Shown here: positions 1-64,000 of the stretch, piece after piece
How the letters are laid out: the number at the start of each line of letters is the position of its first letter
How positions within the stretch are numbered: position 1 is the first letter of the stretch
Assembly (NCBI GenBank): GCA_963842525.1
Contig: CAWJGT010000001.1
Span: 64,001 to 128,000, forward strand
Direction of reading: 5' to 3'
Length of the DNA: 64,000 nucleotides
Source: an uncultured Holophagales bacterium
GTDB lineage: Bacteria > Acidobacteriota > Thermoanaerobaculia > Multivoradales > UBA5704
Notes under the pieces: generated by a model
Seen by the model: the letters and a program-made list of their open reading frames with translations, nothing else
Told to the model about the DNA's origin: nothing
Databases searched by the model: none
Position numbers and translations under genes: made by a program

Positions 1-279
1 CTGTCGTCCATTACCCACGTCGCCAACGTGAAGACCCCCCTGATGCTGATCGAGGGGGAGGACGACCTCCGCACCCCGGCCTCGGCCGGCGGCGAGCAGA
101 TGTTCCGGGCCCTCAAGTACCTGAAGAGGCCGACCGTCATGGTGCGCTTCCCCGGAGAGACCCACGAGCTCTCCCGCTCCGGCCAGCCCTGGCACCGGAT
201 CGAGCGGCTGCAGCACATCCTGAGCTGGTTCGACAAGTACCTGCTGGGGAAGAAGATCGACCTCTACGACGCGCCGTGA
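1..279 (+). CDS. S9 family (prolyl oligopeptidase/acylaminoacyl peptidase) C-terminal part, truncated by window start
   Basis: Open from base 1; [23 protein letters not shown] (catalytic Asp) and [13 protein letters not shown] (catalytic His) match the S9 C-terminus. Confidence 0.9.
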
Positions 280-869
280 CGCGGCACCTGCTGCAAGATC
301 TCTTCGAGGCAGGCGGTGAGCCTTCGGAACGAGGCACACCGCCTGATCGCGAGGTCGAGGTCCATCTGGGCAGCGAAGGCCGGTGCATCGTCGCGCTCGA
401 GGTACTTTCGTCTCCCGACCATGTTGCTCGTCAGCCGTTGCTTCGCACCACGGATGCTTTCCGGATGTTCCGGTGCCCTGGCGTCTTCTCGAATGCCACG
501 AACGCCGCGAAGAGAGTCCTTGCTCCCCAGGAACCAGGCCTCGAATTCCCGGGTGGCTGCCACGACGGCGGCCGGCAGAGGCGTGGTCGCCCGGCATCTT
601 TCCAAGAGCGTCGTCTCGAGCCTCGCCGGGTCATCATCGTCCGCATCGAGGACCACCAGGACGGCGACAGTCCCCCTCCGGGATCTGACTCCCTGGATCA
701 AGGCTCTCTCCAATTCGCCCGTGCAGAGTATCCGGTGTCGTCCCACCCGGAAGGGCGGGGCGACAGCAATGTCTGATCGATCAACGCGAGCCAGTAGACG
801 ACGCAACAGAACCGGGATCGCCGGGATCTCGGAATGGCCTTCGACGATCGGGAGGATCGCTCTGTTCAT
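264..869 (-). CDS. DUF4276-like TOPRIM-fold protein
   Basis: IVEGHSE and VLDADDD (TOPRIM E and DxD) plus REFEAWFL; overlaps the upstream ATPase stop by 4 nt. Confidence 0.75.
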
Positions 870-2065
870 GGAGTACTTTGCGTTTGGATCTCGCCGAAGA
901 GATCGACGCTCCCCGAGGAATCCTCCGCCGCCTGGACATCCTGGCTCAGCTCATCGATCCTCAGCAGCTCGCCGGGGGTATAGAGGTGTTCCCGGATCGC
1001 TCGCCGGCTCGCATCCGACAACGGGGCGATCTTCGTACGGCCATGCTCGATTGTGACGACACGGATCTGGTCGTCCCTCAGATCTTTGGAGTCGAGGATG
1101 TCGGGGCTGTGAGTCGTGACCAGAACCTGGCGGTCCTGAGCAGCATCCAGGAGGATTTGGACCAGCAACTCGGCAGCGGCCGGATGCACAGTCGCCTCCG
1201 GCTCTTCGATGGCTATCAGCGATGCCTGCCGAGGCTGGTAGACAGCGAGCAGAAGCCCGAGCATGCGCAACGTGCCGTCCGACATTTCCCAACCTGAAAA
1301 CTCCCCGGGATGTTCATGTCCGATGTCGTGATGAAACTCGATCGCGGCCTTTTGGCCGATGACGCGGGTATAAACCTTCCGGACACCCTCAGTAACATAG
1401 GAAAGGATGCGGCCAATGCGCTCCTGCTGCTCGGGTCGCGTTTCTTGGAGGAGCTTCAGGATCGCAGCCGCATTGCTCCCGGTCCGCTCGAGGAATTCTT
1501 CGGTTTCCAAGCTCTGCATCGAGCCGATTGTTTCGGGATCGATGGCATAGAAGCGCATCGAAGTGAGAAAGTCATAAACGGGCCGAAACTCCTCCACGGC
1601 CGCGGCAGCGAAGAGAGCCAACCGGTCCGGAGAGATCTGGGGGCGAATCCCAGGGATTTCCTGGAGGAAGCGGCCTTCGGCGACCTCAAAGCCGGTTGCG
1701 TCCTCATTCCCGGAGAGAATCCTGCAGCGCTCGCGCGCGACCTGGAAGCCGTTGGAGGCTCCCCTGGCGATCTCAAGGGTGTAGTCCGCGAAAGCGGATT
1801 CCGCCAATTCGATCAGGACACGGAATCCGAATCGGGCCGAGGATCCCGACGCCCACTGAGAGATCACTCTGGCTCCGCCGCGGTTGGCGAGCGCGTGATG
1901 TGGCGAGCTGTCCAGGCTCTCCTGCACGAACGCCAGTGCATCCACAAAGTTGCTCTTTCCGCTCCCGTTCGCTCCCACCAGCACCGTGAAAGGCTCCAGA
2001 TCGACCACCGCCTGGCCGATGCTCTTGTAGTTTCGGATCTGGACTTGCCGGATTCTCGGGATCAT
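866..2065 (-). CDS. AAA_21/ABC-type ATPase (COG4637-like)
   Basis: IRNYKSI start, Walker A GANGSGKSN, signature-like MSDGTLR, Walker B/D-loop IEEPEATVHP, H-loop TTHSP. Confidence 0.9.
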   Translation of the reverse strand: MIPRIRQVQIRNYKSIGQAVVDLEPFTVLVGANGSGKSNFVDALAFVQESLDSSPHHALANRGGARVISQWASGSSARFGFRVLIELAESAFADYTLEIARGASNGFQVARERCRILSGNEDATGFEVAEGRFLQEIPGIRPQISPDRLALFAAAAVEEFRPVYDFLTSMRFYAIDPETIGSMQSLETEEFLERTGSNAAAILKLLQETRPEQQERIGRILSYVTEGVRKVYTRVIGQKAAIEFHHDIGHEHPGEFSGWEMSDGTLRMLGLLLAVYQPRQASLIAIEEPEATVHPAAAELLVQILLDAAQDRQVLVTTHSPDILDSKDLRDDQIRVVTIEHGRTKIAPLSDASRRAIREHLYTPGELLRIDELSQDVQAAEDSSGSVDLFGEIQTQSTP

Positions 2066-2175
2066 GGCCGTACCCGCTTCACGATATCAGACCTTCCAGA
2101 CTGTTGCTCCTGCCGCGGAACGTGTAAAATGCTTCCGCAGCATATCAAGCGCGGCAGGAGCCCTGGAGGCCCTCG

Positions 2176-3781
2176 ATGAACCGAACTTTCCGACGTACCC
2201 TTGTCCTTTGCTTCGCCGTCCCGGATTTTCGCCGCGACCGCGGAAGGGCTCTTCCAGAGCGAGGACAGCGGCGCGAGCTGGGACCTGAATCCCGGCGTCC
2301 CGGCCGGGCAGGCCGGCGTTGCCGCCGTGGCGTTTGACCCGGCGTCGCCCGGCACGATCTACGCCCTCCATTCCGGAGGTGTCCTGAAGAGTGTGGATGG
2401 AGGCGCAACGTGGACGCTGAAGAACAGCGGCCTGCCGGCGGAATTCGATCGCCTCTGGAAGCTTGCCGTCGACCCGCGGACACCCGGCACGCTCTACATC
2501 GCCCGGCACTCTCTGCCCGAGGAGGAGGCGACCGTCTTCCGGAGCACGGATGGCGCCGCGACCTGGTCCCCGACGGCCGAAGGGCTACATGGACATCAGC
2601 TCTTCGAGCTGGCAGTGCATCCCGCGACCTCGATCCTCTATGCGGCGACGATGGACGGTGTGTTCCAGAGCAGCAACGGCGGCCAAACCTGGACCGCTCC
2701 GGCTGCGGGAACACCGGTCCGCCCGGCGCGGGCGCTTGCCGTGCCTTCCGGACCGGCGGAGGTGGTCTACGCCGGGGTCGAAGTGGAAGGCGTCTTCAAG
2801 AGCACCGACCGCGGCGTCTCCTGGCGCACCGTGAACCGGGGGCTCCACGGCCTGGAGATGGATTCTCTTCTGATCGCTCGCACCAACCCATCGATCCTCT
2901 ATGCGGGCGTCTCAGGATGGGGGAGTCTGCGAAGCCAGAATGGAGGAGCGACGTGGACGCGGGTGGGCGCTGCGTCGATGAACGGAGCCCAGGTCGATCC
3001 CTGGGTGATCGCCATCGATCCGAGCGATGCGCGCACCGTGTACGCGATCTCCGCCGGCAATGTCATCTGGAAGAGCACGAATGGCGGCGTGAGCTGGCGT
3101 TCCATCGCCGAGGAGGACATGGCCTGCCTGCGTCTGGGGAGCTTCGTGATCGATCCGATGGAGCCCGACAACCTCTTCGTGGGCGGCTACGAGAGCCAGT
3201 GTCCGGAACGGCGCGATGTGTGTCTCGGCTTCCACAGCGCCGACGCGGGAGAGAGCTGGTCGTGCCTGAAGAAGGCGCCCGAGAGCGGCCTGCTCGCGCT
3301 CGCCATCGATCCCGTCCGGCCGTCGACGCTCTATTCTATCGGCCTCTACGGCGACGTCGTGAAGACCACGAACCGGGGAAAGAGCTGGACGACCTTGGGC
3401 AGTAAGCTGCCCACCCGGGGCGGCGGCAGCTCCCTGGCCGCCACGTCGTCCGCGCTCTACGTGTCCCTGCCGGACGGCATCCACAAGAGCCGCGACGGTG
3501 CCGCCACCTGGACCCCGGCCCGCACGGGGCTCGGTCATCTCACCTTTGGCCTCGCCGCGACGCCGGCCAATCCGTCCATCCTCTATGCCGTCTCGATGAC
3601 CTTCGATCCGTCCGGGACCACCGAGTATGGTGTCTACCGCACGACGGACGCCGCCGGCTCCTGGCACCGGCTGACGAAGGAAGGCCTGCCGCCGGGACCG
3701 CTCGGCGCGGCCATAGCCCATCCGCGGTTACCACGGCAGGTCTTCGTCCTGACGCCGGCCGGCATCTATCAACTGAAATGA
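2176..3781 (+). CDS. Secreted BNR/Asp-box repeat beta-propeller protein (VPS10/sialidase-like); 5' end disrupted
   Basis: Many SxDxGxTW Asp-boxes in ORF 2201-3781; signal-like MNRTFRRTLVLCFAV from ATG 2176 is in another frame and joins mid-repeat near 2220. Confidence 0.75.
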
Positions 3782-3843
3782 ATGTGCGCGCGGGAGCACT
3801 TCCTGTAGAGTCAAATAAAACAGCTTTGCAGGAGGTGTTCCTG

Positions 3844-4509
3844 ATGTCCCAGCGGTTCCGTGTTGTCGTGCGAAGCGCTCTTGCCGTCCTGATCCTTGCC
3901 GCCGGGCTTGTCGCCCCTCTCCAGGCTGCCACCGATCCGACCTATGCCGCGCTCCGTGCCGCGAAGCCGGACGGGCGGAAGATCCCGGTCCAGGGCCTGG
4001 TGCTGGAGCGCGACGCCTTCCGGTTCCAGCTCGACTCCGGAGCGCTCCACCAGCCCGTGCAGGTCGCCGGCTTCAACTACGGCAAGTTCGAGAAGCTCGA
4101 GCGCAAGGACGACGTCAGCGGCCTTCAGGTGGAGGTCTTCACCGGCACGGACAGCCCCTACCTGGGGCCCCAGGCGGGAAAGGTGACCGCGTCCCGGCTG
4201 GCGGACAGCGCCGCCGTGGACGGGCTCAACTCCGCCCGCGTCTTCACCGCCTACTTCGGCGCGCTCCCGCAGACCCATGTGGCGATCACCCAGCAGGCGC
4301 AGTGGTCGTTCGGCCAGTCGTGGCCGTCGCTGATCTTCCTGCCCTATGTGGCCTTCCTCGACGGGACCCAGCGCAATGCCCTGGGGCTCACCGGCGCGGC
4401 CGACTTCATCAACCAGGTGGGGTTCCACGAGTTCGCCCACGTGGCCGACGTGCCCTGGTCAATGCCATGGGGGAAGTCCTGGCACGTGACTGACCGCTTC
4501 CTGGTGTAG
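3844..4509 (+). pseudogene. Internally deleted paralog of the adjacent M1 peptidase
   Basis: Colinear segments matching 4544-7048 (DPTYAALRAAKPDGRKIPVQGL; PVQVAGFNYGKF...HEFAH; VAD; RALVNAMGEVLARD* ending 4493) with large intervening parts missing. Confidence 0.85.
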
Positions 4510-4543
4510 AGTAGAATTCGTTGTTCCTCAGGAGGTACTGAAG

Positions 4544-7048
4544 ATGTCCACCACCCGCCTGTCTCCGTGGCGTACGCTCGCGGCCCTGGCCCTCGCCGCT
4601 GCGCTCGCCACCCCTCTGCACGCCGCAAAAGATCCAACCTACACCGCGCTCCGCGCCGCCAAGCCGGACGGCCGGAAGATCCCTGTCCAAGGTTTGGAGC
4701 TCGAGCGCGACGCCTTCCGGTTCAAGTTCGACTCCGGGGCGTTCCACCTGCTGGCCCCGGTCGACGGGCGCACCGTCGGTGCGGTCTTCGTCGGCCAGGG
4801 GAGCTATCGGTTGAGCCCGGCGACCCCCAACGAACGGCGGCAGCTCGCCCTGTCGTCGGGTGGCGGCCAGGACTTCGAGACGCTCACGGACAACTTCGAG
4901 GATCTGCTGCTGCTGTTTGCCGACGACACGGCGGAGGAGATCCAGCTCCACGCTCCTGTCCAGACCGGAGCGCCCGATCCGAAGGCGCTCCAAGTCCAGG
5001 AGGCCTGGCTCAAGAGGCAGCGGAAGGACTTCAAGATCAACTTCCACGTGCGCATCCTCCAGGACCTCCTGAACAGCCCGGGCCTGCGGAGCGGCGTCTT
5101 CCTGGCCCTGGTCAACGGCAAGAAACACCCGCCCGCCCTGGCCGCCGTCGATCCCAACGGCGCCGGCGCCTTCGGGCCCCTGCTCGGCGGGGAGGACACC
5201 CTCTTCCTGGTCGCCGACCCGAACAAGGGAGGCCTGTGGTATCTCAGCGACCGCCAGGCTGAAGTGGACCGCAAACGGGCTCTGCCCGAAAAGCGGCTCG
5301 CCGATGCCCTCGACTATCGGGTCGAGACCAGCATCGAGAAGGACACCGACGTCGCCGGGACCACCACGGCCCGCTTCAAGGCCCTGGTGCCGAACCTGCG
5401 GGTCCTGCCCTTCTACCTGCTGCCGGAGCTTCGCATCGGGGAAGCGTCGTACGCGGTCGAAGCCGCGGGGTCCGAGCCCGCCTGGAAGCCCGCCGCCTTC
5501 ATCCAGGAAGACAAGGAAGAGGACGCTGGCGCAGCCCTTATCTTCCCGGAGCCCCTCGCCAAGGACTCCACCATTCTGCTCCGGCTCTCCTACAAGGGAG
5601 ACGAGGTGCTGGAGGACGCCGGCGACAAGAACTACTTCGTCCTCGCCCGGGCGGCCTGGTACCCCGACCTCGGGATCTTCAGCGATCTCGCCACCTTCGA
5701 GCTGATCTACCGCGTCCCCGCCGACAACGAGGTCATCTCGGTCGGCCGCAAGGTCGAGGAGCGGAGCGAGGGCAAACAGGTCGTCTCGGTCTGGAAGACC
5801 GATCATCCTGTCCAGATCGCGGGCTTCAACTACGGCAAGTTCAAGAAGCTGGAGAAGCAGGATGAGACGAGCGGCATCCTGGTCGAGGTGTATACCAACC
5901 CGGGTACGCCGGACGGCATCCGGGAGATCAATGACCTGATGAGCCGGTTTGGCACCGGCGATGAATACATCGAAGGGGCGGAGGAGTTCTCCGGCGCGGC
6001 GCCCGGGGCGAACCTCGGCACGATCAACACCTCCAAGCTCGCCGAAGCGACGCTCGCCGACGCCCTCAACTCCGCCCGCCTGTTCACCACCTATTTCGGC
6101 CCCCTGCCGCAGAAGCACGTGGCCATCACCCAGCAATCGCAGGCTTTTTTCGGCCAGTCCTGGCCGTCGCTCATCTACATGCCCTACATCTCCTTCCTCG
6201 ACGGCACCCAGCGCCAGCGGCTCGGCCTCACGCAGGCCAGGAACTTCGTCGAGGAGGTGGGCTTCCACGAATTCGCCCACCAGTGGTGGGGGCATCTCAT
6301 CGGCTGGAGCTCCTACCGCGATCAGTGGCTCTCGGAAGGCTTCGCCGAGTTCTCGTCGAGCCTTGCCGTGCAGCACACGAAAGGTTGGGGTGCCTACTTC
6401 AAGTTCTGGCGTGACCGCCGCAAGGAGATCCTCGACAAATACCCCGGCAACGCCATCCCCCACTATCAGGCGGGACCGATCACGCAGGGCTCGCGTCTGG
6501 TCACACCGCGCACCCCGTCGGCCTACCAGACCCTGATCTACGCCAAGGGCGGCTATGTCCTGCACATGCTGCGCATGCTGATGTACGATCCCGCCTCGAA
6601 AGACCCCGATGCCAGCTTCATCGCGATGATGAAAGACTTCACCTCCACCTATGGCAACAAGCATCCGTCGACCGCCGACTTCCAGAAGGTGGTCGAGCGC
6701 CACATGGTGCCGGCCATGAACGCCACCGGCGACGGCAAGATCGACTGGTTCTTCAACCAGTGGGTCTACGGTACCGAGATGCCGCGCTACGTGGCCGATC
6801 TCAAAGTCGAGAAGGCGTCGGGTGATGAGTACCGCATCTCGGGCAACATCAAGCAGGAGGGGGTCTCCAAGGACTTCCGCGCCCTCGTCCCCATCTACGT
6901 CGAGTTCAACAAGAACGAGGACGCCCGGATCGGCATGATTCCCATGGTGGGAGAGACCTCCGTGCCGGTCGATGTCAAGCTGAAGCTCCCCAAAAAGCCG
7001 AAGCGGGCACTGGTCAACGCCCACGGAGAAGTGCTGGCCCGCGACTGA
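4544..7048 (+). CDS. Secreted M1 family (gluzincin) metallopeptidase
   Basis: Signal peptide; HEFAH-x18-E motif (HEFAHQWWG...WLSEGFAEF); YAKGGYVLHMLR; WFFNQWVYG. Confidence 0.9.
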   Translation: MSTTRLSPWRTLAALALAAALATPLHAAKDPTYTALRAAKPDGRKIPVQGLELERDAFRFKFDSGAFHLLAPVDGRTVGAVFVGQGSYRLSPATPNERRQLALSSGGGQDFETLTDNFEDLLLLFADDTAEEIQLHAPVQTGAPDPKALQVQEAWLKRQRKDFKINFHVRILQDLLNSPGLRSGVFLALVNGKKHPPALAAVDPNGAGAFGPLLGGEDTLFLVADPNKGGLWYLSDRQAEVDRKRALPEKRLADALDYRVETSIEKDTDVAGTTTARFKALVPNLRVLPFYLLPELRIGEASYAVEAAGSEPAWKPAAFIQEDKEEDAGAALIFPEPLAKDSTILLRLSYKGDEVLEDAGDKNYFVLARAAWYPDLGIFSDLATFELIYRVPADNEVISVGRKVEERSEGKQVVSVWKTDHPVQIAGFNYGKFKKLEKQDETSGILVEVYTNPGTPDGIREINDLMSRFGTGDEYIEGAEEFSGAAPGANLGTINTSKLAEATLADALNSARLFTTYFGPLPQKHVAITQQSQAFFGQSWPSLIYMPYISFLDGTQRQRLGLTQARNFVEEVGFHEFAHQWWGHLIGWSSYRDQWLSEGFAEFSSSLAVQHTKGWGAYFKFWRDRRKEILDKYPGNAIPHYQAGPITQGSRLVTPRTPSAYQTLIYAKGGYVLHMLRMLMYDPASKDPDASFIAMMKDFTSTYGNKHPSTADFQKVVERHMVPAMNATGDGKIDWFFNQWVYGTEMPRYVADLKVEKASGDEYRISGNIKQEGVSKDFRALVPIYVEFNKNEDARIGMIPMVGETSVPVDVKLKLPKKPKRALVNAHGEVLARD

Positions 7049-7300
7049 CCGGCCGGCACCCGGTTGACCCACGCACGGAGATTGCAGATCTCCGGGAGCA
7101 TGGCGAAGAGCACGATCGAACGACCGACCACTTCCCGAAGGTGCGTTGGATCGCAAACCTGCTGGCGGCGCGCCGCGAGCGAGAGCGGACGTAGTAGGAT
7201 CATGCCGTGCTCAACGGAATACTCGGCTCAATCGTATAGATTGGTAACGATGTAGCGTGCCCGGAAGCTCCGGGCCGCCATTCCCGTGGAGGACACATCC

Positions 7301-7552
7301 ATGATCGATCGGGTCCAGAAGGTCTTGAAGAGCCGTTTCTTCGCTGTCGCCCTCGCTCTGGCGCTCACCGGCTTGGCGCTAGCGGTCCCGTCGACCACGA
7401 ACGCCTGCCCACCGCACGAGATCGAGACGACCTACTACACCGATGCTTCGAAGACCGTCGAGTGTGGCTGGAAGATCATCACCTGCGGTTGCGGTGTCTA
7501 CCAGGAAGGTTGTGTGACGAGCTACTACACCCGCTTCACCTCCGCTTGCTGA
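7301..7552 (+). CDS. Small secreted Cys-rich protein (DUF6289-like)
   Basis: GGAGG RBS, signal peptide, mature part CPPHEIETTYYTDASKTVECGWKIITCGCG...C with six Cys. Confidence 0.65.
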   Translation: MIDRVQKVLKSRFFAVALALALTGLALAVPSTTNACPPHEIETTYYTDASKTVECGWKIITCGCGVYQEGCVTSYYTRFTSAC

Positions 7553-7645
7553 TCCTCCCTTTGCAGCGTTCTGGCGGGAGCGGCCGTGGAGCCTCGGGCC
7601 CCCGGCCTCCCGCCTCGCTGCTGGGAAGCTTTTGAGGCCTCGGCT

Positions 7646-7775
7646 TCAGCCTTCTCCTGCCTGCCTCCTGGGCCAGTGCAAGGACTTCGGCCTCTCCTCG
7701 GTCGAGGTGATTCAGGAGCGACAGTGCAATGACCGGGGTCGTGTTGACGACAACCGTCTGCGGCTCCTCAGGCAT
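7646..7775 (-). pseudogene. DUF3368 (PIN-like toxin) remnant
   Basis: VVVNTTPVIAL joined directly to LDRGEAEVLALAQE, then an out-of-frame AGEG* tail; most of the domain is missing. Confidence 0.7.
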
Positions 7776-8022
7776 TTGCCAAATCCTCGGCAAGCTCCTC
7801 GGGATCAACACCTATAGGAGACAGACCGAACCGGTTCAGGGCGAACATGAACTCCACTCGGCCGATCCCTGCAATTTCCGCCGCCCTTCCGGTGGAGACC
7901 CGACCGAGCTCGTAGAGCTTGACAGCGAGGAGCAGACGCGCCTCTGCCTCGAATTCCTCCGGGCTTTCTTTCAGGGACAGGAGGAGGTCATCGGTATACG
8001 GGATGGTCAGTGTTCGTGTCAT
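7768..8022 (-). CDS. UPF0175 family antitoxin
   Basis: LLLAVKLYELGRVSTGRAAEIAGIGRVEF...EELAEDL; coupled to the DUF3368 remnant. Confidence 0.85.
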   Translation of the reverse strand: MTRTLTIPYTDDLLLSLKESPEEFEAEARLLLAVKLYELGRVSTGRAAEIAGIGRVEFMFALNRFGLSPIGVDPEELAEDLANA

Positions 8023-8045
8023 AGGGGACTCCGATCCAGGGACGC

Positions 8046-8924
8046 TCAGAGCGAGCCCCAAAGGTGCAGTGTCGCATACGCCCGCCAGGGCCGCCATCTC
8101 TCGCCTAGGGCTGCGATCTCCTTCCCCGTGATCCCATCCCCCTGCGGCGTCAGCGCCCGCATCGCCTTCACCACCCCCAGATCGCTGGCCGGAAATGCAT
8201 CCCGATCTCCCAAGGTGCGCATGCGGACGTAGGACGCCGTCCAGGGGCCGATGCCGGGAAGGGCGAGGAGGGCGGCCTGGGTCTCCTCGGGTGGCGCGGA
8301 CCGCAGGCGCTCCCAGTCGAGCCGGCTGTCCAGGATCGCCTGGGCTACGCCATGGAGGGCCGCGGCCTTGGCGCGGGTCAGGCCTACGGCGGCGAGCTCG
8401 GTGGGTTCGGCGGAGGCGATGGCTTCGGGGCTGGGGAAGGACAGGAAGCCGGTGTCGTCCAGCGGCGGTGCGGGCGCGCCGAAGCGCTCGGTCAGCCGGT
8501 GGACGAGGAGGGAGGCCACGCCGACGTTCACTAACTGGCCGACGATTGCCCGGGCGATGCCCTCGAAGGGATCGATGTACTGCAGCAGGCGGAGGCCGGG
8601 ACGGTGCGGGACCAGGTCGCGGAGCAGGGGGTCCTTCGCGGCCAGGGAACGGAAGGCGGCGAGGTCGACGTCCAGGTCGAACATGCGGGCGACGACGGCG
8701 CGGAGCTCTTCTGGCGGGAGGTCCGGGGAGGACCGGGCCTGCAGGGAGAGCCGGCCGTCCCGCCCTTTTTGAATGCGCAGGGCGAGGACGACCGGTCTCC
8801 CGGCGATGCGGAGGCTGCGGAGGTACTCCTTGTCCGAGATCTCCTCCAGCGAGGGGACCGTCCGCTCGGACAAGAACTTCCAGGTCCAGGCGAGGTCGAA
8901 GTCCGGCGGCAGCGGGATTTTCAC
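8046..8924 (-). CDS. alkA: DNA-3-methyladenine glycosylase II (AlkA family)
   Basis: DPFEGIARAIVGQ, HhH LPGIGPWTA, DAFPASDLGV, WRPWRAYATLHLW. Confidence 0.9.
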   Translation of the reverse strand: MKIPLPPDFDLAWTWKFLSERTVPSLEEISDKEYLRSLRIAGRPVVLALRIQKGRDGRLSLQARSSPDLPPEELRAVVARMFDLDVDLAAFRSLAAKDPLLRDLVPHRPGLRLLQYIDPFEGIARAIVGQLVNVGVASLLVHRLTERFGAPAPPLDDTGFLSFPSPEAIASAEPTELAAVGLTRAKAAALHGVAQAILDSRLDWERLRSAPPEETQAALLALPGIGPWTASYVRMRTLGDRDAFPASDLGVVKAMRALTPQGDGITGKEIAALGERWRPWRAYATLHLWGSL

Positions 8925-10015
8925 GCCCGGTTCCGCGCTCCTTCCCGCTCGCGCTCTTGGATGCGCCGCTTGCGCTCCTCCCCCCAGCGGTAGCCGCCGG
9001 ACGCACCGTCTCCCCGGACCACGCGGTGGCAGGGGATCACCAGGGCGGCCGGGTTGCTGGCGCAGGCCTGGGCTACGGCGCGGGCGGCTCCGGGCCGGCC
9101 GAGGGCTGTTGCGACCTCGCCATAGGAGCGGGTCTCGCCGTAGGGGATCTCCCGGAGCGCCTTCCAGACCCTCTCCTGGAAGGCGGTTGCCTGGAGGTCG
9201 AGGGGCAGGCGGAGGTCCGGGGAGGCCCCTTCCAGGTAGCGGACCACCTCGCCGATGCGCTTGCGCAGCCCTTCGTCCGCCTCGCCGGCGCGCTCGATCT
9301 CGGCCCGGGGATACTCGCGCTGCAGGGCCGCCGCGAGGTCCTCGTCCGAGTCACCGAGCTGCACGGCGCAGACTCCCCGGTCGGTCATGGCCACGAGCAG
9401 CCGGCCGAGCGGCGACGGCGCGGTGCCGTAGCGGATCCGCATGCCGGGGCCGCCGCGGCGGTAGGTCGCGGGGGTCATGCCGAGCCGGGCGTCCGACTGC
9501 TCGTAGACCCGGCTGCCGGAGCCGAAGCCTGCCTCATAGGTGGCGGTGGTCACGTCGTCTCCCTGCTGGAGCCGCTCCTTGAGCCTGTCCAGCCGGCGCG
9601 CCCTGGCGAGCTCGCGGGGAGACACCCCGGTCAGCCGCTTGAACGTCCGCTGCAGGTGCCAGGGGCTCATGCCGACCTCCTGGCCGAGCTTCTCCAGGGT
9701 GACCGGCTCGTCGAGGTGCTCTTCGAGGTACGCGCTGACCCTCTCGACCAGGCGCGCCGCATCGGAGTCCGCGTTCCTGGGCCGGCAGCGCCGGCAGGCC
9801 CGGAACCCCGCCCGCTCCGCCTCGTCCGGCCCCGGGAAGAACCGCACTCCTTCCCTCCGCGGCCGCCGTGACGGGCACGACGGCCGGCAATAGACACCGG
9901 TCGACGCCACCGCATAGACGAACTGGCCGTCCATCCGGGTGTCTCTCGCCATCACGGCGGTCCAGGCTGTCTGCTCTTCGATCATTCCTCGTTCCAAAAC
10001 GTTCGTCGCTATCAT
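8921..10015 (-). CDS. ada: Bifunctional Ada regulator / O6-methylguanine-DNA methyltransferase
   Basis: CRPSC...GFRACRRC zinc site, AraC HTH, IPCHRV active site; AGGAG RBS before ATG 10015. Confidence 0.95.
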   Translation of the reverse strand: MIATNVLERGMIEEQTAWTAVMARDTRMDGQFVYAVASTGVYCRPSCPSRRPRREGVRFFPGPDEAERAGFRACRRCRPRNADSDAARLVERVSAYLEEHLDEPVTLEKLGQEVGMSPWHLQRTFKRLTGVSPRELARARRLDRLKERLQQGDDVTTATYEAGFGSGSRVYEQSDARLGMTPATYRRGGPGMRIRYGTAPSPLGRLLVAMTDRGVCAVQLGDSDEDLAAALQREYPRAEIERAGEADEGLRKRIGEVVRYLEGASPDLRLPLDLQATAFQERVWKALREIPYGETRSYGEVATALGRPGAARAVAQACASNPAALVIPCHRVVRGDGASGGYRWGEERKRRIQEREREGARNRA

Positions 10016-10115
10016 AGCCGTCTCCTTTCCCGATGTCCGAAGGCTACGCGGACGGGAGACGGCGGACCATCCGCGCCTTGCGGTCAAAGCACTGATCTTT
10101 CGCTAGGATGCTCGC

Positions 10116-12530
10116 ATGGGACTTCTTCGCGACCTCCGCCATGCCGTCCGGACGCTGACTGGCCATCCCGGCTACACCGCGGCTGCGGTGCTCACTCTGG
10201 CGCTGGGGATCGGGGCCAACACGGCGATCTTCAGCGTCGTCGATGCGGTGCTGCTGCGCCCGCTGCCCTTCCCGGAGCCGGACCGGCTGGTCGACGTGCT
10301 GGCCGTCCGGTCGGGACCGGAGACGGACCGGGTAGCGATCAGCCCGGCGGACTTCCTTGCCTGGCGTGCCCAGGGGCGGGTGTTCCAGGACCTCGGCGCC
10401 TATGTCCCCTTCGGCAGGCTCGACTGGACGGGCGGCCCGGAGCCGGTGCGGCTGTCGCGGCATCTGGTGTCCGAGGGGCTGCTCGCCGCGCTGGGGGTGC
10501 GGCCGGCGCACGGCCGGCTGTTCGCCGCGGAGGAATACCAGGAAGGCGCCCGCCGTGTGGCTTTGCTCAGCGACCGGCTGTGGCGGACCCGGCTCGGGGC
10601 TGATCCGGCAGCGGTCGGCCGCAGCCTGACCCTGGGCGGTGAGGTCTACGTGGTCGTCGGCGTCCTGCCGCGCGATTTCCGTATCCGCGGCGGCGAGCCG
10701 GACCTCCTGCTGCCGCTCGCCTTCGGGCCGGCGGCGGCGGCCGACCGTGAGTCCTCCTATCTCGGCGCGATCGGCCGGCTGCGTCCGGGGGTGTCGCTGG
10801 AGCAGGCACGCCTCGCGATGGGCAAGGACTTCAAGGACGGCAAGGACACCAACGATCAGACGATGACGGCCAGCCTGGTGCCTCTGCATGAGGTGATGGC
10901 TGGGCCGGCCCGGACAGCTCTCTTCGTGCTCTTTGGCGCCGTGGTCTTCGTGCTGCTGATTGCCTGCGCCAATGTGTCCGGCCTGCAGCTCGTGCGCGCT
11001 GCGTCGCGCCAGCCGGAGATCGTGCTGCGCTCGGCGCTCGGCGCGGACCGGAGACGCCTGGCGCGGCAGCTCCTGGTGGAGAGCGGCGTCCTGGCCGTCC
11101 TCGGCGGACTGGGCGGCGTGCTCCTTGCGGTCCTGGCTCTCCGGCTGTTGCCCGACGCGCGGGGCGTCTACCTTCCGCGGGACGTGGAGCTGGGCGTCGA
11201 CCTGCGGGTGCTCGGTTTCACCTTGATCCTGACGCTGCTCGCCGGGCTGGTCTCCGGGCTCGCACCGGCCCTGCGCGGCTCGCGGGCCGACCTGCGCGCG
11301 GCGTTCCAGGCCGGGGCCGCGGGGTCGCAGGAAGGCGGCACGTCGCGCCTCCAGGACAGCTTCGTCGTGGCCGAGATCGCCCTGGCCCTGGTGCTGCTCT
11401 GCGGCGCCGGCCTGATGCTCCGGTCCTTCGTGCGCCTGCTGGGCGAAGACCCCGGCTTCGAGCCGCGGCACGTGCTGACGATGGAGATCGAGGTGCCGGC
11501 GGCGCGGTACCCTGAGGCCGCCCAGGCCGCGGCGTTCTACGCCGGGCTGCTCGACCGCCTCGGGCACCTGCCCGGCGTGACGGCTGCCGGTGCCGCGAAG
11601 GAGCTGCCTCCCGACACGCCCTGGGGCTTCCGCCCCGTGCTGGAGGGCCGGGAAGAGCCGGAAGAACCCCAGGAGTCACTCGCGGGCTGGCAGCTCGTCA
11701 CGCCGGGCTATTTCGCAGCCATGGGCACCCCCGTGCTGCGCGGCCAGGCCTTCACCCTGAGCGACCGGGAAGGGAGCCGGCCGGTGACGGTGATCAACGA
11801 GAGTGCCGCCCGCCGCTTCTTCCCGGAGGTCGACCCTGTCGGCCGGCGGGTGCGGTTCAATGACATCTGGCACGAGGTGGCCGGTGTGGTGCGGGACCAG
11901 AAGACCCCGGGCGAAGCGGCTGGCGGCTCGCCGGTCTTCTACTTCGCCCATGCGCAGCTCCCGGTGCCGTCCGATTTCCTGCGTACCATGGCCATCGCGG
12001 TGCGCACGGAGAAGGACCCGCTCGCCCTCGCCGCCGCGGTGCGCCGCACGCTCTGGTCGCTCGACGCGGACCTGCCGGCGGCGGAGCTCCAGCCGCTGGA
12101 GCAGCGCCTCGTCGGCGGGCTCTTCTTCGCCCGCTCCCACTTCAACACCGTGCTCCTGGTGCTCTTCGCCGGCCTCGCTCTGCTCCTGGCGATGATCGGG
12201 ATCGCCGGCCTCCTCTCCTACCGGGTGCGCCGCCGCACCCGCGAGCTCGGCATCCGGATGGCGCTCGGTGCGCAGCGGGCCGACCTCCTGCGGCTGGTGA
12301 TGGCGCACGGCCTCGCCCTGACTCTCGTCGGGCTCGTCCTCGGCCTCGCCGGCGCCGTCTCCCTGACCCGCGTCCTGGCGAGCCTCCTCTATGGCCTGGG
12401 CGCTCTCGATCCGCTCACCCTCGGCGCGGTCGTCCTCCTCCTCGCCGCGTCCGCCTCCCTCGCCTGCTATCTCCCCGCCCGCCGCGCCAGCCGTCTCGAG
12501 CCCGTGACGGCGCTGCACGCCGACGTCTAG
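10116..12530 (+). CDS. ADOP-type duplicated ABC permease (MacB/FtsX)
   Basis: [59 protein letters not shown]. Confidence 0.92.
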
Positions 12531-12537
12531 CGCCTTC

Positions 12538-12803
12538 AGCGCCGTGGTGCGGGTCGTGGGCGCCGCGGTGGCCCGCCCCCATACCGTGGTATGGGCCGCT
12601 CACACCGGGGGATGAGCAGCTCATACCGCGGTATGGTATCGCCATACTGGGGTATAGTTGATCCAAACCGCGGTATGAAGATCACATACCCGGGTATGTC
12701 GAGATTGAACCTTGGAACGTTTGCTTCATACCGCGGTATGGTTGACTCGCACCACGGTATGGTGACAACATACCGTAGTTTGGCTGACTCATACCGAGGT
12801 GCG
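12538..12803. repeat. Tandem array with 21-bp period: 14-bp palindrome CATACCGCGGTATG plus 7-bp variable spacer, 13 units (several degenerate)
   Basis: Core starts at 12538, 12559, 12580, 12601, 12622, 12643, 12664, 12685, 12706, 12727, 12748, 12769, 12790; exact copies at 12622 and 12727; no indels. Confidence 0.92.
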
Positions 12804-12857
12804 TGTGGCTCGTACTTTCACCCGGACGAGCCGTTCTGGCCTTGAGGGGAGGAGAGA

Positions 12858-13253
12858 ATGCCGATTCCGACTGCATACCCCGACATCTTTCAGGACTGGA
12901 GCCTACTGCTCGCCGCGGTGCGGAAGAACCTGGAAGCCTTGCCGGGGATCGAGCCGCTGTTTCGCGAGATGGAGAGGGTCGCAGCCGAGGCCAAGTCGCT
13001 CAAGGGGGATCAGGACGAGCTCCAGGCGCGCCGGCAGAAGGCGACGCAGGACCTCAAGGAGAAGATCCGGGAAGGGCGCGATCTGGCGATCGTCCTGCGT
13101 GGGATCGTCCGCTCGCGGCTCGGACCCCGCAACGAGAGGCTGGTGCAGTTCGGGATCGCACCCATCCGGAAGCGCGGGCCCCGCTCGCGCGGGAAGGCCG
13201 CCGGGAACAGCGATGCCTCGCAGCCGGCGAACGAGGAGCCGCAGGCCGAGTGA
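12858..13253 (+). CDS. Hypothetical alpha-helical/coiled-coil protein (131 aa) with basic C-terminal tail
   Basis: Strong RBS GGGGAGGAG; helical pattern followed by LGPRNERLVQFGIAPIRKR. Confidence 0.8.
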   Translation: MPIPTAYPDIFQDWSLLLAAVRKNLEALPGIEPLFREMERVAAEAKSLKGDQDELQARRQKATQDLKEKIREGRDLAIVLRGIVRSRLGPRNERLVQFGIAPIRKRGPRSRGKAAGNSDASQPANEEPQAE

Positions 13254-13299
13254 GGGTCGAGGCGGCAAGGAAAGCCCTCTCCCCCTGGCCCCATACGCG

Positions 13300-14244
13300 C
13301 TAGCTTTGCGCCGGAGGTCGGGTCGTGCGAAGCGCCTGGTAGAGGCCTTCGAAGAGGGCGGTCCCGTGGCGCTCCAGCTCGGCGTCGGGCCAGCCGGCCG
13401 CGGCCCAGCCGCGCAGGACGGCGTCGATGCCTGCGGCCTCGGGGGAGGCCGGGCCGTCCCGCAGGTCGATCTCGTGGACGACGGCGGCGAGGGCCCGGAG
13501 GGCAGGCTCGTCGAGGCGGAAAGCCGCGAGCAGGGTCTCGAAGGTGCAAAGGTTGCCGCTGTGGCCGAACTCGGCCTCCCGCATGTCGAACGAGACCTCT
13601 CCCGCGGCGGGCTCGTCGGCGTAGCGGACCACGGCCTCCGTATCGATGAAGCGGCGGATCAGCCAGATCGAAGCCAGACGGTCGACGTGCGGGCGCGGCC
13701 GGGTCGCCCAGGTCCGGCCGCGGTAGCGCGCGAGGTCGGCCTGCGGCACCTCGCGAGGGGCGGCCTCCTCGCCGGCGATCGCCTCCGCGAGCCGGTTCAG
13801 GGCCGCGGCAGCTTCTGTGCCCTCCGGTGCCTGGAAGAAGTCGATGCGCGCCACCTCGGCCTGGCGGCGGCGCAGGCGTTCCAGCCGATCGCGGAATCCG
13901 GCGCGGTCGTCGTTCGCTGCGCGGGCGCTGCCGGCCGCTTCATCGGCCTCGGCGGCGATCTTCCGGTAGTCCTCGTCACGGGCGGCGCGGGAGAGCTCGA
14001 TCACCCGCGCCTCGGCCTTGTCCTCCAGCCGCTCGGCATGGAGCACCAGCGCCTCGCCGCCCCCGTCGCGGATCTCCTGCGCCAGCCAGTCGAAGGCCTC
14101 CCTGCTCTCGGCGCCGTCCGGCAGCAGGTAGAGCGAGCCGGTGGGCGAGACTGCTCCGAGCTGGCGCAGCCGCCGCCACACCGCCACGCGCTTGCTGGAC
14201 GAGGCGGGGGAGGGGAGGGAGTAGGCGAGGCCGACCCAGCGCAT
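13300..14244 (-). CDS. chrB: Chromate resistance protein ChrB-like
   Basis: RVAVWRRLRQLGA, WATRPRPHVDRLASIWLIRRFID, FDMREAEFGHSGNLCTFE. Confidence 0.88.
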   Translation of the reverse strand: MRWVGLAYSLPSPASSSKRVAVWRRLRQLGAVSPTGSLYLLPDGAESREAFDWLAQEIRDGGGEALVLHAERLEDKAEARVIELSRAARDEDYRKIAAEADEAAGSARAANDDRAGFRDRLERLRRRQAEVARIDFFQAPEGTEAAAALNRLAEAIAGEEAAPREVPQADLARYRGRTWATRPRPHVDRLASIWLIRRFIDTEAVVRYADEPAAGEVSFDMREAEFGHSGNLCTFETLLAAFRLDEPALRALAAVVHEIDLRDGPASPEAAGIDAVLRGWAAAGWPDAELERHGTALFEGLYQALRTTRPPAQS

Positions 14245-14297
14245 GGGGGGAATCCTACCGACCTCACCCCCTGGCCCGCTCGGCCCTCTCTCCCTGC

Positions 14298-15259
14298 CTA
14301 AGACCCCGACCCCGATCCCACCACCCTAAGCGCCGTGGGCGGGCAGAGCGCCTTCGGCGTGTCCGTGGTGAAATTGACACGGCCCGGTGGGGGAGGGACG
14401 ACCTCGAAGAGGAACGGCCTGATGCCCTGCTCGCGGTCGAAACCCTTCACCAGATCATAGAAGACCTCGAAGTCGGCGACCGGCTGGTCGAGCTCATCGG
14501 GCTCTGGCGGCTCGGGGAGCCCGATGTGCTCGAACTCGCGGCTCATGAGCCTCACACGGACTTCGCTCGTCCCATCCGGAGGAGCGAGGAACAGCGTCTG
14601 GGCCGGCTTCCCCTCCTTCTTCATGGAGAGTGCCACGTGTATCGGCACGTTCTCGATGAGGAGCTGCCAGGCTGGCTGCCACTCTCCGGTCCAGGGGGTT
14701 CTGGTCGAGGGGCTCGATCCGGCAGGAATTTTCGCTCAGCGCGTGCGTCGCGAGCGTGCCCCGTTCGAGCTTCACCTGCGTGATGATCCGCCCCTTCCGG
14801 TTCAGGGGGGCCGCGTCGAGGCCGGGCTCGAGGGCTCCGTTGCCGGGGGAGGCCTGTTCCATGGTGACGAGCCAGAACAGAGACCTCTTTCGCCGGGTGT
14901 CGGGTTGTCGACATCGTTTGGCACGCCGGTGAGCAGCTTGAAATCGGAGTGAGCCCGGGAAGAGGCAGGATCTCGATCTTTTCGGTCTCGAGATGGCAGA
15001 TCCCCCGGCCGTCGTTGGTCGAGAGATCTACCGGGCGCGTGCTGGAGGCCTGCCGGTTTTGCAGGTCGAAGTCCAGGATGGGGAAGTGCGGGTCAAGGAT
15101 CTCCTGCTGACCGTTACGCCGGTTGTTCAGCGGGCGCGGCTTGAGCAGGTTGGGCACCAGGATGGTCACGGAGTCGGCGGATTCGAGGCTCGTGTCAAAG
15201 GTCCGGTCTGGAATGACGGCCATCAGGCCGGAGAGGATCATCCGGAAGGTGAAGGGCAT
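14298..15259 (-). CDS. Hypothetical protein downstream of the CHAT gene (frameshifted)
   Basis: AGGAG RBS, ATG 15259; coding-like segments in three successive frames (ORFs 14621-15259, 14494-14862, 14298-14648) ending KALCPPTAL. Confidence 0.55.
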
Positions 15260-16063
15260 TGTCGGTCTCCTGTCGATCGGTCAGGGTTGAAGGGCGTGGG
15301 CCGCGACGACCTCGAAGGCTCCCCAAGTCCAGGGAGCCCTGTGCTTCTCTTCGCGGCCTTCCAGGAACGAGAGATGCGCTTCCCGGAGGGCGCCGACCGG
15401 ATCCGGCCGCGCGAGGAGGCTTTTGTAGAAGACCGCGAAGAAGCGGTCCGCCGTGCGGTCGTCGACGTTCCAGAGGCTGGCGACGACCTGGGGCACGCCC
15501 ACGGCGAGGAAGGCCCGGGCCAGGCTCGTGCCGCCTTCGTCTGCCGCAGGCACGGCGTCCGCGGTGCCGCAGGCGGAGAGCACGACCAGGCGCGTGCCGG
15601 TGAGGTCCAGCCGGTAGATCTCCCAGGCGGAGAGAGCCCGGAATCTCCGGCGCCCGACGGGGCGAGCACGAGCTGGGAGAGGAGAGGGTCCCTGGGATCG
15701 GTGACGGCATGGCCGGCGAAATGGACCATCCCGGAGCGCGGGGCCAGATCCAGGAACGAAGCCTTGGTCGCCTCGGCGCCGCGTACCAGGACCGAGCCGG
15801 GAAGGAGCCGCGCGATCCGGGCCGATTCCTTTTCGGTTCCGCGCAGGGACTCCAGACCCGGCCAGAGATTGACGTTGAACGCCGGATTGCCGATGACGAG
15901 GGCGGCAGGCGGGGGTAGCCCGGCTGGGCTGTCCCGGGCCGGGGAGCGACATACAGGGTCGCGCTCGGCGCGCAGGCAATCCGGTAGTCCTGGATGAGGT
16001 AGCGGCTCGAGCGCGAGTCCCAGAGGGCGGCGAAGGGGACGCCGTGCAGGGCCTTGTCCGGAA

Positions 16064-17720
16064 GTATCTGTTTACCGTCAGCGGCACTTTTGGGGAAGGT
16101 TTTCCCTGGACACACGTCCGCGCTGGCCAGGCGACCTGACGAGGGCGAGCGGCTACCGACCTGGAGCCACGGATAACTCGTGGCGAGAACTGTTACGGTG
16201 GCTGTGACGCAGGAAGTATTGCCTCAAGCTTCGGTAGCTGGGGGCTGCGCAGAAGCTGGGGCAAGATCTCGAGTGTCCCGACTTGGTGTTGCTGAAATGT
16301 GCGCAGGGCACTCATCAAGACCGCTTGCGCCTGGGACCCCTCGGCCGTCCGATTTCCCCCAGATGTCTTGCGGTTGATGACCGCCGGGCGAATCCCTTGT
16401 TCGGCCGGCCAATTGGTCGCCTCCACATCCGTGCGTTCCAGGAAGACAAACAGCTGCTCCTGGTGACGTATCAAATGCTGAGCCAGACGCTGGTTGTCGG
16501 GGTTCGTGAACTGCCCCGACAGACGCCTTTCCATCTGGAGCTCCAAGTTCTGCTTGACCTTCTCCAGCGCCTCGCCGCTGAGCTTGCCCGCGTCCCGCTG
16601 ATCTCGCGCCTCCAAGGCGGCCTGCAGGATCTCTTTCACCGCCCGAGGAAAGCGCACCGCACCCCCTGTCGCCTTCTCCAGCAGCTCCTCGCAACGGCGC
16701 AACAGATGCGCCAGACAGGTCTGATGAGTCGCTTCTTCAAATTTCTGATAGGGAGCCCAACCATCAGCCACCAGCACGCCGACAAAGCCCTCCCCCAGGA
16801 CCTCAGAGGCCTCGGCATAGCCACGACCCGGCTGGATGCTGTAGACCGTCTCGCTGCGATTGGTGAACACCCACAACCACACGCTATAGCCCCCCTCCCG
16901 CCAGCCCGTCTCGTCCGGGTACACCACAGGAGAGGCTCCGGATCTTCGCCTTCAGCTCCTCGTACAAGGGCTCCAGCTTCTTACTCATGCGAAGCAGCGC
17001 GCGGCACAGGGCCGAGCGCGACACAGACAGTCCAGCCACTCCTTCAGCAACGCGGCGATCTTGCCGTAGCTCAAGCCTCCGACCTTGTTGAGCCAGGCGG
17101 CGAGCCCCAACACGTTTGGACCGAGTTGCACGTTGCCGACCCGGAACGCCTGGGAAGTCTGGCGCGGGTGACGCCCCACAGCTTCCCGGCCACATGCCGA
17201 GCACTTCCCATAATGGAGGATGAACTCCGTCGTCACCGGCCGAATCGGCGGCAGATCGGTCTGATACTGGCGAGCTTCGCCCTGCGGAATGACCTGACCC
17301 CCACAGTGCTCACAATACAGCGGGCACTCCACCACGATGGTTTCGTCGACGTGATCGGGCACAGCTCGAGTCGCTTGCTGACCATATTGATCCCCGGCTT
17401 TGCGCCCTGGAGACTTGGGATCCTCGCTCGGATCTCCCTTCGAGAAGGGGGCAGCCTGGCGTTTGCCCCGGCGCCGTAGCTCCTCGACAAGTTTCTCCAG
17501 ATCGACGATTCGGCGCTTCAGGTGCGCAATCTGGCGCTCCTGCTCCTCCACCCGCTGGCGAAGCTCACCGTTGTCTTGGCGAAGCTCAGAGTTCTCTTGA
17601 AGGAGTTCCTCGTAAGTCGGCATGCCTGAAAGACATTAGACCATGCCGAGAAGAGAACTTCAAGCCCTTGCGGACGTGCCACCGCTCGGGGAAGGCGGCA
17701 CTAGGGCGGTAAACAGATAC
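16064..17720 (-). mobile_element. IS66-family insertion sequence with single transposase gene
   Basis: 14-bp terminal inverted repeats GTATCTGTTTACCG / CGGTAAACAGATAC; 8-bp target duplication GTCCGGAA at 16056-16063 and 17721-17728. Confidence 0.93.
16193..17623 (-). CDS. IS66-family transposase (two frameshifts)
   Basis: Coiled-coil N-terminus, CxxC zinc motifs, DETGWR, ADGWAPY, HQTCLAHLLR, TNWPAEQGIRPAVINRK. Confidence 0.88.
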
Positions 17721-20399
17721 GTCCGGAATGAAGACGAGCGTCTCCCCGCGCGCCGCTCCTTCCAGCCAGGGGCGGACGAGCAGCTCGAACAGGGCCGAAG
17801 AGGCCTTCTCCCAGGCTGCGCTGTCGGTGCGGTGGAGGGACCGCAGCGCAGCGACCTGCCGTTGGAGGTCTTCGCTGGAGACCGGCCGGTCGGCAAAGAG
17901 GACGCCCTTGCGCCGGACCCGCCACATGAGCAGCCGCTCGGGCAGGACGGCGTACTGTACCAGGGTGGTGCCGGAGGGGGAGCTCGCGGCGGATGGCTCC
18001 GAGGTCCAGCGGCTGCGGTTCGGCGGCGAGGAGCCTCGTGCGGTCGGCGCTTCCGATGCCCTTGGCCTGCGTGCGCGCCGCCAGAGCCGGCAGGCTGCGG
18101 GTGCGTGCGGTGTCCGCGAAGAGGAAGGCCGCCTCCGGCCGCCTGCGCTCGAACGCCTGGAAGGCGATCATTTCGTCGAACGCCTCCTCCGTCCTGTTCA
18201 GATAGGCGAGCCGCTGGTCCTCGCTGGAGAGCTGGGCGCCGAGCCGTTCATAGGCGGAGAGCGCCGCCTGGAGGTCCTCCTCGGCGCGCTCCAGGTCGCC
18301 GGCCTGCAGGAAGGCACGGGCGCGGAAGCGGTAGACCCAGAGAGTGAGGAAGTTGTGCCCGATCTCCTCATAGAAGCGCAGCGAGGAGGTGAGAAGGGAG
18401 ACGGCTTTCCGGGCATCGCCCGCCAGCATCATCTCGCCCTCGATCATCGAGATGTCGGCCATGGCGCGCCGGCGGGCGGCGCGGTCGGACAGGCGCTCGG
18501 CTCCCTGGCGGGCCAGACCCAGGTCGTGCCAGGCCCCCTGCCGGAGACCGGCCCGGCTCCGCAGGAGGCCGCGCCAGTGGTAGGCTTCGACCAGGGCTTC
18601 CGGAGTCGTCGCCTCCTTCGCCTGGAGCACCGCCTCGTCCTGGAAGCGGAGAGCGGCCTCCAGCTCTCCATCCGCCAAAGCGAGAATTGCCGCATTCGAA
18701 TAGAGGATGTACCTGCGCACGGGATCCTGCTGGGCCGCGGCGTCGCGCAGAGCGCGGTACCGGTAGCTCCAGGCATCCCGCTGGCGGCCGATCTGCTGCA
18801 AGGCTGTGGACAGCAGGCCGTGGACGGCTGCGACGTTGCCCGTCTCTCCGAGGCGCTGGAAGCAGGGGAGCGCCCTCTCATACTCGCGGGCCGCCGCCCT
18901 CGGGTCGCCCTGGTCCGAATGGATCAGGCCCCGCATCCAGAGGACATGGCCAAGGAGCGCTCCATAGGGTGCCTTGACGAGCTTGCGCTGGAGGCTCCCC
19001 AGAGCAACCGCGGACTGGCGCAAGGAACCGAGGCGGTAGGAGCAGGCAGTCCGGTAGAAAACAGCCCGTGCGGCAAAGGGGCTGTCCGCGCGGGCGAGAG
19101 CCTCGCCGGCGGCTGCGAGCTCTTCTGCGGCACCCTCCTGCGCGCCGCGCCGGTACAGGAAAAGGCCTCGCTTATAGGCGCGGTGTCCGGCCACCAGGGA
19201 GGACAGGCGAAGGCTGTCCCGCCGGTCCTTCGCGGCGTCGATCACTGCCACTGCATCGTGGACCAGGCGGTCGCCGCTGGCCCCTGCCAGGGCTCCGCCG
19301 ATCGTGCGGGCCGTCTCCAAAGCCCGGCCCGCCGCGTCCCCGGGCCGGCCCCAGGAGTCCGCCCATTCTCCGAGCAGTCCCTCGGCGCGCTCACGCGCCG
19401 CCTGGGGGTCTTCACCTGCCGCTGCCGCCGGAGGCCGGTCCAGAGCCATCCGCCGCTGCTGCGCCTCCTCGCTCCAGCCCGGCTCCGGGCCGAGCTGAGG
19501 TATGCATCCCAGTCCTCCCGGGCTCCGGCACGCAGGAAGAGGGACTCGGAGAACCGGCCCGGTTGAACAAGGCTTCCGGGAGCGCCGGATCGGCCTTCAG
19601 CGCCCGCTCTACGGCCCCGAGCGCCCGGACCAGATCCCCGGGCTCCTCCCGCTGCCGGGCGCGGAGGAAGTAGGCGGCGGCGAGGTCGTTCCAGGCGGCC
19701 GCGTCGCCAGGGGCGGCGGCCGTGACGCGCTCGAGCCGCCCGACGGCCCCGGCGATCCTCGTCCTGCTCCCCATCACCAGGTCCAGGACGGCCAGGGCAT
19801 GGAGCGCCTGGGGGGACGGCTTCGCCCTGGCCTCCCTCTCGATCTGCTGCAAGGCCTCTTTCAAGCTTGCGCGCTCGGGAGTGCCCAGGTCCGGCAGGCC
19901 GGAGCAACGGGATGCGGGGATCAGCCGGGAGCTGTCCGCCAAGGGCTGGCAGGGAGCGTAGTCGAAGCCTCCCGTCAGGCGTGGCTCCGCGGGCCGGCGT
20001 CCCTCCAGGGCGCGGGCGAGGGCCGGCAGCCCCGCCCCCGAGGCCACCCGCGCTGCCTGCGGGGTGCGCCAGCAGGTATACGCCGCAAGGCTCGCGGCCC
20101 CGAGCGAGAGCGCCGCGACCAGTTGCGATCTCCTCATGGAGACATCCTCGACCGCGCAGCCGGAGCTTACGAAAAAATCTGCCCAGGGGATTCCGGCGGA
20201 TCGCCTCTCATCGTACCAGAAGGCCTCGAGGTCGGGCGAGAGGCTGGTCGTTGCGCGGTGCATGACGGTCTCTTTCGCTTCGATAGACGGCTCCGCGTCC
20301 CCTTTTTCCCGCGCTGAAAAGACGCGACCGCGTCCGTCTGTAGAGACAGACAGTGAGCCAGCGCAACCGAACGCCATCTGCTATGACAAGGAGGCAATC

Positions 20400-22368
20400 A
20401 TGGAGAAACGCAACCCGGAGGACGGGCAGACCCCGGACCTCTACCTGGAGCGCGAGGACGACCTGCTGAACGACCTCGACCCCCACCTCCAGGAGCTGAT
20501 CCTGGCCCAACGCGCCGGCGAAGTGCCGGACAGCTCGATCGTTACGGATGTGAACGGAGTCTTCCGTGTGGACGTGATCGCGAAGCTGAGAAACCCGGAG
20601 GAGGAGGTCCCGGGGTTTCAGGTGGTGAGCACGATCGGCGACATCGTCACCGGCTCGGTCGCGCTGCCCGACATCGAGAGAGTCCGCCGGCACGACAACG
20701 TCAGGAGCCTCAAGGCGGCCACCCGTGTGCAGCCGATGCTGGACGCGTCGGTGCCGGAGGTGCGCTGTGACGCCGCGACGCTTCGCAATGCCTTCCCCGA
20801 CATTGACCAGGGGATCGACGGCAGGGGCGTGATCGTGGGGATCGTGGATATCGGTTGTGACTTCGCGCACAGGAGCTTCCTGGACGGTTCCAGCTCCCGC
20901 ATCCTCTCTCTCTGGGATCAGCGGGAGCGTAACGCCACAGAGCAGCGGCCTGTCCGTCCGACCGCGCCATCACCGGCGGGCTTCGGCTACGGCCGGGAAT
21001 TCACGCAAGCCCGGCTCAATGACGCCCTTGCCAAGAGCGATCCCTATGCGGACATCGATCATGAGCTGGCGGCAGCGGCCCACGGCACGCACGTCATGGA
21101 CATTGCGGCCGGGAACGGGCAGAACGGACAGCCCGGAGTGGCTCCCAGGGCCAGCCTGATTTTTGTCCATGTCGACATCGACGATGTCGCCGATTCCGAA
21201 TCGCTGGGCAATTCCCGGCGCCTGCTGGAAGCTGTCGAGTACATCTTCCGGAAAGCCGGCTCCACCCCTGTCGTCGTCAACCTCAGCCTCGGCACCCACG
21301 GCGGGCCGAAAGACGGCAGCACTCTCGTCGAGCAGGCCCTCGACCGGCAGCTCGAAACCGCCGGGCGGGCGACCGTGATCGCGGCGGGCAACTCCTTCAA
21401 CCTGCGGTCGCACGCTCAGGGCACGGTCCAGCCCGGCCAGCCGGTGACTCTATCCTGGGAGATCATCCCCTTCGACCGGACTCCCAACGAGTTGGAGGTC
21501 TGGTATGACTTCGCGGACGGATCCAGCCTGGAGGTTACCCTGACGGCCCCGAACGGCACGTCGCTGGGGCCTGTCCCGGTCGGGGAGACCTATGTGATCC
21601 GGAATCAGAATGGAATGAGGGTAGGGCGGGTCATCCACCGGAGGAGGGATCCAACAATGGCGACCGCCAGATCGACATCCTGCTCCAACCGTCTCTGTCG
21701 TCAGGGAGCTGGAAGGTCAGGCTGGAGGCCCGCGGCTCCCACCTGTTCCGTTCCATGCCTGGATCGAACGCGACGACTCGGCCAGTCCACCTTTACGCCA
21801 GCAGGAGAGCCGGACTCACACCCTGGGCTCGATTCCGCGGCCGGCGCACGATTGCGGTGGGCTCTCATGACCCGCGGGACCCGCAGCGCAGGCTTTCAGG
21901 GTTCTCCGCCTCGGGTCTACGCGGGATGGAAGGGCCAAGCCGGACGTGAGCGCACCGGGCCAGCACATCGTAGCTGCCAGAGCGCGCGGCGGCACCACGC
22001 AGAAACAGGGGACCAGCATGGCCGCCCCGCACGTGACCGGGCTCGTCGCGCTCATGCTCCAGGTCAACGGTGCGTTGTCCGCCCAGAAGATCCTGGACGC
22101 GCTGAAGCGCGGCACGGCGCAACCCGCCCGCCGGGACCGGGCAGGACGCACGGTACGGGAACGGCCGGATCGACGGCGTAGCGGCCCTGCAGGCGGTCCA
22201 GACGCCGGTCGCCGTCCTGGTACCGCCGCCTCAGGCCAATGTTGTGGTTCCTGTACCACTGGCAGAGGTCATTCCGTCCAACGGACATGCATAGTGCCGG
22301 CTCTGCTCGCCAGCCTGATCTCCGGTACCTATCGCATCGACGTCAACGTCGAGCGGCTCGAAAACTAG
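20400..22368 (+). CDS. S8 subtilisin-like protease (CspA-like with inserted beta domain), frameshifted
   Basis: IVGIVDIG (Asp), HGTHVMDIAAG (His), AAGN, GTSMAAPHVTG (Ser, in ORF 21946-22368); AGGAGG RBS; no signal peptide. Confidence 0.85.
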
Positions 22369-22420
22369 CAGCAGGCCAGGGTCGCGGCGCCTCTGTCGGC
22401 AGCGCCGCGGCCTCACGCGC

Positions 22421-23638
22421 TCACGGGTGATCCTCCTCCGGCTCTCCTTTCGGTCCCCAACGGGCATGGACCAGGCAACCGACCACTCCCACGGCAAAGG
22501 CGGCGTAGAACGGCCACCTCCGGTCGAGGGTCCACAGCCAGCCGCCGATCAGCGGGGCCGGGAACACGGCGAGGCCGCGGATCAGGTAATAGAGGCCGAC
22601 GGAGCGCCCGCGTGCCCCGGCGGCGGCGAGGTCGAGGATGAGCGCCTTGCGCGCCGGCTCGCCGGTCTCCCGCAGGCCGCCCACCACGAAGGCGGCGGTC
22701 AGCGCGGCGGGTCCGGCGGCGGTGGCGAGCGCCAACGGGAAGAGGGCGAAGAAGGCGAAGGTCAGGAGGACGAACGGCTTGCGGTTCATCCGGTCGGACA
22801 TCGTGGCGACCGGCAGGTAGACGAGGGTCGCGGCGATCATCTGGACGCTGGTCAGCCAGCCGAACTGGATCGCGGTGCCGCCCAGGACGTCGACGACGAA
22901 GAGGAGGATGAAGACCTTGGGGATGCCCTCGGCCCAGCGCGCCAGGACGTCGGCGGCGAGCAGCCGCTTGAGGCCCGGGTCCATCCGCCGCCAGAGGCTC
23001 CGCAGGTCCTGCGGATCGGCAGGCGGTGCCTCCCTTTCCTGATAGGCGCGCCGCAGGATCCAGATCCCCAGGAGTGCGAGGCCGATGGTGACCGCCACCC
23101 CGGCCCGCACACCGCCCTGCATGCCGAGGCCGACGATGAGGGCGCCCCCCAGCGGCGGCGCGAGGATGATCGGCACCCTTTTGAGGGTGGACTGCACCCC
23201 GAACCCGATCGCCCGTCTCTTGGAGGGTAGATGGTCGCCCAACACCGCGAAGATGGCCGGCAGCGTCAAGCTGCTCCAGGCCATGACGAGCACCGTGCCG
23301 GCCAGCACCCACGGCCAGCTCGGCGCCACCAGATAGAGGACATAGCCGGCGATGGCGAGCAGCGCGAAGAGGATCAGCGACGAGCGTCGGCCGAAGCGGT
23401 CCGCGAGCCAGCCGCCCGGGTAGGGATAGACGGCGTCGAGCAACTCACGAAGGGTCCCATAGAAGGCCACCCCCCACGCTCCGGCCCCGAGCACCTCCAG
23501 ATACTTGGGCACGAAGCGCACCCACAGCTCCTCGCCCATCCCCAGGACGAGGAATGCGGCGAGCATCGCGACGACGTTGCGCTCCAGCCCCAGGGAGGAG
23601 CGGAAGCGGGAGAGTGGCGGAGCGGCGGCGGGGAGCAC
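22421..23638 (-). CDS. MFS transporter
   Basis: About 12 hydrophobic segments; GGWLADRFGRR motif A and SDRMNRK. Confidence 0.9.
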   Translation of the reverse strand: MLPAAAPPLSRFRSSLGLERNVVAMLAAFLVLGMGEELWVRFVPKYLEVLGAGAWGVAFYGTLRELLDAVYPYPGGWLADRFGRRSSLILFALLAIAGYVLYLVAPSWPWVLAGTVLVMAWSSLTLPAIFAVLGDHLPSKRRAIGFGVQSTLKRVPIILAPPLGGALIVGLGMQGGVRAGVAVTIGLALLGIWILRRAYQEREAPPADPQDLRSLWRRMDPGLKRLLAADVLARWAEGIPKVFILLFVVDVLGGTAIQFGWLTSVQMIAATLVYLPVATMSDRMNRKPFVLLTFAFFALFPLALATAAGPAALTAAFVVGGLRETGEPARKALILDLAAAGARGRSVGLYYLIRGLAVFPAPLIGGWLWTLDRRWPFYAAFAVGVVGCLVHARWGPKGEPEEDHP

Positions 23639-23711
23639 GAAGGAGATTGTAATACATGTTGCTAGATGGAAACAGTAGTTTCACGCTGTGTCATGCTATT
23701 TGCGGGGGGGC

Positions 23712-23984
23712 GGGGTAGAGACGCCCCCAGTCCGTGACCACGAACCTGCCGGGTGCATACAGTCGGGGCGTCTCAAGGCCTCGCCCGCGAAACGGGTTCG
23801 CTCTTGCGCAGGAAACACGGATGGGATGGCTGTGCACAGGGACAGCCGGCCCGTCAGCGATGCGCGTACCGTGGACCCATCTCGGCGTCCACGGCGTGCT
23901 GTCGGCGTTGGTGGTATCTGGGGCCGTGAGTGAGACGCCCCGACTGTGTGCACCCGGTCAGTTTGGTCACGGACTGGGGCGTCT
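23712..23984. repeat. Inverted pair of GTAG-type REP-like palindromes (REPIN-like); right end continues at 25421-25427 after the IS
   Basis: GGGGTAGAGACGCCCC...GGGGCGTCTC at 23712-23774 and inverted copy GAGACGCCCC...GGGGCGTCT|CTACCCC. Confidence 0.8.
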
Positions 23985-24029
23985 TCTATGAGAAGGCCCC
24001 GAATGTCAAGGCCGCCTTGGCGGCCTTCC

Positions 24030-24230
24030 CTATCTGGCTTCAGAGCTGCGTCTGTCCCCGAGTCTTCTATCCGCACTCTCGAGGAGTCCGTCGCTTGGAC
24101 TCGGTGCATGATGGGGTTCCACCGCAGCGGCGCTGCTATCTCTACAGCGGCCTCGTAGGCTGAAGACGCCCAGCGCAGTCGCCGGCAGCGGGGGTTCGAA
24201 CGCGAGCTCCTATCGACCGTGGTTTCTCCT
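24030..24230 (-). ncRNA. Predicted bridge RNA / seekRNA of the IS1111 element (boundaries approximate)
   Basis: Segments matching the target flanks (24164-24171, 24139-24145) and donor ends (24110-24115, 24063-24070). Confidence 0.75.
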
Positions 24231-24259
24231 ACCTGAGATTTCCCCCTACCTGAGCTTTT

Positions 24260-25318
24260 TTACGCTGCTGCCGGCTGGCGGCACAGCTCGTAATCCTCGC
24301 CGCTGATCCAGAGCCGGTGCAGCAGCACCGCCAGTTTCCGGGCCACGGCCACCACCGCTCGCTTCTTGCCGTTTTTGCCTCCACGCCGCGCCAGTTCCAG
24401 TCCGAACCTGCGTAGATCGCTGTCCTGGCCGAAAGGACCGAGGATGTAGTGCGCGGCCTGCACCAGCAGCCAGCGCAACAGCCGGTCGCCCTGCTTGGTG
24501 ATCGGCAACTGCGGCGTCGAGCTGCCCGAGCTTCGACTTGCTGGCACCAATCCCAGGTAGGCCCCCACCGAACGCGAGCGAGCAAAACGATGCGGATCGT
24601 CCAGCGTCAACACGAAGACCAGAGACGTCAGCGCTCCCACTCCCTTGATCTGGCGCAACCGCTGCGTCACGGCAAAACGCTGCGCCCACGCCTCAATGTC
24701 TCGGTCAAAGCCCCCGATCCGCTCACTCAGATCAGCGATCACCGCCAACAGCGGCTCCAGAGAAGCCTTCAGCGTCTGCGGCAAGGCCTGCGACGCACTT
24801 CGGGCGAAGCTTTTCGCCGAGCACCCCGGCAGGCGAAAGCCGAACGACTTCACCATCCCGCGGACCTGGTTGACCAGCATCGTCCGGACCTTGACCAGAC
24901 CCTCCCGGGCGCGCACCACCGCCAAGGCTTGCTGCGCTTCCGGGCTTCGCGCGTGCACCGGACTGAGCAACTCCGGGTCCACTCGGCCCAACTGCGCCAG
25001 GCACCGGGCATCCCGCTCGTCGCTTTTGCGCAGGCTCGATGCGATCGCCCGAACCTTGCTGGGATTGGCGGTGATCACCTGGTGGCCCAAAGATTCCAAC
25101 AACCGCCGCACCCAGGGTGTGTGCGTCCCGCTCTCCAGGATGACCAAACACGGGCTTGCCCCTTCAAAGTAGCGCTGAAAGCTCGCCGAGGTCGTCGACA
25201 GACGCTTCTCTTCCAAGATCGCTCCCGTTTCTCGATCCAGACGACAGATCTGACTCGAACGGTCCCCAAGGTCTACGCCCACCACCGCCTCCACCTCCAC
25301 TCTGATAGCATTCTTCAT
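24260..25318 (-). CDS. IS110 family DEDD recombinase/transposase
   Basis: GVDLG, ILESG, KSDERDA, GAYLGLVPASRSSG, ITKQGDRLLR, AVVAVARKL. Confidence 0.95.
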   Translation of the reverse strand: MKNAIRVEVEAVVGVDLGDRSSQICRLDRETGAILEEKRLSTTSASFQRYFEGASPCLVILESGTHTPWVRRLLESLGHQVITANPSKVRAIASSLRKSDERDARCLAQLGRVDPELLSPVHARSPEAQQALAVVRAREGLVKVRTMLVNQVRGMVKSFGFRLPGCSAKSFARSASQALPQTLKASLEPLLAVIADLSERIGGFDRDIEAWAQRFAVTQRLRQIKGVGALTSLVFVLTLDDPHRFARSRSVGAYLGLVPASRSSGSSTPQLPITKQGDRLLRWLLVQAAHYILGPFGQDSDLRRFGLELARRGGKNGKKRAVVAVARKLAVLLHRLWISGEDYELCRQPAAA

Positions 25319-25420
25319 GGCCACCCTCCTTTCTTGCGCTTTCCAGCGCTTAAATATTCCCAGTTTGCAGGGCCATTTTAAGGCACTGCGCACCGGGAGG
25401 GTGGCCTTCTCATCCCATCT

Positions 25421-25666
25421 CTACCCCCAGCGGTTCCGGAAGGGCTTCGCTGTGCTCCAACCGATCGGCGAGCACGCGAAGGGTCAGGGCCTGCGCCGCG
25501 GAGAGGGCGGCTTCCCGCGTCGGGCCGTAGACCATGACCTCAGGGCCTGCGCCGCGGAGAGGGCGGCTTCCCGCGTCGGGCCGTAGACCATGACCCCGGG
25601 GAGATCGGTGACGTCCGCGATCCAGCGACCATCGACTTCTCGTTCCAGCTCGACCGTCAGACGCAT
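25421..25666 (-). pseudogene. HicB-like antitoxin disrupted by a 56-bp tandem duplication
   Basis: EREVDGRWIADVTDLPGVMVYGPTREAA; identical units 25484-25539 and 25540-25595; 3' end runs into the REP/IS. Confidence 0.75.
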
Positions 25667-25711
25667 GAACGGAGGATACCACGCACCTGCCCTACAGGGC
25701 TGAGGATTCAG

Positions 25712-26431
25712 CTACTTCGGCGGCCGGCTGGGCCGCATCTCCACCCGGCTCGGCAGGGCGTGCGGGGGATAGCTGAGCAGGTGGAGGACCATGGAGGCGA
25801 TGTCCTCCGGGCGGAGCTTCCAGCTCTGGTCGCCGCTCTGGCTGCCTCTCCCGAAGGTGGTGTCGACGCTGCCGGGCATGATTGCGGCCACCCGGATGCC
25901 GTGCGGGCGCAGGTCCAGCATGGCCGCCTCGGAGAGGCCGAGCAGGCCGAACTTGCTGGCGTTGTAGGCGGAGCCGCCGGGGAACGGGTTCTTCGAGGCC
26001 AGGGAGGCGATGTTGATGATCCAGCCGTGCCCCTGCCGCTTCTGGGCCGGCGCCACGGCGTGGATGAAATAGAAGCAGCCGTCGAGGTTCGTCTGGATCA
26101 CCTCCCGCCACTGGTCGCCGGTCAGCTCGTCGACCGGCGCGAAGCGGCCCAGGCCGGCATTGTTGACCAGGCAGTCGATCCGTCCGGCCGCCTCCAGCAC
26201 CCAGGCGACGAAGCCGTCGACCTCCTCCTGGTTGCGGACGTCGACGGGCCGGCCGTCCACCCGGTCGCCGAAGCGCTCGCGCAGCTCGCCGAGCGCCTTT
26301 TCGACCGAGCCCGGAGCCCGGCTGCAGATGTAGACGCGCCACCCCTCCGCGAGCAGCGCCTCGGCGGTGCTGCGTCCAATCCCGCGGCTGCCGCCGGTGA
26401 CGATGGCGATTCTGGAGTTTTCTTCAGCCAT
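25712..26431 (-). CDS. SDR family oxidoreductase
   Basis: TGGSRGIG, NNAG, YNASK. Confidence 0.93.
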   Translation of the reverse strand: MAEENSRIAIVTGGSRGIGRSTAEALLAEGWRVYICSRAPGSVEKALGELRERFGDRVDGRPVDVRNQEEVDGFVAWVLEAAGRIDCLVNNAGLGRFAPVDELTGDQWREVIQTNLDGCFYFIHAVAPAQKRQGHGWIINIASLASKNPFPGGSAYNASKFGLLGLSEAAMLDLRPHGIRVAAIMPGSVDTTFGRGSQSGDQSWKLRPEDIASMVLHLLSYPPHALPSRVEMRPSRPPK

Positions 26432-26516
26432 TCGCGTAAGCCCTCCTCGGCGTACTGTACCCCGGAATGCCGGAGCCGGACCCCATGTTTTGATGGGTCG
26501 AAGGGAGGGGTGCGAG

Positions 26517-27233
26517 ATGTTCGGTTTCATCGATCCGGTCTATCTGCTGTTCATCCTGCCGGCCCTGGCGCTGTCGCTCTGGGCGAGCTGGCGGACGAAG
26601 TCGGCTTTCAACAAATACTCCGGCGTGCGGACGATGCGCGGGTTGACCGGGGCCCAGGCCGCCAAGACGCTGTTGGAGCGGTCCGGGATCCACGACGTGC
26701 AGGTCGTGCCGACGCACGGCATGCTGACCGACCATTACAATCCGACGAACAAGACCCTGGCACTGTCCGAAGGGGTCTATGGCTCGCCGTCGGTGGCGGC
26801 GGTGGGCGTCGCCTGCCACGAGGCGGGCCATGCGATCCAGCACGCCGAAGGGTACAAGCCGCTGTGGCTGCGTTCGGTGCTGGTGCCCACCGCCAACATC
26901 GGCTCGACCCTGGGCTACATCGTGATGGCGCTCGGCCTGCTGTTCCTCTACATGGGGTCGCAGTTCGGGCAGAGCATGGTGCTGTTCGGCGCCCTGCTGT
27001 TCTCGGCGGTGTTGGTGTTCCAGATCGTGACCCTGCCGGTCGAATTCGACGCCTCGGCGCGGGCGAAGCGGCTGGCGCTGGCCAACGGCATCATCCTGGA
27101 GCAGGAGCGCGAGGGCATGGACCGGGTGCTCAACGCCGCGGCCCTGACCTACGTGGCGGCGGTCGTCTCCACGCTGATGACCCTGCTGTACTATCTGTTC
27201 CGCGCCGGCCTGCTCGGCGGACGCCGCGATTAG
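26517..27233 (+). CDS. Membrane zinc metallopeptidase (YugP/Zn_peptidase_2)
   Basis: LTDHYNP, HEAGHAIQH, TLPVEFDAS, AAALTYVAA. Confidence 0.92.
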   Translation: MFGFIDPVYLLFILPALALSLWASWRTKSAFNKYSGVRTMRGLTGAQAAKTLLERSGIHDVQVVPTHGMLTDHYNPTNKTLALSEGVYGSPSVAAVGVACHEAGHAIQHAEGYKPLWLRSVLVPTANIGSTLGYIVMALGLLFLYMGSQFGQSMVLFGALLFSAVLVFQIVTLPVEFDASARAKRLALANGIILEQEREGMDRVLNAAALTYVAAVVSTLMTLLYYLFRAGLLGGRRD

Positions 27234-27282
27234 GGACGCGCATCTGGACGGCTTTCGGTCTCCGTCCGTATACTGAGCTGCT

Positions 27283-28477
27283 ATGAATAGAGTGCTGTGC
27301 CTCCTTCTCCTCGCCATCGTTTTCGTGCCGGCCGTCGGCTGCGACAAGGTCAACCCGACCGCCCCGAACGGGACCATCCTCACGATGAGCGCCAACCCGG
27401 CGCAGATCTCCTTGAACGGTACATCGACCATCACGGTGATCGGCCGCAAGCCGAACGGCAGCCCCCTGAACCGGGGGACCGAGGTCCGGCTCGACGACGA
27501 CACTCGGCAGCATCGAGCCCTTCGTGCAGGTCGATGACGACGGCGTGGCGACCGCGACCCTGCGGGGCGACGGCCGGCAGGGGGTCGCGACGATCACGGC
27601 CGCTACGTCCTCGGCCGGCGGCACCACGCCGCCCGCGACTCCGACTCCTCCCCCCGGCGGCACGACCCCCACTCCCCCGACCGGCGGCAGCAGCAGCGGC
27701 ACCTCCAGCGTCACCTTGGGCGTGGAGATCGGCGGGGCGGCGAAGACGATCGTCTTACAGGCGACTCCGACCAATCTTCCCTCGACGGGGGGCAACGTCA
27801 GCCTGGTCGCCCTTGTGCGGGACTCCCGGGGACAACCGCTGGTCAACGCGCGTGTGAATTTCCTCACCGAGCTCGGGAGGCTCAGCTCGGGAGGTGCGCT
27901 GCGGAATACGAATGCGAACGGCCAGGCGACAGATACCCTCATCGTCAGCGAAAGCGACATCGACCTCACGGAGAGCACCGGCTTCAATGTGACGGCTCAG
28001 ACCGCGGCAAGCGACGGGGTCCTGGTCAGCGACGATTTTCACATCACGGTCCAGAGCGGCAAGCCACAGGCGGATTTCCGGGTGGAGGGGACCGGGCGCA
28101 ACGTGAAGTTCGTCAGCACCTCGACGGGTGAAGAGCCGCTGACCTTCGACTGGGACTTTGGAGATGACACGGCGCACTCGACGGAGCGAAACCCCAGCCA
28201 TCTGTATGCCACGGCCTCAACCTACACTGTGGTTCTGGAAGTGACGAACGCTCGCGGCGGCGACGTGGTGACCAAGCGGGTCGAGGTCTCGGCCAGCGGA
28301 GCTTCCCAAGATCGTCCCATGACCTGGAGCAGGTGGACCAGGAGCGGCCCTTGGGCCGCTCCTGCCGTCTCTGGCCTGTGGAGCCGGGCCCCCTGCTATA
28401 ATGCGGCCACTTTGCCGGCCGACCTCGATGCCTTCCGCCCCGTCCCCTGCCACCACCATGCCCAAGGTGTCTCATGA
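27283..28477 (+). CDS. Lipoprotein with Ig-like (Big_1) and PKD domains (frameshift near 27495; true 3' end uncertain)
   Basis: Lipobox-like AVGC, Thr/Pro linker, TNANGQA, FDWDFGD...NPSHLY...YTVVLEVTN. Confidence 0.75.
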
Positions 28478-29901
28478 GCGACGCGGTCTTCCCTGATCGC
28501 ATCACGCAGCTCCGTGCCCGGTGGGAGGGGGATCCCAGCTCCCGGATCTTCCTGCAGCTCGCGGAGGAGTACCGCCATCTCGGACGGGTCCGGGAGGCTC
28601 TCGACGTGCTCGACCGGGGCCTCAAGGAGCATGCGGGGTACCTGTCCGCCCTGGTGGCCAAGGGGCGCTGCCACCTGGAGCTGGGCGAGGGGGAGGCGGC
28701 GCGCGGCGTGCTGGAACGCGTGGTCAAGCAGGACGCGACGCAGATGGTGGCCAACAAGCTGCTGGTGCGGGCCTATCTCGAGACCGGCGAACCCGCCAAG
28801 GCGCGCGAGCGGCTGGACCTCTACAGCCTGCTCAACGACAGCGACCCCGAGATCGAGGAGCTGCGCCGGCGCATCCGGACTCTGGACCGTTCGCCCCAGG
28901 CCAGCCCTCCGACGGGAGCATCGAGCCCCATGGCAGAAGCCGACCCCTTGTCCCTGCTGTCCAGGCCCGCCCGCCGTCCCGAGGCCGCGGCCGACATCTT
29001 CGACCTCGGCGGGCCGCCGGGCCCGCGCCGCAAGGTGGACGACGTCTTCGCCCTCGACGAGACCGCGTCCATACCGGTTGCAGCGCCTCAGGTCATCGCG
29101 CCGGAGCCGGCCCTCGCCATCGAGGCACTGGAACAGGAGCCGGAAGAGGAGACGGAGACGGACGGCGATCTGTTCCCCGGTCTCGCCTCGCGGGACCGGC
29201 GGCGGCGTTATCTGGAGGCCCTCTCCGCGGAGGGGCTCTTCGCGGCCTCCCTCCCCGAGCCCGTCGCGCCGGAGCCGCCGGCACCGGTCGCGGACCTCGC
29301 ACCGCCGTTCCCCGCGCCCGGGCCGCTGCCGGTCCCCGAGGCCGTGCTTCTGGAGCCACCGGTGACGCTGGAGGAGCCCTCCTGGCTGGAAGAGGCCGCG
29401 GCAATCGCCCCCTCACCCCTCTCACCACCGGCTCCGGAGCCGCTCGATTTCCCGTCCTTCGCGCCGCCGGCTCCGCCTCCCGCCGGGGAGGAGGACCTGT
29501 GGGTCGAGGAGGCCCCGGCACCCTGGTCTCCCGCACCCGCCGCGGAGCCGTCCCTGCCGGAGCTGCCATCCATCGAGCCGCCCGCGCCCGCGTCGGCCGC
29601 GACCGCCACCCTCGGCGAGCTCTACCTGCGCCAGGGTCATCACCAGGAGGCGGAGCGGATCTTCCAGGAGGTCCTGCGCCGCGAGCCGGACAACGCCGCG
29701 GCGCACGCCGGGCTCGAGCGCCTCGCCGGCATGCCGCAGCCGGGCCCGCAGGAGGCGCCGCCGCTCGACGCCGAGCAACTCCTCGCGGGCTATCGGCCCG
29801 GACCGCAGGACACCGGCCCGGCCGGGGTGCGCACGCGCAAGGCCTTCCTCCTGAACCGGTATCTCGAACGCCTGCGGGGGAGCGGATCGCATGTTTCTTG
29901 A
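28474..29901 (+). CDS. TPR protein with Pro/Glu-rich linker
   Basis: FLQLAEEYR N-terminal TPRs; TATLGELYLRQGH C-terminal TPR. Confidence 0.85.
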   Translation: MSDAVFPDRITQLRARWEGDPSSRIFLQLAEEYRHLGRVREALDVLDRGLKEHAGYLSALVAKGRCHLELGEGEAARGVLERVVKQDATQMVANKLLVRAYLETGEPAKARERLDLYSLLNDSDPEIEELRRRIRTLDRSPQASPPTGASSPMAEADPLSLLSRPARRPEAAADIFDLGGPPGPRRKVDDVFALDETASIPVAAPQVIAPEPALAIEALEQEPEEETETDGDLFPGLASRDRRRRYLEALSAEGLFAASLPEPVAPEPPAPVADLAPPFPAPGPLPVPEAVLLEPPVTLEEPSWLEEAAAIAPSPLSPPAPEPLDFPSFAPPAPPPAGEEDLWVEEAPAPWSPAPAAEPSLPELPSIEPPAPASAATATLGELYLRQGHHQEAERIFQEVLRREPDNAAAHAGLERLAGMPQPGPQEAPPLDAEQLLAGYRPGPQDTGPAGVRTRKAFLLNRYLERLRGSGSHVS

Positions 29902-30247
29902 GCAGCTCAGCCGCATCAGCAACCGGGTCGACGGGGCGCTCGCCCTGTCGCTGGTGGCCAAGGACGGCATGCCGGTCGAGTCGGTGAGCTCGGACCCCAA
30001 TATCGACCTCGAGGTGCTCGCCGCCGAGCTGGTGGCACAGGCGCGGACGATCTCCGACAACCACCGCGAGCTCGAAGCGGGCGACGTGCAGTGCTTCTCC
30101 GTCGCCACCGATCGCTTCACCGTGATGGTAAGCTCCGTCGCTGCGGACTATTATCTGCTCCTCGTGCTGGGCCCGGAGGGCAACTACGGGCGGGCCCGGT
30201 TCGAGCTCCGGCGGGCGCGCCTGCTCCTCGAGAGAGAGCTCTCCTGA
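29891..30247 (+). CDS. Roadblock/LC7 domain protein
   Basis: SLVAKDGMPVE; NYGRARFELRRA. Confidence 0.8.
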   Translation: MFLEQLSRISNRVDGALALSLVAKDGMPVESVSSDPNIDLEVLAAELVAQARTISDNHRELEAGDVQCFSVATDRFTVMVSSVAADYYLLLVLGPEGNYGRARFELRRARLLLERELS

Positions 30248-30295
30248 GGCGCGGGACCTGGTCGCGGCCCCCGGCATTCGCAAAGGGGCTCTATC

Positions 30296-30826
<531 letters not shown>

Positions 30827-30835
30827 GGTCCAGGG

Positions 30836-32193
<1,358 letters not shown>

Positions 32194-32197
<4 letters not shown>

Positions 32198-32856
32198 CCG
32201 GCGCCGTGCGTTCCAACCGGCAGACGCCGCGGCCGGGGCGGATCTACGCCATCGCGGACGCGGAGGCGCTGGGACCGACCCCGCTGCCGGAAGCCGTGGC
32301 CGCGATGGCCGGAGCTGGGGTCCGCTGGATCCAGGTGCGCGGCAAGCGCCTCTCCGGGCGCGACCTGGCCCTTGCCATCGAAGGCTGCTGCCGGGCGGTG
32401 GAAGGGACCGGCGCGGCGCTCTGGGTGGACGACCGGGCCGATCTTGCAGCCCTTTTCCCTGTGGCCGGCCTGCACGTCGGCCAGACCGACCTGCCGCCGG
32501 CCGCGGCGCGCACCGTCGTCGGCGAGGAGAAATGGATCGGCCTCTCGACGCACAACGAAGAGCAGCTCGCGGCGGCCGACGAGGACCCCGAAGTGGACGT
32601 GGTGGCGGTCGGGCCGGTCTTCCCGACCGCGGGCAAGGAGCGGCCGGACCCGGTGGTCGGCCTCGACTTCGTGCGCCGGGCGCGGGCACGGACCGCCAAG
32701 CCGCTGGTGGCGATCGGCGGCATCGACGCAGGCAACGTGGCGGACGTTCTGGCCGCGGGCGCGGATGCGGCGGTGGTGCTCGGCGCGGTATGCCGGGGAG
32801 AAGACGTGCGGACGGCCTGCCTGCGGCTGCTGGACGCCGCGGGCGGTCCGGGATGA
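32194..32856 (+). CDS. thiE: Thiamine phosphate synthase
   Basis: QVRGK, DDRAD, HVGQTDL, GPVFPT, VAIGGI. Confidence 0.88.
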
Positions 32857-33359
32857 GGGTCTACCTGACCGGCTTCATGGGCTCGGGCAAGACCACGGTC
32901 GGCCGTCTTCTGGCCGGGCGGCTGGGAGCACCGTTCGTCGACCTCGACGAGGAGATCGAGCGGCGGGCGGAGATGCGGGTACGGGAGGTCTTCGCGCAGC
33001 ATGGCGAGCCGGTGTTCCGGCAGATGGAGCACGAGGCCCTGCGCGCCACGCTCGAGCTGCCGGACGTCGTGGTGGCGACCGGCGGCGGCACCATGGTGTT
33101 CGAGCAGAACGCCCGGCTGATCCGGGAGAACGGCCTGTCGGTATGGCTCAACCCTCCGTTCGCGGCCATCGTCGGCCGGATCGGAGCGCTGGGCAAGGAG
33201 GACCGGCCGCTCTTCAAGGACGAGACGCAGGCGCTCGCCCTGTTCCGGGAGCGGCTCCCGGCCTACCGGCGGGCGGACATGACCCTGGACGCAGCCCCCG
33301 AGGAGGGGCCGGAAGAGATCGCGGCGCGGATCGCGTTGCGGATGGCAGAACGGCGGTAG
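32853..33359 (+). CDS. aroK: Shikimate kinase
   Basis: GFMGSGKTT, DLD, GEPVFR, ATGGG, RPL. Confidence 0.93.
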   Translation: MRVYLTGFMGSGKTTVGRLLAGRLGAPFVDLDEEIERRAEMRVREVFAQHGEPVFRQMEHEALRATLELPDVVVATGGGTMVFEQNARLIRENGLSVWLNPPFAAIVGRIGALGKEDRPLFKDETQALALFRERLPAYRRADMTLDAAPEEGPEEIAARIALRMAERR

Positions 33360-33371
33360 GAGAACGGCTGA

Positions 33372-34115
33372 GTGCGCTACCTGATCCTCTCGGACATGCA
33401 CGCCAACTGGGACGCCTTCGAGGTCGTCCTGCGGCGGGCACGCCGCAAGCGCTTCGACGCGGTGCTGGTCCTCGGGGACCTGGTCGGCTACGGCGCCGCC
33501 CCGAACCAGGTGGTGGAAGCGGTGCGCCGTCTGGGGCCGCGGCTCTTCACCGTGCGCGGCAACCACGACAAGGTGGCGGCGGGGATCGACAACGGCTCCA
33601 ACTTCAACCAGACGGCGCTCACCGCGGCGCAGTGGACCATGGGCCGGCTGACCCCGGCGAACCTGCGCTACGTGCGCAACCTGCCGCAGGGGCCGATGCC
33701 GATCGAGGAGGGGCTGGCCATTTGCCACGGCTCGCCGCTCGATGAGGACCAGTACGTCTTCTCGGACGTGGACGCCTACGAGATCTTCTCCCGCTACGCC
33801 ATGCCACTGGTCTTCTTCGGCCACACGCACATCCCCTCGCTCTTCTCGCTGGAGGGACGGCGGCTGGGAGTGACGGCGCTGCGCGGCGAGAGCGGCATGA
33901 TCACCCTTCACCCCGAGGGCCGCTACCTCATCAACCCCGGCTCGATCGGCCAGCCGCGCGACCGCGACCCGCGGGCCGCCTACATGACCTACGACAGCAG
34001 GCGGCGAGTGGTGCACTGGTACCGCATGCCCTACCCCATCGCCGAAGCCCAGCACCGCATCCGCCGCGCCGGCCTCCCCGGCACCCTGGCCGACCGGCTG
34101 GCCCACGGGGCGTGA
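33372..34115 (+). CDS. Metallophosphoesterase
   Basis: SDMHAN, GDLVGYG, GNHD, HGSP, GHTH, NPGSIGQPRD. Confidence 0.93.
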   Translation: MRYLILSDMHANWDAFEVVLRRARRKRFDAVLVLGDLVGYGAAPNQVVEAVRRLGPRLFTVRGNHDKVAAGIDNGSNFNQTALTAAQWTMGRLTPANLRYVRNLPQGPMPIEEGLAICHGSPLDEDQYVFSDVDAYEIFSRYAMPLVFFGHTHIPSLFSLEGRRLGVTALRGESGMITLHPEGRYLINPGSIGQPRDRDPRAAYMTYDSRRRVVHWYRMPYPIAEAQHRIRRAGLPGTLADRLAHGA

Positions 34116-34316
34116 CCTCACCCCCTGTCCCCCTCTCCCATCGCCCCCCGCCGACCGGGAGAGGGGGGACGTAGCTGGAGCTTGGAGGCGAGGTCGAGGC
34201 TTTCCTGAGAGAGAGTCTCTGAGGAGAAACTGCCAGCTATCCCCTCAGAGCATCAACCACGTTCCCCCTCTCCCGGGGGCAGGGGGGGCGATGGGAGAGG
34301 GGGCTAGGGGGTGAGG
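34116..34316. repeat. Palindromic element CCTCACCCCC...GGGGGTGAGG with nested CCCTCTCCC/GGGAGAGGG hairpins
   Basis: Terminal inverted repeats; second copy at 59897-60062 and partial copy near 14262. Confidence 0.85.
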
Positions 34317-36559
34317 CGATCCCGCACCCGCACCTCCCGCAGACGCTTGATCGTCGACAGGGCGCCGCCGGCGAGGACGATGTAGAGCCCCCACCAGACC
34401 AGGTTGATCAGCGGCTTGCGGGTGACGTCGATGGACAGGCGCGCGGGGTTGGAGATGCCTACGGCCTCGAGCTGGACGGCGCCGCTCGCGGCATTGATGC
34501 CGGCCACGAAGATGGAGCCGCCGTCGGGGAGCTGCATCGGCGGCGTTTCCACCGAGCCGGTCGCCGGGTTCAGACGGTAGAGCGGCGTGAGGGTGGTCTT
34601 CCGGCCGTCGGCCGTCGTCACCTCGACCATGGCTCCGATCGTCATCGGCTCGCCGCGCTGCATCGCAGCCATCGCGTTGGTGCCTCCGGCCATGAGGTCG
34701 AAGCCCGTGAAGCGGAGGTCCATCTTGCCGAGCTGCCCGGACTCGCCTTTGGCGAGCTGGAGCTGCGGCTGCCCGGGATCGAACTCGATCGGCGAGACGT
34801 AGAGGTCCTGGAGGACCGTCGTCCGGATGTCCGGATTGACCATGAGCTGCCGCGTCCGGTCGTTGACGAACATCTTGGGGTAGACGAAGAAGGGCTTTTC
34901 GCCGGCGCGCTGCACCTGGATCTCCATCCGCTCCTTCTCATGCCCCTGGCGCGGCAGGAACCGGGTGAAGGTCAGCGTCATGTCCTTCACCTGCCGCGGC
35001 ACCCCCTGCTCCAGGGTCACCTTGGCGCTCTCGTCATAGGCCGAGGAGGCCATCACGCCGAGCAGGATCACGCCGACTCCGACGTGCGCCAGGTACCCGC
35101 CCGCGGCGGACAGGCCGCCCGCCCGCATCTTGAGCACCGTCTTGTGCAGGTTGGTGGCCAGGGCCAGCGACGCCAGCAGGACGAAAAGGAGGTGGAACGG
35201 GTCGTGGACCTTCCAGACCGCCGCCGCGACCGTGACCGCCACGGCGAAGATCCCCGGGCCGATCAGCTTGCGGAGGATCTCGCCGCCGACCTCCCCCTTC
35301 CAGGTGAGATAGGGCACCAGAGACAGAAGCAGTGCGATCAGCAGCGCGACCGGCAGGTTCACCTGGTTGTAGAACGACGGGCCGACCTGGCCGGGGTTCT
35401 CCATGAAGCGGGTGAGGAGCGGCGCCGAGGTCCCGGCGGTGATGACGATCGTGGCGACCACCAGGGTGATGGTCGAGAGCACCAGGAAGGTGCCGCGCGA
35501 CAGGAACGACGGGTCCTCGTTGGGAACCGTCGGCACATGGCGCCAACGGGTGACGATCAGCCAGCCCGAGAGGACGATGAAGCCGCCGAGCAGCGCGACG
35601 AGCCAGCCCGAGATCCCGAGGTCCACGAAGCTGTGGACCGAGAAGTCGGCGAGCACGCCCGAGCGGGTGAGGAAGGTGCCGTAGAGGACCGCGATGTAGA
35701 CCAGGGACGCGAGCACGTAGTTGGCCCGGCGGTAGCGCCCCCGGGTGCGCTCCAGATACAGGCCGTGCACCAGCACCGTACCGAACAGCCAGGGGATGAG
35801 CGAGGCGTTCTCGACCGGGTCCCAGCCCCAGTAGCCGCCCCAGCCCAGGGTCTTATAGGCCCAGTAGCCGCCCATCAGGATGGCGCAGCCCAGCACCAGG
35901 AAGCCGGCCAGGGCCCAGGGGAAGGCGCGCACCGCCCAGTTGTCCTCTTCGCGCTCATAACCGCGCCGCCAGAGGGAAGCCATGGCGAAGGCGAAGGGGA
36001 TGGCGCTCGCCGCATAGCCGATGAACATGATCGGCGGATGGATGACCATCCAGTTGTCCTGGAGCAGCGGGTTCAGCCCCTGGCCGTCGACCGGCGTCTC
36101 CTTCAGCATGACGAACGGGTTCTCGCGCACCAGGATGAAGAGGAGGCCCAGCAGGGTGAGGGTATAGACCCCCATCACCGGGGCCTCGTTCCTGGCGTTG
36201 CCGGTCGTCTTCATCACCAGGAGCCCGAGCAGGGCGCCCCAGAGGAGCCAGATCAGGAAGCTTCCCTTCTGGCCGGCCCAGAACGCGGCGATCTGGAAGT
36301 GGCCCGGCAGATCGGACCCGGAGTATTGGAAGACGTACTCGATCCGGTAGTCGCGCAGCGCCAGCAGCAGCATCAGGACGAGCGAGGCCAGGAGGATCGA
36401 CACGGCGAAGAAGCCATACGAGCGGCGGGCGAAGGGGAGCGCGGCGGCGTCGCCGCGCAGCACCAGCGAATAGCCCCAGATGGACGCCAGGGAGAAGATC
36501 ACCGCACACCAGAGCGCGAGGGCTCCGGGCAGGTAGAGCTGGGCGAGATAATTCAACAT
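34304..36559 (-). CDS. ccmF: Cytochrome c biogenesis heme lyase CcmF
   Basis: GQGLNPLLQ, IHPP, WGGYWGWDPVENASLIPW, SVHSF. Confidence 0.93.
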   Translation of the reverse strand: MLNYLAQLYLPGALALWCAVIFSLASIWGYSLVLRGDAAALPFARRSYGFFAVSILLASLVLMLLLALRDYRIEYVFQYSGSDLPGHFQIAAFWAGQKGSFLIWLLWGALLGLLVMKTTGNARNEAPVMGVYTLTLLGLLFILVRENPFVMLKETPVDGQGLNPLLQDNWMVIHPPIMFIGYAASAIPFAFAMASLWRRGYEREEDNWAVRAFPWALAGFLVLGCAILMGGYWAYKTLGWGGYWGWDPVENASLIPWLFGTVLVHGLYLERTRGRYRRANYVLASLVYIAVLYGTFLTRSGVLADFSVHSFVDLGISGWLVALLGGFIVLSGWLIVTRWRHVPTVPNEDPSFLSRGTFLVLSTITLVVATIVITAGTSAPLLTRFMENPGQVGPSFYNQVNLPVALLIALLLSLVPYLTWKGEVGGEILRKLIGPGIFAVAVTVAAAVWKVHDPFHLLFVLLASLALATNLHKTVLKMRAGGLSAAGGYLAHVGVGVILLGVMASSAYDESAKVTLEQGVPRQVKDMTLTFTRFLPRQGHEKERMEIQVQRAGEKPFFVYPKMFVNDRTRQLMVNPDIRTTVLQDLYVSPIEFDPGQPQLQLAKGESGQLGKMDLRFTGFDLMAGGTNAMAAMQRGEPMTIGAMVEVTTADGRKTTLTPLYRLNPATGSVETPPMQLPDGGSIFVAGINAASGAVQLEAVGISNPARLSIDVTRKPLINLVWWGLYIVLAGGALSTIKRLREVRVRDRLTP

Positions 36560-36583
36560 GATCGCCTCCTGGCGTTTGGGCGC

Positions 36584-36980
36584 TCAGCCGTACTCCTTGA
36601 CCTCGGCGCCCTGGTATTTGCTCGGGCACTTCACGAGCAGCTTGTCCGCCGCGAACTCCTTGCTCCCTTCGTCGTACCGGCCGATGGCCACGATGCTGAT
36701 CGCGTCCTCGAAGTTGCCCGGCTTGACGCCCCGGTAGCGGATCCGCAAGGCCTCATGCGTCTCGGGCTCCTGGAGCGTGAAGTAGAGGGACTCCTCGGCG
36801 GCCACGTACTTCGAGCTTCCCCTTTTCGAGGGCCCCGGCCACCTGGACGATCCGCTCTGCCTCGCGCGCCTGCTTGTACGACACATAGGGCGTCAGGGTC
36901 TCTTTGAACGAAGAGAAAGAGAACCCCGCGAACGCCAGGAGCATCAGTCCTCCGAGCATGTAGAAACGGTTCTTCTTCAT
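36584..36980 (-). CDS. ccmE: Heme chaperone CcmE, CxxxY type (frameshift near 36815)
   Basis: N-terminal membrane anchor; LLVKCPSKY. Confidence 0.88.
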
Positions 36981-37096
36981 TGTTCCTTCTCCATGTCCCG
37001 CAGCCGCCGGTTGAGGCGGAGCAGGTAGAGGAAGATCCCGGTCCAGATGACCAGGTTCACTGCCAGAATCCAGCCGTTGCCACCATTGACATCCAT
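36977..37096 (-). CDS. ccmD: CcmD-like small membrane protein
   Basis: MDVNGGNGWILAVNLVIWTGIFLYLLRLNRRLRDMEKEQ between ccmC and ccmE. Confidence 0.75.
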   Translation of the reverse strand: MDVNGGNGWILAVNLVIWTGIFLYLLRLNRRLRDMEKEQ

Positions 37097-37101
37097 AACG
37101 T

Positions 37102-37776
37102 TCACCCCAGGGCTGCCGATTTCCGTTCCGCCAGTGCCTGGAGGCGGCACTGCAGATTGTGGATCCAGAAGAAGAGCGCGGCGAAGCCGAGGCCGCTCGC
37201 ATAGAGCACATGCTGGATGCGCGGGTCCATCGCGACCTTGCCCTCGGCGTTGACCACCGGCTCCGGGTGCAGCGAGAAGGTGACCCGCGGCACGATCCAG
37301 TACAGGAACGGCGTCACCACGAGCCCGAGCAGGGCATAGGCGGCGGCGAGGCGCCCCCGCAGGTCGGGTTCCTCGACCGCACCGCGCAACGCCAGGTAGG
37401 CGCCATAGAAGAGCAGCGAGATGAGGAGCGAGGTCTGGCGCGGGTCCCAGTTCCACCAGGCGCCCCATTCGATGCGCGCCCAGATCGATCCGGTGGTGGT
37501 GGCGAGGACGCCGTAGAGCAGCCCGAGCTCGATGGCCGCGGCGGCGGCCCGGTCGTGCCGCGCCTGCCGGCCCTTCATCAGGTAGAGCAGGCTCCACACC
37601 GCGGCGGCGATGAAGCCGAGGAACGAAGCCCAGGCCATGGGGACGTGGAAGAACAGGATGCGGTACGCCTCGGGGACCCGGAAGCCTTCCGCCGTCCGTG
37701 GGGCGTAGTAGAAGGCCGCGAGGATCACCAGGGAGATCCAGGTCCAGAGCAGCCAGGGAAAGATTTTCCGCATCAT
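37102..37776 (-). CDS. ccmC: Heme exporter CcmC
   Basis: FFHVP, WGAWWNWDPRQT, SLHP. Confidence 0.93.
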   Translation of the reverse strand: MMRKIFPWLLWTWISLVILAAFYYAPRTAEGFRVPEAYRILFFHVPMAWASFLGFIAAAVWSLLYLMKGRQARHDRAAAAAIELGLLYGVLATTTGSIWARIEWGAWWNWDPRQTSLLISLLFYGAYLALRGAVEEPDLRGRLAAAYALLGLVVTPFLYWIVPRVTFSLHPEPVVNAEGKVAMDPRIQHVLYASGLGFAALFFWIHNLQCRLQALAERKSAALG

Positions 37777-37777
37777 C

Positions 37778-38464
37778 TCAAGGATTCCAGACCATGGGGA
37801 AGAGCATGAGCCCCGCGATGGTGACAGATGCATCATACAGAAGGAGCTGAGACAGGGCCACTCCGGCGGCGTCGCCGGTGATCGCGTTGCGCGTCAGGTC
37901 CACCACCAGCAGCAGCAGGGGCAGCAGGACGGGGAACGCGAGCACCGAGAACAGGGTCCCCTTGGTCCGCGCCTGGGCGATGATGGCCGCCACCAGCGTG
38001 CTGCCGGCGGCCAGGCCGAAGCCGCCGCCGGCCAGGACGGCAATCAGCAGGCCCGGCGAGCCGACCGTAAGGTCCATCAGGATCAGGAAGACCGGCGTCA
38101 CCAGCACCTCGAGGGCTGCCATGAGGGTGAGACAGTAGAGGAGCTTGCCGCAGAACAGGGCCGACGGCGTGGCGGTGAGGCGCAGGGCGGTCGCCGTCTG
38201 GCTCTCCTCCTCCTGCACGAAGGCGCGCGGCAGACCGGCCGCTACCGAGAAGAGCAGGATCACCCAGAGGAGGACCGGCAGCACGGCCGAGCCCTGGGCG
38301 CGGGCGAGCCCGATCGGCCCCAGGCTGACGCTCACCACGACCAGGGTGGTGAAGGCGAACAGGGCGAGCGTGTTCAGGGCGTAGCGGGTGCGGAACTCGC
38401 ACCGCCAGTCCTTGGCGAACACTGCCACAGCCTCAGCGGCCCAGGTCGAGGCGTCCTGCCACAC
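37778..38464 (-). CDS. ccmB: Heme exporter CcmB
   Basis: AKDWRCEFRTR, VLAFPVLLP; operon position. Confidence 0.88.
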   Translation of the reverse strand: MWQDASTWAAEAVAVFAKDWRCEFRTRYALNTLALFAFTTLVVVSVSLGPIGLARAQGSAVLPVLLWVILLFSVAAGLPRAFVQEEESQTATALRLTATPSALFCGKLLYCLTLMAALEVLVTPVFLILMDLTVGSPGLLIAVLAGGGFGLAAGSTLVAAIIAQARTKGTLFSVLAFPVLLPLLLLVVDLTRNAITGDAAGVALSQLLLYDASVTIAGLMLFPMVWNP

Positions 38465-39074
38465 GGTCGATCTCCACGGCGGAGGGGTTGGCCACCACGG
38501 CCAGCCCGCCGGGGGTCTGGTCGAGGTGCTCGACGAGCAGCTCGCGGGTGGCCCGCTCGCCGGGGGCGTCGAGGTTCTGGAACGGCTCGTCGAGCAGCAG
38601 CAGCCGCGGGCGGTGCGTCAGGGCCCAGGCCCAGCGCAGGCGCTGCCGCATCCCGGACGAGAGGGCGCCGGCCATGCGGCCCCGCGGCAGGCCGAGGCGG
38701 TCGACCACCGCGAGGCCGCGCTCGGGGCTCACCCGCCGCAGGCGGGCGAAGAAGACCAGGTTCTCTTCCACGGTCAGCTCGCTGTAGAAGGCCAAATCGG
38801 GCGCGACATAGCCCACCCGCCGCCGCCGCCGGTCCAGGTCGAGAGGTCCATCGCCTTCCCGGTATTCGATGCTCCCTGCCTCCGGGGCGAGGAGGCCGGC
38901 GAGGCAGCGCAGGAGGGTGCTCTTGCCCGAGCCGTTGGGGCCGGTCACCAGCAGCACCTCGCCCGCCGAGACGGCGCCCGAGACCCCCTCCAGCACCGAG
39001 AGCCGCCCGAAGCGGCGGCGGATGCCCTCGAAGCGGAGGGAGTCTGAGGCGGCGGCATTCACAGTCGGGAGCAT
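38433..39074 (-). CDS. ccmA: Heme exporter ATPase CcmA
   Basis: GPNGSGKST, LSSGM, LLLDEP; operon position. Confidence 0.88.
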   Translation of the reverse strand: MLPTVNAAASDSLRFEGIRRRFGRLSVLEGVSGAVSAGEVLLVTGPNGSGKSTLLRCLAGLLAPEAGSIEYREGDGPLDLDRRRRRVGYVAPDLAFYSELTVEENLVFFARLRRVSPERGLAVVDRLGLPRGRMAGALSSGMRQRLRWAWALTHRPRLLLLDEPFQNLDAPGERATRELLVEHLDQTPGGLAVVANPSAVEIDRVAGRLDLGR

Positions 39075-39125
39075 ATCGGTAGTGGCCCGGTGACGCAGGA
39101 GCGGTGGTATACCATCCTTCCCGCT

Positions 39126-41141
39126 ATGCAACGCGCTCTCACGGTCCTTCTCCTCAATATGACGCTCACCGCCTGCGCGAGCGTGCCTCCTCGGAGCTCC
39201 GATCTGCCGGAGCTATTCCCGGATTTGGCCGTGCCGGAGCTCGGCGAGCGGGCGCTGTTGCTGCTGATCGTCGACCGCCAGGCGTACGAGCCCTTCGCCG
39301 TGCAACGAGCGCTCGCCGGAAGCCCCGAGCTGCGCGAGGAGCTGGCCGTGGCGCTGGGACGGATCCCCGACCGCCAGGGCCGCCAGCCGCTGATCGGCCT
39401 GCTCCTGGACGACGTGCCGGCGGTGCGCCGGGCCGCGGCGTTCGCCCTCGGCGAGCTCGAAGACCCCGGGGCGAAGGAGGCGCTGCTCGCGGCGGTGCGT
39501 GACCCTGACCGCGAGGTGGGCCTGCTGGCGGTCGAGGCCCTCGGCAAGCTGAAGACGCCGGTGGTCGAGGTGGCGGAGCACCTGCTGCCGCTGCCCGAGA
39601 CGGAGCGCACGGCGCGGTTGATCCCGTGGCTTTTCCGCTTCCGGGAGGAGCGCATGATGACGCTCGCCGAGGGAGGGCTGGCGTTGCCGGACCGCGAGCT
39701 GCACGCCCTCGCCGCCTATGCCCTGGCGCGCGAGCCGTTCCCCCAGGCCGTGCCGGCCCTGCGCCGGCTGCTCGCCGATCCCGACCCGCGGGTGCGCGGC
39801 TGGGCCGCCCGCGGCCTCGGGCTGGCCGGCGTCGGCAAGGATCTGGCGGCCCTGCGCCCCCTCCTGGACGACCGCGAGCCGGGTCCCACGATCCAGGCGC
39901 TCCGCGCCGCGCGGGCCCTCCTCACCGGAGGCAAGGGGACGGCGCCGGCCGACTGGGTGCCGAGGCTGCTGGAGCTGTTCGCCGCGCCTCACCCTGGCGT
40001 GCGGGTCAGCGCTCTCGAAGCGGCCGGCGCCTGGCCGCTCGCAACCCCCCAGGCCGCCGCCCTCGGGGAGGCGCTCGTACTGCGCGCCACGGAAGGGCAG
40101 GGGAGGGAGCGCGGGGTGGCATTGGTCGCTTTGGCGACCGGCCGGCATCCGCGGGCCTCGGCGCTCGTGGCGGATGCCGCCGTTGCCTTGGAAGACCCGG
40201 ACGTGCGGGCGCATGCGGCCGAGGCGGCGGGCCTGCTCGGCGCCAGCGGCATCCTGGACCGCCTGGTTGACGATCCAGCGCCCGAGGTACGCACGGTGGC
40301 TGTCGAGACGCGGCTCGCGGCGGCGGAGAAGGATGCGCAGCGGGCGGCACGGTTGGCCCAGCAGGGGCTGAGCGACTCCGATCCGGGGGTGCTCGCCACC
40401 GTGTTCGGCTGGCTCGCCGACCACCCGGTGCTCCCCGTGTCCGCCCTTGCGGAGATCCTCCAGCACGAGCGCCAGAGGAGCGACGACGTCGCCGTGGCCG
40501 GGGTGGAAGCGCTCGCCGCACGCGCCGAGGCCGAGGCCGGAGAGCGCGCCGCCGCGGTAGCTCTCCTGGAGAAGGCTGTGGCGGGGGGTGGCTACGTCCT
40601 GCGGCGCGAAGCGGGGGACGCCCTGGGGAGGCTCGGCCAGCCGGTGCCGGCGCTGCGGCCGGTCGAGACCGGCAAGGACCTCGATGACTACCGGGAGATC
40701 ATCCAGCGCACCCGCCGGCCGCAGGACGTGGAGATCCGCACCGCCAAGGGGACGATCCGGGTCCGGCTGGCCTGTCCCGAGGCGCCGCTCACCTGCCTGA
40801 ATTTCCTCCAGCTCGCCGGCCAAGGCTTTTACAACGGTCTGGGCTTCCACCGGGTAGTGCCCGACTTCGTCGTCCAGGGGGGGGACCCTCGCGGCGACGG
40901 CTCCGGCGGCCTGGGCTACGACATCCGGGACGAGATCAACCGTCAGCGCTACCGCCGGGGAGCCGTCGGCATGGCCCGCTCCGGCCCCGACACCGGCGAC
41001 AGCCAGTTCTTCCTCACCCTCTCCGAGCAACCTCACCTCGACGGCGGCTACACCCTCTTCGGCCAGGTCACCGCCGGCGAAGACGTCCTCGACCGCCTTG
41101 TCGCGGACGATCGCATCGAGACGATCGTGGAGGTGCGGTAG
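39126..41141 (+). CDS. HEAT-repeat lipoprotein with C-terminal cyclophilin PPIase domain
   Basis: LTAC lipobox, HEAT repeats, FHRVVPDFVVQGGDP, SQFF, HLDGGYTLFGQV. Confidence 0.9.
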   Translation: MQRALTVLLLNMTLTACASVPPRSSDLPELFPDLAVPELGERALLLLIVDRQAYEPFAVQRALAGSPELREELAVALGRIPDRQGRQPLIGLLLDDVPAVRRAAAFALGELEDPGAKEALLAAVRDPDREVGLLAVEALGKLKTPVVEVAEHLLPLPETERTARLIPWLFRFREERMMTLAEGGLALPDRELHALAAYALAREPFPQAVPALRRLLADPDPRVRGWAARGLGLAGVGKDLAALRPLLDDREPGPTIQALRAARALLTGGKGTAPADWVPRLLELFAAPHPGVRVSALEAAGAWPLATPQAAALGEALVLRATEGQGRERGVALVALATGRHPRASALVADAAVALEDPDVRAHAAEAAGLLGASGILDRLVDDPAPEVRTVAVETRLAAAEKDAQRAARLAQQGLSDSDPGVLATVFGWLADHPVLPVSALAEILQHERQRSDDVAVAGVEALAARAEAEAGERAAAVALLEKAVAGGGYVLRREAGDALGRLGQPVPALRPVETGKDLDDYREIIQRTRRPQDVEIRTAKGTIRVRLACPEAPLTCLNFLQLAGQGFYNGLGFHRVVPDFVVQGGDPRGDGSGGLGYDIRDEINRQRYRRGAVGMARSGPDTGDSQFFLTLSEQPHLDGGYTLFGQVTAGEDVLDRLVADDRIETIVEVR

Positions 41142-41150
41142 ACTCCCTCC

Positions 41151-41717
41151 ATGAAAGCCTCCGTCCTGACCGCCGCGATCCTGTCCGTCGTCCTCGCCCT
41201 GCCTGCCTGCTCGGACCAGCCGGAGCCCACCCCGACGGCCGGGGCGCCGGCGGATGACGTGCTCGTGGGGATGGTGAGCCGCGAAACGGTCGAGGAAGCG
41301 CATCCGGACTGGGTGCAGGCCGAGGTGGCCGCGGCGCCGGACGCGGCGGCCTCCAAGGCGCTGGCGGCGGTCGAGCCCGGCGCCGAGGTCACCGTCTTCC
41401 TGGGGACCTGGTGCTCGGACAGCCGGCGCGAGTTGCCACGCCTCTGGCGGGCCCTCGACGAGACCGGCGGCATGGTGCCGTTCCAGATCCGCTATATCGG
41501 CGTCGACCGGGAGAAGAAGGAGCCGGCCGCGCCCATCACCAACTACGACATCCGTTTCGTGCCCACCTTCATCGTCGAGCGCGGCGGGCACGAGGTGGGC
41601 CGCATCGTCGAGGAATCGCCGCACGGCATCGAGCAGGACCTGCTGGCGCTGCTCAGCGGCAAGGCTAACGGCGTGATCTCCGCGAGCCAGGCCGAGGCGG
41701 CCACTCCGCCCCGGTAG
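41151..41717 (+). CDS. Thioredoxin-like lipoprotein (CxxS)
   Basis: LPAC lipobox; GTWCSDS; VPTFI. Confidence 0.85.
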   Translation: MKASVLTAAILSVVLALPACSDQPEPTPTAGAPADDVLVGMVSRETVEEAHPDWVQAEVAAAPDAAASKALAAVEPGAEVTVFLGTWCSDSRRELPRLWRALDETGGMVPFQIRYIGVDREKKEPAAPITNYDIRFVPTFIVERGGHEVGRIVEESPHGIEQDLLALLSGKANGVISASQAEAATPPR

Positions 41718-41726
41718 GCCTTCCCC

Positions 41727-41897
41727 ATGCACTCCGGCCTCGGCTGGACTCTCCAGCTCCTCGCCCTCGCCATCGTGGGCAGCTCCCTGCTCGTGGGGCT
41801 GATCTCGGATCAGATCCGTGCCGAGCTGGCCGTTGCCGCGGCGGGCGCGGTCCTCTTCCTCGTCGGGCGATGGCTGCAGAGTCGGGAAGGCCGGTGA
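41727..41897 (+). CDS. Small two-helix membrane protein (56 aa, not in the ORF track)
   Basis: MHSGLGWTLQLLALAIVGSSLLVGL...LFLVGRWLQSREGR; starts 9 nt after the previous stop. Confidence 0.65.
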   Translation: MHSGLGWTLQLLALAIVGSSLLVGLISDQIRAELAVAAAGAVLFLVGRWLQSREGR

Positions 41898-41958
41898 CCT
41901 TCAAGGGCCACTTCCGCCCTGCGGTTGCAACCTTGGCGCCGGGATTGCGTAATCACCC

Positions 41959-42543
41959 ATGACGAGGGGAGCGGAGCAACCGACCGACGAAGAGCTGGTT
42001 GCGGCGGTCCTCGACGGTGATCGGGATCGCTTCGGCGACCTGGTCGACCGATACCAGGGTCGCCTCGTCAATTATCTCTTCCGCTTGCTTCGCAACGTCG
42101 ACGACGCGCACGACCTCGCCCAGGAAGTGCTCGTCAAGGTGTACCAGGTGCTGGATCGGTACGATCCGCAATACAAGTTCTCGACCTGGCTGTTCCGGGT
42201 GGCGCAGAACGCGGCGATCGACCAGATCCGGCGGCGGCGTTTGAAGCTGGTCTCCATGCGGCAGGAAGGCGAGGAGGGGGAGGGGCGCGACTGGGACCTT
42301 CCGTCTCCGGAGCGCGGGCCGTATGGAGAGCTGCGCAATCAGGAGCGAGGCGATGCGATCCAGGAGGCGATCGAAGCTCTCCCCTGGGAGTACCGGGAGC
42401 TGATCCTCCTGCGGCACTTCGGCGAGCTCCCCTACGAAGAGATCGCGCAGCTCAAGCAGATGCCTCTCGGGACTGTGAAGAACAAGCTCTTCCGGGGACG
42501 GCAGATGCTCAAGGAGAGGTTGCAGGATTTCTTGTCGGATTGA
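41959..42543 (+). CDS. ECF sigma factor (SigW-like)
   Basis: DLAQEV, KFSTWLFRVAQN, YEEIA...GTVKNKLFRGR. Confidence 0.93.
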   Translation: MTRGAEQPTDEELVAAVLDGDRDRFGDLVDRYQGRLVNYLFRLLRNVDDAHDLAQEVLVKVYQVLDRYDPQYKFSTWLFRVAQNAAIDQIRRRRLKLVSMRQEGEEGEGRDWDLPSPERGPYGELRNQERGDAIQEAIEALPWEYRELILLRHFGELPYEEIAQLKQMPLGTVKNKLFRGRQMLKERLQDFLSD

Positions 42544-42578
42544 GATGAAACCGAGGGGATGTACCGAGGGGCGAGCTG

Positions 42579-43154
42579 ATGAGAAGGCCGGATCACAACA
42601 CCTACCGTGAATGGTTGAACCTGGACGTGGATGGGGAGCTGCCCCCGGCGCAGCGGGCCCAGCTCGACGAGCATCTCGCCTCCTGTCCGGACTGCCGGAG
42701 CGAGCGGCAAGAGATGCTCGCGTTCGAGCGTCTCCTCGTCGAGAACCGTGTGCCGGTGCGGCCGGGCTTCAGCGACAAGGTGCTCGCGTCGCTGCCCGCG
42801 GCGGGCTGGGAGAGCCGTTCGCCCCGGACCTGGAGCTTCCCGGCGGCCGTGGCGGTGCTGCTCGCCGGCATCGCGGCGGCGCTCCTGGGGTCGGCCCGGA
42901 TGGGCTCCTCCTCGTCGGTGCTGTCGACGCTCTCCGCGGTGGGCGGCATGCTCCAGGCGACCCTCCAGGCGGGCGCCGGCCTGCTCGCCGTCTCCTGGAA
43001 GGGGCTCGGCCTGGTCTTCACCGAGGCCTTGACCTCTCCCATGAGCCTCGGGGCCTTCGTCTTCCTGGTGCTCTGCCTCAACCTCCTGCTGATCTCCCTC
43101 GTGCGCCGGCGGCGGCCGGCGGCGGCCGCCGCAAGGAAGGGGAACGGGGCTTAG
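42579..43154 (+). CDS. zf-HC2 membrane anti-sigma factor
   Basis: HLASCPDC; transmembrane segments. Confidence 0.85.
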   Translation: MRRPDHNTYREWLNLDVDGELPPAQRAQLDEHLASCPDCRSERQEMLAFERLLVENRVPVRPGFSDKVLASLPAAGWESRSPRTWSFPAAVAVLLAGIAAALLGSARMGSSSSVLSTLSAVGGMLQATLQAGAGLLAVSWKGLGLVFTEALTSPMSLGAFVFLVLCLNLLLISLVRRRRPAAAAARKGNGA

Positions 43155-43200
43155 CCAAGCTCCCCTTTCTTCCGCAGGTTCCACGCGCTAGAGTCGTGCC

Positions 43201-44100
43201 GTGCACGTTGTCCTGGCGGCTTTCCTGCTGCTGGCCGATCCGGCCGCATCCCCGACGGTTCCCGGAGAGAAGCCGGCGGCGTTGCGGCTTGCGCCGGGCA
43301 GCTATGTCTCCGACCAGATGGTGGCGATCGGCCGCGACGTGATCGTCGAGGGGGAGGCGCTCTCGGACGTCGCCGCGGTCAACGGCTCCGTGGAGGTGTC
43401 CGGACGGGTGGCCCGCGACGTCATCGTGCTGGGCGGCGACGTGCGGCTCCACCCGACGGCGCGGATCGGCGGGGACGTTTCCGTTCTGGGCGGGGTCGTG
43501 CACGCGGCCCCGGGCTCCCACGTCGAAGGCCGGATGGTCTCCTATCCGACGGCTTCCTCGGCCCTGCTCACCATGGTCGAAGGGCCGACCCTGGGCCTCG
43601 GCTTCGCCTCGCCGCTCGTGGTCGGCACCAAGCTCGCCCTGCTCGCCGCCTGGGCGGCGCTGCTGCTCCTGCTGTTCGCGGCGAGCGGCCGGGAGGTCCT
43701 GAGCACCGCGGACGACGTCCGCCGCGAGCCCTTCCGGAACTTCTTCGTCGGGTTGACGGGCGTGCTGGCCATCCTGCTGACCGGCCTGCTCTTCAGCGTC
43801 TTCACCGGCGGGATCGTGGGGGTCCCCCTGCTGGTGCTGGTTGTTCTCGTTGCCCTGCTCCTCAAGCTGTGGGGGATGGTGGCGGTCTTCTACGCCCTGG
43901 GCGACTGGCTGAGCCGCCGTATCCTCCGCCGCCGAGCGCGCCCTCTCAACGCGGCCACGCTCGGGCTGCTCGTCATGGGCCTCATCAAGTTCCTCCCCCT
44001 CGTGGGCTCCTGGACCTGGACGGCCGCCACCCTGATCGGCATCGGCGCCGCCCTCTCCACCAAGTTCGGCCGCCGCGAGCCCTGGTTCGAATTGGCATAG
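43201..44100 (+). CDS. Membrane protein with bactofilin-like beta-repeat N-terminus
   Basis: GxVxVxG repeats followed by several TM helices. Confidence 0.7.
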   Translation: MHVVLAAFLLLADPAASPTVPGEKPAALRLAPGSYVSDQMVAIGRDVIVEGEALSDVAAVNGSVEVSGRVARDVIVLGGDVRLHPTARIGGDVSVLGGVVHAAPGSHVEGRMVSYPTASSALLTMVEGPTLGLGFASPLVVGTKLALLAAWAALLLLLFAASGREVLSTADDVRREPFRNFFVGLTGVLAILLTGLLFSVFTGGIVGVPLLVLVVLVALLLKLWGMVAVFYALGDWLSRRILRRRARPLNAATLGLLVMGLIKFLPLVGSWTWTAATLIGIGAALSTKFGRREPWFELA

Positions 44101-44149
44101 CGCCTGTCCTCGCGGACCGGCCGTGATACCGTTCCTGGCCGGAAACCGT

Positions 44150-47100
44150 ATGTCCGCCGCCCTACGCGTCGCCGTCCTCCTCTTTGGCTCGGGCTTCTGC
44201 GCCCTCGTCTACCAGACCGCCTGGCTGCGGATGCTGCGCGACGTGTTCGGCGCCTCGACGGCGGCCTCGGCGGCGGTGCTCGCCATCTTCATGGGCGGCC
44301 TCGGCTTCGGCGGCCTGCTGCTCGGACCCCTGGCCGACCGCCGGCGCTCTCCCCTCGGCTTCTATGCTCTCCTGGAGATGGGAGTGGCCGTGGCCGCGGG
44401 GCTCTCGCCCTGGCTGGTCGCGGTGGTCCAGAAGGCCTACATCGGTCTCGGCGGCAGCGCGAGCCTCGGCCTGCCTGGCGGAACGGTCGTCCGCCTGCTC
44501 CTGGCCGCCCTGGTCCTCGGGGTTCCCACCTTCCTGATGGGCGGCACCCTGCCGGCCGCGTCGCGGGCCGTGGAGCGCAGTGCGGACGAGGGGCGCCGTG
44601 TGGTCGGCCTGCTCTACGCGCTCAACACGCTCGGCGCCGTGGCCGGCACCCTGCTCACCACCTTCTGGGCCCTCGAGGCCCTGGGCGTGCGCAAGACGGT
44701 CTGGATCGCCGCTCTGCTCAACCTCCTGATCGCTCTGGTCGCGCGCAACCAGGCGCGGGCGCTGCCGGCGGAGGAGGCGGCCGGGGAGGGCGGCTCCGCC
44801 GAGCCCGCCGCCGGAGGCGCGGATGGGGCCGCAACAGGCTGGTTCGTCCCCCTGGCGGCCGGCGTCGTGGGGTTCGCCTTCCTGCTCATGGAGCTGGTCT
44901 GGTACCGCATGCTGGCGCCGCTCCTGGGAGGCTCGTCCTACACCTTCGGTTTGATCCTGGCCCTGGCCCTGCTGGGGATCGGTCTCGGCGGCCTGCTCTA
45001 TGCGGCGGGCCCGGCGCACCGCCGGCCGACCCTGGCGACGTTCGCCGGCACCTGCGCCCTGGAGGCGCTCTTCCTGGCGCTCCCCTTCGCCGCGGGCGAC
45101 CGCGTGGCGGTCGTGGCCGCGATGCTGCGGCCGCTGGGCAATGCCGGCTTCTTCCCGCTGATCCTCGGCTGGAGCGCCGTGACGGCGTTCGTGGTCCTCC
45201 CCGCGGCCGTGGTCGCCGGCTACCAGTTCCCGCTGCTGATCGCCCTGCTCGGCAGCGGCCGGGAGCGGGTGGGGCGCGAGATCGGGGTGACCTACGCCGC
45301 CAACACCGTGGGTGCCATCGCCGGCTCCATCGCGGGTGGGTTCGGCCTGCTGCCGCTGCTCACCGCGCCGGGTGTCTGGCGGCTGGTGGTCGTCCTGCTC
45401 CTGCTCCTCGCCGTGGCGGCGGTGATCGCCGGCGCCGCCGGCGCCGCCGGCCAACGCCGCGGCGTTCCGCTCCGTGCGGGGGCCCTCCCCCTGGCCACGG
45501 CGGCCGTCGTCCTGCTGCTGCTCTCCGCGCCAGGTCCGACCGCCTTCTGGCGCCACAGCCCCATCGGCGCCGGCCGTGTGGACAGCCACTCCTGGAACGG
45601 TCCCAACGACGTGCGGGCCTACCAGGAGATGAGCCGCGAAGGGATCGTCTGGGAGGCGGACGGCGTGGAGAGCAGCGTCGCCCTCAACGTGAGTGACGAG
45701 ATCTCCTTCCTGGTGAACGGGAAGGCGGACGGCACCGCCCGCTCGGACGCTCCCACCCAGGTCATGGGCGGCCTGGTGGGGGCCCTGTTGCACCCCTCTC
45801 CGCGGCGGGCCCTCGTCGTCGGCCTGGGCACGGGGAGCACCGCGGGCTGGCTCGCCGCGGTGCCGACCATGGAGAGGGTCGACGTCGTCGAGCTGGAGCC
45901 CGCCGTTGTGGAGGTCGCCCGTGCCTGCGCGGCGGTCAACCAGGACGTGCTGCGCAACCCGAAGGTCCACCTGGTGATCGGCGACGGCCGCGAGCTGCTG
46001 CTCACCACCGGCGAGCGTTACGACATCATCTTCTCCGAGCCGTCGAACCCCTACCGCGCCGGCATCGCCAGCCTGTTCACCGAGGATTTCTATCGCGCCG
46101 TGCGGCAGCGGCTGCGGCCGGGCGGAGTCTTCCTGCAGTGGCTCCAGGGCTATGAGCTGGACGCTCAGGTCGTGGGGCTGGTCTACGGCACCCTGGGGGC
46201 CGTGTTCCCTGCGGTGGAGACCTGGGCGATCCATGTCGACGACCTGCTCCTGGTCGCCAGCACAGCGCCGCTGTCGCACGACGTCGCCCGGCTGCGGGCC
46301 CGCGCGGCGCAGGAGCCCTACCGCACCGCCCTGTCGCGGGTCTGGGGGGTCGAGGGGGCCGAGGGCTTCTATACCGGCTATCTGGCTTCCCCGGGGCTTG
46401 CACGCGCCATGCACGCGAGGGAGGGGCAGGCGATCAACACCGACGACCATCCGATCCTCGAGTTCGGCTTCGCCCGCAACCTGGGGCGTCGGGGTCTGTT
46501 CCGGATGGAGGACCTGAGCGCCCTGGCCGCGTTGCGCCGGGAAGACCGCCCCGCGCTCCAGGGGACGCTCGACTGGTCCCGGGTCCAGGAGCTCCGCTCG
46601 GCGCGGTGGGCTTTCTGGGCGCGCGACGTCCCGCAGCCGGCGCCCGGCGTCGACCCGGCCGCTGCCGAGCGCATCCTCGCGCGACGGGCCTGGTCCCGCA
46701 GCGACCTGCCCCTGGCCTGCGCGCGCTGGCTCTCCCAACCCGAAGGCCCGGCCATGCCATCCGACCGCCTTCTGGTGGCCGAGTGCATGGCGACCGTACG
46801 TGATCCGGAGGCTCCCGCACATGCCGAGGGCCTGCGGCAAGAGCACCCGGTCGAGGCGGACCTTGTTCTCGCCATCTGGCACCTGGCCGCGGGCCGGAGC
46901 GCCGACGCCGCCCGGCATCTCGCCGCGGCGTTCCGCGCCGCCCGCGCCCAGCCGTGGACCCACCAGGAGATGCTCGATCGCGGCCTCCTGCTGGCCGAGC
47001 GGCTCGCCCTGCGGGAGCCCGCCGTCGCCCGGGTCCTGTACGAGGCCCTGGACGAGCCCTTCGCCGTCCGTCTGTCCGAGAACGCCCGCCTGCGCGTCCG

Positions 47101-47320
47101 GTTCGACATCGTCCGCGGCCTGGGCTGGCAGGACCGCTGCGTCGAGGCCCTCGCTCCCTTCGAGCCGCATCCGATCTGGGAAGAACAGATCCTGGCCTGG
47201 CGGGCGGTCTGTTACGAGCAGAAGGGCCACCCTCTGCAGGACCGCGCCCTGCGTGATTTGCAGGACTTTCTGGACGATGCGCCGCCGAAGCTCGGAGCTG
47301 GGCTTCCGGCCTCTCCTTGA
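44150..47320 (+). CDS. Fused membrane/spermidine-synthase-like SAM-dependent protein
   Basis: [42 protein letters not shown]. Confidence 0.88.
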
Positions 47321-47394
47321 CCCCTGCCCCCCGATCTCATTACGCTCACGGCGATCTGTCTTTCGGACAGTGCATGGGAGGGATCCAGATACAA

Positions 47395-48255
47395 ATGCAA
47401 GAAATTCGAACGATTGGTGTCGTCGGCGCCGGAACGATGGGACACGGCATCGCCCAGGTTGCGGCCCAGAGCGGCTTCCAGGTCGTGCTGGTCGATGCGG
47501 CTCCCGTTGCGCTGGAGCGCGGGATCGCGCAGATCGGCAAGAGTCTCGAAAAGCTGGTGGGCAAGGGCAAGCTGACGGCCGAGGCCCGCGAGCACGCCCT
47601 CGCCCGCCTCCGGTCCGCGTCGCAGCTCGCGGCCCTGGAGAGCGCCGACCTGGTCGTCGAGGCCGTGGTCGAGAAGCTCGAGGTCAAGCAGGAGGTCCTC
47701 GCCGAGCTGGACCGCATCTGTGCGCCGCAGGCGATCCTGGCCTCCAACACGAGCTCGATCTCGATCACCCGGCTGGCCGCCGCCACCTCGCGGCCCGGGA
47801 AGGTGATCGGCCTGCACTTCATGAACCCGGTGCCGCTGATGCAGCTCGTCGAGATCATCCGCGGCCTGGCCACCAGCCAGGAGACCTACGACGCCGTCGA
47901 GGCGGCGTCGCGGGCCATGGGCAAGACGCCGGTCGAGGTCCACGACGCTCCCGGCTTCGTCTCCAACCGGGTTCTCATGCCGATGATCAACGAGGCGGTC
48001 TTCTGCCTCCACGAAGGAGTCGGGAAGGCCGAGGCGATCGACGAGGTTATGAAACTGGGGATGAATCACCCGATGGGACCGCTCGCGCTCGCCGATCTGA
48101 TCGGCCTCGACGTCTGCCTGGACATCCTGCGCGTGCTCCACGACGGGTTCGGCGATCCGAAATACCGGCCCTGCCCGCTGCTGGTCAAGATGGTCGATGC
48201 CGGCTATCTCGGCCGCAAGAGCGGGCGCGGCTTCTACGTCTACGACCGCGGCTGA
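47395..48255 (+). CDS. hbd: 3-hydroxybutyryl-CoA dehydrogenase
   Basis: [26 protein letters not shown]. Confidence 0.93.
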
Positions 48256-48271
48256 TGGAGACGAGGTGAAG

Positions 48272-50116
48272 ATGTACTGCCAGGTCTGTGGCGCGCCCAA
48301 CCGGGACGACCACGAATACTGCGTCCGCTGCCACCAGAAGCTGCTGGTGCTGTCGGGGACGCTGCGCGAGGACGAGGACTCCTACGACGAGTCGGCCGAG
48401 GAGAGCTTCTCGTTCGACGAGCATCTCCTGGAGCGCATCTCGATCCTCGAAGAGGCCGTCAAGCGGACGGCCGAGACCGTCCGGCAGCTCCTCTCCGCGC
48501 TGCACAAGCAGGAGAAGAACATCCTCATCAACCAGACCGGCCTGTCGGCTCTGCGCGAGCTGCTGGAGCAGAAGCACTACATCGGCTGGGAGGAATGGAG
48601 CGAGCTCTGGGAGTCCAAGATGGACTACCAGCTCCTCGCCCTGGAGAAGCGGGAGCGCTTCCTCGCCATCAAGGAGCGGATCGCCGCCCTCCACCACGGC
48701 GACAAGCGCAAGCTCTTCCTCCAGCACCTGGAGGACGCCGAATACGCCCTCTTCGCCTTCGACATCGAGCGCGCCGTGGCAGCCCTGGAATCGGCCTACA
48801 AGCTGGACCGCGACAACTACGAGCTGGCCTATTTCCTCGGCGAGACCCACTTCAACGAAGGCGACGCCGAGCAGGCCCTTGCCTACTTTTCGCGCGTCCT
48901 GGAGGTCAAGACAGACCACTACGAGGGGCTCGTCTACAGCGGCGTCATCTACTATGAGCGGGGCGACCACACCCGCGCCGAGGAGCACCTGAAGCGCGCC
49001 GTCGCGATCTACCCGGACAGCTTCCTGCCGCATTTCAGCCTCGGCGCGGTCTATGCCGGCCAGGGCAACCTGGCCCGGGCGGTTCTCTTCCTCGAGCGGG
49101 CTGTCGAGCTCGACGCAGTGCCGCAGGCGCTCTATTTGCTGGGAAGCTGCTACTACGAGATGGGCAAGCTCTCGTCTGCCACCCGCTACCTCCAGGAGGC
49201 GGTGCGGCACGATCCGGCCTTCGAGGAGGCCCATCACCTCCTGGGCCTCGCCTATCTCGACCGGCACTGGACGCGCAAGGCGCTCGACGCCTTCCGCCAG
49301 GCGCAGCGGCTCAACCCGAAGAAGCTCCAGTACCACGACCTGGTGCGCTACCTCTCGGGCACCTCGGGCACGCCGCTCCCCGGCGTGCATGGCGAGGCGG
49401 AGGCCTGGTTCAAGAAAGGGGAAGAGTTCCTTGCCCGCGACAACCTGAAGCAGGCGCACGCCTCCTATCGCCGGGCCCTGTCCCTCGATCCCGAGAACCC
49501 GACGCTGCTCATGTCCTACGCCCTGCTCTGCCTGCACCTCGACCGCAGCCAGGAGATCGAGGCGATCACCCGCAAGGTGCTGGACCTGAACCCGGGCGAG
49601 ATGCTCAAGGCCACGGCATCCGCGGCCCTGATCGAGGCGCTGCGCAGCCAGGGGAAGTTCCGCGAGGGCAACCGCATCGGCCGGCGCCTCCTCGACGAGG
49701 GGAGCTCCAACTTCGCCAAGTCGATCGCCTACTACGAGATGGCCTACAACCTGGCGGAGATGGAGGAGGACCTCGACGAGGCCCTGGACTTCGCCCGTCA
49801 GTCGGTCGAGCTGGCTCCCGAGGAGATCAAGCAGTTCCCGCTGGCCGCTCTCGGCTGGGTGCACTACAAGCGCAAGGAGTTCGACAAGGCGGTCGACTTC
49901 CTCTCGAAGTCGAGCGAGCTCGGCGCTTCGCACACGACGCTGACCCACCTGGGGATGGCCCTTCTCGCCTCCGGCCAGGAGGACCGCGCGCGCAACATCC
50001 TGGCCCACGCCCGGACGGTCGGCAGCCGCGGCGAGGCGCTCCAGGAAAAGATGATGGAGTGCATGAAGGACTCCACGCGCCTGCTGGAGAGGGTGCGCCG
50101 CGGCCAGCGGCGATGA
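48272..50116 (+). CDS. Zinc-ribbon TPR protein
   Basis: CQVC...CVRC N-terminus, multiple TPRs. Confidence 0.85.
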   Translation: MYCQVCGAPNRDDHEYCVRCHQKLLVLSGTLREDEDSYDESAEESFSFDEHLLERISILEEAVKRTAETVRQLLSALHKQEKNILINQTGLSALRELLEQKHYIGWEEWSELWESKMDYQLLALEKRERFLAIKERIAALHHGDKRKLFLQHLEDAEYALFAFDIERAVAALESAYKLDRDNYELAYFLGETHFNEGDAEQALAYFSRVLEVKTDHYEGLVYSGVIYYERGDHTRAEEHLKRAVAIYPDSFLPHFSLGAVYAGQGNLARAVLFLERAVELDAVPQALYLLGSCYYEMGKLSSATRYLQEAVRHDPAFEEAHHLLGLAYLDRHWTRKALDAFRQAQRLNPKKLQYHDLVRYLSGTSGTPLPGVHGEAEAWFKKGEEFLARDNLKQAHASYRRALSLDPENPTLLMSYALLCLHLDRSQEIEAITRKVLDLNPGEMLKATASAALIEALRSQGKFREGNRIGRRLLDEGSSNFAKSIAYYEMAYNLAEMEEDLDEALDFARQSVELAPEEIKQFPLAALGWVHYKRKEFDKAVDFLSKSSELGASHTTLTHLGMALLASGQEDRARNILAHARTVGSRGEALQEKMMECMKDSTRLLERVRRGQRR

Positions 50117-51087
50117 GCGACCCGACTCTCCCCGACATCCCGGACGTCCTGGCCGCCCGCCGTGCGCTGGCGGGAGTCGTTCTGCGCACCCCGGTGCTTC
50201 GCTCAGACGCTCTCGACGAGTTGGCCGGCGCCCGGCTTTTTTTCAAGGCCGAATGTCTGCAGATCACCGGCTCCTTCAAAGTCCGTGGGGCGTACAACCG
50301 GGTGCGGTCGTTCTCGCCGGAGGAGCTCGCTCCAGGCCTGATCACGGTGAGCGCCGGCAACGCCGCCCTCGGGGCCGCCTGGGCAGCCCGCGCGCTCGGC
50401 GCCCGGCTCGTCGTCGTGATGCCCGAGAACGCCGTACCCGAGAAGCTCGCCGCGGTCGCCGCGCTGGGAGCCTGCATCGAGAAGGAGGGAGTCACCAACG
50501 CCACCCAGGCCTTCGAGCGCCTGGCACGCCTGCGCGAAGAGCACGGCTACACCCTGGTCCATCCCTTCGACGACCCCTACGTGATTGCCGGCGCCGGCAC
50601 GGCGACCTGGGAGCTGCTGGAGGATGTGCCCGACCTGGAGGCCCTGGCCTTGCCCGCCTCAGGAGGAGGACCGCTTTCAGGAGCCCTGCTCGCCGCCCGC
50701 GGCCTCGCGCCGTCGGCCCGGGTCTATGGCGTCCAGGCGGAGGGCGCGGACGGTATCGTGCGTTCGCTCGCAGCCGGGCAGCCCACCGCGCCTGAACGGA
50801 TACAGACCGTCGCCGACGGCCTCACCGCGCCGAAGCCAGGGGCCCTCAACTTCGAGCTGATCCGCCGCTGGGCCGCGGGCGTCTTCACGGTCCCCGACAA
50901 GGCGATCCTGGAAGCGATGGGGTTGATCCTCCGGAACCTCAAGGTCATCGTCGAGCCCGCCGGCGCCGCCGCCCTGGCCGGCGTCCTGGCCGACGAGAGG
51001 TTCCGCAGCCGACGGGTGGGCGTCCTTCTGAGCGGCAGCAACACCGGCATGGAGCGGGTGCGCGAGGTGCTTTCCTCCACGAAATGA
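50113..51087 (+). CDS. Threonine/serine dehydratase (PLP)
   Basis: TGSFKVRGA, SAGN, HPFDD, GGG loop, VEPAGA. Confidence 0.9.
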   Translation: MSDPTLPDIPDVLAARRALAGVVLRTPVLRSDALDELAGARLFFKAECLQITGSFKVRGAYNRVRSFSPEELAPGLITVSAGNAALGAAWAARALGARLVVVMPENAVPEKLAAVAALGACIEKEGVTNATQAFERLARLREEHGYTLVHPFDDPYVIAGAGTATWELLEDVPDLEALALPASGGGPLSGALLAARGLAPSARVYGVQAEGADGIVRSLAAGQPTAPERIQTVADGLTAPKPGALNFELIRRWAAGVFTVPDKAILEAMGLILRNLKVIVEPAGAAALAGVLADERFRSRRVGVLLSGSNTGMERVREVLSSTK

Positions 51088-51088
51088 A

Positions 51089-51119
51089 ACGACCCGGGGG
51101 AGTCATCCACCCGGGTCGT
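51089..51119. terminator. Hairpin between convergent genes
   Basis: ACGACCCGGG / CCCGGGTCGT 10-bp stem; U-rich tail on the minus strand. Confidence 0.6.
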
Positions 51120-51154
51120 CGAGGAGCGTGCTTCGAAGGGGGCGTGCCTGCGGC

Positions 51155-52426
51155 TCAGGCCTCGTCGGTGGCCAGGCGATTGGCGCGGACGCGACTGGCC
51201 ACCTCCGCCAGCAGAGTCATGTTGACCGCCTCGCGCTCGGCTGCCTCGTGGATCATCTTGAGGGCGGCGAGTGCCTCCGGATCGACTTTGCGGATCTGAA
51301 ACAGCCGGACCAGATCCTGGGCGACCCGCAGCACCTCGACCGCCTGACCCTGCTTCGCATAGACAGCGACCAAGTCGAGACCTGCCAGTGCCGCGTCATA
51401 GCTGTAGCCATGCTCGGTGAGCTTGTCCACGGCCTCGGTCAACAGCCGGCTGGCCATCTCCAGATCCTCGCCGAGCTCGCGGGCAATCAGGCCTTCCATC
51501 CAGATGCGGCGGCTTGTGGTCAACGGATCGGAATATTGCAGATAGAGATGACGGTTCTGCTGGTACAGCTCGGCGGCTTCCCGCGCCGAGCCGCAGAGCA
51601 CCAGGGTCGAGATCAGGTTGTGACGGATGTGGAGCGCGAGCCAGGGGTCCACAGCGAGGGGCATGGCCTTCCGGAGGGAAGCCACCGCCTGTTCAAGGTT
51701 CCGCTGCTCCTGATAGATGAGGGCGCGGATGATCTCCAGGCGAGCCACCTGATTGTGATCGCGGAGAGTCGTGAAGGTCGCCTCCGCCCGGTCGAGGAGC
51801 GCGAGGGCCGCTGGAAACTGCCGGAAATCACGTCGCAACGAGGCTTCGAGGAGGTCGATCCTTGCCGCCAGGTCTGGATCGGCACCGCCCCTCTCGAGCA
51901 CGTTGCGGGCTTCGAAGAAGCACACCAGCGCATCGCGGATTTCACCCGCCACGCGCAGGGCGTTGCCTTCCATGGCGATCGCATACGCTTCGAGATCAGC
52001 AAGCGCGGCCATACCGCCGCAGGTCCGGGGATCGGTCTGGCTTGCGATGGAGCCGGCGAGCCGTGCGAGCTCTCGCGCCAGCGTCGGATCGTGAAACACC
52101 GCCTTCGCGCAGCGCTCCAGAATGTAAGAGGCGAGGGTATATGTCTGGTATCGGACATCCACCAGGACCGCTGCCTCGCGATCCAGGGATGGCATGGCCA
52201 ACAGCTCCGCGAGCCGGGTCGGAGTCTCGGCGCGCTCCTCGCTGATCCGTTCCGCACGGCCCATGGCCTCGACGATCGACCTCTCCAGGAAAGAGGGCTC
52301 ATCGATCCCCTCTTCACGAGGCTCGCGCGCGTGTTCAACAGCCACCAGAGAGACATCCTTGCTCTCGAGCTTCCGCACAAGCGCCCGCATCAACGTTCCT
52401 GCCCGTCTGCCCTTCCGATCCTCCAT
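51155..52426 (-). CDS. Cytoplasmic TPR-like all-helical protein
   Basis: Helical repeats (GNALRVAG, FPAALALLDRAE, EGLIARELG); no signal peptide; RBS before ATG 52426. Confidence 0.8.
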   Translation of the reverse strand: MEDRKGRRAGTLMRALVRKLESKDVSLVAVEHAREPREEGIDEPSFLERSIVEAMGRAERISEERAETPTRLAELLAMPSLDREAAVLVDVRYQTYTLASYILERCAKAVFHDPTLARELARLAGSIASQTDPRTCGGMAALADLEAYAIAMEGNALRVAGEIRDALVCFFEARNVLERGGADPDLAARIDLLEASLRRDFRQFPAALALLDRAEATFTTLRDHNQVARLEIIRALIYQEQRNLEQAVASLRKAMPLAVDPWLALHIRHNLISTLVLCGSAREAAELYQQNRHLYLQYSDPLTTSRRIWMEGLIARELGEDLEMASRLLTEAVDKLTEHGYSYDAALAGLDLVAVYAKQGQAVEVLRVAQDLVRLFQIRKVDPEALAALKMIHEAAEREAVNMTLLAEVASRVRANRLATDEA

Positions 52427-52491
52427 AAACCCCCCTTTGATGCTAAAGCATTGCTCGCCTGCTGGCTCCAATGGCATCTGCTCTGCGTAGA

Positions 52492-52779
52492 TCACCACCC
52501 GCCATTTGGATCCATTCCCACTCCTGCTTCCGCCGAACTCGGCCTAGCCGCCCCCATTGCATTCCCTCCGCCGTCGTCTCCGGGGATGAGCGGAACGCCT
52601 TGGACCGTAGCCAGGGCCGAGTCGAACAGAAACACCATCCAACCCCATGCCTCGGCCAGCGGGCTTGGGGAGCCCATGACCGGCCCATGCTGCGGCAGCG
52701 GACTTGCAAACACCGCTCCGGAGCCCACCAGCAAGGCCAATAGCGCCACCCCCACTCGCAGCTTCATTCCACGAAACAT
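52492..52779 (-). CDS. Small secreted peptide precursor ending GVGMDPNGGW
   Basis: GAGGGGGAG RBS; signal peptide MFRGMKLRVGVALLALLVGSGAVFA; 95 aa. Confidence 0.75.
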   Translation of the reverse strand: MFRGMKLRVGVALLALLVGSGAVFASPLPQHGPVMGSPSPLAEAWGWMVFLFDSALATVQGVPLIPGDDGGGNAMGAARPSSAEAGVGMDPNGGW

Positions 52780-53163
52780 ACGATTCTCCCCCTCGGAAGT
52801 TACAGGCCCATCATGGGCCGCCGGCTGCACACTGTACTGCTCTACAACCTAGAGTGCACGCCAACGGTGAAAAGGAGCCGCCTACAGAGAACTTCCTTGT
52901 CCCACGATCCCAGGGGCCCGACTTCTCTCGACTCACAACTCTTGATCGGCCTCTAGAATACCACACGTCTCCTCGCGCAACGTCAATCCCTCAAAGACCT
53001 CAAGCCGCCGGGCCCGCCCGGACCCACCGCTCCAGCGACCGGGACCGCGAAACGCGGCCCGGCTTGGCGGTCCGTGTCACCGCGTCGCGTGGTCCCTGCC
53101 ATGCGGACCGCGGTCGCTGTCGCCGGGACCGCAGATCCAGTGAGCCATCTGAGAGGCCCCGGC

Positions 53164-53209
53164 TTGACAACATCGGACGTCCCGCTTACTGTACCGCATG
53201 TATAACACA
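53164..53209 (+). promoter_or_regulatory. Sigma70 promoter and YtrA-type operator
   Basis: TTGACA (53164) - 17 bp - TACTGT (53187); imperfect palindrome TGTACCGCATGTATAACACA at 53190-53209. Confidence 0.7.
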
Positions 53210-53211
53210 CC

Positions 53212-53607
53212 GTGATGATCCTGCGCATCGAGCCCGCCGACCCCCGCCCGATCTGGAGGCAGATCGAGGAGGGGGTGCAGAACCTGGTGGCGAGCGGCGC
53301 GCTCCCCGCCGGTACCGCCGTCCCGTCGGTGCGCGACCTTGCGCGGGACCTCCAGGTGAACCCGGCCACGGTGTCGAAGGCCTATCAGCGGCTCACCGAT
53401 GCCGGGGTGCTCGCCGTGCGTCGGGGCGAGGGGACGTTCGTCTCCGCCACCCCACCCTCCCTGCCGATGGAGACCCGCCGGCAGAAGCTGCACCACGGCG
53501 CCGTGCGTTACGCCAGCCTGGGGATCACTCTGGGGGTCAGCCGCGAGGAGGCGATCGAGAGCCTTGCGGAGGTCTGGCGGAGCCTGGTCGATGGAGGAGA
53601 GGAATGA
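53212..53607 (+). CDS. GntR family (YtrA subfamily) regulator
   Basis: PIWRQI, PSVRDLARDLQVNPATVSKAY, RRGEGTFV. Confidence 0.92.
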   Translation: MMILRIEPADPRPIWRQIEEGVQNLVASGALPAGTAVPSVRDLARDLQVNPATVSKAYQRLTDAGVLAVRRGEGTFVSATPPSLPMETRRQKLHHGAVRYASLGITLGVSREEAIESLAEVWRSLVDGGEE

Positions 53608-54486
53608 GCCTGATTCGGGTCGAAGCCCTGACCGTCCGCTACGGCCGCCGCCGCGCACTCGACGGCGTGTCGTTCGAGGTGCCTGAAGGATCGGTCTACG
53701 CCCTGCTGGGCCGCAACGGAGCGGGCAAGTCGTCGCTCGTGCGCTGCCTCCTCGGCACGCAACGCGCCGCAGCGGGCCGCGCAGTGCTCTTCGACCGGGA
53801 CGTCTGGCGGGCGCGCGCCGCGGTCCTCGCGGAGGTCGGCGTGGTCCCTGAGGAGCCGGACGCGCCGCAGACCATGTCCGCGCTCCAGCTTTCCCGTTTT
53901 TGTGCCCGCCTCTACCCGCGCTGGGACGAGGCCGGCCTGCGCGCACGGCTGGAGCGGTTCCGGGTCCCCGCGGACCTGGCCTTCGGCCGGCTTTCGAAGG
54001 GGCAGAAGGCCCAGGTGTCTCTCGCCCTTGCCCTCGCCCCCACGCCGCGCCTCCTGATCCTGGACGACCCGACGCTGGGGCTCGACCCGGTGGCGCGGCG
54101 GTCGGTCTTCGACGAGCTGATCGGCGAGCTGGCCGACCGCGGAACCACGGTCTTCCTCACCAGCCACGACCTGGCGGGGGTCGAAGGGATCGCCGACCGG
54201 GCCGGTATCCTGCAGGACGGGCGCCTGCTGGTCGACGAGGAGGTCGAGAGCCTCAAGCAGAGGTTCCGCCGCATCAGCCTCCCGGGCGCGGCGGAGGCTC
54301 CGGAAGCTCGCGGAGCTGGCACCCCTCGCAGTCGCTGTCCGCGGCTGGGGGGTGGAAGCCGTGGTCGGCGGTTGGGACGAGGATCGGTCCACGGACCTGC
54401 TGTACGGCCCCGGGGACCGCGCCGAGGTCTCGGCCCTGACGCTCGAGGAGATCTTCCTCGCCCTGGTGGAAGGAGACCGCCGGTGA
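53604..54486 (+). CDS. ABC transporter ATP-binding protein (frameshift near 54305)
   Basis: GRNGAGKS, LSKGQ, ILDDPT, SH; TLEEIFLAL tail in shifted frame. Confidence 0.88.
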
Positions 54487-56417
54487 GAGGTTTCGTTGCC
54501 GTCGTCCGTCGTGAGATCGCCGAATACCGTCTCCTCTTCCCCGCTGCCTTCCTGATCGGGCTGGTCGCCCTGGCGACGCCCTGGCTGCCCGGTACTCGCG
54601 GCCACGCCCCTGCTGATCTCCGCGGCGCTGCCGCGTTCTCCCTTGCTGCCATCGTCACCCTCGTCCTTTCCGTGGTGCTGGGGTCTTCGGTCTTCGCGCG
54701 CGATCTGGCAGAGAGACGGCTGGGTTTCTATTTCGCGCGTCCCCTGCCGGGATGGGCCCTATGGGCCGGCAAGCTGGTCGCCGCCGTGATCCTCGCTCTC
54801 GCCGCCGGAATCCTGGTGCTCGTGCCCTCGGTTGCCGCCGGCGGGCACATGGACCTGGGTGGTTCCTGGTGGCTCGGCGGCCTGCTGCCGGGGGATGTCG
54901 GGGAGCTGGTCCCCTTCCTGATCCTCGGAGTGCTCTCGCTCCTGCTCGCCGCGCACACCTTGAGCACCATGGTCCGCGCGCGGTCCCCCTGGCTCCTGCT
55001 CGACCTCCTGGCCGCCCTCGCCGTGGCCGCCGCCTTCCAGGCCTGCCGGGGAAGCCTGTTGAGCGAGGGCGCGGTCGAGGCGTTCAACCGGGGCGCTACC
55101 CTTTTCTTCCTGGCCATTTTTTTCTCTGCGCTGCTGGCCAGCGCGGTCCAGGTGATCCGTGGGCGGACGGACCTCCGCCGTGGGCACCGCCTGCTCTCCC
55201 TCACGCTCTGGGGATGCCTGGGGATCGCCAGCGCGGCTTTTGCGGGCTATGCCGGCTGGGTCCTCCGTGTCGAGCCCGAAGACCTGACCCAGCTCGATCG
55301 CATCGTTCCGGCCCCGGCCGGTACCTGGATCGGACTGGCGGGAGGGACCTCAGGCCGCGGGAGGCTCTACCGGCCGGCGTTCCTCTTCGACGCGGCATCG
55401 GGCCGGTTCCTCCGTATCCGGAACGCGGGCTACGACTACTACTGGTGGCACCAGCCTTTCTTTTCGGCCGACGGGCGGCGGGCGGTCTGGCTGGACCACC
55501 ACACCCACGCCGTGCAGAGCCTGGACCTCGCCCGGCCCGGGGCCGAGCCGGTCAGCCTGCCGGTCGTCTATCCGGACTTGCCGCGGTACATCGTCATGTC
55601 CCCCGGCGGGACCCGGATCGCCGCTCTCCGCGACGATCGGCTGACTGTCGACGATCTGTCGGCGGGGCGGCTCCTTGCCTCGGTGCCGACGAGGTTCGAC
55701 TACGGCGACCGGGCCGTCTTCGTGGACGAACAGCGGCTCCGGATCTACCGGACCTCCCGCGACCCCGCGTCGGCCCTGAGCGGGCGCCGGCATCTCGAGA
55801 TCCTGGAGCTCGACGTCGACGCCCGCCGCCTCCGCACGCTCGGTCGGCTGGCGTACGGCGGCGGGCTCTGGTCCATGAGCCCCGATGGGGAGCACATCCT
55901 CCTGCGGGAGAACCACAAAGAGGCCCGGCTGGTCGACGTGGGCACCGGCAGGACCCTCACCTCGATCGCAGCGGAACCGTTGCTGGTCGCCGAGGATTTC
56001 CTCGCCGACGGCAGGATCGTCCTGGTCAGCCGGGATCCGTCACGGCAGCGGACGACTTTGACGGTGCTGGACCGGGACGGTACCGAGCGCAGCCGCGCTG
56101 TCTTCGCGGCGAGCCGCCTCCTCCTCGGCGGGCAGCCTCTGCCCGGGTCGCTGGTGGTGGCCACGAGCCGCGTGCGTGGGAGCTACACCTCCCAGCGCTG
56201 GACCTCCTGGCTGGTTGACCTCGCGACGGGCCGCGTGCGGACGCTCGGCCAGGGTCTGGTGCCGGTGACCGTTCGCCCTATCGGCCCCCAGAGCATCGCC
56301 TCGCGGCTGTTCGCCACGGGGCATGGTGGCCTCGTCCTCCTCGACCCGGTCACCGGCCGCCGGCGGACCGTACTGGAACCAGGCTCTCCTGACCTCGGTT
56401 CTCCTGACACCCCCTGA
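54483..56417 (+). CDS. ABC permease-like membrane protein with C-terminal beta-propeller
   Basis: RLGFYFARPL, several TM helices, SxDG/SPGG propeller-like repeats. Confidence 0.75.
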   Translation: MRGFVAVVRREIAEYRLLFPAAFLIGLVALATPWLPGTRGHAPADLRGAAAFSLAAIVTLVLSVVLGSSVFARDLAERRLGFYFARPLPGWALWAGKLVAAVILALAAGILVLVPSVAAGGHMDLGGSWWLGGLLPGDVGELVPFLILGVLSLLLAAHTLSTMVRARSPWLLLDLLAALAVAAAFQACRGSLLSEGAVEAFNRGATLFFLAIFFSALLASAVQVIRGRTDLRRGHRLLSLTLWGCLGIASAAFAGYAGWVLRVEPEDLTQLDRIVPAPAGTWIGLAGGTSGRGRLYRPAFLFDAASGRFLRIRNAGYDYYWWHQPFFSADGRRAVWLDHHTHAVQSLDLARPGAEPVSLPVVYPDLPRYIVMSPGGTRIAALRDDRLTVDDLSAGRLLASVPTRFDYGDRAVFVDEQRLRIYRTSRDPASALSGRRHLEILELDVDARRLRTLGRLAYGGGLWSMSPDGEHILLRENHKEARLVDVGTGRTLTSIAAEPLLVAEDFLADGRIVLVSRDPSRQRTTLTVLDRDGTERSRAVFAASRLLLGGQPLPGSLVVATSRVRGSYTSQRWTSWLVDLATGRVRTLGQGLVPVTVRPIGPQSIASRLFATGHGGLVLLDPVTGRRRTVLEPGSPDLGSPDTP

Positions 56418-56588
56418 GCTGTCTGATCAGAAGGAGAGGTGAGGACGCAGCGCCTCGTCTTTCGTTCCTGGAGTTGATCGGGCCGGACTCCGCAGTTGAA
56501 CCGGGCCGGGGATTCGGGGACTCACCGATTCGGGGGCCGTCCGGTAAAACGATTCGGGCCGCTGCTGCGTATATGAAAGAGGAAAACC

Positions 56589-56852
56589 ATGCGAAGCGCC
56601 ATGACATCCCGACCGCAGCCCCCGGCTCGCGCCGCATCGCCGGCCCCGCGCGATACCTCCATCGGAGGGGTCGCCGATTCCCTGCGCGAGCTCCGCCATG
56701 CCGACACCGCCATCCGGCAGGTCGACCTCTGCCTCGGGCAACGGCGCCTCCTGCACCGCCAGCCCTGGCGCCAGCCGCTCCGCCGTCCCGGCGAGACAGT
56801 CTCGGTCCTCGAGAGCATCCGCCGCTTCGAAGCGCGCGCGCGGCTGCACTGA
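56589..56852 (+). CDS. Small hypothetical protein
   Basis: AGAGGA RBS before ATG; no recognisable motif. Confidence 0.4.
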   Translation: MRSAMTSRPQPPARAASPAPRDTSIGGVADSLRELRHADTAIRQVDLCLGQRRLLHRQPWRQPLRRPGETVSVLESIRRFEARARLH

Positions 56853-57020
56853 GCCACCCCTGCGTCCCATTTGAACCTTCCGGGCGCCGGGAGGGACCAA
56901 CTGACCGAGGCCGCCCTCCAGCCTCCTCCAAGCCGCCGTGTGGGATAGCGCTCGCCGGGAGCGCAGTCGCCGCAGGCGGTCTTTTTTTGTGCAGGGCGGG
57001 AGAGGGGAGAAAGAGGTCTC

Positions 57021-57055
57021 TTGACAGGCTCACTCGTCTGATGCATTCTCATGCG
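57021..57055 (+). promoter_or_regulatory. arg operon promoter with overlapping ARG box
   Basis: TTGACA (57021) - 17 bp - CATTCT (57044); TGCAT-TCTC-ATGCG at 57042-57055 resembles the TGCAT-N4-ATGCA box. Confidence 0.7.
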
Positions 57056-57090
57056 CATCGTTTTGCGGACGATGAGGACGAAAGACGACG

Positions 57091-57549
57091 ATGCCAGCCG
57101 ACACGGAGAACCGGGACAAGCGCCACCAGGAGATCCTCGAGATCCTCCGGGAGACGCGCGTGGCCAGCCAGGGAGAGCTGGTGGAAATGCTGCACGCACG
57201 CGGGTTCTCGTGCACGCAGTCGAGCGTCAGCCGCGACCTGCGGGACCTGGGCATCGCCCGCATCGCCGGACGCTACGTGGTCCCGGCGCGAAATGACGAC
57301 GCCGACCTGGGTTTCCGCGAAATCATGCACTTTGTGCGCGGCTGCAAGCCCGCCGGGACCAACCTGACCGTCGTCTTCACCTCCGTGGGCGCCGCGCAGT
57401 CGGTCGCCCTCGCCATCGACCGGGCCGCTTGGTCCGAGGTCGTGGGCACCATGGCCGGCGACGACACCATCTTCGTCGCCACGGGCAGCGCCCACGACCA
57501 GCAGCGGTTCATCCAGCGCCTCGATCTTTTCCGGCACGAAGAAAGGTGA
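57091..57549 (+). CDS. argR: Arginine repressor
   Basis: SQGELV, TQSSVSRDL, GTMAGDDTIF. Confidence 0.95.
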   Translation: MPADTENRDKRHQEILEILRETRVASQGELVEMLHARGFSCTQSSVSRDLRDLGIARIAGRYVVPARNDDADLGFREIMHFVRGCKPAGTNLTVVFTSVGAAQSVALAIDRAAWSEVVGTMAGDDTIFVATGSAHDQQRFIQRLDLFRHEER

Positions 57550-57553
57550 CGCC

Positions 57554-58804
57554 ATGTCCGATCCGATCGTGCTCGCCTTCTCCGGCGGGCTGGACACCTC
57601 TTTCTGCATCCCCTTCCTCGCCGAGACGACCGGCCGGCCCGTGGTCACGGTGACGGTGGATACGGGCGGCCTGGACGCCGCCGCCGCGGCCGACCTGGCG
57701 GCGCGCTCGCGCGCCCTCGGGGCCGTGGACCACCTCCTGGTGGACGGCCGGGCCGCCTTCTTCGACCGGGTGCTCCGGTTCCTGGTCATGGGCAACGTCC
57801 GCCGCGGCCAGGTCTATCCGCTGTGCGTCGGCGCGGAGCGGGTGATCCAGGCGCAGGAGGTGGCGAAGGCCGCCGCCCGCCTCGGCACCCGCACGGTCGC
57901 CCACGGCTGCACGGCCGCGGGCAACGACCAGGTCCGTTTCGAGGTTGCCCTGCGCACGCTCGACCCGGGGCTGGAGGTCCTGGCGCCGGTGCGCGACCGG
58001 CCGCTGCCGCGCGCCGAGGAGGTCGCCTTCCTGGAGGCGCGCGGTCTGCCCGTGCCCTCCTTCGGCGCCGCCTATTCGATCAACCGCGGCCTCTGGGGGG
58101 TGACGATCGGCGGGCGCGAGACCCTGGACACGGTCGAGTCGATCCCCGAGACGGCCTGGGTGCTCACCCGGGACGCCTTCGACCGGCCGCTGCCGCCGGC
58201 GCGCCACACGGTCGGTTTCACCGCGGGGGTGCCGTCGTCCCTGGACGGCGAGGAGCTGGCGCCGGTTGTGCTCATCGAGAAAGCGGAGGCGCTCGCGGCG
58301 CCCTACGGCATCGGCCGCGGCATCCACCTGGGCGAGACCATCCTCGGCATCAAGGGCCGGGTGGCCTTCGAGGCGCCGGCCGCCGAGGTGCTCGTCACCG
58401 CGCACCGCGAGCTCGAAAAGCTGACGCTGACCGGCCGGCAGATCCGGGTCAAGGAGACGGTCGCGGCCGTCTACGGTGACCTGGTCCACGAGGGGCAGCA
58501 CCTGGACCCGGTCTGCCGCGACATCGAAGCGCTTCTCCTCAGCTCGCAGGAGCGGGTGACCGGCGAGGTCCATCTCCTCTTCCGGCCGGGGCAGGTCTTC
58601 GTCGAGGGAGTGCGCTCGCCGTTCTCCCTGGTCGCGGCCACGCGCGGCGTCTACGGCGAGGCGGCCGGCGAGTGGACGGCCGAGGACGCCCGCGGCTTTT
58701 CGCGGATCGCCGCCCTGCCCGGGATGCTGCACGCCCGGATGGATCAGGGCGGACCCGGCGGGTCGGGCAAGAACCAGCCCGTTCCTATCGAGGCGGAGGC
58801 CTGA
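57554..58804 (+). CDS. argG: Argininosuccinate synthase
   Basis: LAFSGGLDTS, HGCTAAGNDQVRF, GIKGRVAFEAPAA. Confidence 0.95.
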   Translation: MSDPIVLAFSGGLDTSFCIPFLAETTGRPVVTVTVDTGGLDAAAAADLAARSRALGAVDHLLVDGRAAFFDRVLRFLVMGNVRRGQVYPLCVGAERVIQAQEVAKAAARLGTRTVAHGCTAAGNDQVRFEVALRTLDPGLEVLAPVRDRPLPRAEEVAFLEARGLPVPSFGAAYSINRGLWGVTIGGRETLDTVESIPETAWVLTRDAFDRPLPPARHTVGFTAGVPSSLDGEELAPVVLIEKAEALAAPYGIGRGIHLGETILGIKGRVAFEAPAAEVLVTAHRELEKLTLTGRQIRVKETVAAVYGDLVHEGQHLDPVCRDIEALLLSSQERVTGEVHLLFRPGQVFVEGVRSPFSLVAATRGVYGEAAGEWTAEDARGFSRIAALPGMLHARMDQGGPGGSGKNQPVPIEAEA

Positions 58805-58805
58805 G

Positions 58806-59894
58806 ATGAAGACGATCGTCCTGGACAAGATCGCCTCGGTCACCCGTTCCTGCCAGCTCAAGCGGGAGGTGCGAGTGAGCTCCCAGATCCCCTGCGAGGA
58901 GGGGGTGGTGGTCGCGGTGCGCGTGCTCAACGACAAGAGCACCTATAACCAGCTCGAGCTGCCCAGCGGGCGGATGGCCCAGGTCAAGCGCGGAGACATC
59001 GTCGCCGGAGCCCTCGGGCACCGGCACGCCCTGTTCGGCTACGCCGGTCATCTGCCGGAGCGGCTGGCCCCGGGCGACCGCATCCAGCTTCTGAACATGG
59101 GCGGGGTGCTGGGGGTCTTTGATGGCGGCAGCCCGGACCTCGGCCTGCCCTTCGAGTGCGAGGTGCTCGGGGCCATCCTGACCTTTCCCTACCTGGGAGA
59201 GCGGATCGGCGTGGCCGCCCGGATCGGCGATGTCGGCGGCGTACCCCTCGACCCGGCGGCGCCTCTCACCTCGGGCGGCGTGCCGGTGATCGCTCTCGTC
59301 GGCTCCTGCATGAACTGCGGCAAGACCGCCGCGGCCTGCGCCCTGGTCCGCGAGCTGAGCCACGCCGGCCTGACGGTCGACGGCTTCAAGGCCACCGGCG
59401 TGTCGCTGCGCCGCGACGTGCTGGCCATGGAGGACGCCGGGGCGCGCAAGACGGCCCTGTTCACCGACCTCGGCGTGGTCGCGACGAGCGACGCCAACGC
59501 CCCGGCGGTGACCCGGACGCTGCTGACCCGTCTCGCCGCGGGCCGGCCGGACGCCCTCGTGGCCGAGCTCGGCGACGGCCTGCTCGGCGCCTACGGCGTA
59601 GCCGCCATCCTGGACGACCCGGAGATCCGCGCCGCCTTCACCGCCGTGGTGCTCGCGGCCAACGATCCGGTCGCAGCCTGGGGCGGGGTGCGCATCCTGC
59701 GCGAGAGGTTCGGTATCGAGCCGGTAGCGGTGACCGGCCCGGCCACGGACAATCTGGCGGGGACGCGGATCCTGGAGGAGCAGCTCGGGATTCCGGCGAT
59801 CAATGCGCGGACGGACGCTCCACGGCTGGCGGAGCTGGTGCGGGCGCGCCTGGGAGTCGGGATCGACCGGATTGGGGTGGAGGTGGTGGCGTGA
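58806..59894 (+). CDS. DUF1611/DgcN-like P-loop protein embedded in the arg operon
   Basis: GSCMNCGKT, KATGV...DAGA, FTDLG, AELGDGLLG; tightly coupled to argG and argC. Confidence 0.7.
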   Translation: MKTIVLDKIASVTRSCQLKREVRVSSQIPCEEGVVVAVRVLNDKSTYNQLELPSGRMAQVKRGDIVAGALGHRHALFGYAGHLPERLAPGDRIQLLNMGGVLGVFDGGSPDLGLPFECEVLGAILTFPYLGERIGVAARIGDVGGVPLDPAAPLTSGGVPVIALVGSCMNCGKTAAACALVRELSHAGLTVDGFKATGVSLRRDVLAMEDAGARKTALFTDLGVVATSDANAPAVTRTLLTRLAAGRPDALVAELGDGLLGAYGVAAILDDPEIRAAFTAVVLAANDPVAAWGGVRILRERFGIEPVAVTGPATDNLAGTRILEEQLGIPAINARTDAPRLAELVRARLGVGIDRIGVEVVA

Positions 59895-61117
59895 GGCCTC
59901 ACCCCCTGTCCCCCTCTCCCATCTCCCACCCGCCCTATCCCCGGGAGAGGGGGGACGTTGCTCAGGCGATTCCGGCGAGCCCGGGCTCAGGAGCTCCGCA
60001 TACGTCCCCCCTCTCCCGGCGGGGGGTGGAAGGGAGATGGGAGAGGGGGACAGGGGGTGAGGTCTCCGCCCTTATCCTCGGCGGCTCCGGCTATGTGGCA
60101 GGCGAGCTGCTGCGGCTGCTGGCCGGCCATCCGGTGCTGCGCCCGGTCGCCGTGGTGTCGGAGAGCCAGGCGGGGGAGATGGTGGAATCCGCCTTTCCTC
60201 ATCTCGCCGGCTGCTTTCCAGGGCTGGCGTTCTCCCGTCGGGAAGATCTCGCTGGTGTCTTCGAATCGCTCGCGGGCGAGACAGCAGCCATCTTCTGCGC
60301 GGCTCCCCATGGCGCGGCGGCGGCGCTGCTCGATGGCGTGCTCGCCGAGGCGGAGGGGGCCGGGGTGGAGGCCCGGGCGGTCGACCTGTCGGCCGATTTC
60401 CGGTTCGGGTCGGCGGAGGCTTATACGGCGGTCTATGGCCATCCGCATGGCGCGCCGGAGCGCCTGGCCTCATTCTCCTGCGCGGTGCCCGAGCATGCAG
60501 CGGAGGTTTCGACCCCTCATGTGGGCCACCCGGGGTGCTTCACCACCTCGGTGCTGATGGCGACGGTCCCCTTGCTGCGGCTGGGCCTGGTGGAGCCGCG
60601 GGTCTCGGCCGTGGCGGTGACCGGCAGCACCGGCGCGGGGCGCACGCCGACCGCCACGACCCACCACCCGGCGCGGCGGAGCAACCTTTTTGCGTACAAC
60701 CCGTTGAAGCACCGGCACGGGCCGGAGATGCGGGCGCTCGCGGCGGCTGCTTCGGGGGTGGAGGCGGAGATCTGGTTCGTTCCGCAGGCCGGACCGTTCG
60801 CCCGCGGTATCTATGCCACGGTGCAGGCGCGGCTGGCGGAGCCCCGGTCCGCGGCGGAGGTCCGGGAAGCGCTGGCCTCTTTCTATAAGGATGCGCCGTT
60901 CGTCGATGTCCTGGCCGAGCCGCCGCGCCTCCAGGACGTAGTGGGGACCAACCGCTGCCGCCTGAGCGTCGCGGTGGACGGCGATCATCTGGTCGTCTTC
61001 TCGACGATCGACAACCTGGTCAAGGGAGCCGCCGGGGGCGGCATCCAGTGGATGAACCGGCTCCTCGGGCTGCCCGAGACCGCCGGTCTGACTCAGCCCG
61101 GGCCGGGCTGGCTGTGA
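59891..61117 (+). CDS. argC: N-acyl-gamma-glutamyl-phosphate reductase
   Basis: GGSGYVAGELLRLL, DLSADFR, PGCFTT, DNLVKGAAG; start uncertain (GTG 59891 or GTG 60026). Confidence 0.92.
   Translation: MRPHPLSPSPISHPPYPRERGDVAQAIPASPGSGAPHTSPLSRRGVEGRWERGTGGEVSALILGGSGYVAGELLRLLAGHPVLRPVAVVSESQAGEMVESAFPHLAGCFPGLAFSRREDLAGVFESLAGETAAIFCAAPHGAAAALLDGVLAEAEGAGVEARAVDLSADFRFGSAEAYTAVYGHPHGAPERLASFSCAVPEHAAEVSTPHVGHPGCFTTSVLMATVPLLRLGLVEPRVSAVAVTGSTGAGRTPTATTHHPARRSNLFAYNPLKHRHGPEMRALAAAASGVEAEIWFVPQAGPFARGIYATVQARLAEPRSAAEVREALASFYKDAPFVDVLAEPPRLQDVVGTNRCRLSVAVDGDHLVVFSTIDNLVKGAAGGGIQWMNRLLGLPETAGLTQPGPGWL
59897..60062. repeat. Second copy of the CCTCACCCCC palindromic element, at the argC 5' end
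   Basis: CCTCACCCCCTGTCCCCCTCTCCCATCTCCC...GGGAGATGGGAGAGGGGGACAGGGGGTGAGG. Confidence 0.88.
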
Positions 61118-61130
61118 GGAGGGGAGAACG

Positions 61131-62319
61131 ATGATGATGGTGGTTTCCGCCGAGAGCGCGCTCGACCCGACCGCCGAAGAGCGGCGCTGGCTGCTGCCGG
61201 TCTATCCGCATGCGCCTTTCGAGCCGGTGAGCGGCGAGGGCGCGCTCCTCCGCACCCGGGACGGCCGGGAGCTGATCGACTTCTATGGCGGCCACGCCGT
61301 GGCCCTGCTGGGCTACGGCCACCCGCGTCTCCTGGCAGCCCTCGCCGAGCAGGCGAAGACTCTCTTCTTCCAGAGCAACGTGGTGCCGCTGGAGGTGCGC
61401 GCCCGTGCCGGGCGGCGGCTCGTCGAGTGGGGACCCGAAGGCCTCTCCCGCGCTTTCCTGGTCAACAGCGGCGCCGAGGCCAATGAGAACGCCCTGCGCC
61501 TCGCCTTCCGGCGCACCGGCCGGCGGCGGGTCGTCGCCATCGAAGGCGCCTTCCATGGCCGGACCGCCGCGGCGGGTGCCCTCACCTGGGGCTCGAAGCG
61601 CTGGTACGGCTTCCCGCAGGCGCCGTTCGACGTGACCTTCGTGCCGCGGGGCGACCTGGACGCTCTCGAGCAGGCCCTCATCGCCGATCGCGGGGCCGCG
61701 GCCCTGATCGTCGAGCCGGTCCAGGGACAGGCGGGGGCCTACGCGCTCGGCGCCGAGTACCTGCAGGCCGCCCGCAAGTTGACCTGGCGGGCCGGCGCCG
61801 TGCTCATCTTCGACGAGGTCCAGTGCGGCATGGGCCGGACCGGTCAGCCCTTTGCGGCCCAGGCGTACGGCGTCACGCCCGATCTCTTGACGACGGCCAA
61901 GGGGCTCGCCGGCGGCTTCCCGGCCGGCGCCGTCCTGGTGACCGACGAGCTGGCGGCGGGGCTTGGCGACGGCGACCTGGGGACGACCTTCGGCGGCGGC
62001 CCCCTGGCCTGCGCCCTGATCGAGGCGGTGATCGGCGCCATCGAGGACGAGGGGCTCCTGCCGCACGTGCGGCGGCTCTCCGCCCGCATCCGCGAGACCT
62101 GCTGCGTGGGGCCGGTGACCGACATCCAGGGCGAGGGCTTCCTCCTCGGCCTGCGCACCGCGCGGCCGGCGAAGGAAATCCACGCCGAGCTGATCGACAA
62201 GGGGATCTTCACCGGCACGAGCGGCGATCCCCACATCGTGCGTCTCCTGCCGCCGCTGGTCCTCGCAGAGAGTCCACGTCGACGCCCTGGCCGCGGCCCT
62301 CCGGGAGATCCGGCCATGA
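61131..62319 (+). CDS. argD: Acetyl/succinylornithine aminotransferase (frameshift near 62270)
   Basis: NSGAEANE, FHGRT, DEVQCGMGRTG, AKGLAGG, GTTFGG, RLLPPL. Confidence 0.92.
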
Positions 62320-63324
62320 AGCGCTTCGTGACCCTGGCGGAGCTCAGCCGCGGCGAGGTGATCGAATTGCTGGCCCTCGCCGACCGGCTCGAGCGGCGGC
62401 CGGATTCGGACGCCCTGGCGGGCAAGGTCCTGGCCCTCCTCTTCTTCAACCCGTCGCTGCGCACCCTCGCCTCGTTCCAGGCCGGGATGGCGCGGCTGGG
62501 CGGCAGCTCGTTCGTCATCTCGCCCGGGCAGGGGAGCTGGCAGCTCGAGACCCGGACCGGCGTGGTCATGGACGGCGCCGCGGCCGAGCACGTCCGCGAG
62601 GCCATCCCCGTCCTCGCCGGCTATGGCGACGCGCTCGGCATCCGCTCCTTTGCCGGCGGGACCGACCTCGCGGCCGACCTGGCCGACGAGACCTTCGCCG
62701 CCATGGCCGCGGTCTGCCCGGTGCCGGTGATCAACCTGGAATCGGCGATCGACCATCCCTGCCAGGCGCTCGCCGACTGGCGGACTATGGACGAGCTGAA
62801 CATCCCCACCGAGAGCGGCCGGTTCGTCCTCTCCTGGGCCTGGCACCCGAAGGCGCTCCCCCTGGCCGTGCCCGCCGCGGCCGTCCACATGGCAGCCCTG
62901 CGCGGGATGGACGTGACCGTGCTCCGGCCCGAGGGGTTCGGCCTGCCGGAGCCGGTGATGGAGCGGGCGCGCCAGGCCGCGGAGCTTTCCGGAGGCTCGG
63001 TCCGCGAGTCCGCCGACCGCCGCTGAGGCCATGCAGGGGGCGCACGTTGTCTATGCCAAGTCGTGGACGGCGCCGGCCCACTACGGCGATCCGCAGGCCG
63101 AGGCAGCGCTGCGGGCCGGCCTGCGGGACTGGTGCGTCGGCGAGGACTGGTTCGCCCCGGCCGCACCCGGCTGCCGGTTCATGCACTGCCTGCCGGTGCG
63201 GCGCAACGTGGTGGTCCGCGACGAGGTGCTCGACGGACCGCGCAGCGTGGTGATCCGGGAGGCCCACAACCGGATGTGGGTCCAGATGGCGGTCCTCCAT
63301 CGGCTTTTGCGAGGTGAATCATGA
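62316..63324 (+). CDS. argF: N-acylornithine carbamoyltransferase (ArgF' type; frameshift near 63020)
   Basis: FFNPSLRT, HPCQALAD, WAWHPKALP, HCLPVRRN. Confidence 0.9.
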
Positions 63325-64000
63325 AAGACGTCGGCCAGCGGACCGCCGAGATGGCGGCTCTGAAGCATGCGACCCCCTACATCCGCCTGTTCAAGGGGAA
63401 GACCTTCGTGGTCAAGGTCGGCGGCGAGGCGGTGGAGACCGAGGCCGCGATCCGCGGACTCCTGGAACAGGTGCACACCCTCCACCAGGTCGGCATCCGC
63501 GTGGTCCTGGTGCACGGCGGCGGCACGGAGTCGACCCGCCTGGCCCGCGCCCTCGGGGCCGAGCCGCGCTTCGTCGAAGGCCGGCGGGTGACCGACGAAG
63601 CGGCCCTCCAGGTAGCGGCCATGGTCTTGAACGGCGCGGTCAACACCCGCATCCTGGCGGTCTCCCGTGCCCTCGGCCTGCCGGCCCTGGGCATCTCCGG
63701 GATCGACGCCGGCCTGATCCAGGCGCGCCGCCGGCCGCCGGTGCAGGTGAACGGCGCCACGGTCGACTACGGCTTCGTCGGCGACGTCGTCTCCGTCTCC
63801 CCGGGGGTGGTCACGACCCTGCTCGACGCCGGCATGGTGCCGGTGGTGAGCCCGCTCTGCGCGGACGACGCCGGCACCGTCCTCAACATCAATGCGGACA
63901 CGATCGCCTCGGCCCTCGCCGTCGGCCTGCGGGCCGAGAAGCTGATCCTGATGACCGGCGCGCCGGGCATCCTCGAACGGCCGGGCGATCCGGGCACGCT
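63321..64000 (+). CDS. argB: N-acylglutamate kinase, truncated by window end
   Basis: PYIRLFKGKTFVVKVGG, VHGGG, GRRVTD, NINADT. Confidence 0.93.
   Translation, partial: MKDVGQRTAEMAALKHATPYIRLFKGKTFVVKVGGEAVETEAAIRGLLEQVHTLHQVGIRVVLVHGGGTESTRLARALGAEPRFVEGRRVTDEAALQVAAMVLNGAVNTRILAVSRALGLPALGISGIDAGLIQARRRPPVQVNGATVDYGFVGDVVSVSPGVVTTLLDAGMVPVVSPLCADDAGTVLNINADTIASALAVGLRAEKLILMTGAPGILERPGDPGT

Follow-up and report, generated by a model that had tools for sequence, protein, structure and literature searches.

A 21-bp-phased palindrome array upstream of a small basic protein gene in a Holophagales bacterium, and arrays with other cores beside genes of the same family

In a stretch of 64,000 nucleotides from an uncultured Holophagales bacterium (this whole stretch is called the window below), we identified a row of palindromes in strict helical phase, in which selection acts on the cores and not on the spacers, directly upstream of a real gene for a 131-aa basic protein. 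Rows of the same build with different cores recur directly upstream of genes of the same family in other lineages. Our best explanation is that the row is a helically phased binding array on double-stranded DNA, probably read by the adjacent protein; it would then be similar to the centromere or operator array of a plasmid, except that it lies on the chromosome and lacks a motor gene. We give this reading a probability of roughly 0.4. The features of the window and of the related loci are summarized in Table 1.

Table 1. Arrays, genes and junction features in the window and in the related loci.
Feature	Locus	Position	Strand	Description
Palindrome array, 13 units	Window	12538–12810	.	21-bp register; 14-bp dyad core CATACCGCGGTATG (CATACC-N2-GGTATG) plus 7-bp variable spacer; directly upstream of the gene
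Well-kept block, 11 units	Window	12580–12803	.	Match to CATACCGCGGTATG; 10 of 11 units with ≤ 3 mismatches
Short inverted repeat	Window	12806–12831	+	GGCTCGT ... ACGAGCC between array and gene; no T-run
Shine-Dalgarno-like purine-rich run	Window	12846–12856	+	GGAGG at 12848–12852, five bases 5′ of the ATG; read from the sequence
Gene for 131-aa basic protein	Window	12858–13253	+	Third-codon-position GC 0.88; family without annotation
MacB_PCD/FtsX permease	Window	10116–12530		Upstream neighbor of the array
ChrB	Window	13300–14244	−	Convergent with the 131-aa gene
Array, 23 units, probably 25	L008	From 5091 (23 units, exact register); probably from 5049 (25 units)		Core CAGCC-N4-GGCTG; ends ~120 bp before the ATG
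Arrays, 10 units each	L001, L007			Core CGCC-N4-8-GGCG; directly upstream of the gene
Array, 12 units	L002	12046–12296		CGCCTCGCGAGGCG plus 7 bp; between the ends of convergent genes, 5.7 kb downstream of the family gene
Array, 8 units	L003	1–169		TGCCCGCGGGCA plus 9 bp; 5.8 kb upstream of the family gene, beside the 3′ end of another gene

Structure of the array and its surroundings in the window

Thirteen successive units follow one another in exact register with zero indels, and their period of 21 bp corresponds to two turns of B-DNA. Ten of the units (at 12580, 12601, 12622, 12643, 12664, 12685, 12727, 12748, 12769, and 12790) matched CATACCGCGGTATG with 0–3 mismatches. The other three (at 12538, 12559, and 12706) are degenerate, with 7 mismatches each, but retain the central CC..GG. 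The mean pairwise identity among the units was 0.72 for the cores and 0.30 for the spacers, the latter being a saturated value. Together with the indel-free register, this difference is evidence that both the core and the spacing are under selection. When the whole window was scanned, CATACCGCGGTATG occurred 12 times at ≤ 3 mismatches, as compared with 1.32 ± 1.16 times in shuffled sequences, and none of the 100 shuffles reached 12. Outside the array, the only matches were two with 3 mismatches, at 27998 and 52010, so that no copy with ≤ 2 mismatches was present beyond the array within the 64-kb window. The strongest period-21 autocorrelation peak of the 64 kb was found at 12467–12865 (0.58), and two weaker period-21 peaks that we checked showed no dyad symmetry. 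The GC content was 0.49–0.53 inside the array and 0.7–0.8 (about 0.73) in its flanks. These results bear out the original prediction as regards the 13 units in exact register, the palindromic core with differing spacers, the higher AT content of the array, and its placement with the gene between a permease and chrB. The distance from the last unit to the ATG, predicted to be about 55 bp, was measured as 47 bp.

The short inverted repeat between the array and the gene had a fold energy no better than that of shuffles (z = 0.43), and a scan of the region for terminator-like sites gave 0. A strict promoter scan of the region also gave 0 sites; in a relaxed scan within and after the array, the best candidates had only 8 of 12 matches and lay inside the array, and none was convincing. 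When both sides of the 0.7-kb unit were searched for terminal repeats or target-site duplications, the only result was one 20-nt direct repeat (12539–12558 and 13308–13327, 80% identical), which brackets the array and the gene and is estimated to be within chance at the given GC content. Elsewhere in the window, a partial CHAT-domain ORF adjoins an IS66-family transposase that is split into two ORFs, 16193–16927 and 16985–17623 (the whole at 15281–17623), and a 56-bp unit is present in perfect tandem duplication at 25484–25595 (2.0 copies, 100% match).

Coding potential of the array

As originally predicted, the plus-strand frame 12591–12845 is open, and it spans 84 codons and stops 12 nt 5′ of the ATG of the gene. 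One of the proposals attached to this frame was that the array encodes a heptad-repeat peptide (xYRGMxx). The GC content at the third codon position was 0.48–0.57 in the three plus-strand frames of the array vs. 0.88–0.90 in the neighboring real genes, and the minus strand of the array was open as well, as any palindrome array allows. Furthermore, the array of the related locus L008 was closed in all six frames, and a Pfam search with the peptide of the array frame gave no match. Because the third-position GC excess was lacking in every frame of the array, the opposite strand was open, and the L008 array was closed, we rejected the peptide reading, which we regard as extremely improbable despite the length of the open frame and its end close to the gene.

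The adjacent protein and its family

The 131-aa protein had been described as helical with a basic tail. The basic character was confirmed, with the correction that the protein is basic overall (pI 9.9); for the helical character, only weak, sub-cut-off Pfam matches of the coiled-coil type, to coiled-coil hairpin families, can be cited. The conserved part of the family comprises about 110 residues and has at its C-terminal end the Arg/Lys-rich motif GPRNExLVQFGIAPxRKR, which is followed by a variable tail in which proline and basic residues are abundant. When 1.84 billion cluster representatives were searched without a profile, 718 relatives were detected at E ≤ 1e-3 and 180 at E ≤ 1e-10, and a word-indexed search detected 245 relatives of near-equal length at E ≤ 1e-8. 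The family is large and mostly found in Acidobacteriota, and some genomes carry several paralogues. Among the 120 matches listed, the named proteins were hypothetical apart from two with other automatic names, and the named organisms were Thermoanaerobaculia or Acidobacteria MAGs; many of the matches listed were on contigs of < 3 kb, as judged by eye.

Searches of Pfam, NCBIfam, PHROGs, and PADLOC with the protein and 18–60 homologues gave nothing above threshold, the sub-cut-off matches being scattered and of the coiled-coil type, and a PDB profile search with the 131-aa protein gave no meaningful match. No known DNA-binding domain, including ribbon-helix-helix and helix-turn-helix domains, was detectable by sequence or profile searches. 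The Atlas model of the homologue P0206 had a pLDDT of 0.75, and its feature and structure neighbors were all unnamed clusters of Acidobacteriota or Myxococcota. A search of the open-access literature returned no description of such arrays or of the protein family.

Arrays directly upstream of other members of the family

Related loci were collected from genome contigs with the single peptide pattern GPRNE[RGK]LV[QH], which captures part of the family only, and 8 loci were obtained. Three of these (L001, L005, and L007) represent one near-identical locus, with neighbors that are 90–97% identical, and were counted as one lineage. The 7 independent lineages are thus the window, L001/L005/L007, L008, L002, L003, L004, and L006. 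In three of the seven, a 21-bp dyad array immediately precedes the family gene; its position is always 5′, and its core differs from lineage to lineage. The contig of L005 begins 193 bp upstream of the gene, which is the expected place of the array. In L002, L003, L004, and L006, no array was present directly upstream of the gene. The expectation that homologues carry periodic arrays therefore held for the first three lineages and failed for the other four, and the expectation that the core changes with the protein agrees with what was seen in the three array-bearing lineages. In the tree, the array-bearing members fall into three separate clades, and L008 is the sister of the array-less L004; therefore, the association between the arrays and the family gene is real but patchy. 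Additionally, when the homologue P0003 (74% identical) was read through upstream of its start, HTTV...RTSA appeared seven residues apart, which is consistent with the P0003 gene also being preceded by putative CATACC-type units. No seven-residue period was found in the N-terminal read-throughs of homologues other than P0003.

The L001-type lineage allowed orthologous arrays to be compared. The arrays of L001 and L007 were identical at 141 of 180 positions (78%), and the adjoining flank at 69 of 70. Within the arrays, 62 of the 68 CGCC/GGCG positions were identical vs. 79 of the 112 other positions, and the L007 array contains a 1-bp indel. The array might be a decaying, functionless minisatellite that arose by slippage, its palindromy being left over from the founding unit. 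Such an origin would agree with this rapid change beside a nearly constant flank, with the greater degeneracy of the outermost units in the window, and with the L003 array, whose units share 96% identity, as a recent expansion would leave them. However, neutral decay would make no difference between cores and spacers and would tolerate indels, and the window array shows well-kept cores, saturated spacers, and an unbroken register over 13 units. Moreover, the half-site positions were kept between L001 and L007, and separate lineages have the same architecture, with unrelated cores, next to members of this gene family. We consider a minisatellite very improbable.

Between the array and the gene, a promoter-like −35/−10 pair is conserved in L001, L005, and L007 (TTGACA-17-TACACT in L001). 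This predicted promoter follows the array, and the array of the L001-type loci would therefore lie upstream of the promoter, outside the transcript started there. Several further observations were made at these loci. In L001 (~1376–1443) and L005 (1–80), but not in L007, the array and the promoter-like site are separated by a long inverted repeat with a stem of ~27 bp, which has the appearance of a palindromic insertion. L001, L005, and L007 are labeled as Acidobacteria gp7, Thermoanaerobaculia, and Myxococcales MAGs despite protein identities of 90–97% for the family gene and its neighbors, and this mismatch reflects either a binning error or a recent transfer. In L001 from 1543, and likewise in L005 and L007, the family ORF is free of stops for > 400 codons and continues antisense into a large convergent gene. 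This accounts for the longer or fused forms of the family, which comprise only three proteins (P0016, P0156, and P0157), all of them apparent read-throughs of the L001-type locus. In L008, about 1.3 kb upstream of the array (3710–5050) has a low coding signal, and a minus-strand ORF at 3783–4439 gave a sub-threshold match to HTH_17, an excisionase-type helix-turn-helix.

Arrays away from the family gene

Arrays of the same build were also found away from the family gene in L002 and L003, and these two were the only ones in the ~132 kb examined. With only two stray arrays in ~132 kb, we estimate that chance is unlikely to have placed the arrays next to family genes. Every array has a core that is restricted to it: the cores of L002 and L003 had no outside copy with ≤ 2 mismatches in their loci, and that of L008 had one 2-mismatch match outside the array (4284), which is no more than chance. 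Because the L002 and L003 arrays are far from the gene start, an array does not have to sit on a promoter or act as the operator of a neighboring gene, and 21-bp dyad arrays thus form a separate class of elements in these genomes.

These stray arrays also bear on the possibility, which we place on the unlikely side, that the arrays are autonomous intergenic DNA elements. They would then be served by another reader or act through DNA structure as an insulator, a roadblock, or a topological or chromosome-organization site, and the protein gene would merely tend to adjoin them, for example because both occur in variable regions. This agrees with the 14 + 7 or 12 + 9 arrays that lie away from the start of a family gene, between convergent genes in L002 and after a 3′ end in L003, with the start of the window array only 8 bp past the stop codon of the permease, and with the four lineages in which the gene has no adjacent array. 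Signs of flux near the window array (IS66 and the truncated CHAT gene) and near that of L008 (the low-coding stretch and the HTH_17-like gene) point in the same direction. However, 5′ adjacency in three of the seven lineages far exceeds the prediction from two stray arrays per ~132 kb, and both stray arrays are still < 6 kb from a family gene. Private cores, furthermore, mean that each array needs a reader of its own, and the sole gene without an assigned function beside the array in the window is the 131-aa gene.

Three of the array-less loci have ORFs of ~87–197 aa without a Pfam match directly upstream of the family gene, namely, L002 (5680–5973), L004 (2911–3811), and L006 (905–1168). The upstream ORFs of L004, present in two copies, and of L006 are related and have a repeated LK(A/S)ERVQ(E/Q) motif in common, and a BLAST comparison of the L002 ORF with them gave no match. 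A second paralogue of the family is located downstream in L002 and L006.

Action as DNA or as RNA

The non-Watson–Crick pairs of the window array consisted of 6 G·T and 5 A·C, i.e., there was no strand bias, and covariation within the array was marginal (0.28 vs. 0.206; 25 of 500 shuffles were as high). Both results fit conserved half-sites and not a compensated hairpin. In the L008 array, CAGCC-N4-GGCTG alternates with CAGCC-N4-AGCCG, so that in double-stranded form about half of the units lack palindromic symmetry. Standard pairs occupied 92.2% of the cells on the strand antisense to the gene vs. 71.3% on the sense strand, and 30 of the 39 non-Watson–Crick cells were G·U on the antisense strand. 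No covariation beyond column composition was detected in L008 (473 of 500 shuffles reached the value), and because AGCC and GGCT differ by transitions only, the pattern can equally be read as direct half-site repeats. A hairpin of a single core is weak (−3.1 kcal/mol). The whole region folded better than shuffles on both strands (z ~ −6.6), which is expected of any palindrome array. In Rfam searches, the region (E-value threshold) and 5 of the 8 loci (gathering threshold) yielded nothing beyond sub-threshold noise.

The original prediction had also offered a repeat-spacer RNA. This reading is weak, and we think it decidedly unlikely that the array acts as RNA. It draws on the pairing asymmetry of L008, on the folding of the region, and on a layout that corresponds to the type III plan of tandem repeats, a short inverted repeat, and a ribosome-binding site with its gene, as outlined in PMC3401426. 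On the other hand, the favored strand of L008 is antisense to the gene, the window array has no strand bias, covariation is absent or marginal, the L008 pattern has the alternative explanation given above, and the core hairpin is weak. The inverted repeat after the window array lacks a T-run, its fold does not surpass that of shuffles, and in the L001-type loci the predicted promoter comes after the array.

Type III toxin–antitoxin systems (ToxIN, CptIN, and TenpIN) have the order of their parts in common with the window, as described in the same paper: repeats, a short inverted repeat, and a small-protein gene, the repeat array being on the 5′ side of the gene as are the 13 units here. A type III locus has a palindromic terminator between its repeats and its gene; between the array and the gene of the window lies the inverted repeat at 12806–12831, without a T-run. 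The ToxI repeats are given there as 36 nt in 5.5 copies, and the aligned ToxI sequences as pseudoknot-forming units of 31–46 nt (PMC3401426). In contrast, the units of the present arrays are 21 nt long with free spacers, which are 30% alike in the window, and are present in 13–25 copies. The type III toxin is a Kid/MazF-like endoribonuclease, and the Pfam and PADLOC libraries contain ToxN-type models. Neither the 131-aa protein nor its 18–60 homologues matched ToxN, CptN, or TenpN, or any other toxin or defense model, in these libraries. Membership in the type III systems was ruled out by the protein family and the unit length.

Comparison with known repeat systems

Plasmid centromeres (parC/ParR, the omega heptad arrays, pCXC100 ParB, and F sopC/SopB) resemble the present locus in that phased repeats lie beside, and usually upstream of, the gene for a small binder (a putative one in the window), and these binders are small and hard to recognize by sequence. 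Their arrays often overlap the promoter, serve autoregulation, and are bound cooperatively, as is proposed for the window array. According to the respective papers, sopC consists of 12 repeats of 43 bp, in each of which one dimer binds a 16-bp inverted repeat (PMC2910045), parC consists of tandem repeats upstream of its own operon, and the omega sites comprise 7–10 iterons (PMC5016525). The window array differs from these centromeres in its 21-bp period with free 7-bp spacers, in that a ribbon-helix-helix or helix-turn-helix domain is undetectable, and in the paralogues present in some genomes. As in partition systems, a phased array stands beside a small-protein gene, the product of which is a putative binder. 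However, partition systems have a ParA, ParM, or TubZ partner, and no such gene is adjacent in the window, where a permease and ChrB flank the locus; the neighbor ORFs scanned in the 8 loci contained no NTPase domain. Partition systems are also borne on plasmids or phages, whereas the window locus is chromosomal (contig of 808,628 bp), with no plasmid or phage homologue of the protein by tblastn and no plasmid match of the array by blastn. Membership in the partition systems was ruled out because there is no NTPase and no plasmid.

Iteron origins typically have a spacing of about two helical turns, and the likeness to the window array lies in repeats of ~20 bp at this spacing in a relatively AT-rich stretch. 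Iterons are direct repeats, whereas the window units are dyads in a chromosomal setting; there is no initiator-sized Rep gene, the 131-aa protein has no Rep domain, and the whole window contains 0 DnaA boxes (≤ 1 mismatch). Without a Rep gene or a DnaA box, the locus was excluded from the iteron origins. REP/BIME elements are often found directly after the 3′ end of a gene. They are described in PMC3733652 as short palindromes in intergenic rows. REPs are dispersed as many copies of one sequence, whereas the present cores are each restricted to a single array; membership was ruled out since the core is not dispersed within 64 kb of the genome or within the L002, L003, and L008 loci. The paired ARG boxes of ArgR are palindromes spaced 21 bp from center to center, and the bound subunits are on one face of the helix. 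These operators have two boxes and not 13–25, and the repressor family is unrelated to the 131-aa protein. Finally, CRISPRs have repeats of > 20 bp, unique spacers of similar or greater length, and cas genes; with a core of 14 bp and spacers of 7 bp, the array was rightly predicted on its anatomy not to be a CRISPR.

Proposed function and its significance

In the mechanism that we propose, dyad-symmetric sites at exactly two helical turns (21 bp) would all be on the same face of the helix, and a sequence-specific, probably dimeric protein would load on them cooperatively and assemble into a single extended nucleoprotein complex. The most probable candidate for this protein is the small basic protein encoded directly downstream. 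The promoter region of its gene would, in the window, be covered by the complex as well, which may thereby regulate the gene. We infer that the array acts at the level of DNA, that the adjacent protein is its binder, that this protein binds as a dimer, and that it is autoregulated.

Several results agree with a phased binding array, which had been among the original predictions and which fits best with the exact spacing, the saturated spacers, and the lack of strand bias in the window. The protein is basic, its conserved C-terminal motif is rich in Arg and Lys, and the half-sites of L001 and L007 were kept as other array positions drifted. Other results count against it: a known DNA-binding domain is not detectable in the protein, four of the seven lineages have no adjacent array, and one of these, L004, is a close relative of the array-bearing L008. 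In addition, about half of the L008 units are non-palindromic on double-stranded DNA, the L007 array has its indel, arrays of the same build lie 5.7–5.8 kb from the gene in L002 and L003, and no convincing promoter was found in the window. A wider version of the binding reading, which we consider unlikely, is that these loci represent a new bacterial chromatin element. Family members would polymerize on private 21-bp-phased dyad arrays of 10–25 sites into a defined nucleoprotein filament on the chromosome, core and specificity would co-diversify as for plasmid centromeres and their binders, and the motor-less filament would serve as an address tag, an insulator, or an anchor instead of in plasmid partition.

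If the protein reads its own array, the two would constitute a compact natural system in which a binding protein is matched to a repeated address and the specificity changes from locus to locus. Such orthogonal protein–DNA pairs could be used for testing how phasing drives cooperative assembly. The locus would then be a chromosomal, motor-less relative of plasmid centromere and operator arrays, and the binding role would be the first function for a large orphan family (718 cluster representatives) in a poorly studied soil phylum. Similar rows with different palindromes in other soil bacteria point to a putative module, previously undescribed, of a protein and its binding array.

Follow-up and report, generated by a model that had tools for sequence, protein, structure and literature searches.

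Organization of the Locus

The analyzed window, a stretch of 64,000 nucleotides from a chromosome of the class Thermoanaerobaculia (Acidobacteriota), contains two adjacent genes on the minus strand, which encode a small protein of 95 aa and a protein of 423 aa composed of helical repeats. The initial annotation attributed to the small ORF a ribosome-binding site (RBS), a signal peptide, a Trp-rich stretch, a Gly-rich linker and a motif near its end, and placed it 65 bp ahead of the 423-aa ORF. Translation confirmed the features as first described; all elements of the small ORF were found in the sequence, and the gap has exactly the reported length (52427–52491). The features of the locus are as follows:

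52492..52779, minus strand: small ORF (P0001), the IDPNG secreted-protein precursor, 95 aa, stop codon at 52492–52494 (translation, homologs, codon-position test)
52705..52779, minus strand: predicted Sec signal peptide, residues 1–25, cleavage after VFA (by eye; AF2 helix 2–24)
52600..52662, minus strand: Trp-rich amphipathic helix, residues 40–60, PLAEAWGWMVFLFDSALATVQ (AF2)
52501..52530, minus strand: core motif E-A-G-V-G-M-D-P-N-G, residues 84–93, followed by GW and the stop codon (motif frequencies, codon bias)
52427..52491, minus strand: 65-bp intergenic spacer with a G-rich Shine-Dalgarno-like run ahead of the ATG of the TPR gene (sequence)
51155..52426, minus strand: TPR-solenoid protein (P0002), 423 aa, cytoplasmic, candidate receptor or partner (translation, AF2, Foldseek)
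52364..52423, minus strand: N-terminal basic amphipathic helix of P0002, residues 2–21, followed by a disordered linker, residues 23–39 (AF2, pLDDT)
51182..52141, minus strand: TPR superhelix of P0002, residues 96–415, 16 helices forming about eight helix pairs (AF2)
53212..53607, plus strand: small, divergent gene of a GntR-family regulator, context only (Pfam)
53604–56417: ABC ATPase and membrane protein after the GntR gene, context only

The Shine-Dalgarno-like run GAGGGGGAG ends 6 nt ahead of the ATG of the small ORF. An in-frame GTG at 52498 would extend the TPR protein to 447 aa; the start equivalent to the ATG is used by 17 of 21 aligned TPR homologs. A scan of positions 50900–53400 found no terminator-like site, the spacer between the two genes included, which is weak evidence because the scan relies on an E. 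coli-type consensus; the promoter scan of the same region, made with the same type of consensus, gave one weak and uninformative promoter-like site on the opposite strand. Rfam had no match at E ≤ 0.1 within 50500–53700. Upstream of the peptide gene the inverted-repeat search for operators detected three GC-rich imperfect pairs in the window, and none was found at the equivalent place in two distant loci (L018 and L019, see below). The nearest ECF sigma factor gene (41959–42540), at a distance of 9 kb, is paired with a zf-HC2 partner of its own.

The Predicted Secreted Precursor

Inspected by eye, the N-terminus of the 95-aa protein comprises a basic n-region (MFRGMKLR), a hydrophobic core and the site VFA|SP, and fits a predicted Sec signal cleaved by SPase I. 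Equivalent sites, AHA|LP or AQA|LP, occur in relatives, and a crude A-x-A...P pattern was present in 114/120 of them. The Trp-rich stretch LAEAWGWMVFLF lies within the helix modeled by AF2 at residues 40–60 (pLDDT about 80). Its W45 is nearly invariant in both alignments of the small protein (A3, n = 22; A5, n = 120) and W47 only in the 22 sequences of A3, while the W..W pattern as a whole was found in 113/120 family members. After the helix comes the Gly-rich linker, and the protein closes with ...EAGVGMDPNGGW. The AF2 model as a whole has a pLDDT of 66.5 and a pTM of 0.33, with the C-terminal third disordered; beyond the signal segment it contains one helix and no compact fold, and this prediction argues weakly against a folded effector.

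A first word-based search with the small protein yielded only two homologs, and the profile search retrieved 150 predicted proteins at E ≤ 0.01 from a public protein set; among the matches listed, the length varied from 82 to 140 aa. Neither Pfam nor NCBIfam assigned the protein or four of its relatives to a family. In the ESM Atlas the nearest clusters consist of unnamed Acidobacteriota proteins of 85–90 aa (score 0.90) that match no Pfam family.

Conservation and Copy Number of the IDPNG Motif

The family consensus of the motif is (D/E/K)-x-G-x-x-[IM]-D-P-[NSD]-G: ahead of each copy stand a charged residue (acidic or basic), a free position and G, in this order. Across 247 occurrences (98 + 149) the D and the final G are invariant and P is kept in 97–100%; in the 120 aligned small proteins, G86, D90, P91 and G93 are nearly invariant. 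Nucleotide substitutions tell the same region apart from its surroundings. Among 13 related loci, the differences in the 11-codon motif region numbered 127, 175 and 376 at the first, second and third codon positions (242 synonymous vs. 234 non-synonymous codon differences), while those in the linker numbered 692, 716 and 795 (192 synonymous vs. 934 non-synonymous). The motif is thus under purifying selection while the linker drifts.

The number of copies per precursor is variable (n = 120): one in 44, two in 42, three in 23, four in 10 and five in a single protein, so that 76/120 precursors carry two to five copies. Copies flanked by Cys were found in 51/120 family members. The conservation of the DPNG end had been named as a point to check; the motif itself is conserved, but its C-terminal position is not, since 0–30 residues follow the last copy, with 0–2 in 68/120 proteins. 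The core I-D-P-x-G is almost invariant throughout the family, so that any marked specificity would have to come from the residues beside it. Known RRNPP pheromones, by comparison, diversify into specific types.

The TPR Protein

The 423-aa product had been described as a helical-repeat protein without a signal peptide, and we found no transmembrane or signal segment in it: no 19-residue window exceeds a Kyte–Doolittle hydropathy of 1.6. Its own Pfam TPR matches are sub-threshold (TPR_12, E = 0.0064), and TPR_12 was matched by 103/111 relatives. The family profile matches TPR structures, and the AF2 model (pLDDT 85.4) shows a TPR fold, a confidently predicted solenoid like those of LGN and Rap/NprR. 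Invariant residues are densest in the first helix of each TPR pair (60/136 vs. 25/128), as are invariant polar residues (27 vs. 4), examples being N155, R158, R189, R198, R199, R306 and E311. The conserved polar concave groove of the solenoid may be the peptide-binding site.

The search for homologs of the TPR protein returned 251 sequences at E ≤ 0.001; the 120 of these that were listed share 55–88% identity with it, with the exception of a 285-aa fragment that matches P0002 without a difference. Clustered at 50% identity, the wider family counts 786 representatives at E ≤ 1e-30. Every named homolog or locus comes from Thermoanaerobaculia, Holophagales or Acidobacteriota MAGs. No enzyme family of Pfam or NCBIfam matched the protein, and PADLOC, run on both proteins of the pair and on two HTH-bearing relatives, produced only generic HTH matches.

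N-terminal modules attached to the TPR sensor module vary among the relatives. The HTH_3 domain (XRE-type) was detected in TPR relatives of the loci L019 and L020 and in the second TPR protein of L018 (L018-T2). A strict H-x3-C-x2-C motif occurs in 40/150 representatives of the wider TPR family, and Pfam recognized zf-HC2 in 3/111 relatives. P0002 lacks the His/Cys motif; when it is aligned with relatives (P0243, P0244), its helix 2–21 corresponds to helix 1 of their zinc anti-sigma-like N-termini, and R14 and L16 in the helix of P0002 are nearly invariant. We propose this basic helix as the putative output element. The initial annotation remarked that no HTH is evident and that output would be by protein contact, which agrees with Pfam for the window's protein as regards the HTH; the mode of output is the inferred part. 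The remark gains context from those relatives in which the same TPR module bears an XRE HTH or an N-terminus of the zinc anti-sigma-like kind.

Linkage of the Two Genes Across Loci

The small ORF was kept beside a TPR homolog in 19/20 genome loci. In all 17 close loci it is located directly upstream of the TPR gene, but these loci are syntenic over the whole neighborhood, and therefore 17 of the 19 positive loci amount to about one observation. The two others, L018 and L019, are distant and non-syntenic: their TPR homologs have 31% and 34% identity, and none of the window's other neighbors is present. There, a similarly built peptide gene converges on the TPR gene, 70 bp (L018) and 18 bp (L019) from the end of the latter, and in L018 a second, HTH-bearing TPR paralog is divergent and 143 bp from the start of the peptide gene, so that the gaps in these two loci span 18–143 bp. 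In L020 no peptide gene was found near the TPR homolog. No further members of the small-protein family were found elsewhere in the 20 loci or in the 64-kb window. Both genes are thus real and conserved, and their linkage survives rearrangement.

The GntR/ABC genes occur in 16/17 close loci and are absent from L018–L020, because of which this operon was rejected as a third component. Likewise, a PALP-fold enzyme was rejected as a modifying enzyme, being present in 14/17 close loci as part of the general synteny and absent from L018–L020. No oligopeptide importer gene was found in the window or in the loci. In a low-power search for covariation between motif and TPR protein, with two independent N-to-L changes (L003 and L015), only one private column was shared, residue 9, which is outside the repeats.

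Discussion

Comparison With Known Systems

According to the detection scheme given in PMC10075063, a system of the RRNPP type is recognized operationally by a propeptide of 10–100 aa with a Sec (SPI) signal and a receptor of 250–500 aa with TPRs, the two genes being direct neighbors (−50 to 191 bp in the reference systems). The pair described here shows all five of these features as that scheme words them: the precursor has 95 aa and a Sec signal predicted by eye, the receptor candidate has 423 aa, TPRs are indicated by the TPR_12 matches of relatives, the family profile and the AF2 model, and the genes are 65 bp apart on the same strand. The window's own protein would nevertheless fail the HMM threshold of the scheme, since its Pfam TPR matches are below the cut-off.

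Membership by descent is a different question, and at the level of sequence the homology that would indicate it was not detectable. No RRNPP receptor was among the 27 PDB sequence matches (E ≤ 10) of the TPR profile A2; the HTH–TPR protein of L019 had one PDB sequence match, unrelated and not an RRNPP chain; and Rap, NprR, PlcR, Rgg, AimR and PrgX were absent from the best 60 of the 146 family-profile matches. The pair is also not encoded by Bacillota, their plasmids or phages, whereas PMC12700828 describes the RRNPP family as one of Bacillota and of the mobile elements associated with them.

Structural comparison by Foldseek gave RapJ with its peptide (4gyo) as the best PDB match by TM-score (TMq 0.58, rmsd 4.9 Å), and RapH, RapF, NprR and the Rap of phage phi3T were also in the list (Rap/NprR: prob 1.0, TMq 0.44–0.58). 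This likeness is generic for long TPR solenoids, because the top E-values (1e-6), above Rap/NprR, belong to the eukaryotic LGN/Pins; Pins is also significant by the TPR family profile (2e-18). The TPR domains of LGN/Pins and of kinesin light chain, which share the best Foldseek E-values, bind extended peptides in the concave groove, but they are eukaryotic scaffolds that have no genetic pairing with a ligand gene. The likeness shows the class of TPR, not the function.

The closest counterpart in architecture is Rap–Phr of Bacillus, the HTH-less branch of the RRNPP family. In both, a small precursor exported by Sec (predicted here) adjoins a cytoplasmic receptor of about 400 aa that consists of an N-terminal helical part and a TPR solenoid and has no DNA-binding domain. 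The differences are that no sequence-level homology was found, that the host is a diderm acidobacterium and not a member of Bacillota, that the IDPNG core is nearly invariant and not diversified, and that the exported part contains a conserved Trp helix. In addition, the peptide gene here is upstream of the receptor gene, unlike in rap-phr, where it is downstream. Internal repetition of the signal is a further likeness, as propeptide genes with internal signal duplications are noted as a Phr-type trait in PMC10075063.

The XRE-bearing relatives in L018, L019 and L020 combine HTH_3 and the TPR module in the manner of PlcR–PapR, Rgg–SHP, PrgX and AimR–AimP, and in L018 and L019 they adjoin a gene for a secreted multi-copy peptide; the divergent arrangement seen in L018 is that of rgg/shp. 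In contrast, the window's protein has no HTH, and the peptides of the L018 and L019 relatives are Cys-flanked loops of 9 residues, a form that is not known among RRNPP signals. The resemblance to zf-HC2 anti-sigma factors lies in the H-x3-C-x2-C motif with which many TPR relatives begin and in the alignment of the window's first helix with theirs; the window's protein differs from them in lacking the His/Cys motif, and no sigma factor gene is adjacent, the neighbors being the GntR regulator, the ABC ATPase and the PALP enzyme.

Proposed Function and Alternative Explanations

In our best reading, the pair represents a new, unnamed family of Thermoanaerobaculia that bears the operational RRNPP signature (as laid out in PMC10075063) and is Rap-like in lacking an HTH. 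We tentatively regard it as a two-gene peptide-sensing module, an assignment to which we give slightly less than an even chance. The 95-aa precursor would be exported by Sec and lose its signal peptide; the exported part, consisting of the Trp-rich helix, the fast-evolving linker and the unit (D/E)xGxx-I-D-P-N-G, would then be cut and release a short peptide containing IDPNG. In relatives, each precursor may give rise to two to five peptides, many of them as Cys–Cys loops. The peptide would re-enter the cell and bind the cytoplasmic TPR protein in its concave groove, which is polar and conserved. Lacking a DNA-binding domain, the TPR protein of the window would act as Rap does, by altered contact with another protein, probably through the N-terminal basic helix; in relatives, the same module is fused to an XRE HTH or has an N-terminus of the zinc anti-sigma-like type. 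The steps that we infer are the processing of the precursor, the re-import of the peptide, its binding and the output. Against peptide sensing stand the strongly conserved Trp helix, which a simple pro-region does not explain, and the need for re-import across two membranes, with no importer gene in the window or the loci, as well as the near-invariance of the core, the lack of covariation in the low-power test, the undetected sequence relationship to RRNPP receptors, the generic nature of the structural likeness, the synteny of most positive loci and the L020 homolog with no peptide gene nearby. Overall, the initial annotation, which proposed a receptor–pheromone or peptide-modification module, is borne out in part: of the outcomes that it named as refuting, neither a small ORF missing beside TPR homologs nor a DPNG end lacking conservation was observed. 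A peptide-modification module is not supported, as the pair is accompanied by no conserved modifying enzyme.

Among the alternatives, one that we consider unlikely is feedback or chaperoning coupled to secretion. The TPR protein would bind the C-terminal IDPNG of the precursor before export, and export would free it for a partner, which in relatives would be a sigma factor or DNA; similar logic is known from FlgM and from the TPR class II chaperones of type III secretion, SicA and IpgC. Both proteins are made in one compartment, their genes in the window are 65 bp apart on the same strand with no terminator-like site detected between them, and the import step becomes unnecessary. The TPR fold and the conserved groove fit equally, the motif is at or near the C-terminus (0–2 residues after the last copy in 68/120), and its invariance throughout the family is more in keeping with a housekeeping interaction than with a signal specific to strains. 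On the other hand, Sec substrates with ordinary signal peptides are not known to require TPR chaperones; the presence of several copies flanked by Cys points to disulfide loops that form outside the cytoplasm, and neither the convergent nor the divergent gene order of L018 and L019 hints at stoichiometric co-expression.

We assign a similarly low likelihood to the view that the small protein is only a target of the TPR regulators and never their ligand. It would be an extracellular or periplasmic effector, such as a Trp-helix peptide acting on membranes or a repeat that binds a metal or a partner, and the HTH-less TPR protein of the window would serve as a co-regulator. The relatives with DNA-binding or anti-sigma-like N-termini do adjoin the peptide gene, and covariation between motif and TPR protein was not seen in the low-power test. 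The Trp-rich amphipathic helix, moreover, is as conserved as the motif, which suggests that the whole exported protein matters. Opposed to this are the absence of a DNA-binding domain from the window's TPR protein, the predicted lack of any fold beyond one helix in the small protein, and the variable copy number with neutral linkers, which suits a releasable unit better than a fixed effector.

The multi-core precursors with conserved cores, and with a conserved helix as a possible recognition sequence, also recall RiPPs, in which case the IDPNG core would be modified with the TPR protein serving as scaffold or as recognition partner. We judge this very improbable: within about 5 kb no enzyme is common to the close and distant loci, the sole one nearby, of PALP fold, reflects the general synteny, the TPR protein itself matches no enzyme family, and an N-terminal Sec signal peptide is atypical for RiPP leaders. 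Finally, that the small ORF is a chance frame beside a solitary TPR gene, a suspicion that the GC-rich window with its many spurious frames (59 ORFs of at least 40 aa in 8 kb) and the meager first word-based search might raise, is refuted by the preservation of frame, signal peptide, Trp helix and motif in 19/20 loci, by the third-position bias of substitutions in the motif, and by the 150 profile homologs, alongside the RBS.

Significance

Our literature search found no prior work on the pair: it returned no bacterial “IDPNG” paper and none joining RRNPP and Acidobacteria, and the publications on quorum sensing, peptides or tetratricopeptides in Acidobacteriota were, among the matches listed, unrelated by title and abstract. 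In PMC10075063 and PMC12700828, peptide signaling through cytoplasmic TPR receptors is reported from Bacillota and their mobile elements alone; the latter source adds that rooting the RRNPP family would be aided by an outgroup identified via remote structural homologs. It is possible, though we incline against it, that the family described here is the first case in a diderm phylum of pheromone peptides sensed by a cytoplasmic TPR receptor, with one to five IDPNG copies, many of them in disulfide-closed nonapeptide loops, and with three outputs (an XRE HTH, a zinc anti-sigma-like module and protein contact alone). Such a system would be either a convergent reinvention of the RRNPP logic or the long-sought outgroup.

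If binding of the peptide fails, the pair still constitutes two unnamed, tightly linked protein families. The motif provides a short, synthesizable ligand candidate for a large uncharacterized TPR family of 786 representatives, and with it a way to approach regulation in a class whose members are mostly uncultured. If the peptide-sensing reading is true, diderm soil bacteria would also sense gene-encoded peptides inside the cell, through a new peptide chemistry, an invariant I-D-P-x-G turn often held in a Cys–Cys loop, and one sensor module would have been re-used with DNA-binding, anti-sigma-like or bare outputs.

Two adjacent genes and their relatives

The genes considered here lie next to each other on the reverse strand:

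52492-52779, reverse strand: small ORF, translated as 95 aa
51155-52426, reverse strand: TPR gene, translated as 423 aa

The product of the small ORF begins with a basic n-region, and its hydrophobic core ends in VFA/SP. The Trp-rich segment (LAEAWGWMVFLF) comes next, then a linker rich in Gly, and the C terminus reads ...EAGVGMDPNGGW. A GAGGGGGAG run lies upstream, 6 nt separating its end from the ATG. The spacer from the small-ORF stop to the TPR-gene start is exactly 65 bp, and the 423-aa TPR protein contains no hydrophobic segment and no HTH. Since these points were all confirmed, the initial annotation was correct in its description of both genes (coordinates, lengths of 95 and 423 aa, 65-bp gap, absence of an HTH). 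In Pfam and NCBIfam, the TPR protein gave TPR matches only, all sub-threshold.

A word-based search with the single small protein found only two relatives, of about 60% identity and with the same G-x-G-[MI]-DPNGGW end. A genome scan queried with an alignment of TPR homologs yielded 20 loci. In all 17 close loci (TPR proteins 55-67% identical), the TPR gene is immediately preceded by a small ORF on its own strand. The encoded protein has a predicted signal peptide (typically ...AHA/LP) and a W-x-W helix, followed by a variable linker and, close to its end, [FYS]-[IM]-D-P-[NL]-G. In 13 of these loci, differences at codon positions 1/2/3 numbered 127/175/376 in the motif region, with about as many synonymous as non-synonymous changes, and 692/716/795 in the linker, where the changes were mostly non-synonymous. 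These splits place the motif under purifying selection in the small-ORF frame, with the linker nearly free; the small ORF is a real gene, and the probability that it is a chance ORF is negligible.

A profile of 22 small proteins matched 150 proteins at E<=0.01; all 120 listed matches are annotated as hypothetical; an organism is named for four of them, each time a member of Thermoanaerobaculia. No family name for the small protein was found in Pfam, NCBIfam, PADLOC or Atlas. Among the 120 proteins, one motif copy occurs in 44, two in 42, three in 23, four in 10 and five in 1. The motif has two forms, linear (98 occurrences; D61/K27/E8 - x - G92 - [SGV] - F84 - I96 - D100 - P100 - N88/D12 - G100, in %) and Cys-flanked (149 occurrences; E38/D34/K18 - x - G100 - C100 - x - I79 - D100 - P97 - N44/S30/D23 - G100 - x - C79, in %). 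The alignment revealed a degenerate first copy in single-copy linear precursors exactly where two-copy forms have a full copy, which suggests a two-copy ancestral precursor. Decayed copies such as ...GRVSFFQVT... occur in the close loci L005, L008, L011, L012 and L016, and a full ...AGVFIDPNG stands at the same place in L013 and L014. An AF2 model from the 120-sequence alignment (pLDDT 66.5, pTM 0.33) predicted only the signal helix and a Trp helix (40-60), the C-terminal third being disordered.

Linkage of the two genes

Synteny among the 17 close loci extends over the entire neighbourhood (GntR regulator and ABC ATPase in 16/17, PALP enzyme in 14/17, and a zinc-ribbon TPR protein in every locus that extends far enough), and because of this the close loci alone would say little about coupling of the pair. 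It is the three distant homologs (L018-L020) that are informative: they show 31-35% identity and have none of these four neighbours. L018 and L019 each have a similarly built small gene on the opposite strand, 70 bp and 18 bp, respectively, past the end of the TPR gene; its product starts with a predicted signal peptide and continues with a Trp helix and three or four units (E/D)xG-C-x-[IM]-D-[PG]-[NDS]-G-x-C. The second L018 paralog (HTH_3 plus TPR) shares 50% identity with the first and is divergent, with 143 bp between its start and that of the peptide gene. The proposed pairing of the small ORF with TPR homologs held in 17/17 close loci and in L018 and L019; in L020, a TPR homolog is present with no peptide gene within the locus. 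A profile search found no second member of the small-protein family elsewhere in the 20 loci or the 64-kb window, and since the profile was built from the same loci, only this absence of extra matches is informative. Eleven pairings of listed TPR and small-protein matches on contigs of exactly equal size, and the adjacent locus tags VH394_31480 and VH394_31485, are consistent with linkage.

The distant HTH-TPR homologs form local paralog clusters (L018 3867-7325, L019 4473-7675, L020 4551-6926). Two full paralogs flank the peptide gene in L018, the second L019 gene consists of two tandem HTH-plus-linker units without the TPR part, and the L020 ORF, with no peptide gene nearby, looks like a truncated copy joined to a full one.

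Fold and N-terminal modules of the TPR protein

At E<=0.001, 251 homologs of the TPR protein were retrieved. Of these, 120 were listed; their length is about 423 aa and their identity 55-88%, the exceptions being a few shorter proteins, among them a 285-aa fragment with the same sequence as the window protein. The housekeeping neighbours of the TPR gene are more conserved than the TPR protein. Two genes away, a 639-aa zinc-ribbon and multi-TPR protein (48197-50116, forward strand) is unusually conserved, at 85-90% identity against only 55-67% for the pair's TPR protein in the same MAGs.

The AF2 model (pLDDT 85.4) comprises an N-terminal basic helix (2-21), a disordered linker and a long helix that leads into a TPR superhelix of 16 helices. 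Against the PDB, Foldseek ranked LGN/Pins first by E-value (1e-6) and RapJ with peptide (4gyo, TMq 0.58) first by TM-score, followed by RapH, RapF, RapI, NprR, phage phi3T Rap and MalT domain III. At the sequence level, a profile of the family found generic TPR proteins only and no RRNPP receptor; a broader profile confirmed the TPR class (Pins 2e-18), again with no RRNPP receptor among the best 60 of 146 matches. Invariant residues number 60/136 on the first helices of the pairs versus 25/128 on the second, and those that are polar or aromatic number 27 versus 4. A TPR solenoid of standard geometry has its concave face lined by the first helices.

A full HMM scan retrieved 5484 representatives at E<=0.001 (786 at E<=1e-30). 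Among the best 150, the majority are 440-460 aa long and have about 60 extra N-terminal residues; in 40 of the 150, a strict H-x3-C-x2-C falls within residues 1-120, and relaxed versions occur in many more. Pfam, applied to 111 of the 150, assigned TPR_12 to 103, zf-HC2 to 3 and HTH_3 to 1; the proteins of L019 and L020 and the second L018 paralog also carry HTH_3. Because relatives carry a zinc motif or HTH_3, one TPR module is joined to different N-terminal modules, the pattern expected of a sensor domain with swappable outputs. The window protein has only a basic helix, at the place of zinc-domain helix 1 in its close relatives P0243 and P0244. A third N-terminal type on the same TPR module (representatives P0254, P0257, P0265, P0267, P0302 and P0331) reads ...SLGTVF...PDLRE[FY]LEHL... 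and has no zinc motif, HTH or family name.

Other loci in the window

267-869, reverse strand: DUF4276 protein, after the AAA_15/AAA_21 ATPase
869-2065, reverse strand: AAA_15/AAA_21 ATPase
15284-16087: CHAT-domain protein
16196-16927: IS66-family transposase
17704-19449: 582-aa TPR_12 protein
20064-22178: subtilase
24263-25393: IS110-family transposase

The first two (267-2065) look like a two-gene accessory module, and mobile or accessory genes make up the patch at 15284-25393. An ECF sigma gene followed by a zf-HC2 anti-sigma gene (41959-43151, forward strand) lies 9 kb from the pair and shows no link to it in any other locus examined. The ABC ATPase gene beside the GntR regulator (53604-54500, forward strand) has an apparent frameshift near 54293-54316: intact homologs from L002 and L007 align over residues 1-233 in one frame and 242-288 in another, and the first frame stays open into the membrane protein downstream, to 56417. 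The gene could be a pseudogene, or the break could stem from an error in sequencing or assembly.

Discussion

In the excerpt from PMC10075063, an RRNPP system is recognised by five features: the propeptide is 10-100 aa long and has a Sec signal, the receptor is 250-500 aa long and contains TPRs, and the two genes are direct neighbours. The window pair shows all five (Sec signal predicted), and the same excerpt gives a precedent for multi-copy cores in Phr-type propeptides. On these grounds we favour, tentatively and at somewhat under an even chance, a candidate peptide-signal/receptor pair that would work like Rap-Phr. However, the core has not diversified but is nearly invariant, this reading leaves the conserved Trp helix unexplained, and re-import of the peptide would cross two membranes, with no importer seen in the window or the loci; a low-power test for motif-TPR covariation was negative. 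The TPR protein might instead bind the precursor before export, as secretion-coupled feedback, which we consider unlikely, and plain adjacency of a regulator and its target is improbable to the same degree. A RiPP-like module is very improbable, and a RiPP cluster was ruled out, no enzyme being conserved with the pair in the loci examined. A zinc anti-sigma factor was also ruled out: the window TPR protein has no zinc motif and no adjacent sigma gene.

Our literature search found nothing on the IDPNG motif or on RRNPP-like systems in Acidobacteria. In the excerpted text of PMC12700828, the RRNPP family is assigned to Bacillota and their mobile elements, and the search for an RRNPP outgroup is named as an open question. 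We do not claim RRNPP membership by descent, because no sequence homology was found and the host phylum differs; by its operational signature, however, the Holophagales pair would work like an RRNPP pair.

Follow-up and report, generated by a model that had tools for sequence, protein, structure and literature searches.

A predicted non-GNAT N-succinyl-L-glutamate synthase encoded between argG and argC in an acidobacterial arginine operon

Arginine biosynthesis starts with protection of the alpha-amine of glutamate, a step for which the classical ArgA, ArgJ, the bifunctional NAGS/K and the LysW/ArgX system are described (PMC4490483). For the succinyl variant of the pathway, the gene of the succinylating enzyme was still listed as unidentified in that 2015 review. 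In Bacteroidetes, this step appears to be carried out by a GNAT-type N-succinylglutamate synthase, BT3761 (a Cabys_1732 homolog), which has the arginine biosynthesis genes BT3760 and BT3758 as neighbours (PMC7311316). The closest precedent is a preprint (10.1101/2024.10.14.618325) in which the family of ACG33_RS14135 from Steroidobacter is predicted, and predicted only, to be an alternative N-succinylglutamate synthase. According to its text, S. denitrificans is able to grow on minimal medium, a recognisable ArgA is lacking in it, nearly all homologs of ACG33_RS14135 lie in arginine operons, no genome encodes both such a homolog and an ArgA homolog, and A, P, S or V occupies position 92 in 90% of 70 ArgF' proteins encoded next to such homologs. 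The predicted role in the first step is already in print and is not new to this analysis. A further point of reference is the D-glutamate N-acetyltransferase DgcN, a DUF1611 protein whose reaction is EC 2.3.1.312 (PMC11747546). None of the papers searched linked DUF1611 to arginine.

Here, a gene designated X was analyzed in an arginine operon of a Thermoanaerobaculia-like acidobacterium. The window, i.e. the whole stretch of DNA under study (64,000 nucleotides), contains the following elements of this operon:

57091..57549, + strand: argR, arginine repressor, first gene of the cluster (Pfam Arg_repressor and Arg_repressor_C, E 1e-16 to 1e-17; TIGR01529)
57554..58804, + strand: argG, argininosuccinate synthase (PF00764, PF20979; TIGR00032 with 273.9 bits, above cut-off)
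58806..59894, + strand: X, predicted non-GNAT N-succinyl-L-glutamate synthase, ORF of 362 aa (homologs, synteny, AlphaFold2, Foldseek)
59890..60070, no strand: palindromic hairpin element of 175 nt (inverted repeat) in the X-argC spacer, outside X
60026..61117, + strand: argC (TIGR01850 with 282.8 bits, above cut-off); start uncertain, GTG 60026 or GTG 59891
61131..62319, + strand: argD, N-acylornithine aminotransferase (Pfam Aminotran_3)
62316..63324, + strand: argF', N-acylornithine carbamoyltransferase with succinylornithine-type residues A, P and V (NF003384 on both pieces; alignments to X. campestris AOTCase chains and the B. fragilis enzyme)
63321..64000, + strand: argB, N-acylglutamate kinase, cut off at the window end (TIGR00761 with 179.5 bits; orthologs of 306-330 aa)

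The order argR-argG-X-argC-argD-argF'-argB had been proposed in an earlier reading of the bare sequence (the sequence-only reading). It was borne out by Pfam and NCBIfam searches, and the ORF assigned to X is present. As had been described, X starts 1 nt past the argG stop codon (TGA 58802-58804, one base, ATG 58806); a GGAGG is located 7-11 nt 5' of this ATG. The stop codon of X (TGA 59892-59894) literally overlaps a GTG in the argC frame (59891-59893), as the same reading had stated, but this GTG is probably not the start of argC, since the TIGR01850 match opens only at about residue 60 of the reading from it and the 170-nt gap is a hairpin element. A second in-frame GTG, at 60026, lies nearer to the match. 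The hairpin is near-perfect, with 43-nt arms that are 91% complementary and a minimum free energy of -160.5 kcal/mol (z -13.5). Another copy of the element was seen at 34105-34325 in the window. Apparent 1-base insertions were observed in argD (near 62274-62277, a frame change relative to the related locus L002) and in argF' (near 63021-63024).

X is a real and highly conserved gene, far beyond what would be expected by chance. This is seen in its GC content per codon position (0.75/0.50/0.92), in the number of homologs (6661 of 8000 scored candidates at E <= 1e-3) and in the number of family clusters at 50% identity (1465 at E <= 1e-3, of which 197 reach E <= 1e-30). Twelve longer matching proteins, in which X is joined to argG, argC or argD domains, were rejected as Rosetta-stone evidence. 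They are single-member clusters and were treated as read-through artefacts, and P0138, the sole fusion of this kind inspected, is visibly frameshifted. P0200, in which X is joined to an AA_kinase domain, looks continuous and is represented by one metagenome sequence only.

The genomic context of X was compared in 80 related loci. Because the search was built on 10 closer X sequences, these loci are near-orthologs (52-83% identity), and the context counts are silent on the more distant two-thirds of the X family. In 79 of the 80 loci, from Acidobacteriota, Gammaproteobacteria and Planctomycetota, argC lies directly 3' of X; in the one exception (L026) the contig stops 11 nt past X. Directly upstream, argG was found in 70 of 80 loci. 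Seven loci comprise a minimal X-argC-argB cluster alone, an arrangement that connects X with steps one to three of the pathway. In 66 of 68 loci, ArgB is 306-330 aa long, a monofunctional length without a fused acetyltransferase domain; of the other two, one lies on a cut contig and one is a split match. There was a single argB-like match per locus, split into two adjoining pieces in L063, so that no classical ArgA with its kinase-like domain is encoded nearby. Further downstream, an M20 gene of the ArgE/DapE family is located 3' of argB in six loci (L001, L002, L003, L015, L020 and L050), and argH was detected in each of the 13 loci whose corresponding ORF was included in the scan, which comprised 21 ORFs from 15 loci. 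All steps but the first are accounted for in the operon, which leaves step 1 for X.

X probably belongs to the ACG33_RS14135 family, as it is about 63-68% identical to orthologs from Steroidobacteraceae-titled MAGs that lie in the same operon. ACG33_RS14135 itself was neither among the 80 loci nor among the best 120 matches of the Steroidobacteraceae ortholog L049. The likeness extends to a hypothetical protein within an arginine cluster, remote Foldseek similarity to DgcN (7XRJ) and ArgF' neighbours with A or S at position 92; X lies inside such a cluster and its ArgF' neighbour has Ala at this position. X differs in that it comes, judging by its best matches, from a Thermoanaerobaculia-like acidobacterial genome, and in that the operon of its close relatives additionally contains an M20 deacylase gene. 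Orthologs in gammaproteobacterial and Planctomycetota MAGs are 57-68% identical to X and show the same gene order, and the family ranges over soil and sediment Acidobacteriota, Steroidobacteraceae, Chromatiales and some Planctomycetota. If the family were named correctly, genome-based metabolic models would no longer make these abundant, mostly uncultured groups look auxotrophic for arginine.

Compared with ArgA, ArgJ, NAGS/K and LysW/ArgX, X has the same proposed pathway role and different domains: no amino-acid-kinase, GNAT, ArgJ or ATP-grasp domain was found in X with Pfam and NCBIfam, and the neighbouring ArgB is of monofunctional length. With BT3761, X would share both reaction and pathway, whereas the folds are unrelated, X having no GNAT domain. 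The relation between the two would be one of non-orthologous displacement, and the X family, if the proposal is true, a second, unrelated solution for glutamate succinylation beside the Bacteroidetes GNAT enzyme.

Two sites within X are central to the assignment of its fold:

59301..59327, + strand: Walker A / P-loop GSCMNCGKT, residues 166-174 (conservation; aligned to the BioD P-loop)
59386..59388, + strand: codon of the invariant Lys195, which aligns with the conserved Lys after strand 2 of dethiobiotin synthetase (profile against M. tuberculosis BioD chains)

Conservation was determined in 52 homologs with 29-63% identity to X. The P-loop, already picked out from the bare sequence, was confirmed: neither G172 nor K173 varies, and conservation of T174 is at least 90%. 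E254 and D249 are also at least 90% conserved, and a Walker-B-like Glu-x-Gly-Asp-Gly motif (E254-L-G-D-G in X) was found to be conserved. X displays the Walker A motif, the Lys after strand 2 and the acidic Walker B with a Gly-rich turn that characterize BioD-type SIMIBI P-loop NTPases. Conserved residues of the N-domain are Arg73, Glu51 and Ser11.

The motifs that the sequence-only reading had associated with DUF1611 turned out to be a resemblance of the P-loop region only, and X is not a Pfam DUF1611 member. Searched against Pfam, X gave nothing at cut-off; the best match was MobB (E 0.0044), and PF07755 was not matched at E <= 0.01. Ten of the 52 homologs matched PF07755 weakly (best E 1.3e-5), the bit scores of the matches inspected being 16.5-22.6 against a gathering score of 25, over 40-60 residues around the P-loop. 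A DUF1611-type N-domain was not matched by Pfam in X or in the 52 homologs. MobB was the commonest weak Pfam match among the homologs (20 of 52). No Acetyltransf_* family was matched by X, and none was among the six Pfam families matched by the homologs. With NCBIfam, X gave two weak matches, to cobyric acid synthase and mobB, and no DgcN model; nor was a DgcN model among the 25 most frequent of the 69 NCBIfam families matched by the homologs. Among the homologs, weak matches were obtained to TIGR00347 (bioD) in 13 of 52 and to CobB/CobQ models in 15 and 11. PDB sequence searches with X and a 52-sequence profile returned P-loop-region matches only (BioD, MobB, FtsY) and no DUF1611 or DgcN chain. 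The significant matches were BioD chains only and spanned the P-loop as well as the Lys that comes after it (profile search, E 8.9e-5). A B. paranthracis homolog labelled 'DUF1611' gave nothing meaningful against the PDB sequences.

The AlphaFold2 model of X (pLDDT 94.9) comprises an all-beta N-domain (residues ~1-130) and a BioD-type P-loop C-domain (~160-350). A Foldseek search of the PDB yielded 139 matches at E <= 0.001, with BioD leading: rank 1 was dethiobiotin synthetase 3of5 (E 1.2e-5), and 1dbs, 1dae and 1dts were found as well. The DUF1611 protein 2obn came at rank 12 (E 5.2e-5, 229 columns, TM 0.42 on the target) and DgcN (7xrj) at rank 49 (E 2.1e-4). The likeness to DgcN expected by the sequence-only reading was upheld for the C-domain; in its fold, X stands no nearer to DgcN than to dethiobiotin synthetase. 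HypB, FtsY/Ffh, FleN and FlhF are also among the fold neighbours. The N-domain alone (model pLDDT 81.6) had 0 PDB matches at E <= 0.001 in Foldseek.

X and DgcN have in common the BioD-type P-loop C-domain and, as proposed for X, the glutamate alpha-amine as substrate. They differ in that the Foldseek TM is 0.35 and concerns the C-domain alone, X has no HMMER match to DUF1611 PDB chains and stays below the PF07755 cut-off, and its all-beta N-domain is without PDB counterpart. The N-domain of DUF1611 proteins is Rossmann-like. The proposed reaction of X would further involve L- rather than D-glutamate and a succinyl rather than an acetyl group, and would be biosynthetic rather than catabolic. 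BioD is the best fold match of X (3of5), and both proteins have the GxxxxxGKT loop and a Lys behind strand 2. BioD, however, has about 220-250 aa, no N-terminal beta domain and an unrelated pathway context; its sequence similarity to X covers about 50 residues, with a fold-alignment identity of 13-18%. The acyl donor of DgcN is acetyl-CoA. Since the fold of X resembles those of the ATP-using dethiobiotin synthetase, HypB and FtsY/Ffh no less than that of DgcN, the analogy with DgcN is weak and does not fix the donor of X. The Lys and Thr of Walker A, the Walker-B-like motif and Lys195 would agree with NTP chemistry no less than with binding of CoA.

Our tentative first choice is that X is a succinyl-CoA:L-glutamate N-succinyltransferase with a BioD/DUF1611-type P-loop domain as its scaffold, catalyzing step 1 of a succinylated arginine pathway. 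X would transfer a succinyl group from succinyl-CoA onto the alpha-amino group of L-glutamate, yielding N-succinyl-L-glutamate. CoA would be bound at the P-loop through its nucleotide-diphosphate part, and the conserved all-beta N-domain would contribute to glutamate binding. The product would be converted to citrulline via ArgB, ArgC, ArgD, ArgF' (as succinylornithine carbamoyltransferase) and the M20 desuccinylase, and citrulline to arginine via ArgG and ArgH.

Possible, if on balance unlikely, is that X acts as an ATP- (or GTP-) dependent succinate:L-glutamate ligase via succinyl phosphate (succinate + L-Glu + ATP -> N-succinyl-L-Glu + ADP + Pi). Such phosphorylation is the route to C-N bonds in the BioD branch of P-loop enzymes, and BioD, CobQ, CTP synthase, PurA and FTHFS all activate an oxygen in this way. 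A ligase would be in line with dethiobiotin synthetases as the best PDB fold matches, with BioD chains as the only significant PDB sequence matches, with the weak bioD and CobB/CobQ matches among the homologs and with the conservation of K173, K195, T174, E254 and D249. These P-loop residues could, however, be inherited and bind the phosphates of CoA. DgcN, the sole characterised glutamate acylator on this fold, is named an N-acetyltransferase (title of 7xrj), and the small-acyl first steps described in PMC4490483 all use acyl-CoA or transacetylation, which argues against a ligase. If the ligase reading were true, X would represent a new opening reaction for arginine biosynthesis and a new activity of the BioD/DUF1611 superfamily. 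The donor of X, a CoA thioester or ATP, would define what the P-loop superfamily can do.

Both reactions assign step 1 to X, and other candidates for this step were sought in its vicinity. No argA, argJ or GNAT domain was detected in the 42 upstream ORFs of the window or in the arg ORFs, in agreement with what had been noted for the visible part. For the source genome, this absence covers the 64-kb window, and a small GNAT synthase elsewhere is possible. A canonical argA, argJ or GNAT synthase downstream had been named in advance as evidence against X; within 7 kb, no GNAT or ArgJ domain was present among the flanking ORFs scanned in 10 of 10 full-operon loci. Both minimal-cluster loci scanned (L043 and L071) contain two GNAT genes 1.2-2.5 kb downstream of argB. 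These genes would suit a function of X as an accessory NTPase, i.e. a SIMIBI-type chaperone, scaffold or regulator acting on ArgC or ArgB, with N-acylglutamate supplied by a small GNAT encoded at an unlinked site. Short GNAT synthases easily escape recognition, the fold neighbours HypB, FtsY/Ffh, FleN and FlhF are regulatory or chaperone NTPases, and the prevalence of weak MobB matches points in the same direction. Nevertheless, we consider an accessory function quite improbable in view of the tight X-argC(-argB) linkage in an operon with each catalytic step but the first, and of Arg73, Glu51 and Ser11 in the N-domain, which look more like a substrate pocket than a switch. In addition, S. denitrificans is described as having no N-acylglutamate synthase of a characterised type, and the family as not co-occurring with ArgA (10.1101/2024.10.14.618325). 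The proposal that X may catalyze the N-acylglutamate step with a non-GNAT fold is supported by X-argC synteny, monofunctional ArgB, the argE-like and argH genes, the absence of GNAT and ArgJ nearby and the preprint. Every computational test run agrees with it, which is support and not proof.

The nature of the acyl group can be approached through ArgF'. Acetyl- and succinylornithine carbamoyltransferases are distinguished by E92/N185/K302 versus A/S/P/V/Q, P and V/I/E, respectively (PMC4581275). These positions were read in X. campestris AOTCase numbering in 62 loci and the window, where ArgF' has A, P and V. At position 92, 60 of 63 proteins have A and the other 3 have S, and position 185 is P in all 62 that were readable. 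At position 302, V (32), A (28) and S (2) were found in 62 readable proteins; A or S (30 of 62, gammaproteobacterial loci) is outside the published V/I/E set. Glu92, Asn185 and Lys302 occurred in none. This succinylornithine signature indicates that the acyl group is probably succinyl, and of the two products left open by the sequence-only reading it favours N-succinyl-L-glutamate and speaks against N-acetyl-L-glutamate. Whatever the mechanism, it seems probable that X makes N-succinylglutamate.

We regard it as highly improbable that X makes N-acetyl-L-glutamate for a Xanthomonas-type acetylornithine carbamoyltransferase route. Over its N-terminal part, the window ArgF' scores higher overall against X. 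campestris AOTCase (163.7 bits) than against the succinyl enzyme of B. fragilis (113.2 bits), but the best-scoring AOTCase chain is the one that carries Ala at 92, the only position at which the AOTCase chains differ. The best NCBIfam name of this ArgF', N-acetylornithine carbamoyltransferase, and the acetyltransferase DgcN would likewise be in line with an acetyl group; against this stands the absence of Glu92 from 63 and of Asn185 and Lys302 from 62 ArgF' proteins, and such residues are read as succinyl-specific in PMC4581275, in GapMind 2020 (PMC7311316) and in 10.1101/2024.10.14.618325.

That X replaces the N-acylcitrulline deacylase (ArgE) in clusters without an M20 gene is barely credible: four gammaproteobacterial loci (L025, L031, L040, L060), in which argH directly follows argB without an argE-like gene, and S. 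denitrificans, described as also lacking ArgE (10.1101/2024.10.14.618325), would agree with it, but X shares its operon with the M20 gene in all six scanned loci that have one, the P-loop fold is no known amidohydrolase scaffold, and step 1 would still be missing. Besides the arginine-linked members, for which N-succinylglutamate synthesis is proposed here, distant relatives of X are located in phosphonate-type clusters of Bacillus and Priestia, where they may carry out analogous N-acylations.

X, the gene for a 362-aa P-loop protein, lies in an arginine operon whose proposed order was confirmed by ORF calls, Pfam and NCBIfam:

57091-64000, plus strand: argR, argG, X, argC, argD, argF', argB (start only)
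58806-59894, plus strand: X, ORF of 362 aa

The ATG of X is located 1 base past the argG stop, with GGAGG 7-11 nt upstream, and the codon-position GC of X (0.75/0.50/0.92) agrees with that of the neighbouring genes. M1, D7, K8 and S11 are invariant across the N-termini of 27 X orthologs, indicating that the start is right. The sequence-only reading had noted that the X stop overlaps a GTG in the argC frame. This overlap of the TGA is real; however, the NCBIfam argC match begins ~57 codons downstream of that GTG, and the X-argC spacer (170 nt) is occupied by a 175-nt near-perfect hairpin, a GC-rich palindrome (59890-60070; RNA MFE -160.5 kcal/mol, z -13.5). GTG 60026 is therefore the likelier argC start, and translational coupling between the two genes is unlikely in the window. 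A second copy of the hairpin element (34105-34325) has a longer loop and is flanked by two convergent genes; an 18-nt core occurs four times against 0.02 expected. The ~175-nt palindrome looks REP- or MITE-like. The spacer is also enlarged in several related loci (L007, L008, L010, L033).

Relatives were sought in one genome per GTDB species; at least 593 were found and the best 80 loci analysed. Record titles assign 23 of these to the Acidobacteriota/Thermoanaerobaculia type and 3 to Planctomycetota; the remainder are Gammaproteobacteria/Pseudomonadota (Steroidobacteraceae, Chromatiales, others). X was followed by argC in 79/80 loci; the remaining contig (L026) stops 11 nt past X. In 70/80 loci argG precedes X, while nine lack it despite upstream DNA and the tenth begins within X. 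Seven loci (L043, L044, L061, L064, L066, L069, L071) carry X-argC-argB alone. Of 68 loci, 66 encode an ArgB of 306-330 aa; the exceptions are L042 (cut) and L063 (split match read as 519 aa). Downstream of argB we scanned 21 ORFs in 15 loci. An ArgE/DapE-family M20 protein is encoded directly 3' of argB in L001, L002, L003, L015, L020 and L050, with argH next in all four of these whose next ORF was scanned. From this succession, the Acidobacteriota operon is argR-argG-X-argC-argD-argF'-argB-argE-argH; besides X it encodes all enzymes that lead from N-acylglutamate to arginine. In L007, L009, L012, L022 and L041, argH lies ~1 kb farther downstream. In the gammaproteobacterial loci L025, L031, L040 and L060, argH follows argB directly and the M20 deacylase gene is missing, so that the desuccinylase of these Gammaproteobacteria is unlinked or not yet recognised. 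The same deacylase gap was remarked for Steroidobacter denitrificans (10.1101/2024.10.14.618325).

No argA or argJ had been visible in the window, and indeed none of its 42 upstream ORFs carries a GNAT or ArgJ domain. Around other X operons (92 heuristically called ORFs of 110-520 aa, up to 7 kb from the cluster, 12 loci) no ArgJ domain was detected; ten loci were also free of GNAT domains, but L043 and L071 have two each. The latter genes (L043, 14322-15559; L071, 14652-15997; FR47/Acetyltransf_1 and Acetyltransf_3) lie 1.2-2.5 kb 3' of argB, with DoxX and VIT1 genes in between and a LysE-type exporter gene beyond them, in Steroidobacteraceae-type loci holding only X-argC-argB.

The label 'DUF1611/DgcN-like' proved too strong. 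X has no match at cut-off in Pfam (best MobB, E 0.0044) or NCBIfam and, judged by sequence, is outside known families as these curated libraries define them. Among 52 full-length homologs (29-63% identity to X), weak Pfam matches were to MobB (20), CbiA (19), DUF1611_C (10, best E 1.3e-5) and AAA_26 (3), and NCBIfam matches to mobB (37), CobB (15), bioD (13) and CobQ (11). In a language-model atlas X adjoins clusters whose automatic name is 'putative DUF1611 domain-containing protein'; in one of them 11% of the members carry PF07755. The DUF1611_C matches and the atlas placement point to a real but remote resemblance, restricted to the P-loop region. The family is large: 6661 of 8000 scored candidates match X at E <= 1e-3, as do 1465 representative clusters (882 at E <= 1e-10, 197 at E <= 1e-30). 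The best matches are from Thermoanaerobaculia MAGs, every named one labelled 'hypothetical protein'. Invariant in the 52-sequence alignment are G33, P84, G172, K173, K195, G198, G212, G223 and G311; S11, E51, R73, T174, D204, D221, D249, E254, G256, G258, Y263 and D287 are among the residues conserved in at least 90%. A sequence-profile search of the PDB matched only BioD, MobB and FtsY, across the P-loop and next strand, and aligned K195 with a conserved BioD lysine. In one 626-aa metagenome protein (P0200) an X-like domain (4-307) continues unbroken into an amino-acid-kinase domain (363-597); this layout would mimic the kinase and acyltransferase of classical ArgA, and as a single occurrence it is given no weight.

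The AlphaFold2 model of X is confident (pLDDT 94.9, pTM 0.91); in it a linker of lower confidence joins an all-beta N-domain (~1-130) to an alpha/beta P-loop domain (~160-350). All 139 Foldseek matches in the PDB at E <= 0.001 fall on the C-domain (query TM 0.33-0.40). Dethiobiotin synthetase 3of5 came first (E 1.2e-5), then HypB and FtsY/Ffh; the DUF1611 protein 2obn ranked 12 (5.2e-5). The expected likeness to the N-acetyltransferase DgcN (7xrj) was found, but only at rank 49 (2.1e-4). The N-domain modelled alone (pLDDT 81.6) gave zero PDB matches at E <= 0.001.

The acyl group was approached through ArgF', the N-acylornithine carbamoyltransferase. According to a review of transcarbamylases, acetylornithine enzymes are marked by Glu92, Asn185 and Lys302 (X. 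campestris numbering), and succinylornithine enzymes by A/S/P/V/Q, P and V/I/E at these positions (PMC4581275). Positions were read from alignments to X. campestris chains (20-residue tag) and counted by hand. Ala, Pro and Val occupy these positions in the window ArgF'. Its top PDB match is an X. campestris chain carrying Ala at 92, and the B. fragilis enzyme is the closest match to its C-terminal piece. When the window is added to 62 loci, position 92 holds A in 60 sequences and S in 3, all 62 readable sequences have P at 185, and at 302 there are 32 with V, 28 with A and 2 with S (1 unreadable); Ala and Ser at 302 fall outside the published residue list. No acetyl-type residue occurred at any of the three positions in this set. 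These residues point to succinyl as the probable acyl group.

The conserved arg-operon place supports the proposal that X is a non-GNAT N-acylglutamate synthase. By elimination and from the ArgF' signature, N-succinyl-L-glutamate is its likely predicted product. Such a role has already been predicted in a bioRxiv preprint, 'Novel enzymes for amino acid biosynthesis in diverse bacteria and archaea: GapMind 2026' (10.1101/2024.10.14.618325), which gives the enzyme as a prediction. As reported there, S. denitrificans grows in minimal medium without a recognisable N-acylglutamate synthase; homologs of ACG33_RS14135, a hypothetical protein of its arg cluster, are 'virtually always' located within arg operons; no genome was found to hold functional orthologs of both this protein and P. 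aeruginosa ArgA; the protein has weak Foldseek similarity to 7XRJ; and of 70 ArgF' encoded nearby, 90% carry A/P/S/V at position 92. X is linked to this family by its 63-68% identity to orthologs that occupy the same operon in Steroidobacteraceae MAGs, and would be a new Acidobacteriota member of an already published predicted enzyme kind. Earlier, a 2015 review called the gene for glutamate succinylation unidentified (PMC4490483), and GapMind 2020 gave the Bacteroidetes step to the GNAT BT3761 (PMC7311316).

As to mechanism, X would succinylate L-glutamate with succinyl-CoA; this donor is favoured by the DgcN precedent, and we propose it tentatively, at somewhat below an even chance. An ATP-dependent ligase acting through succinyl phosphate would agree equally well with the fold, with the intact Walker A Lys/Thr, with the Walker-B-like E254-x-G-D-G and with K195, a lysine of BioD type. 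We regard this ligase, absent from the preprint's discussion in its available text, as rather unlikely. That X is an accessory NTPase is improbable. An acetyl product, given the ArgF' residues, is very doubtful, and replacement of ArgE by X can practically be dismissed.

Relative to intact L001-L006 and L015, argD and argF' of the window show apparent single-base insertions (62274-62277 and 63021-63024), which could be assembly error or real operon decay. The last 14 argD codons are in another frame, so the argD ORF runs on in frame into argF', and argF' is in two pieces (62316-63026 and 63031-63324). Elsewhere in the window are genes for IS66-family (split, two ORFs) and IS110-family transposases (16193-17623 and 24260-25393). 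In a single 1237-aa ORF (52704-56417), residues 319-457 form an ABC-transporter ATPase domain; the N-terminal ~300 residues resemble out-of-frame, low-complexity translation, so the protein probably begins inside the ORF.

Distant X homologs (24-28% identity) occur on plasmids of Priestia megaterium (NZ_CP085446, 5899-6960) and Bacillus paranthracis (NZ_CP116206, 5866-6894). In both clusters the neighbours include a gene of the PEP mutase family, one or more for TPP-dependent enzymes, ATP-grasp ligases and a homolog of ornithine/aspartate carbamoyltransferase; the one in Priestia additionally has an M20 peptidase. They look like phosphonate natural-product clusters, again with an X-like gene and a transcarbamylase.
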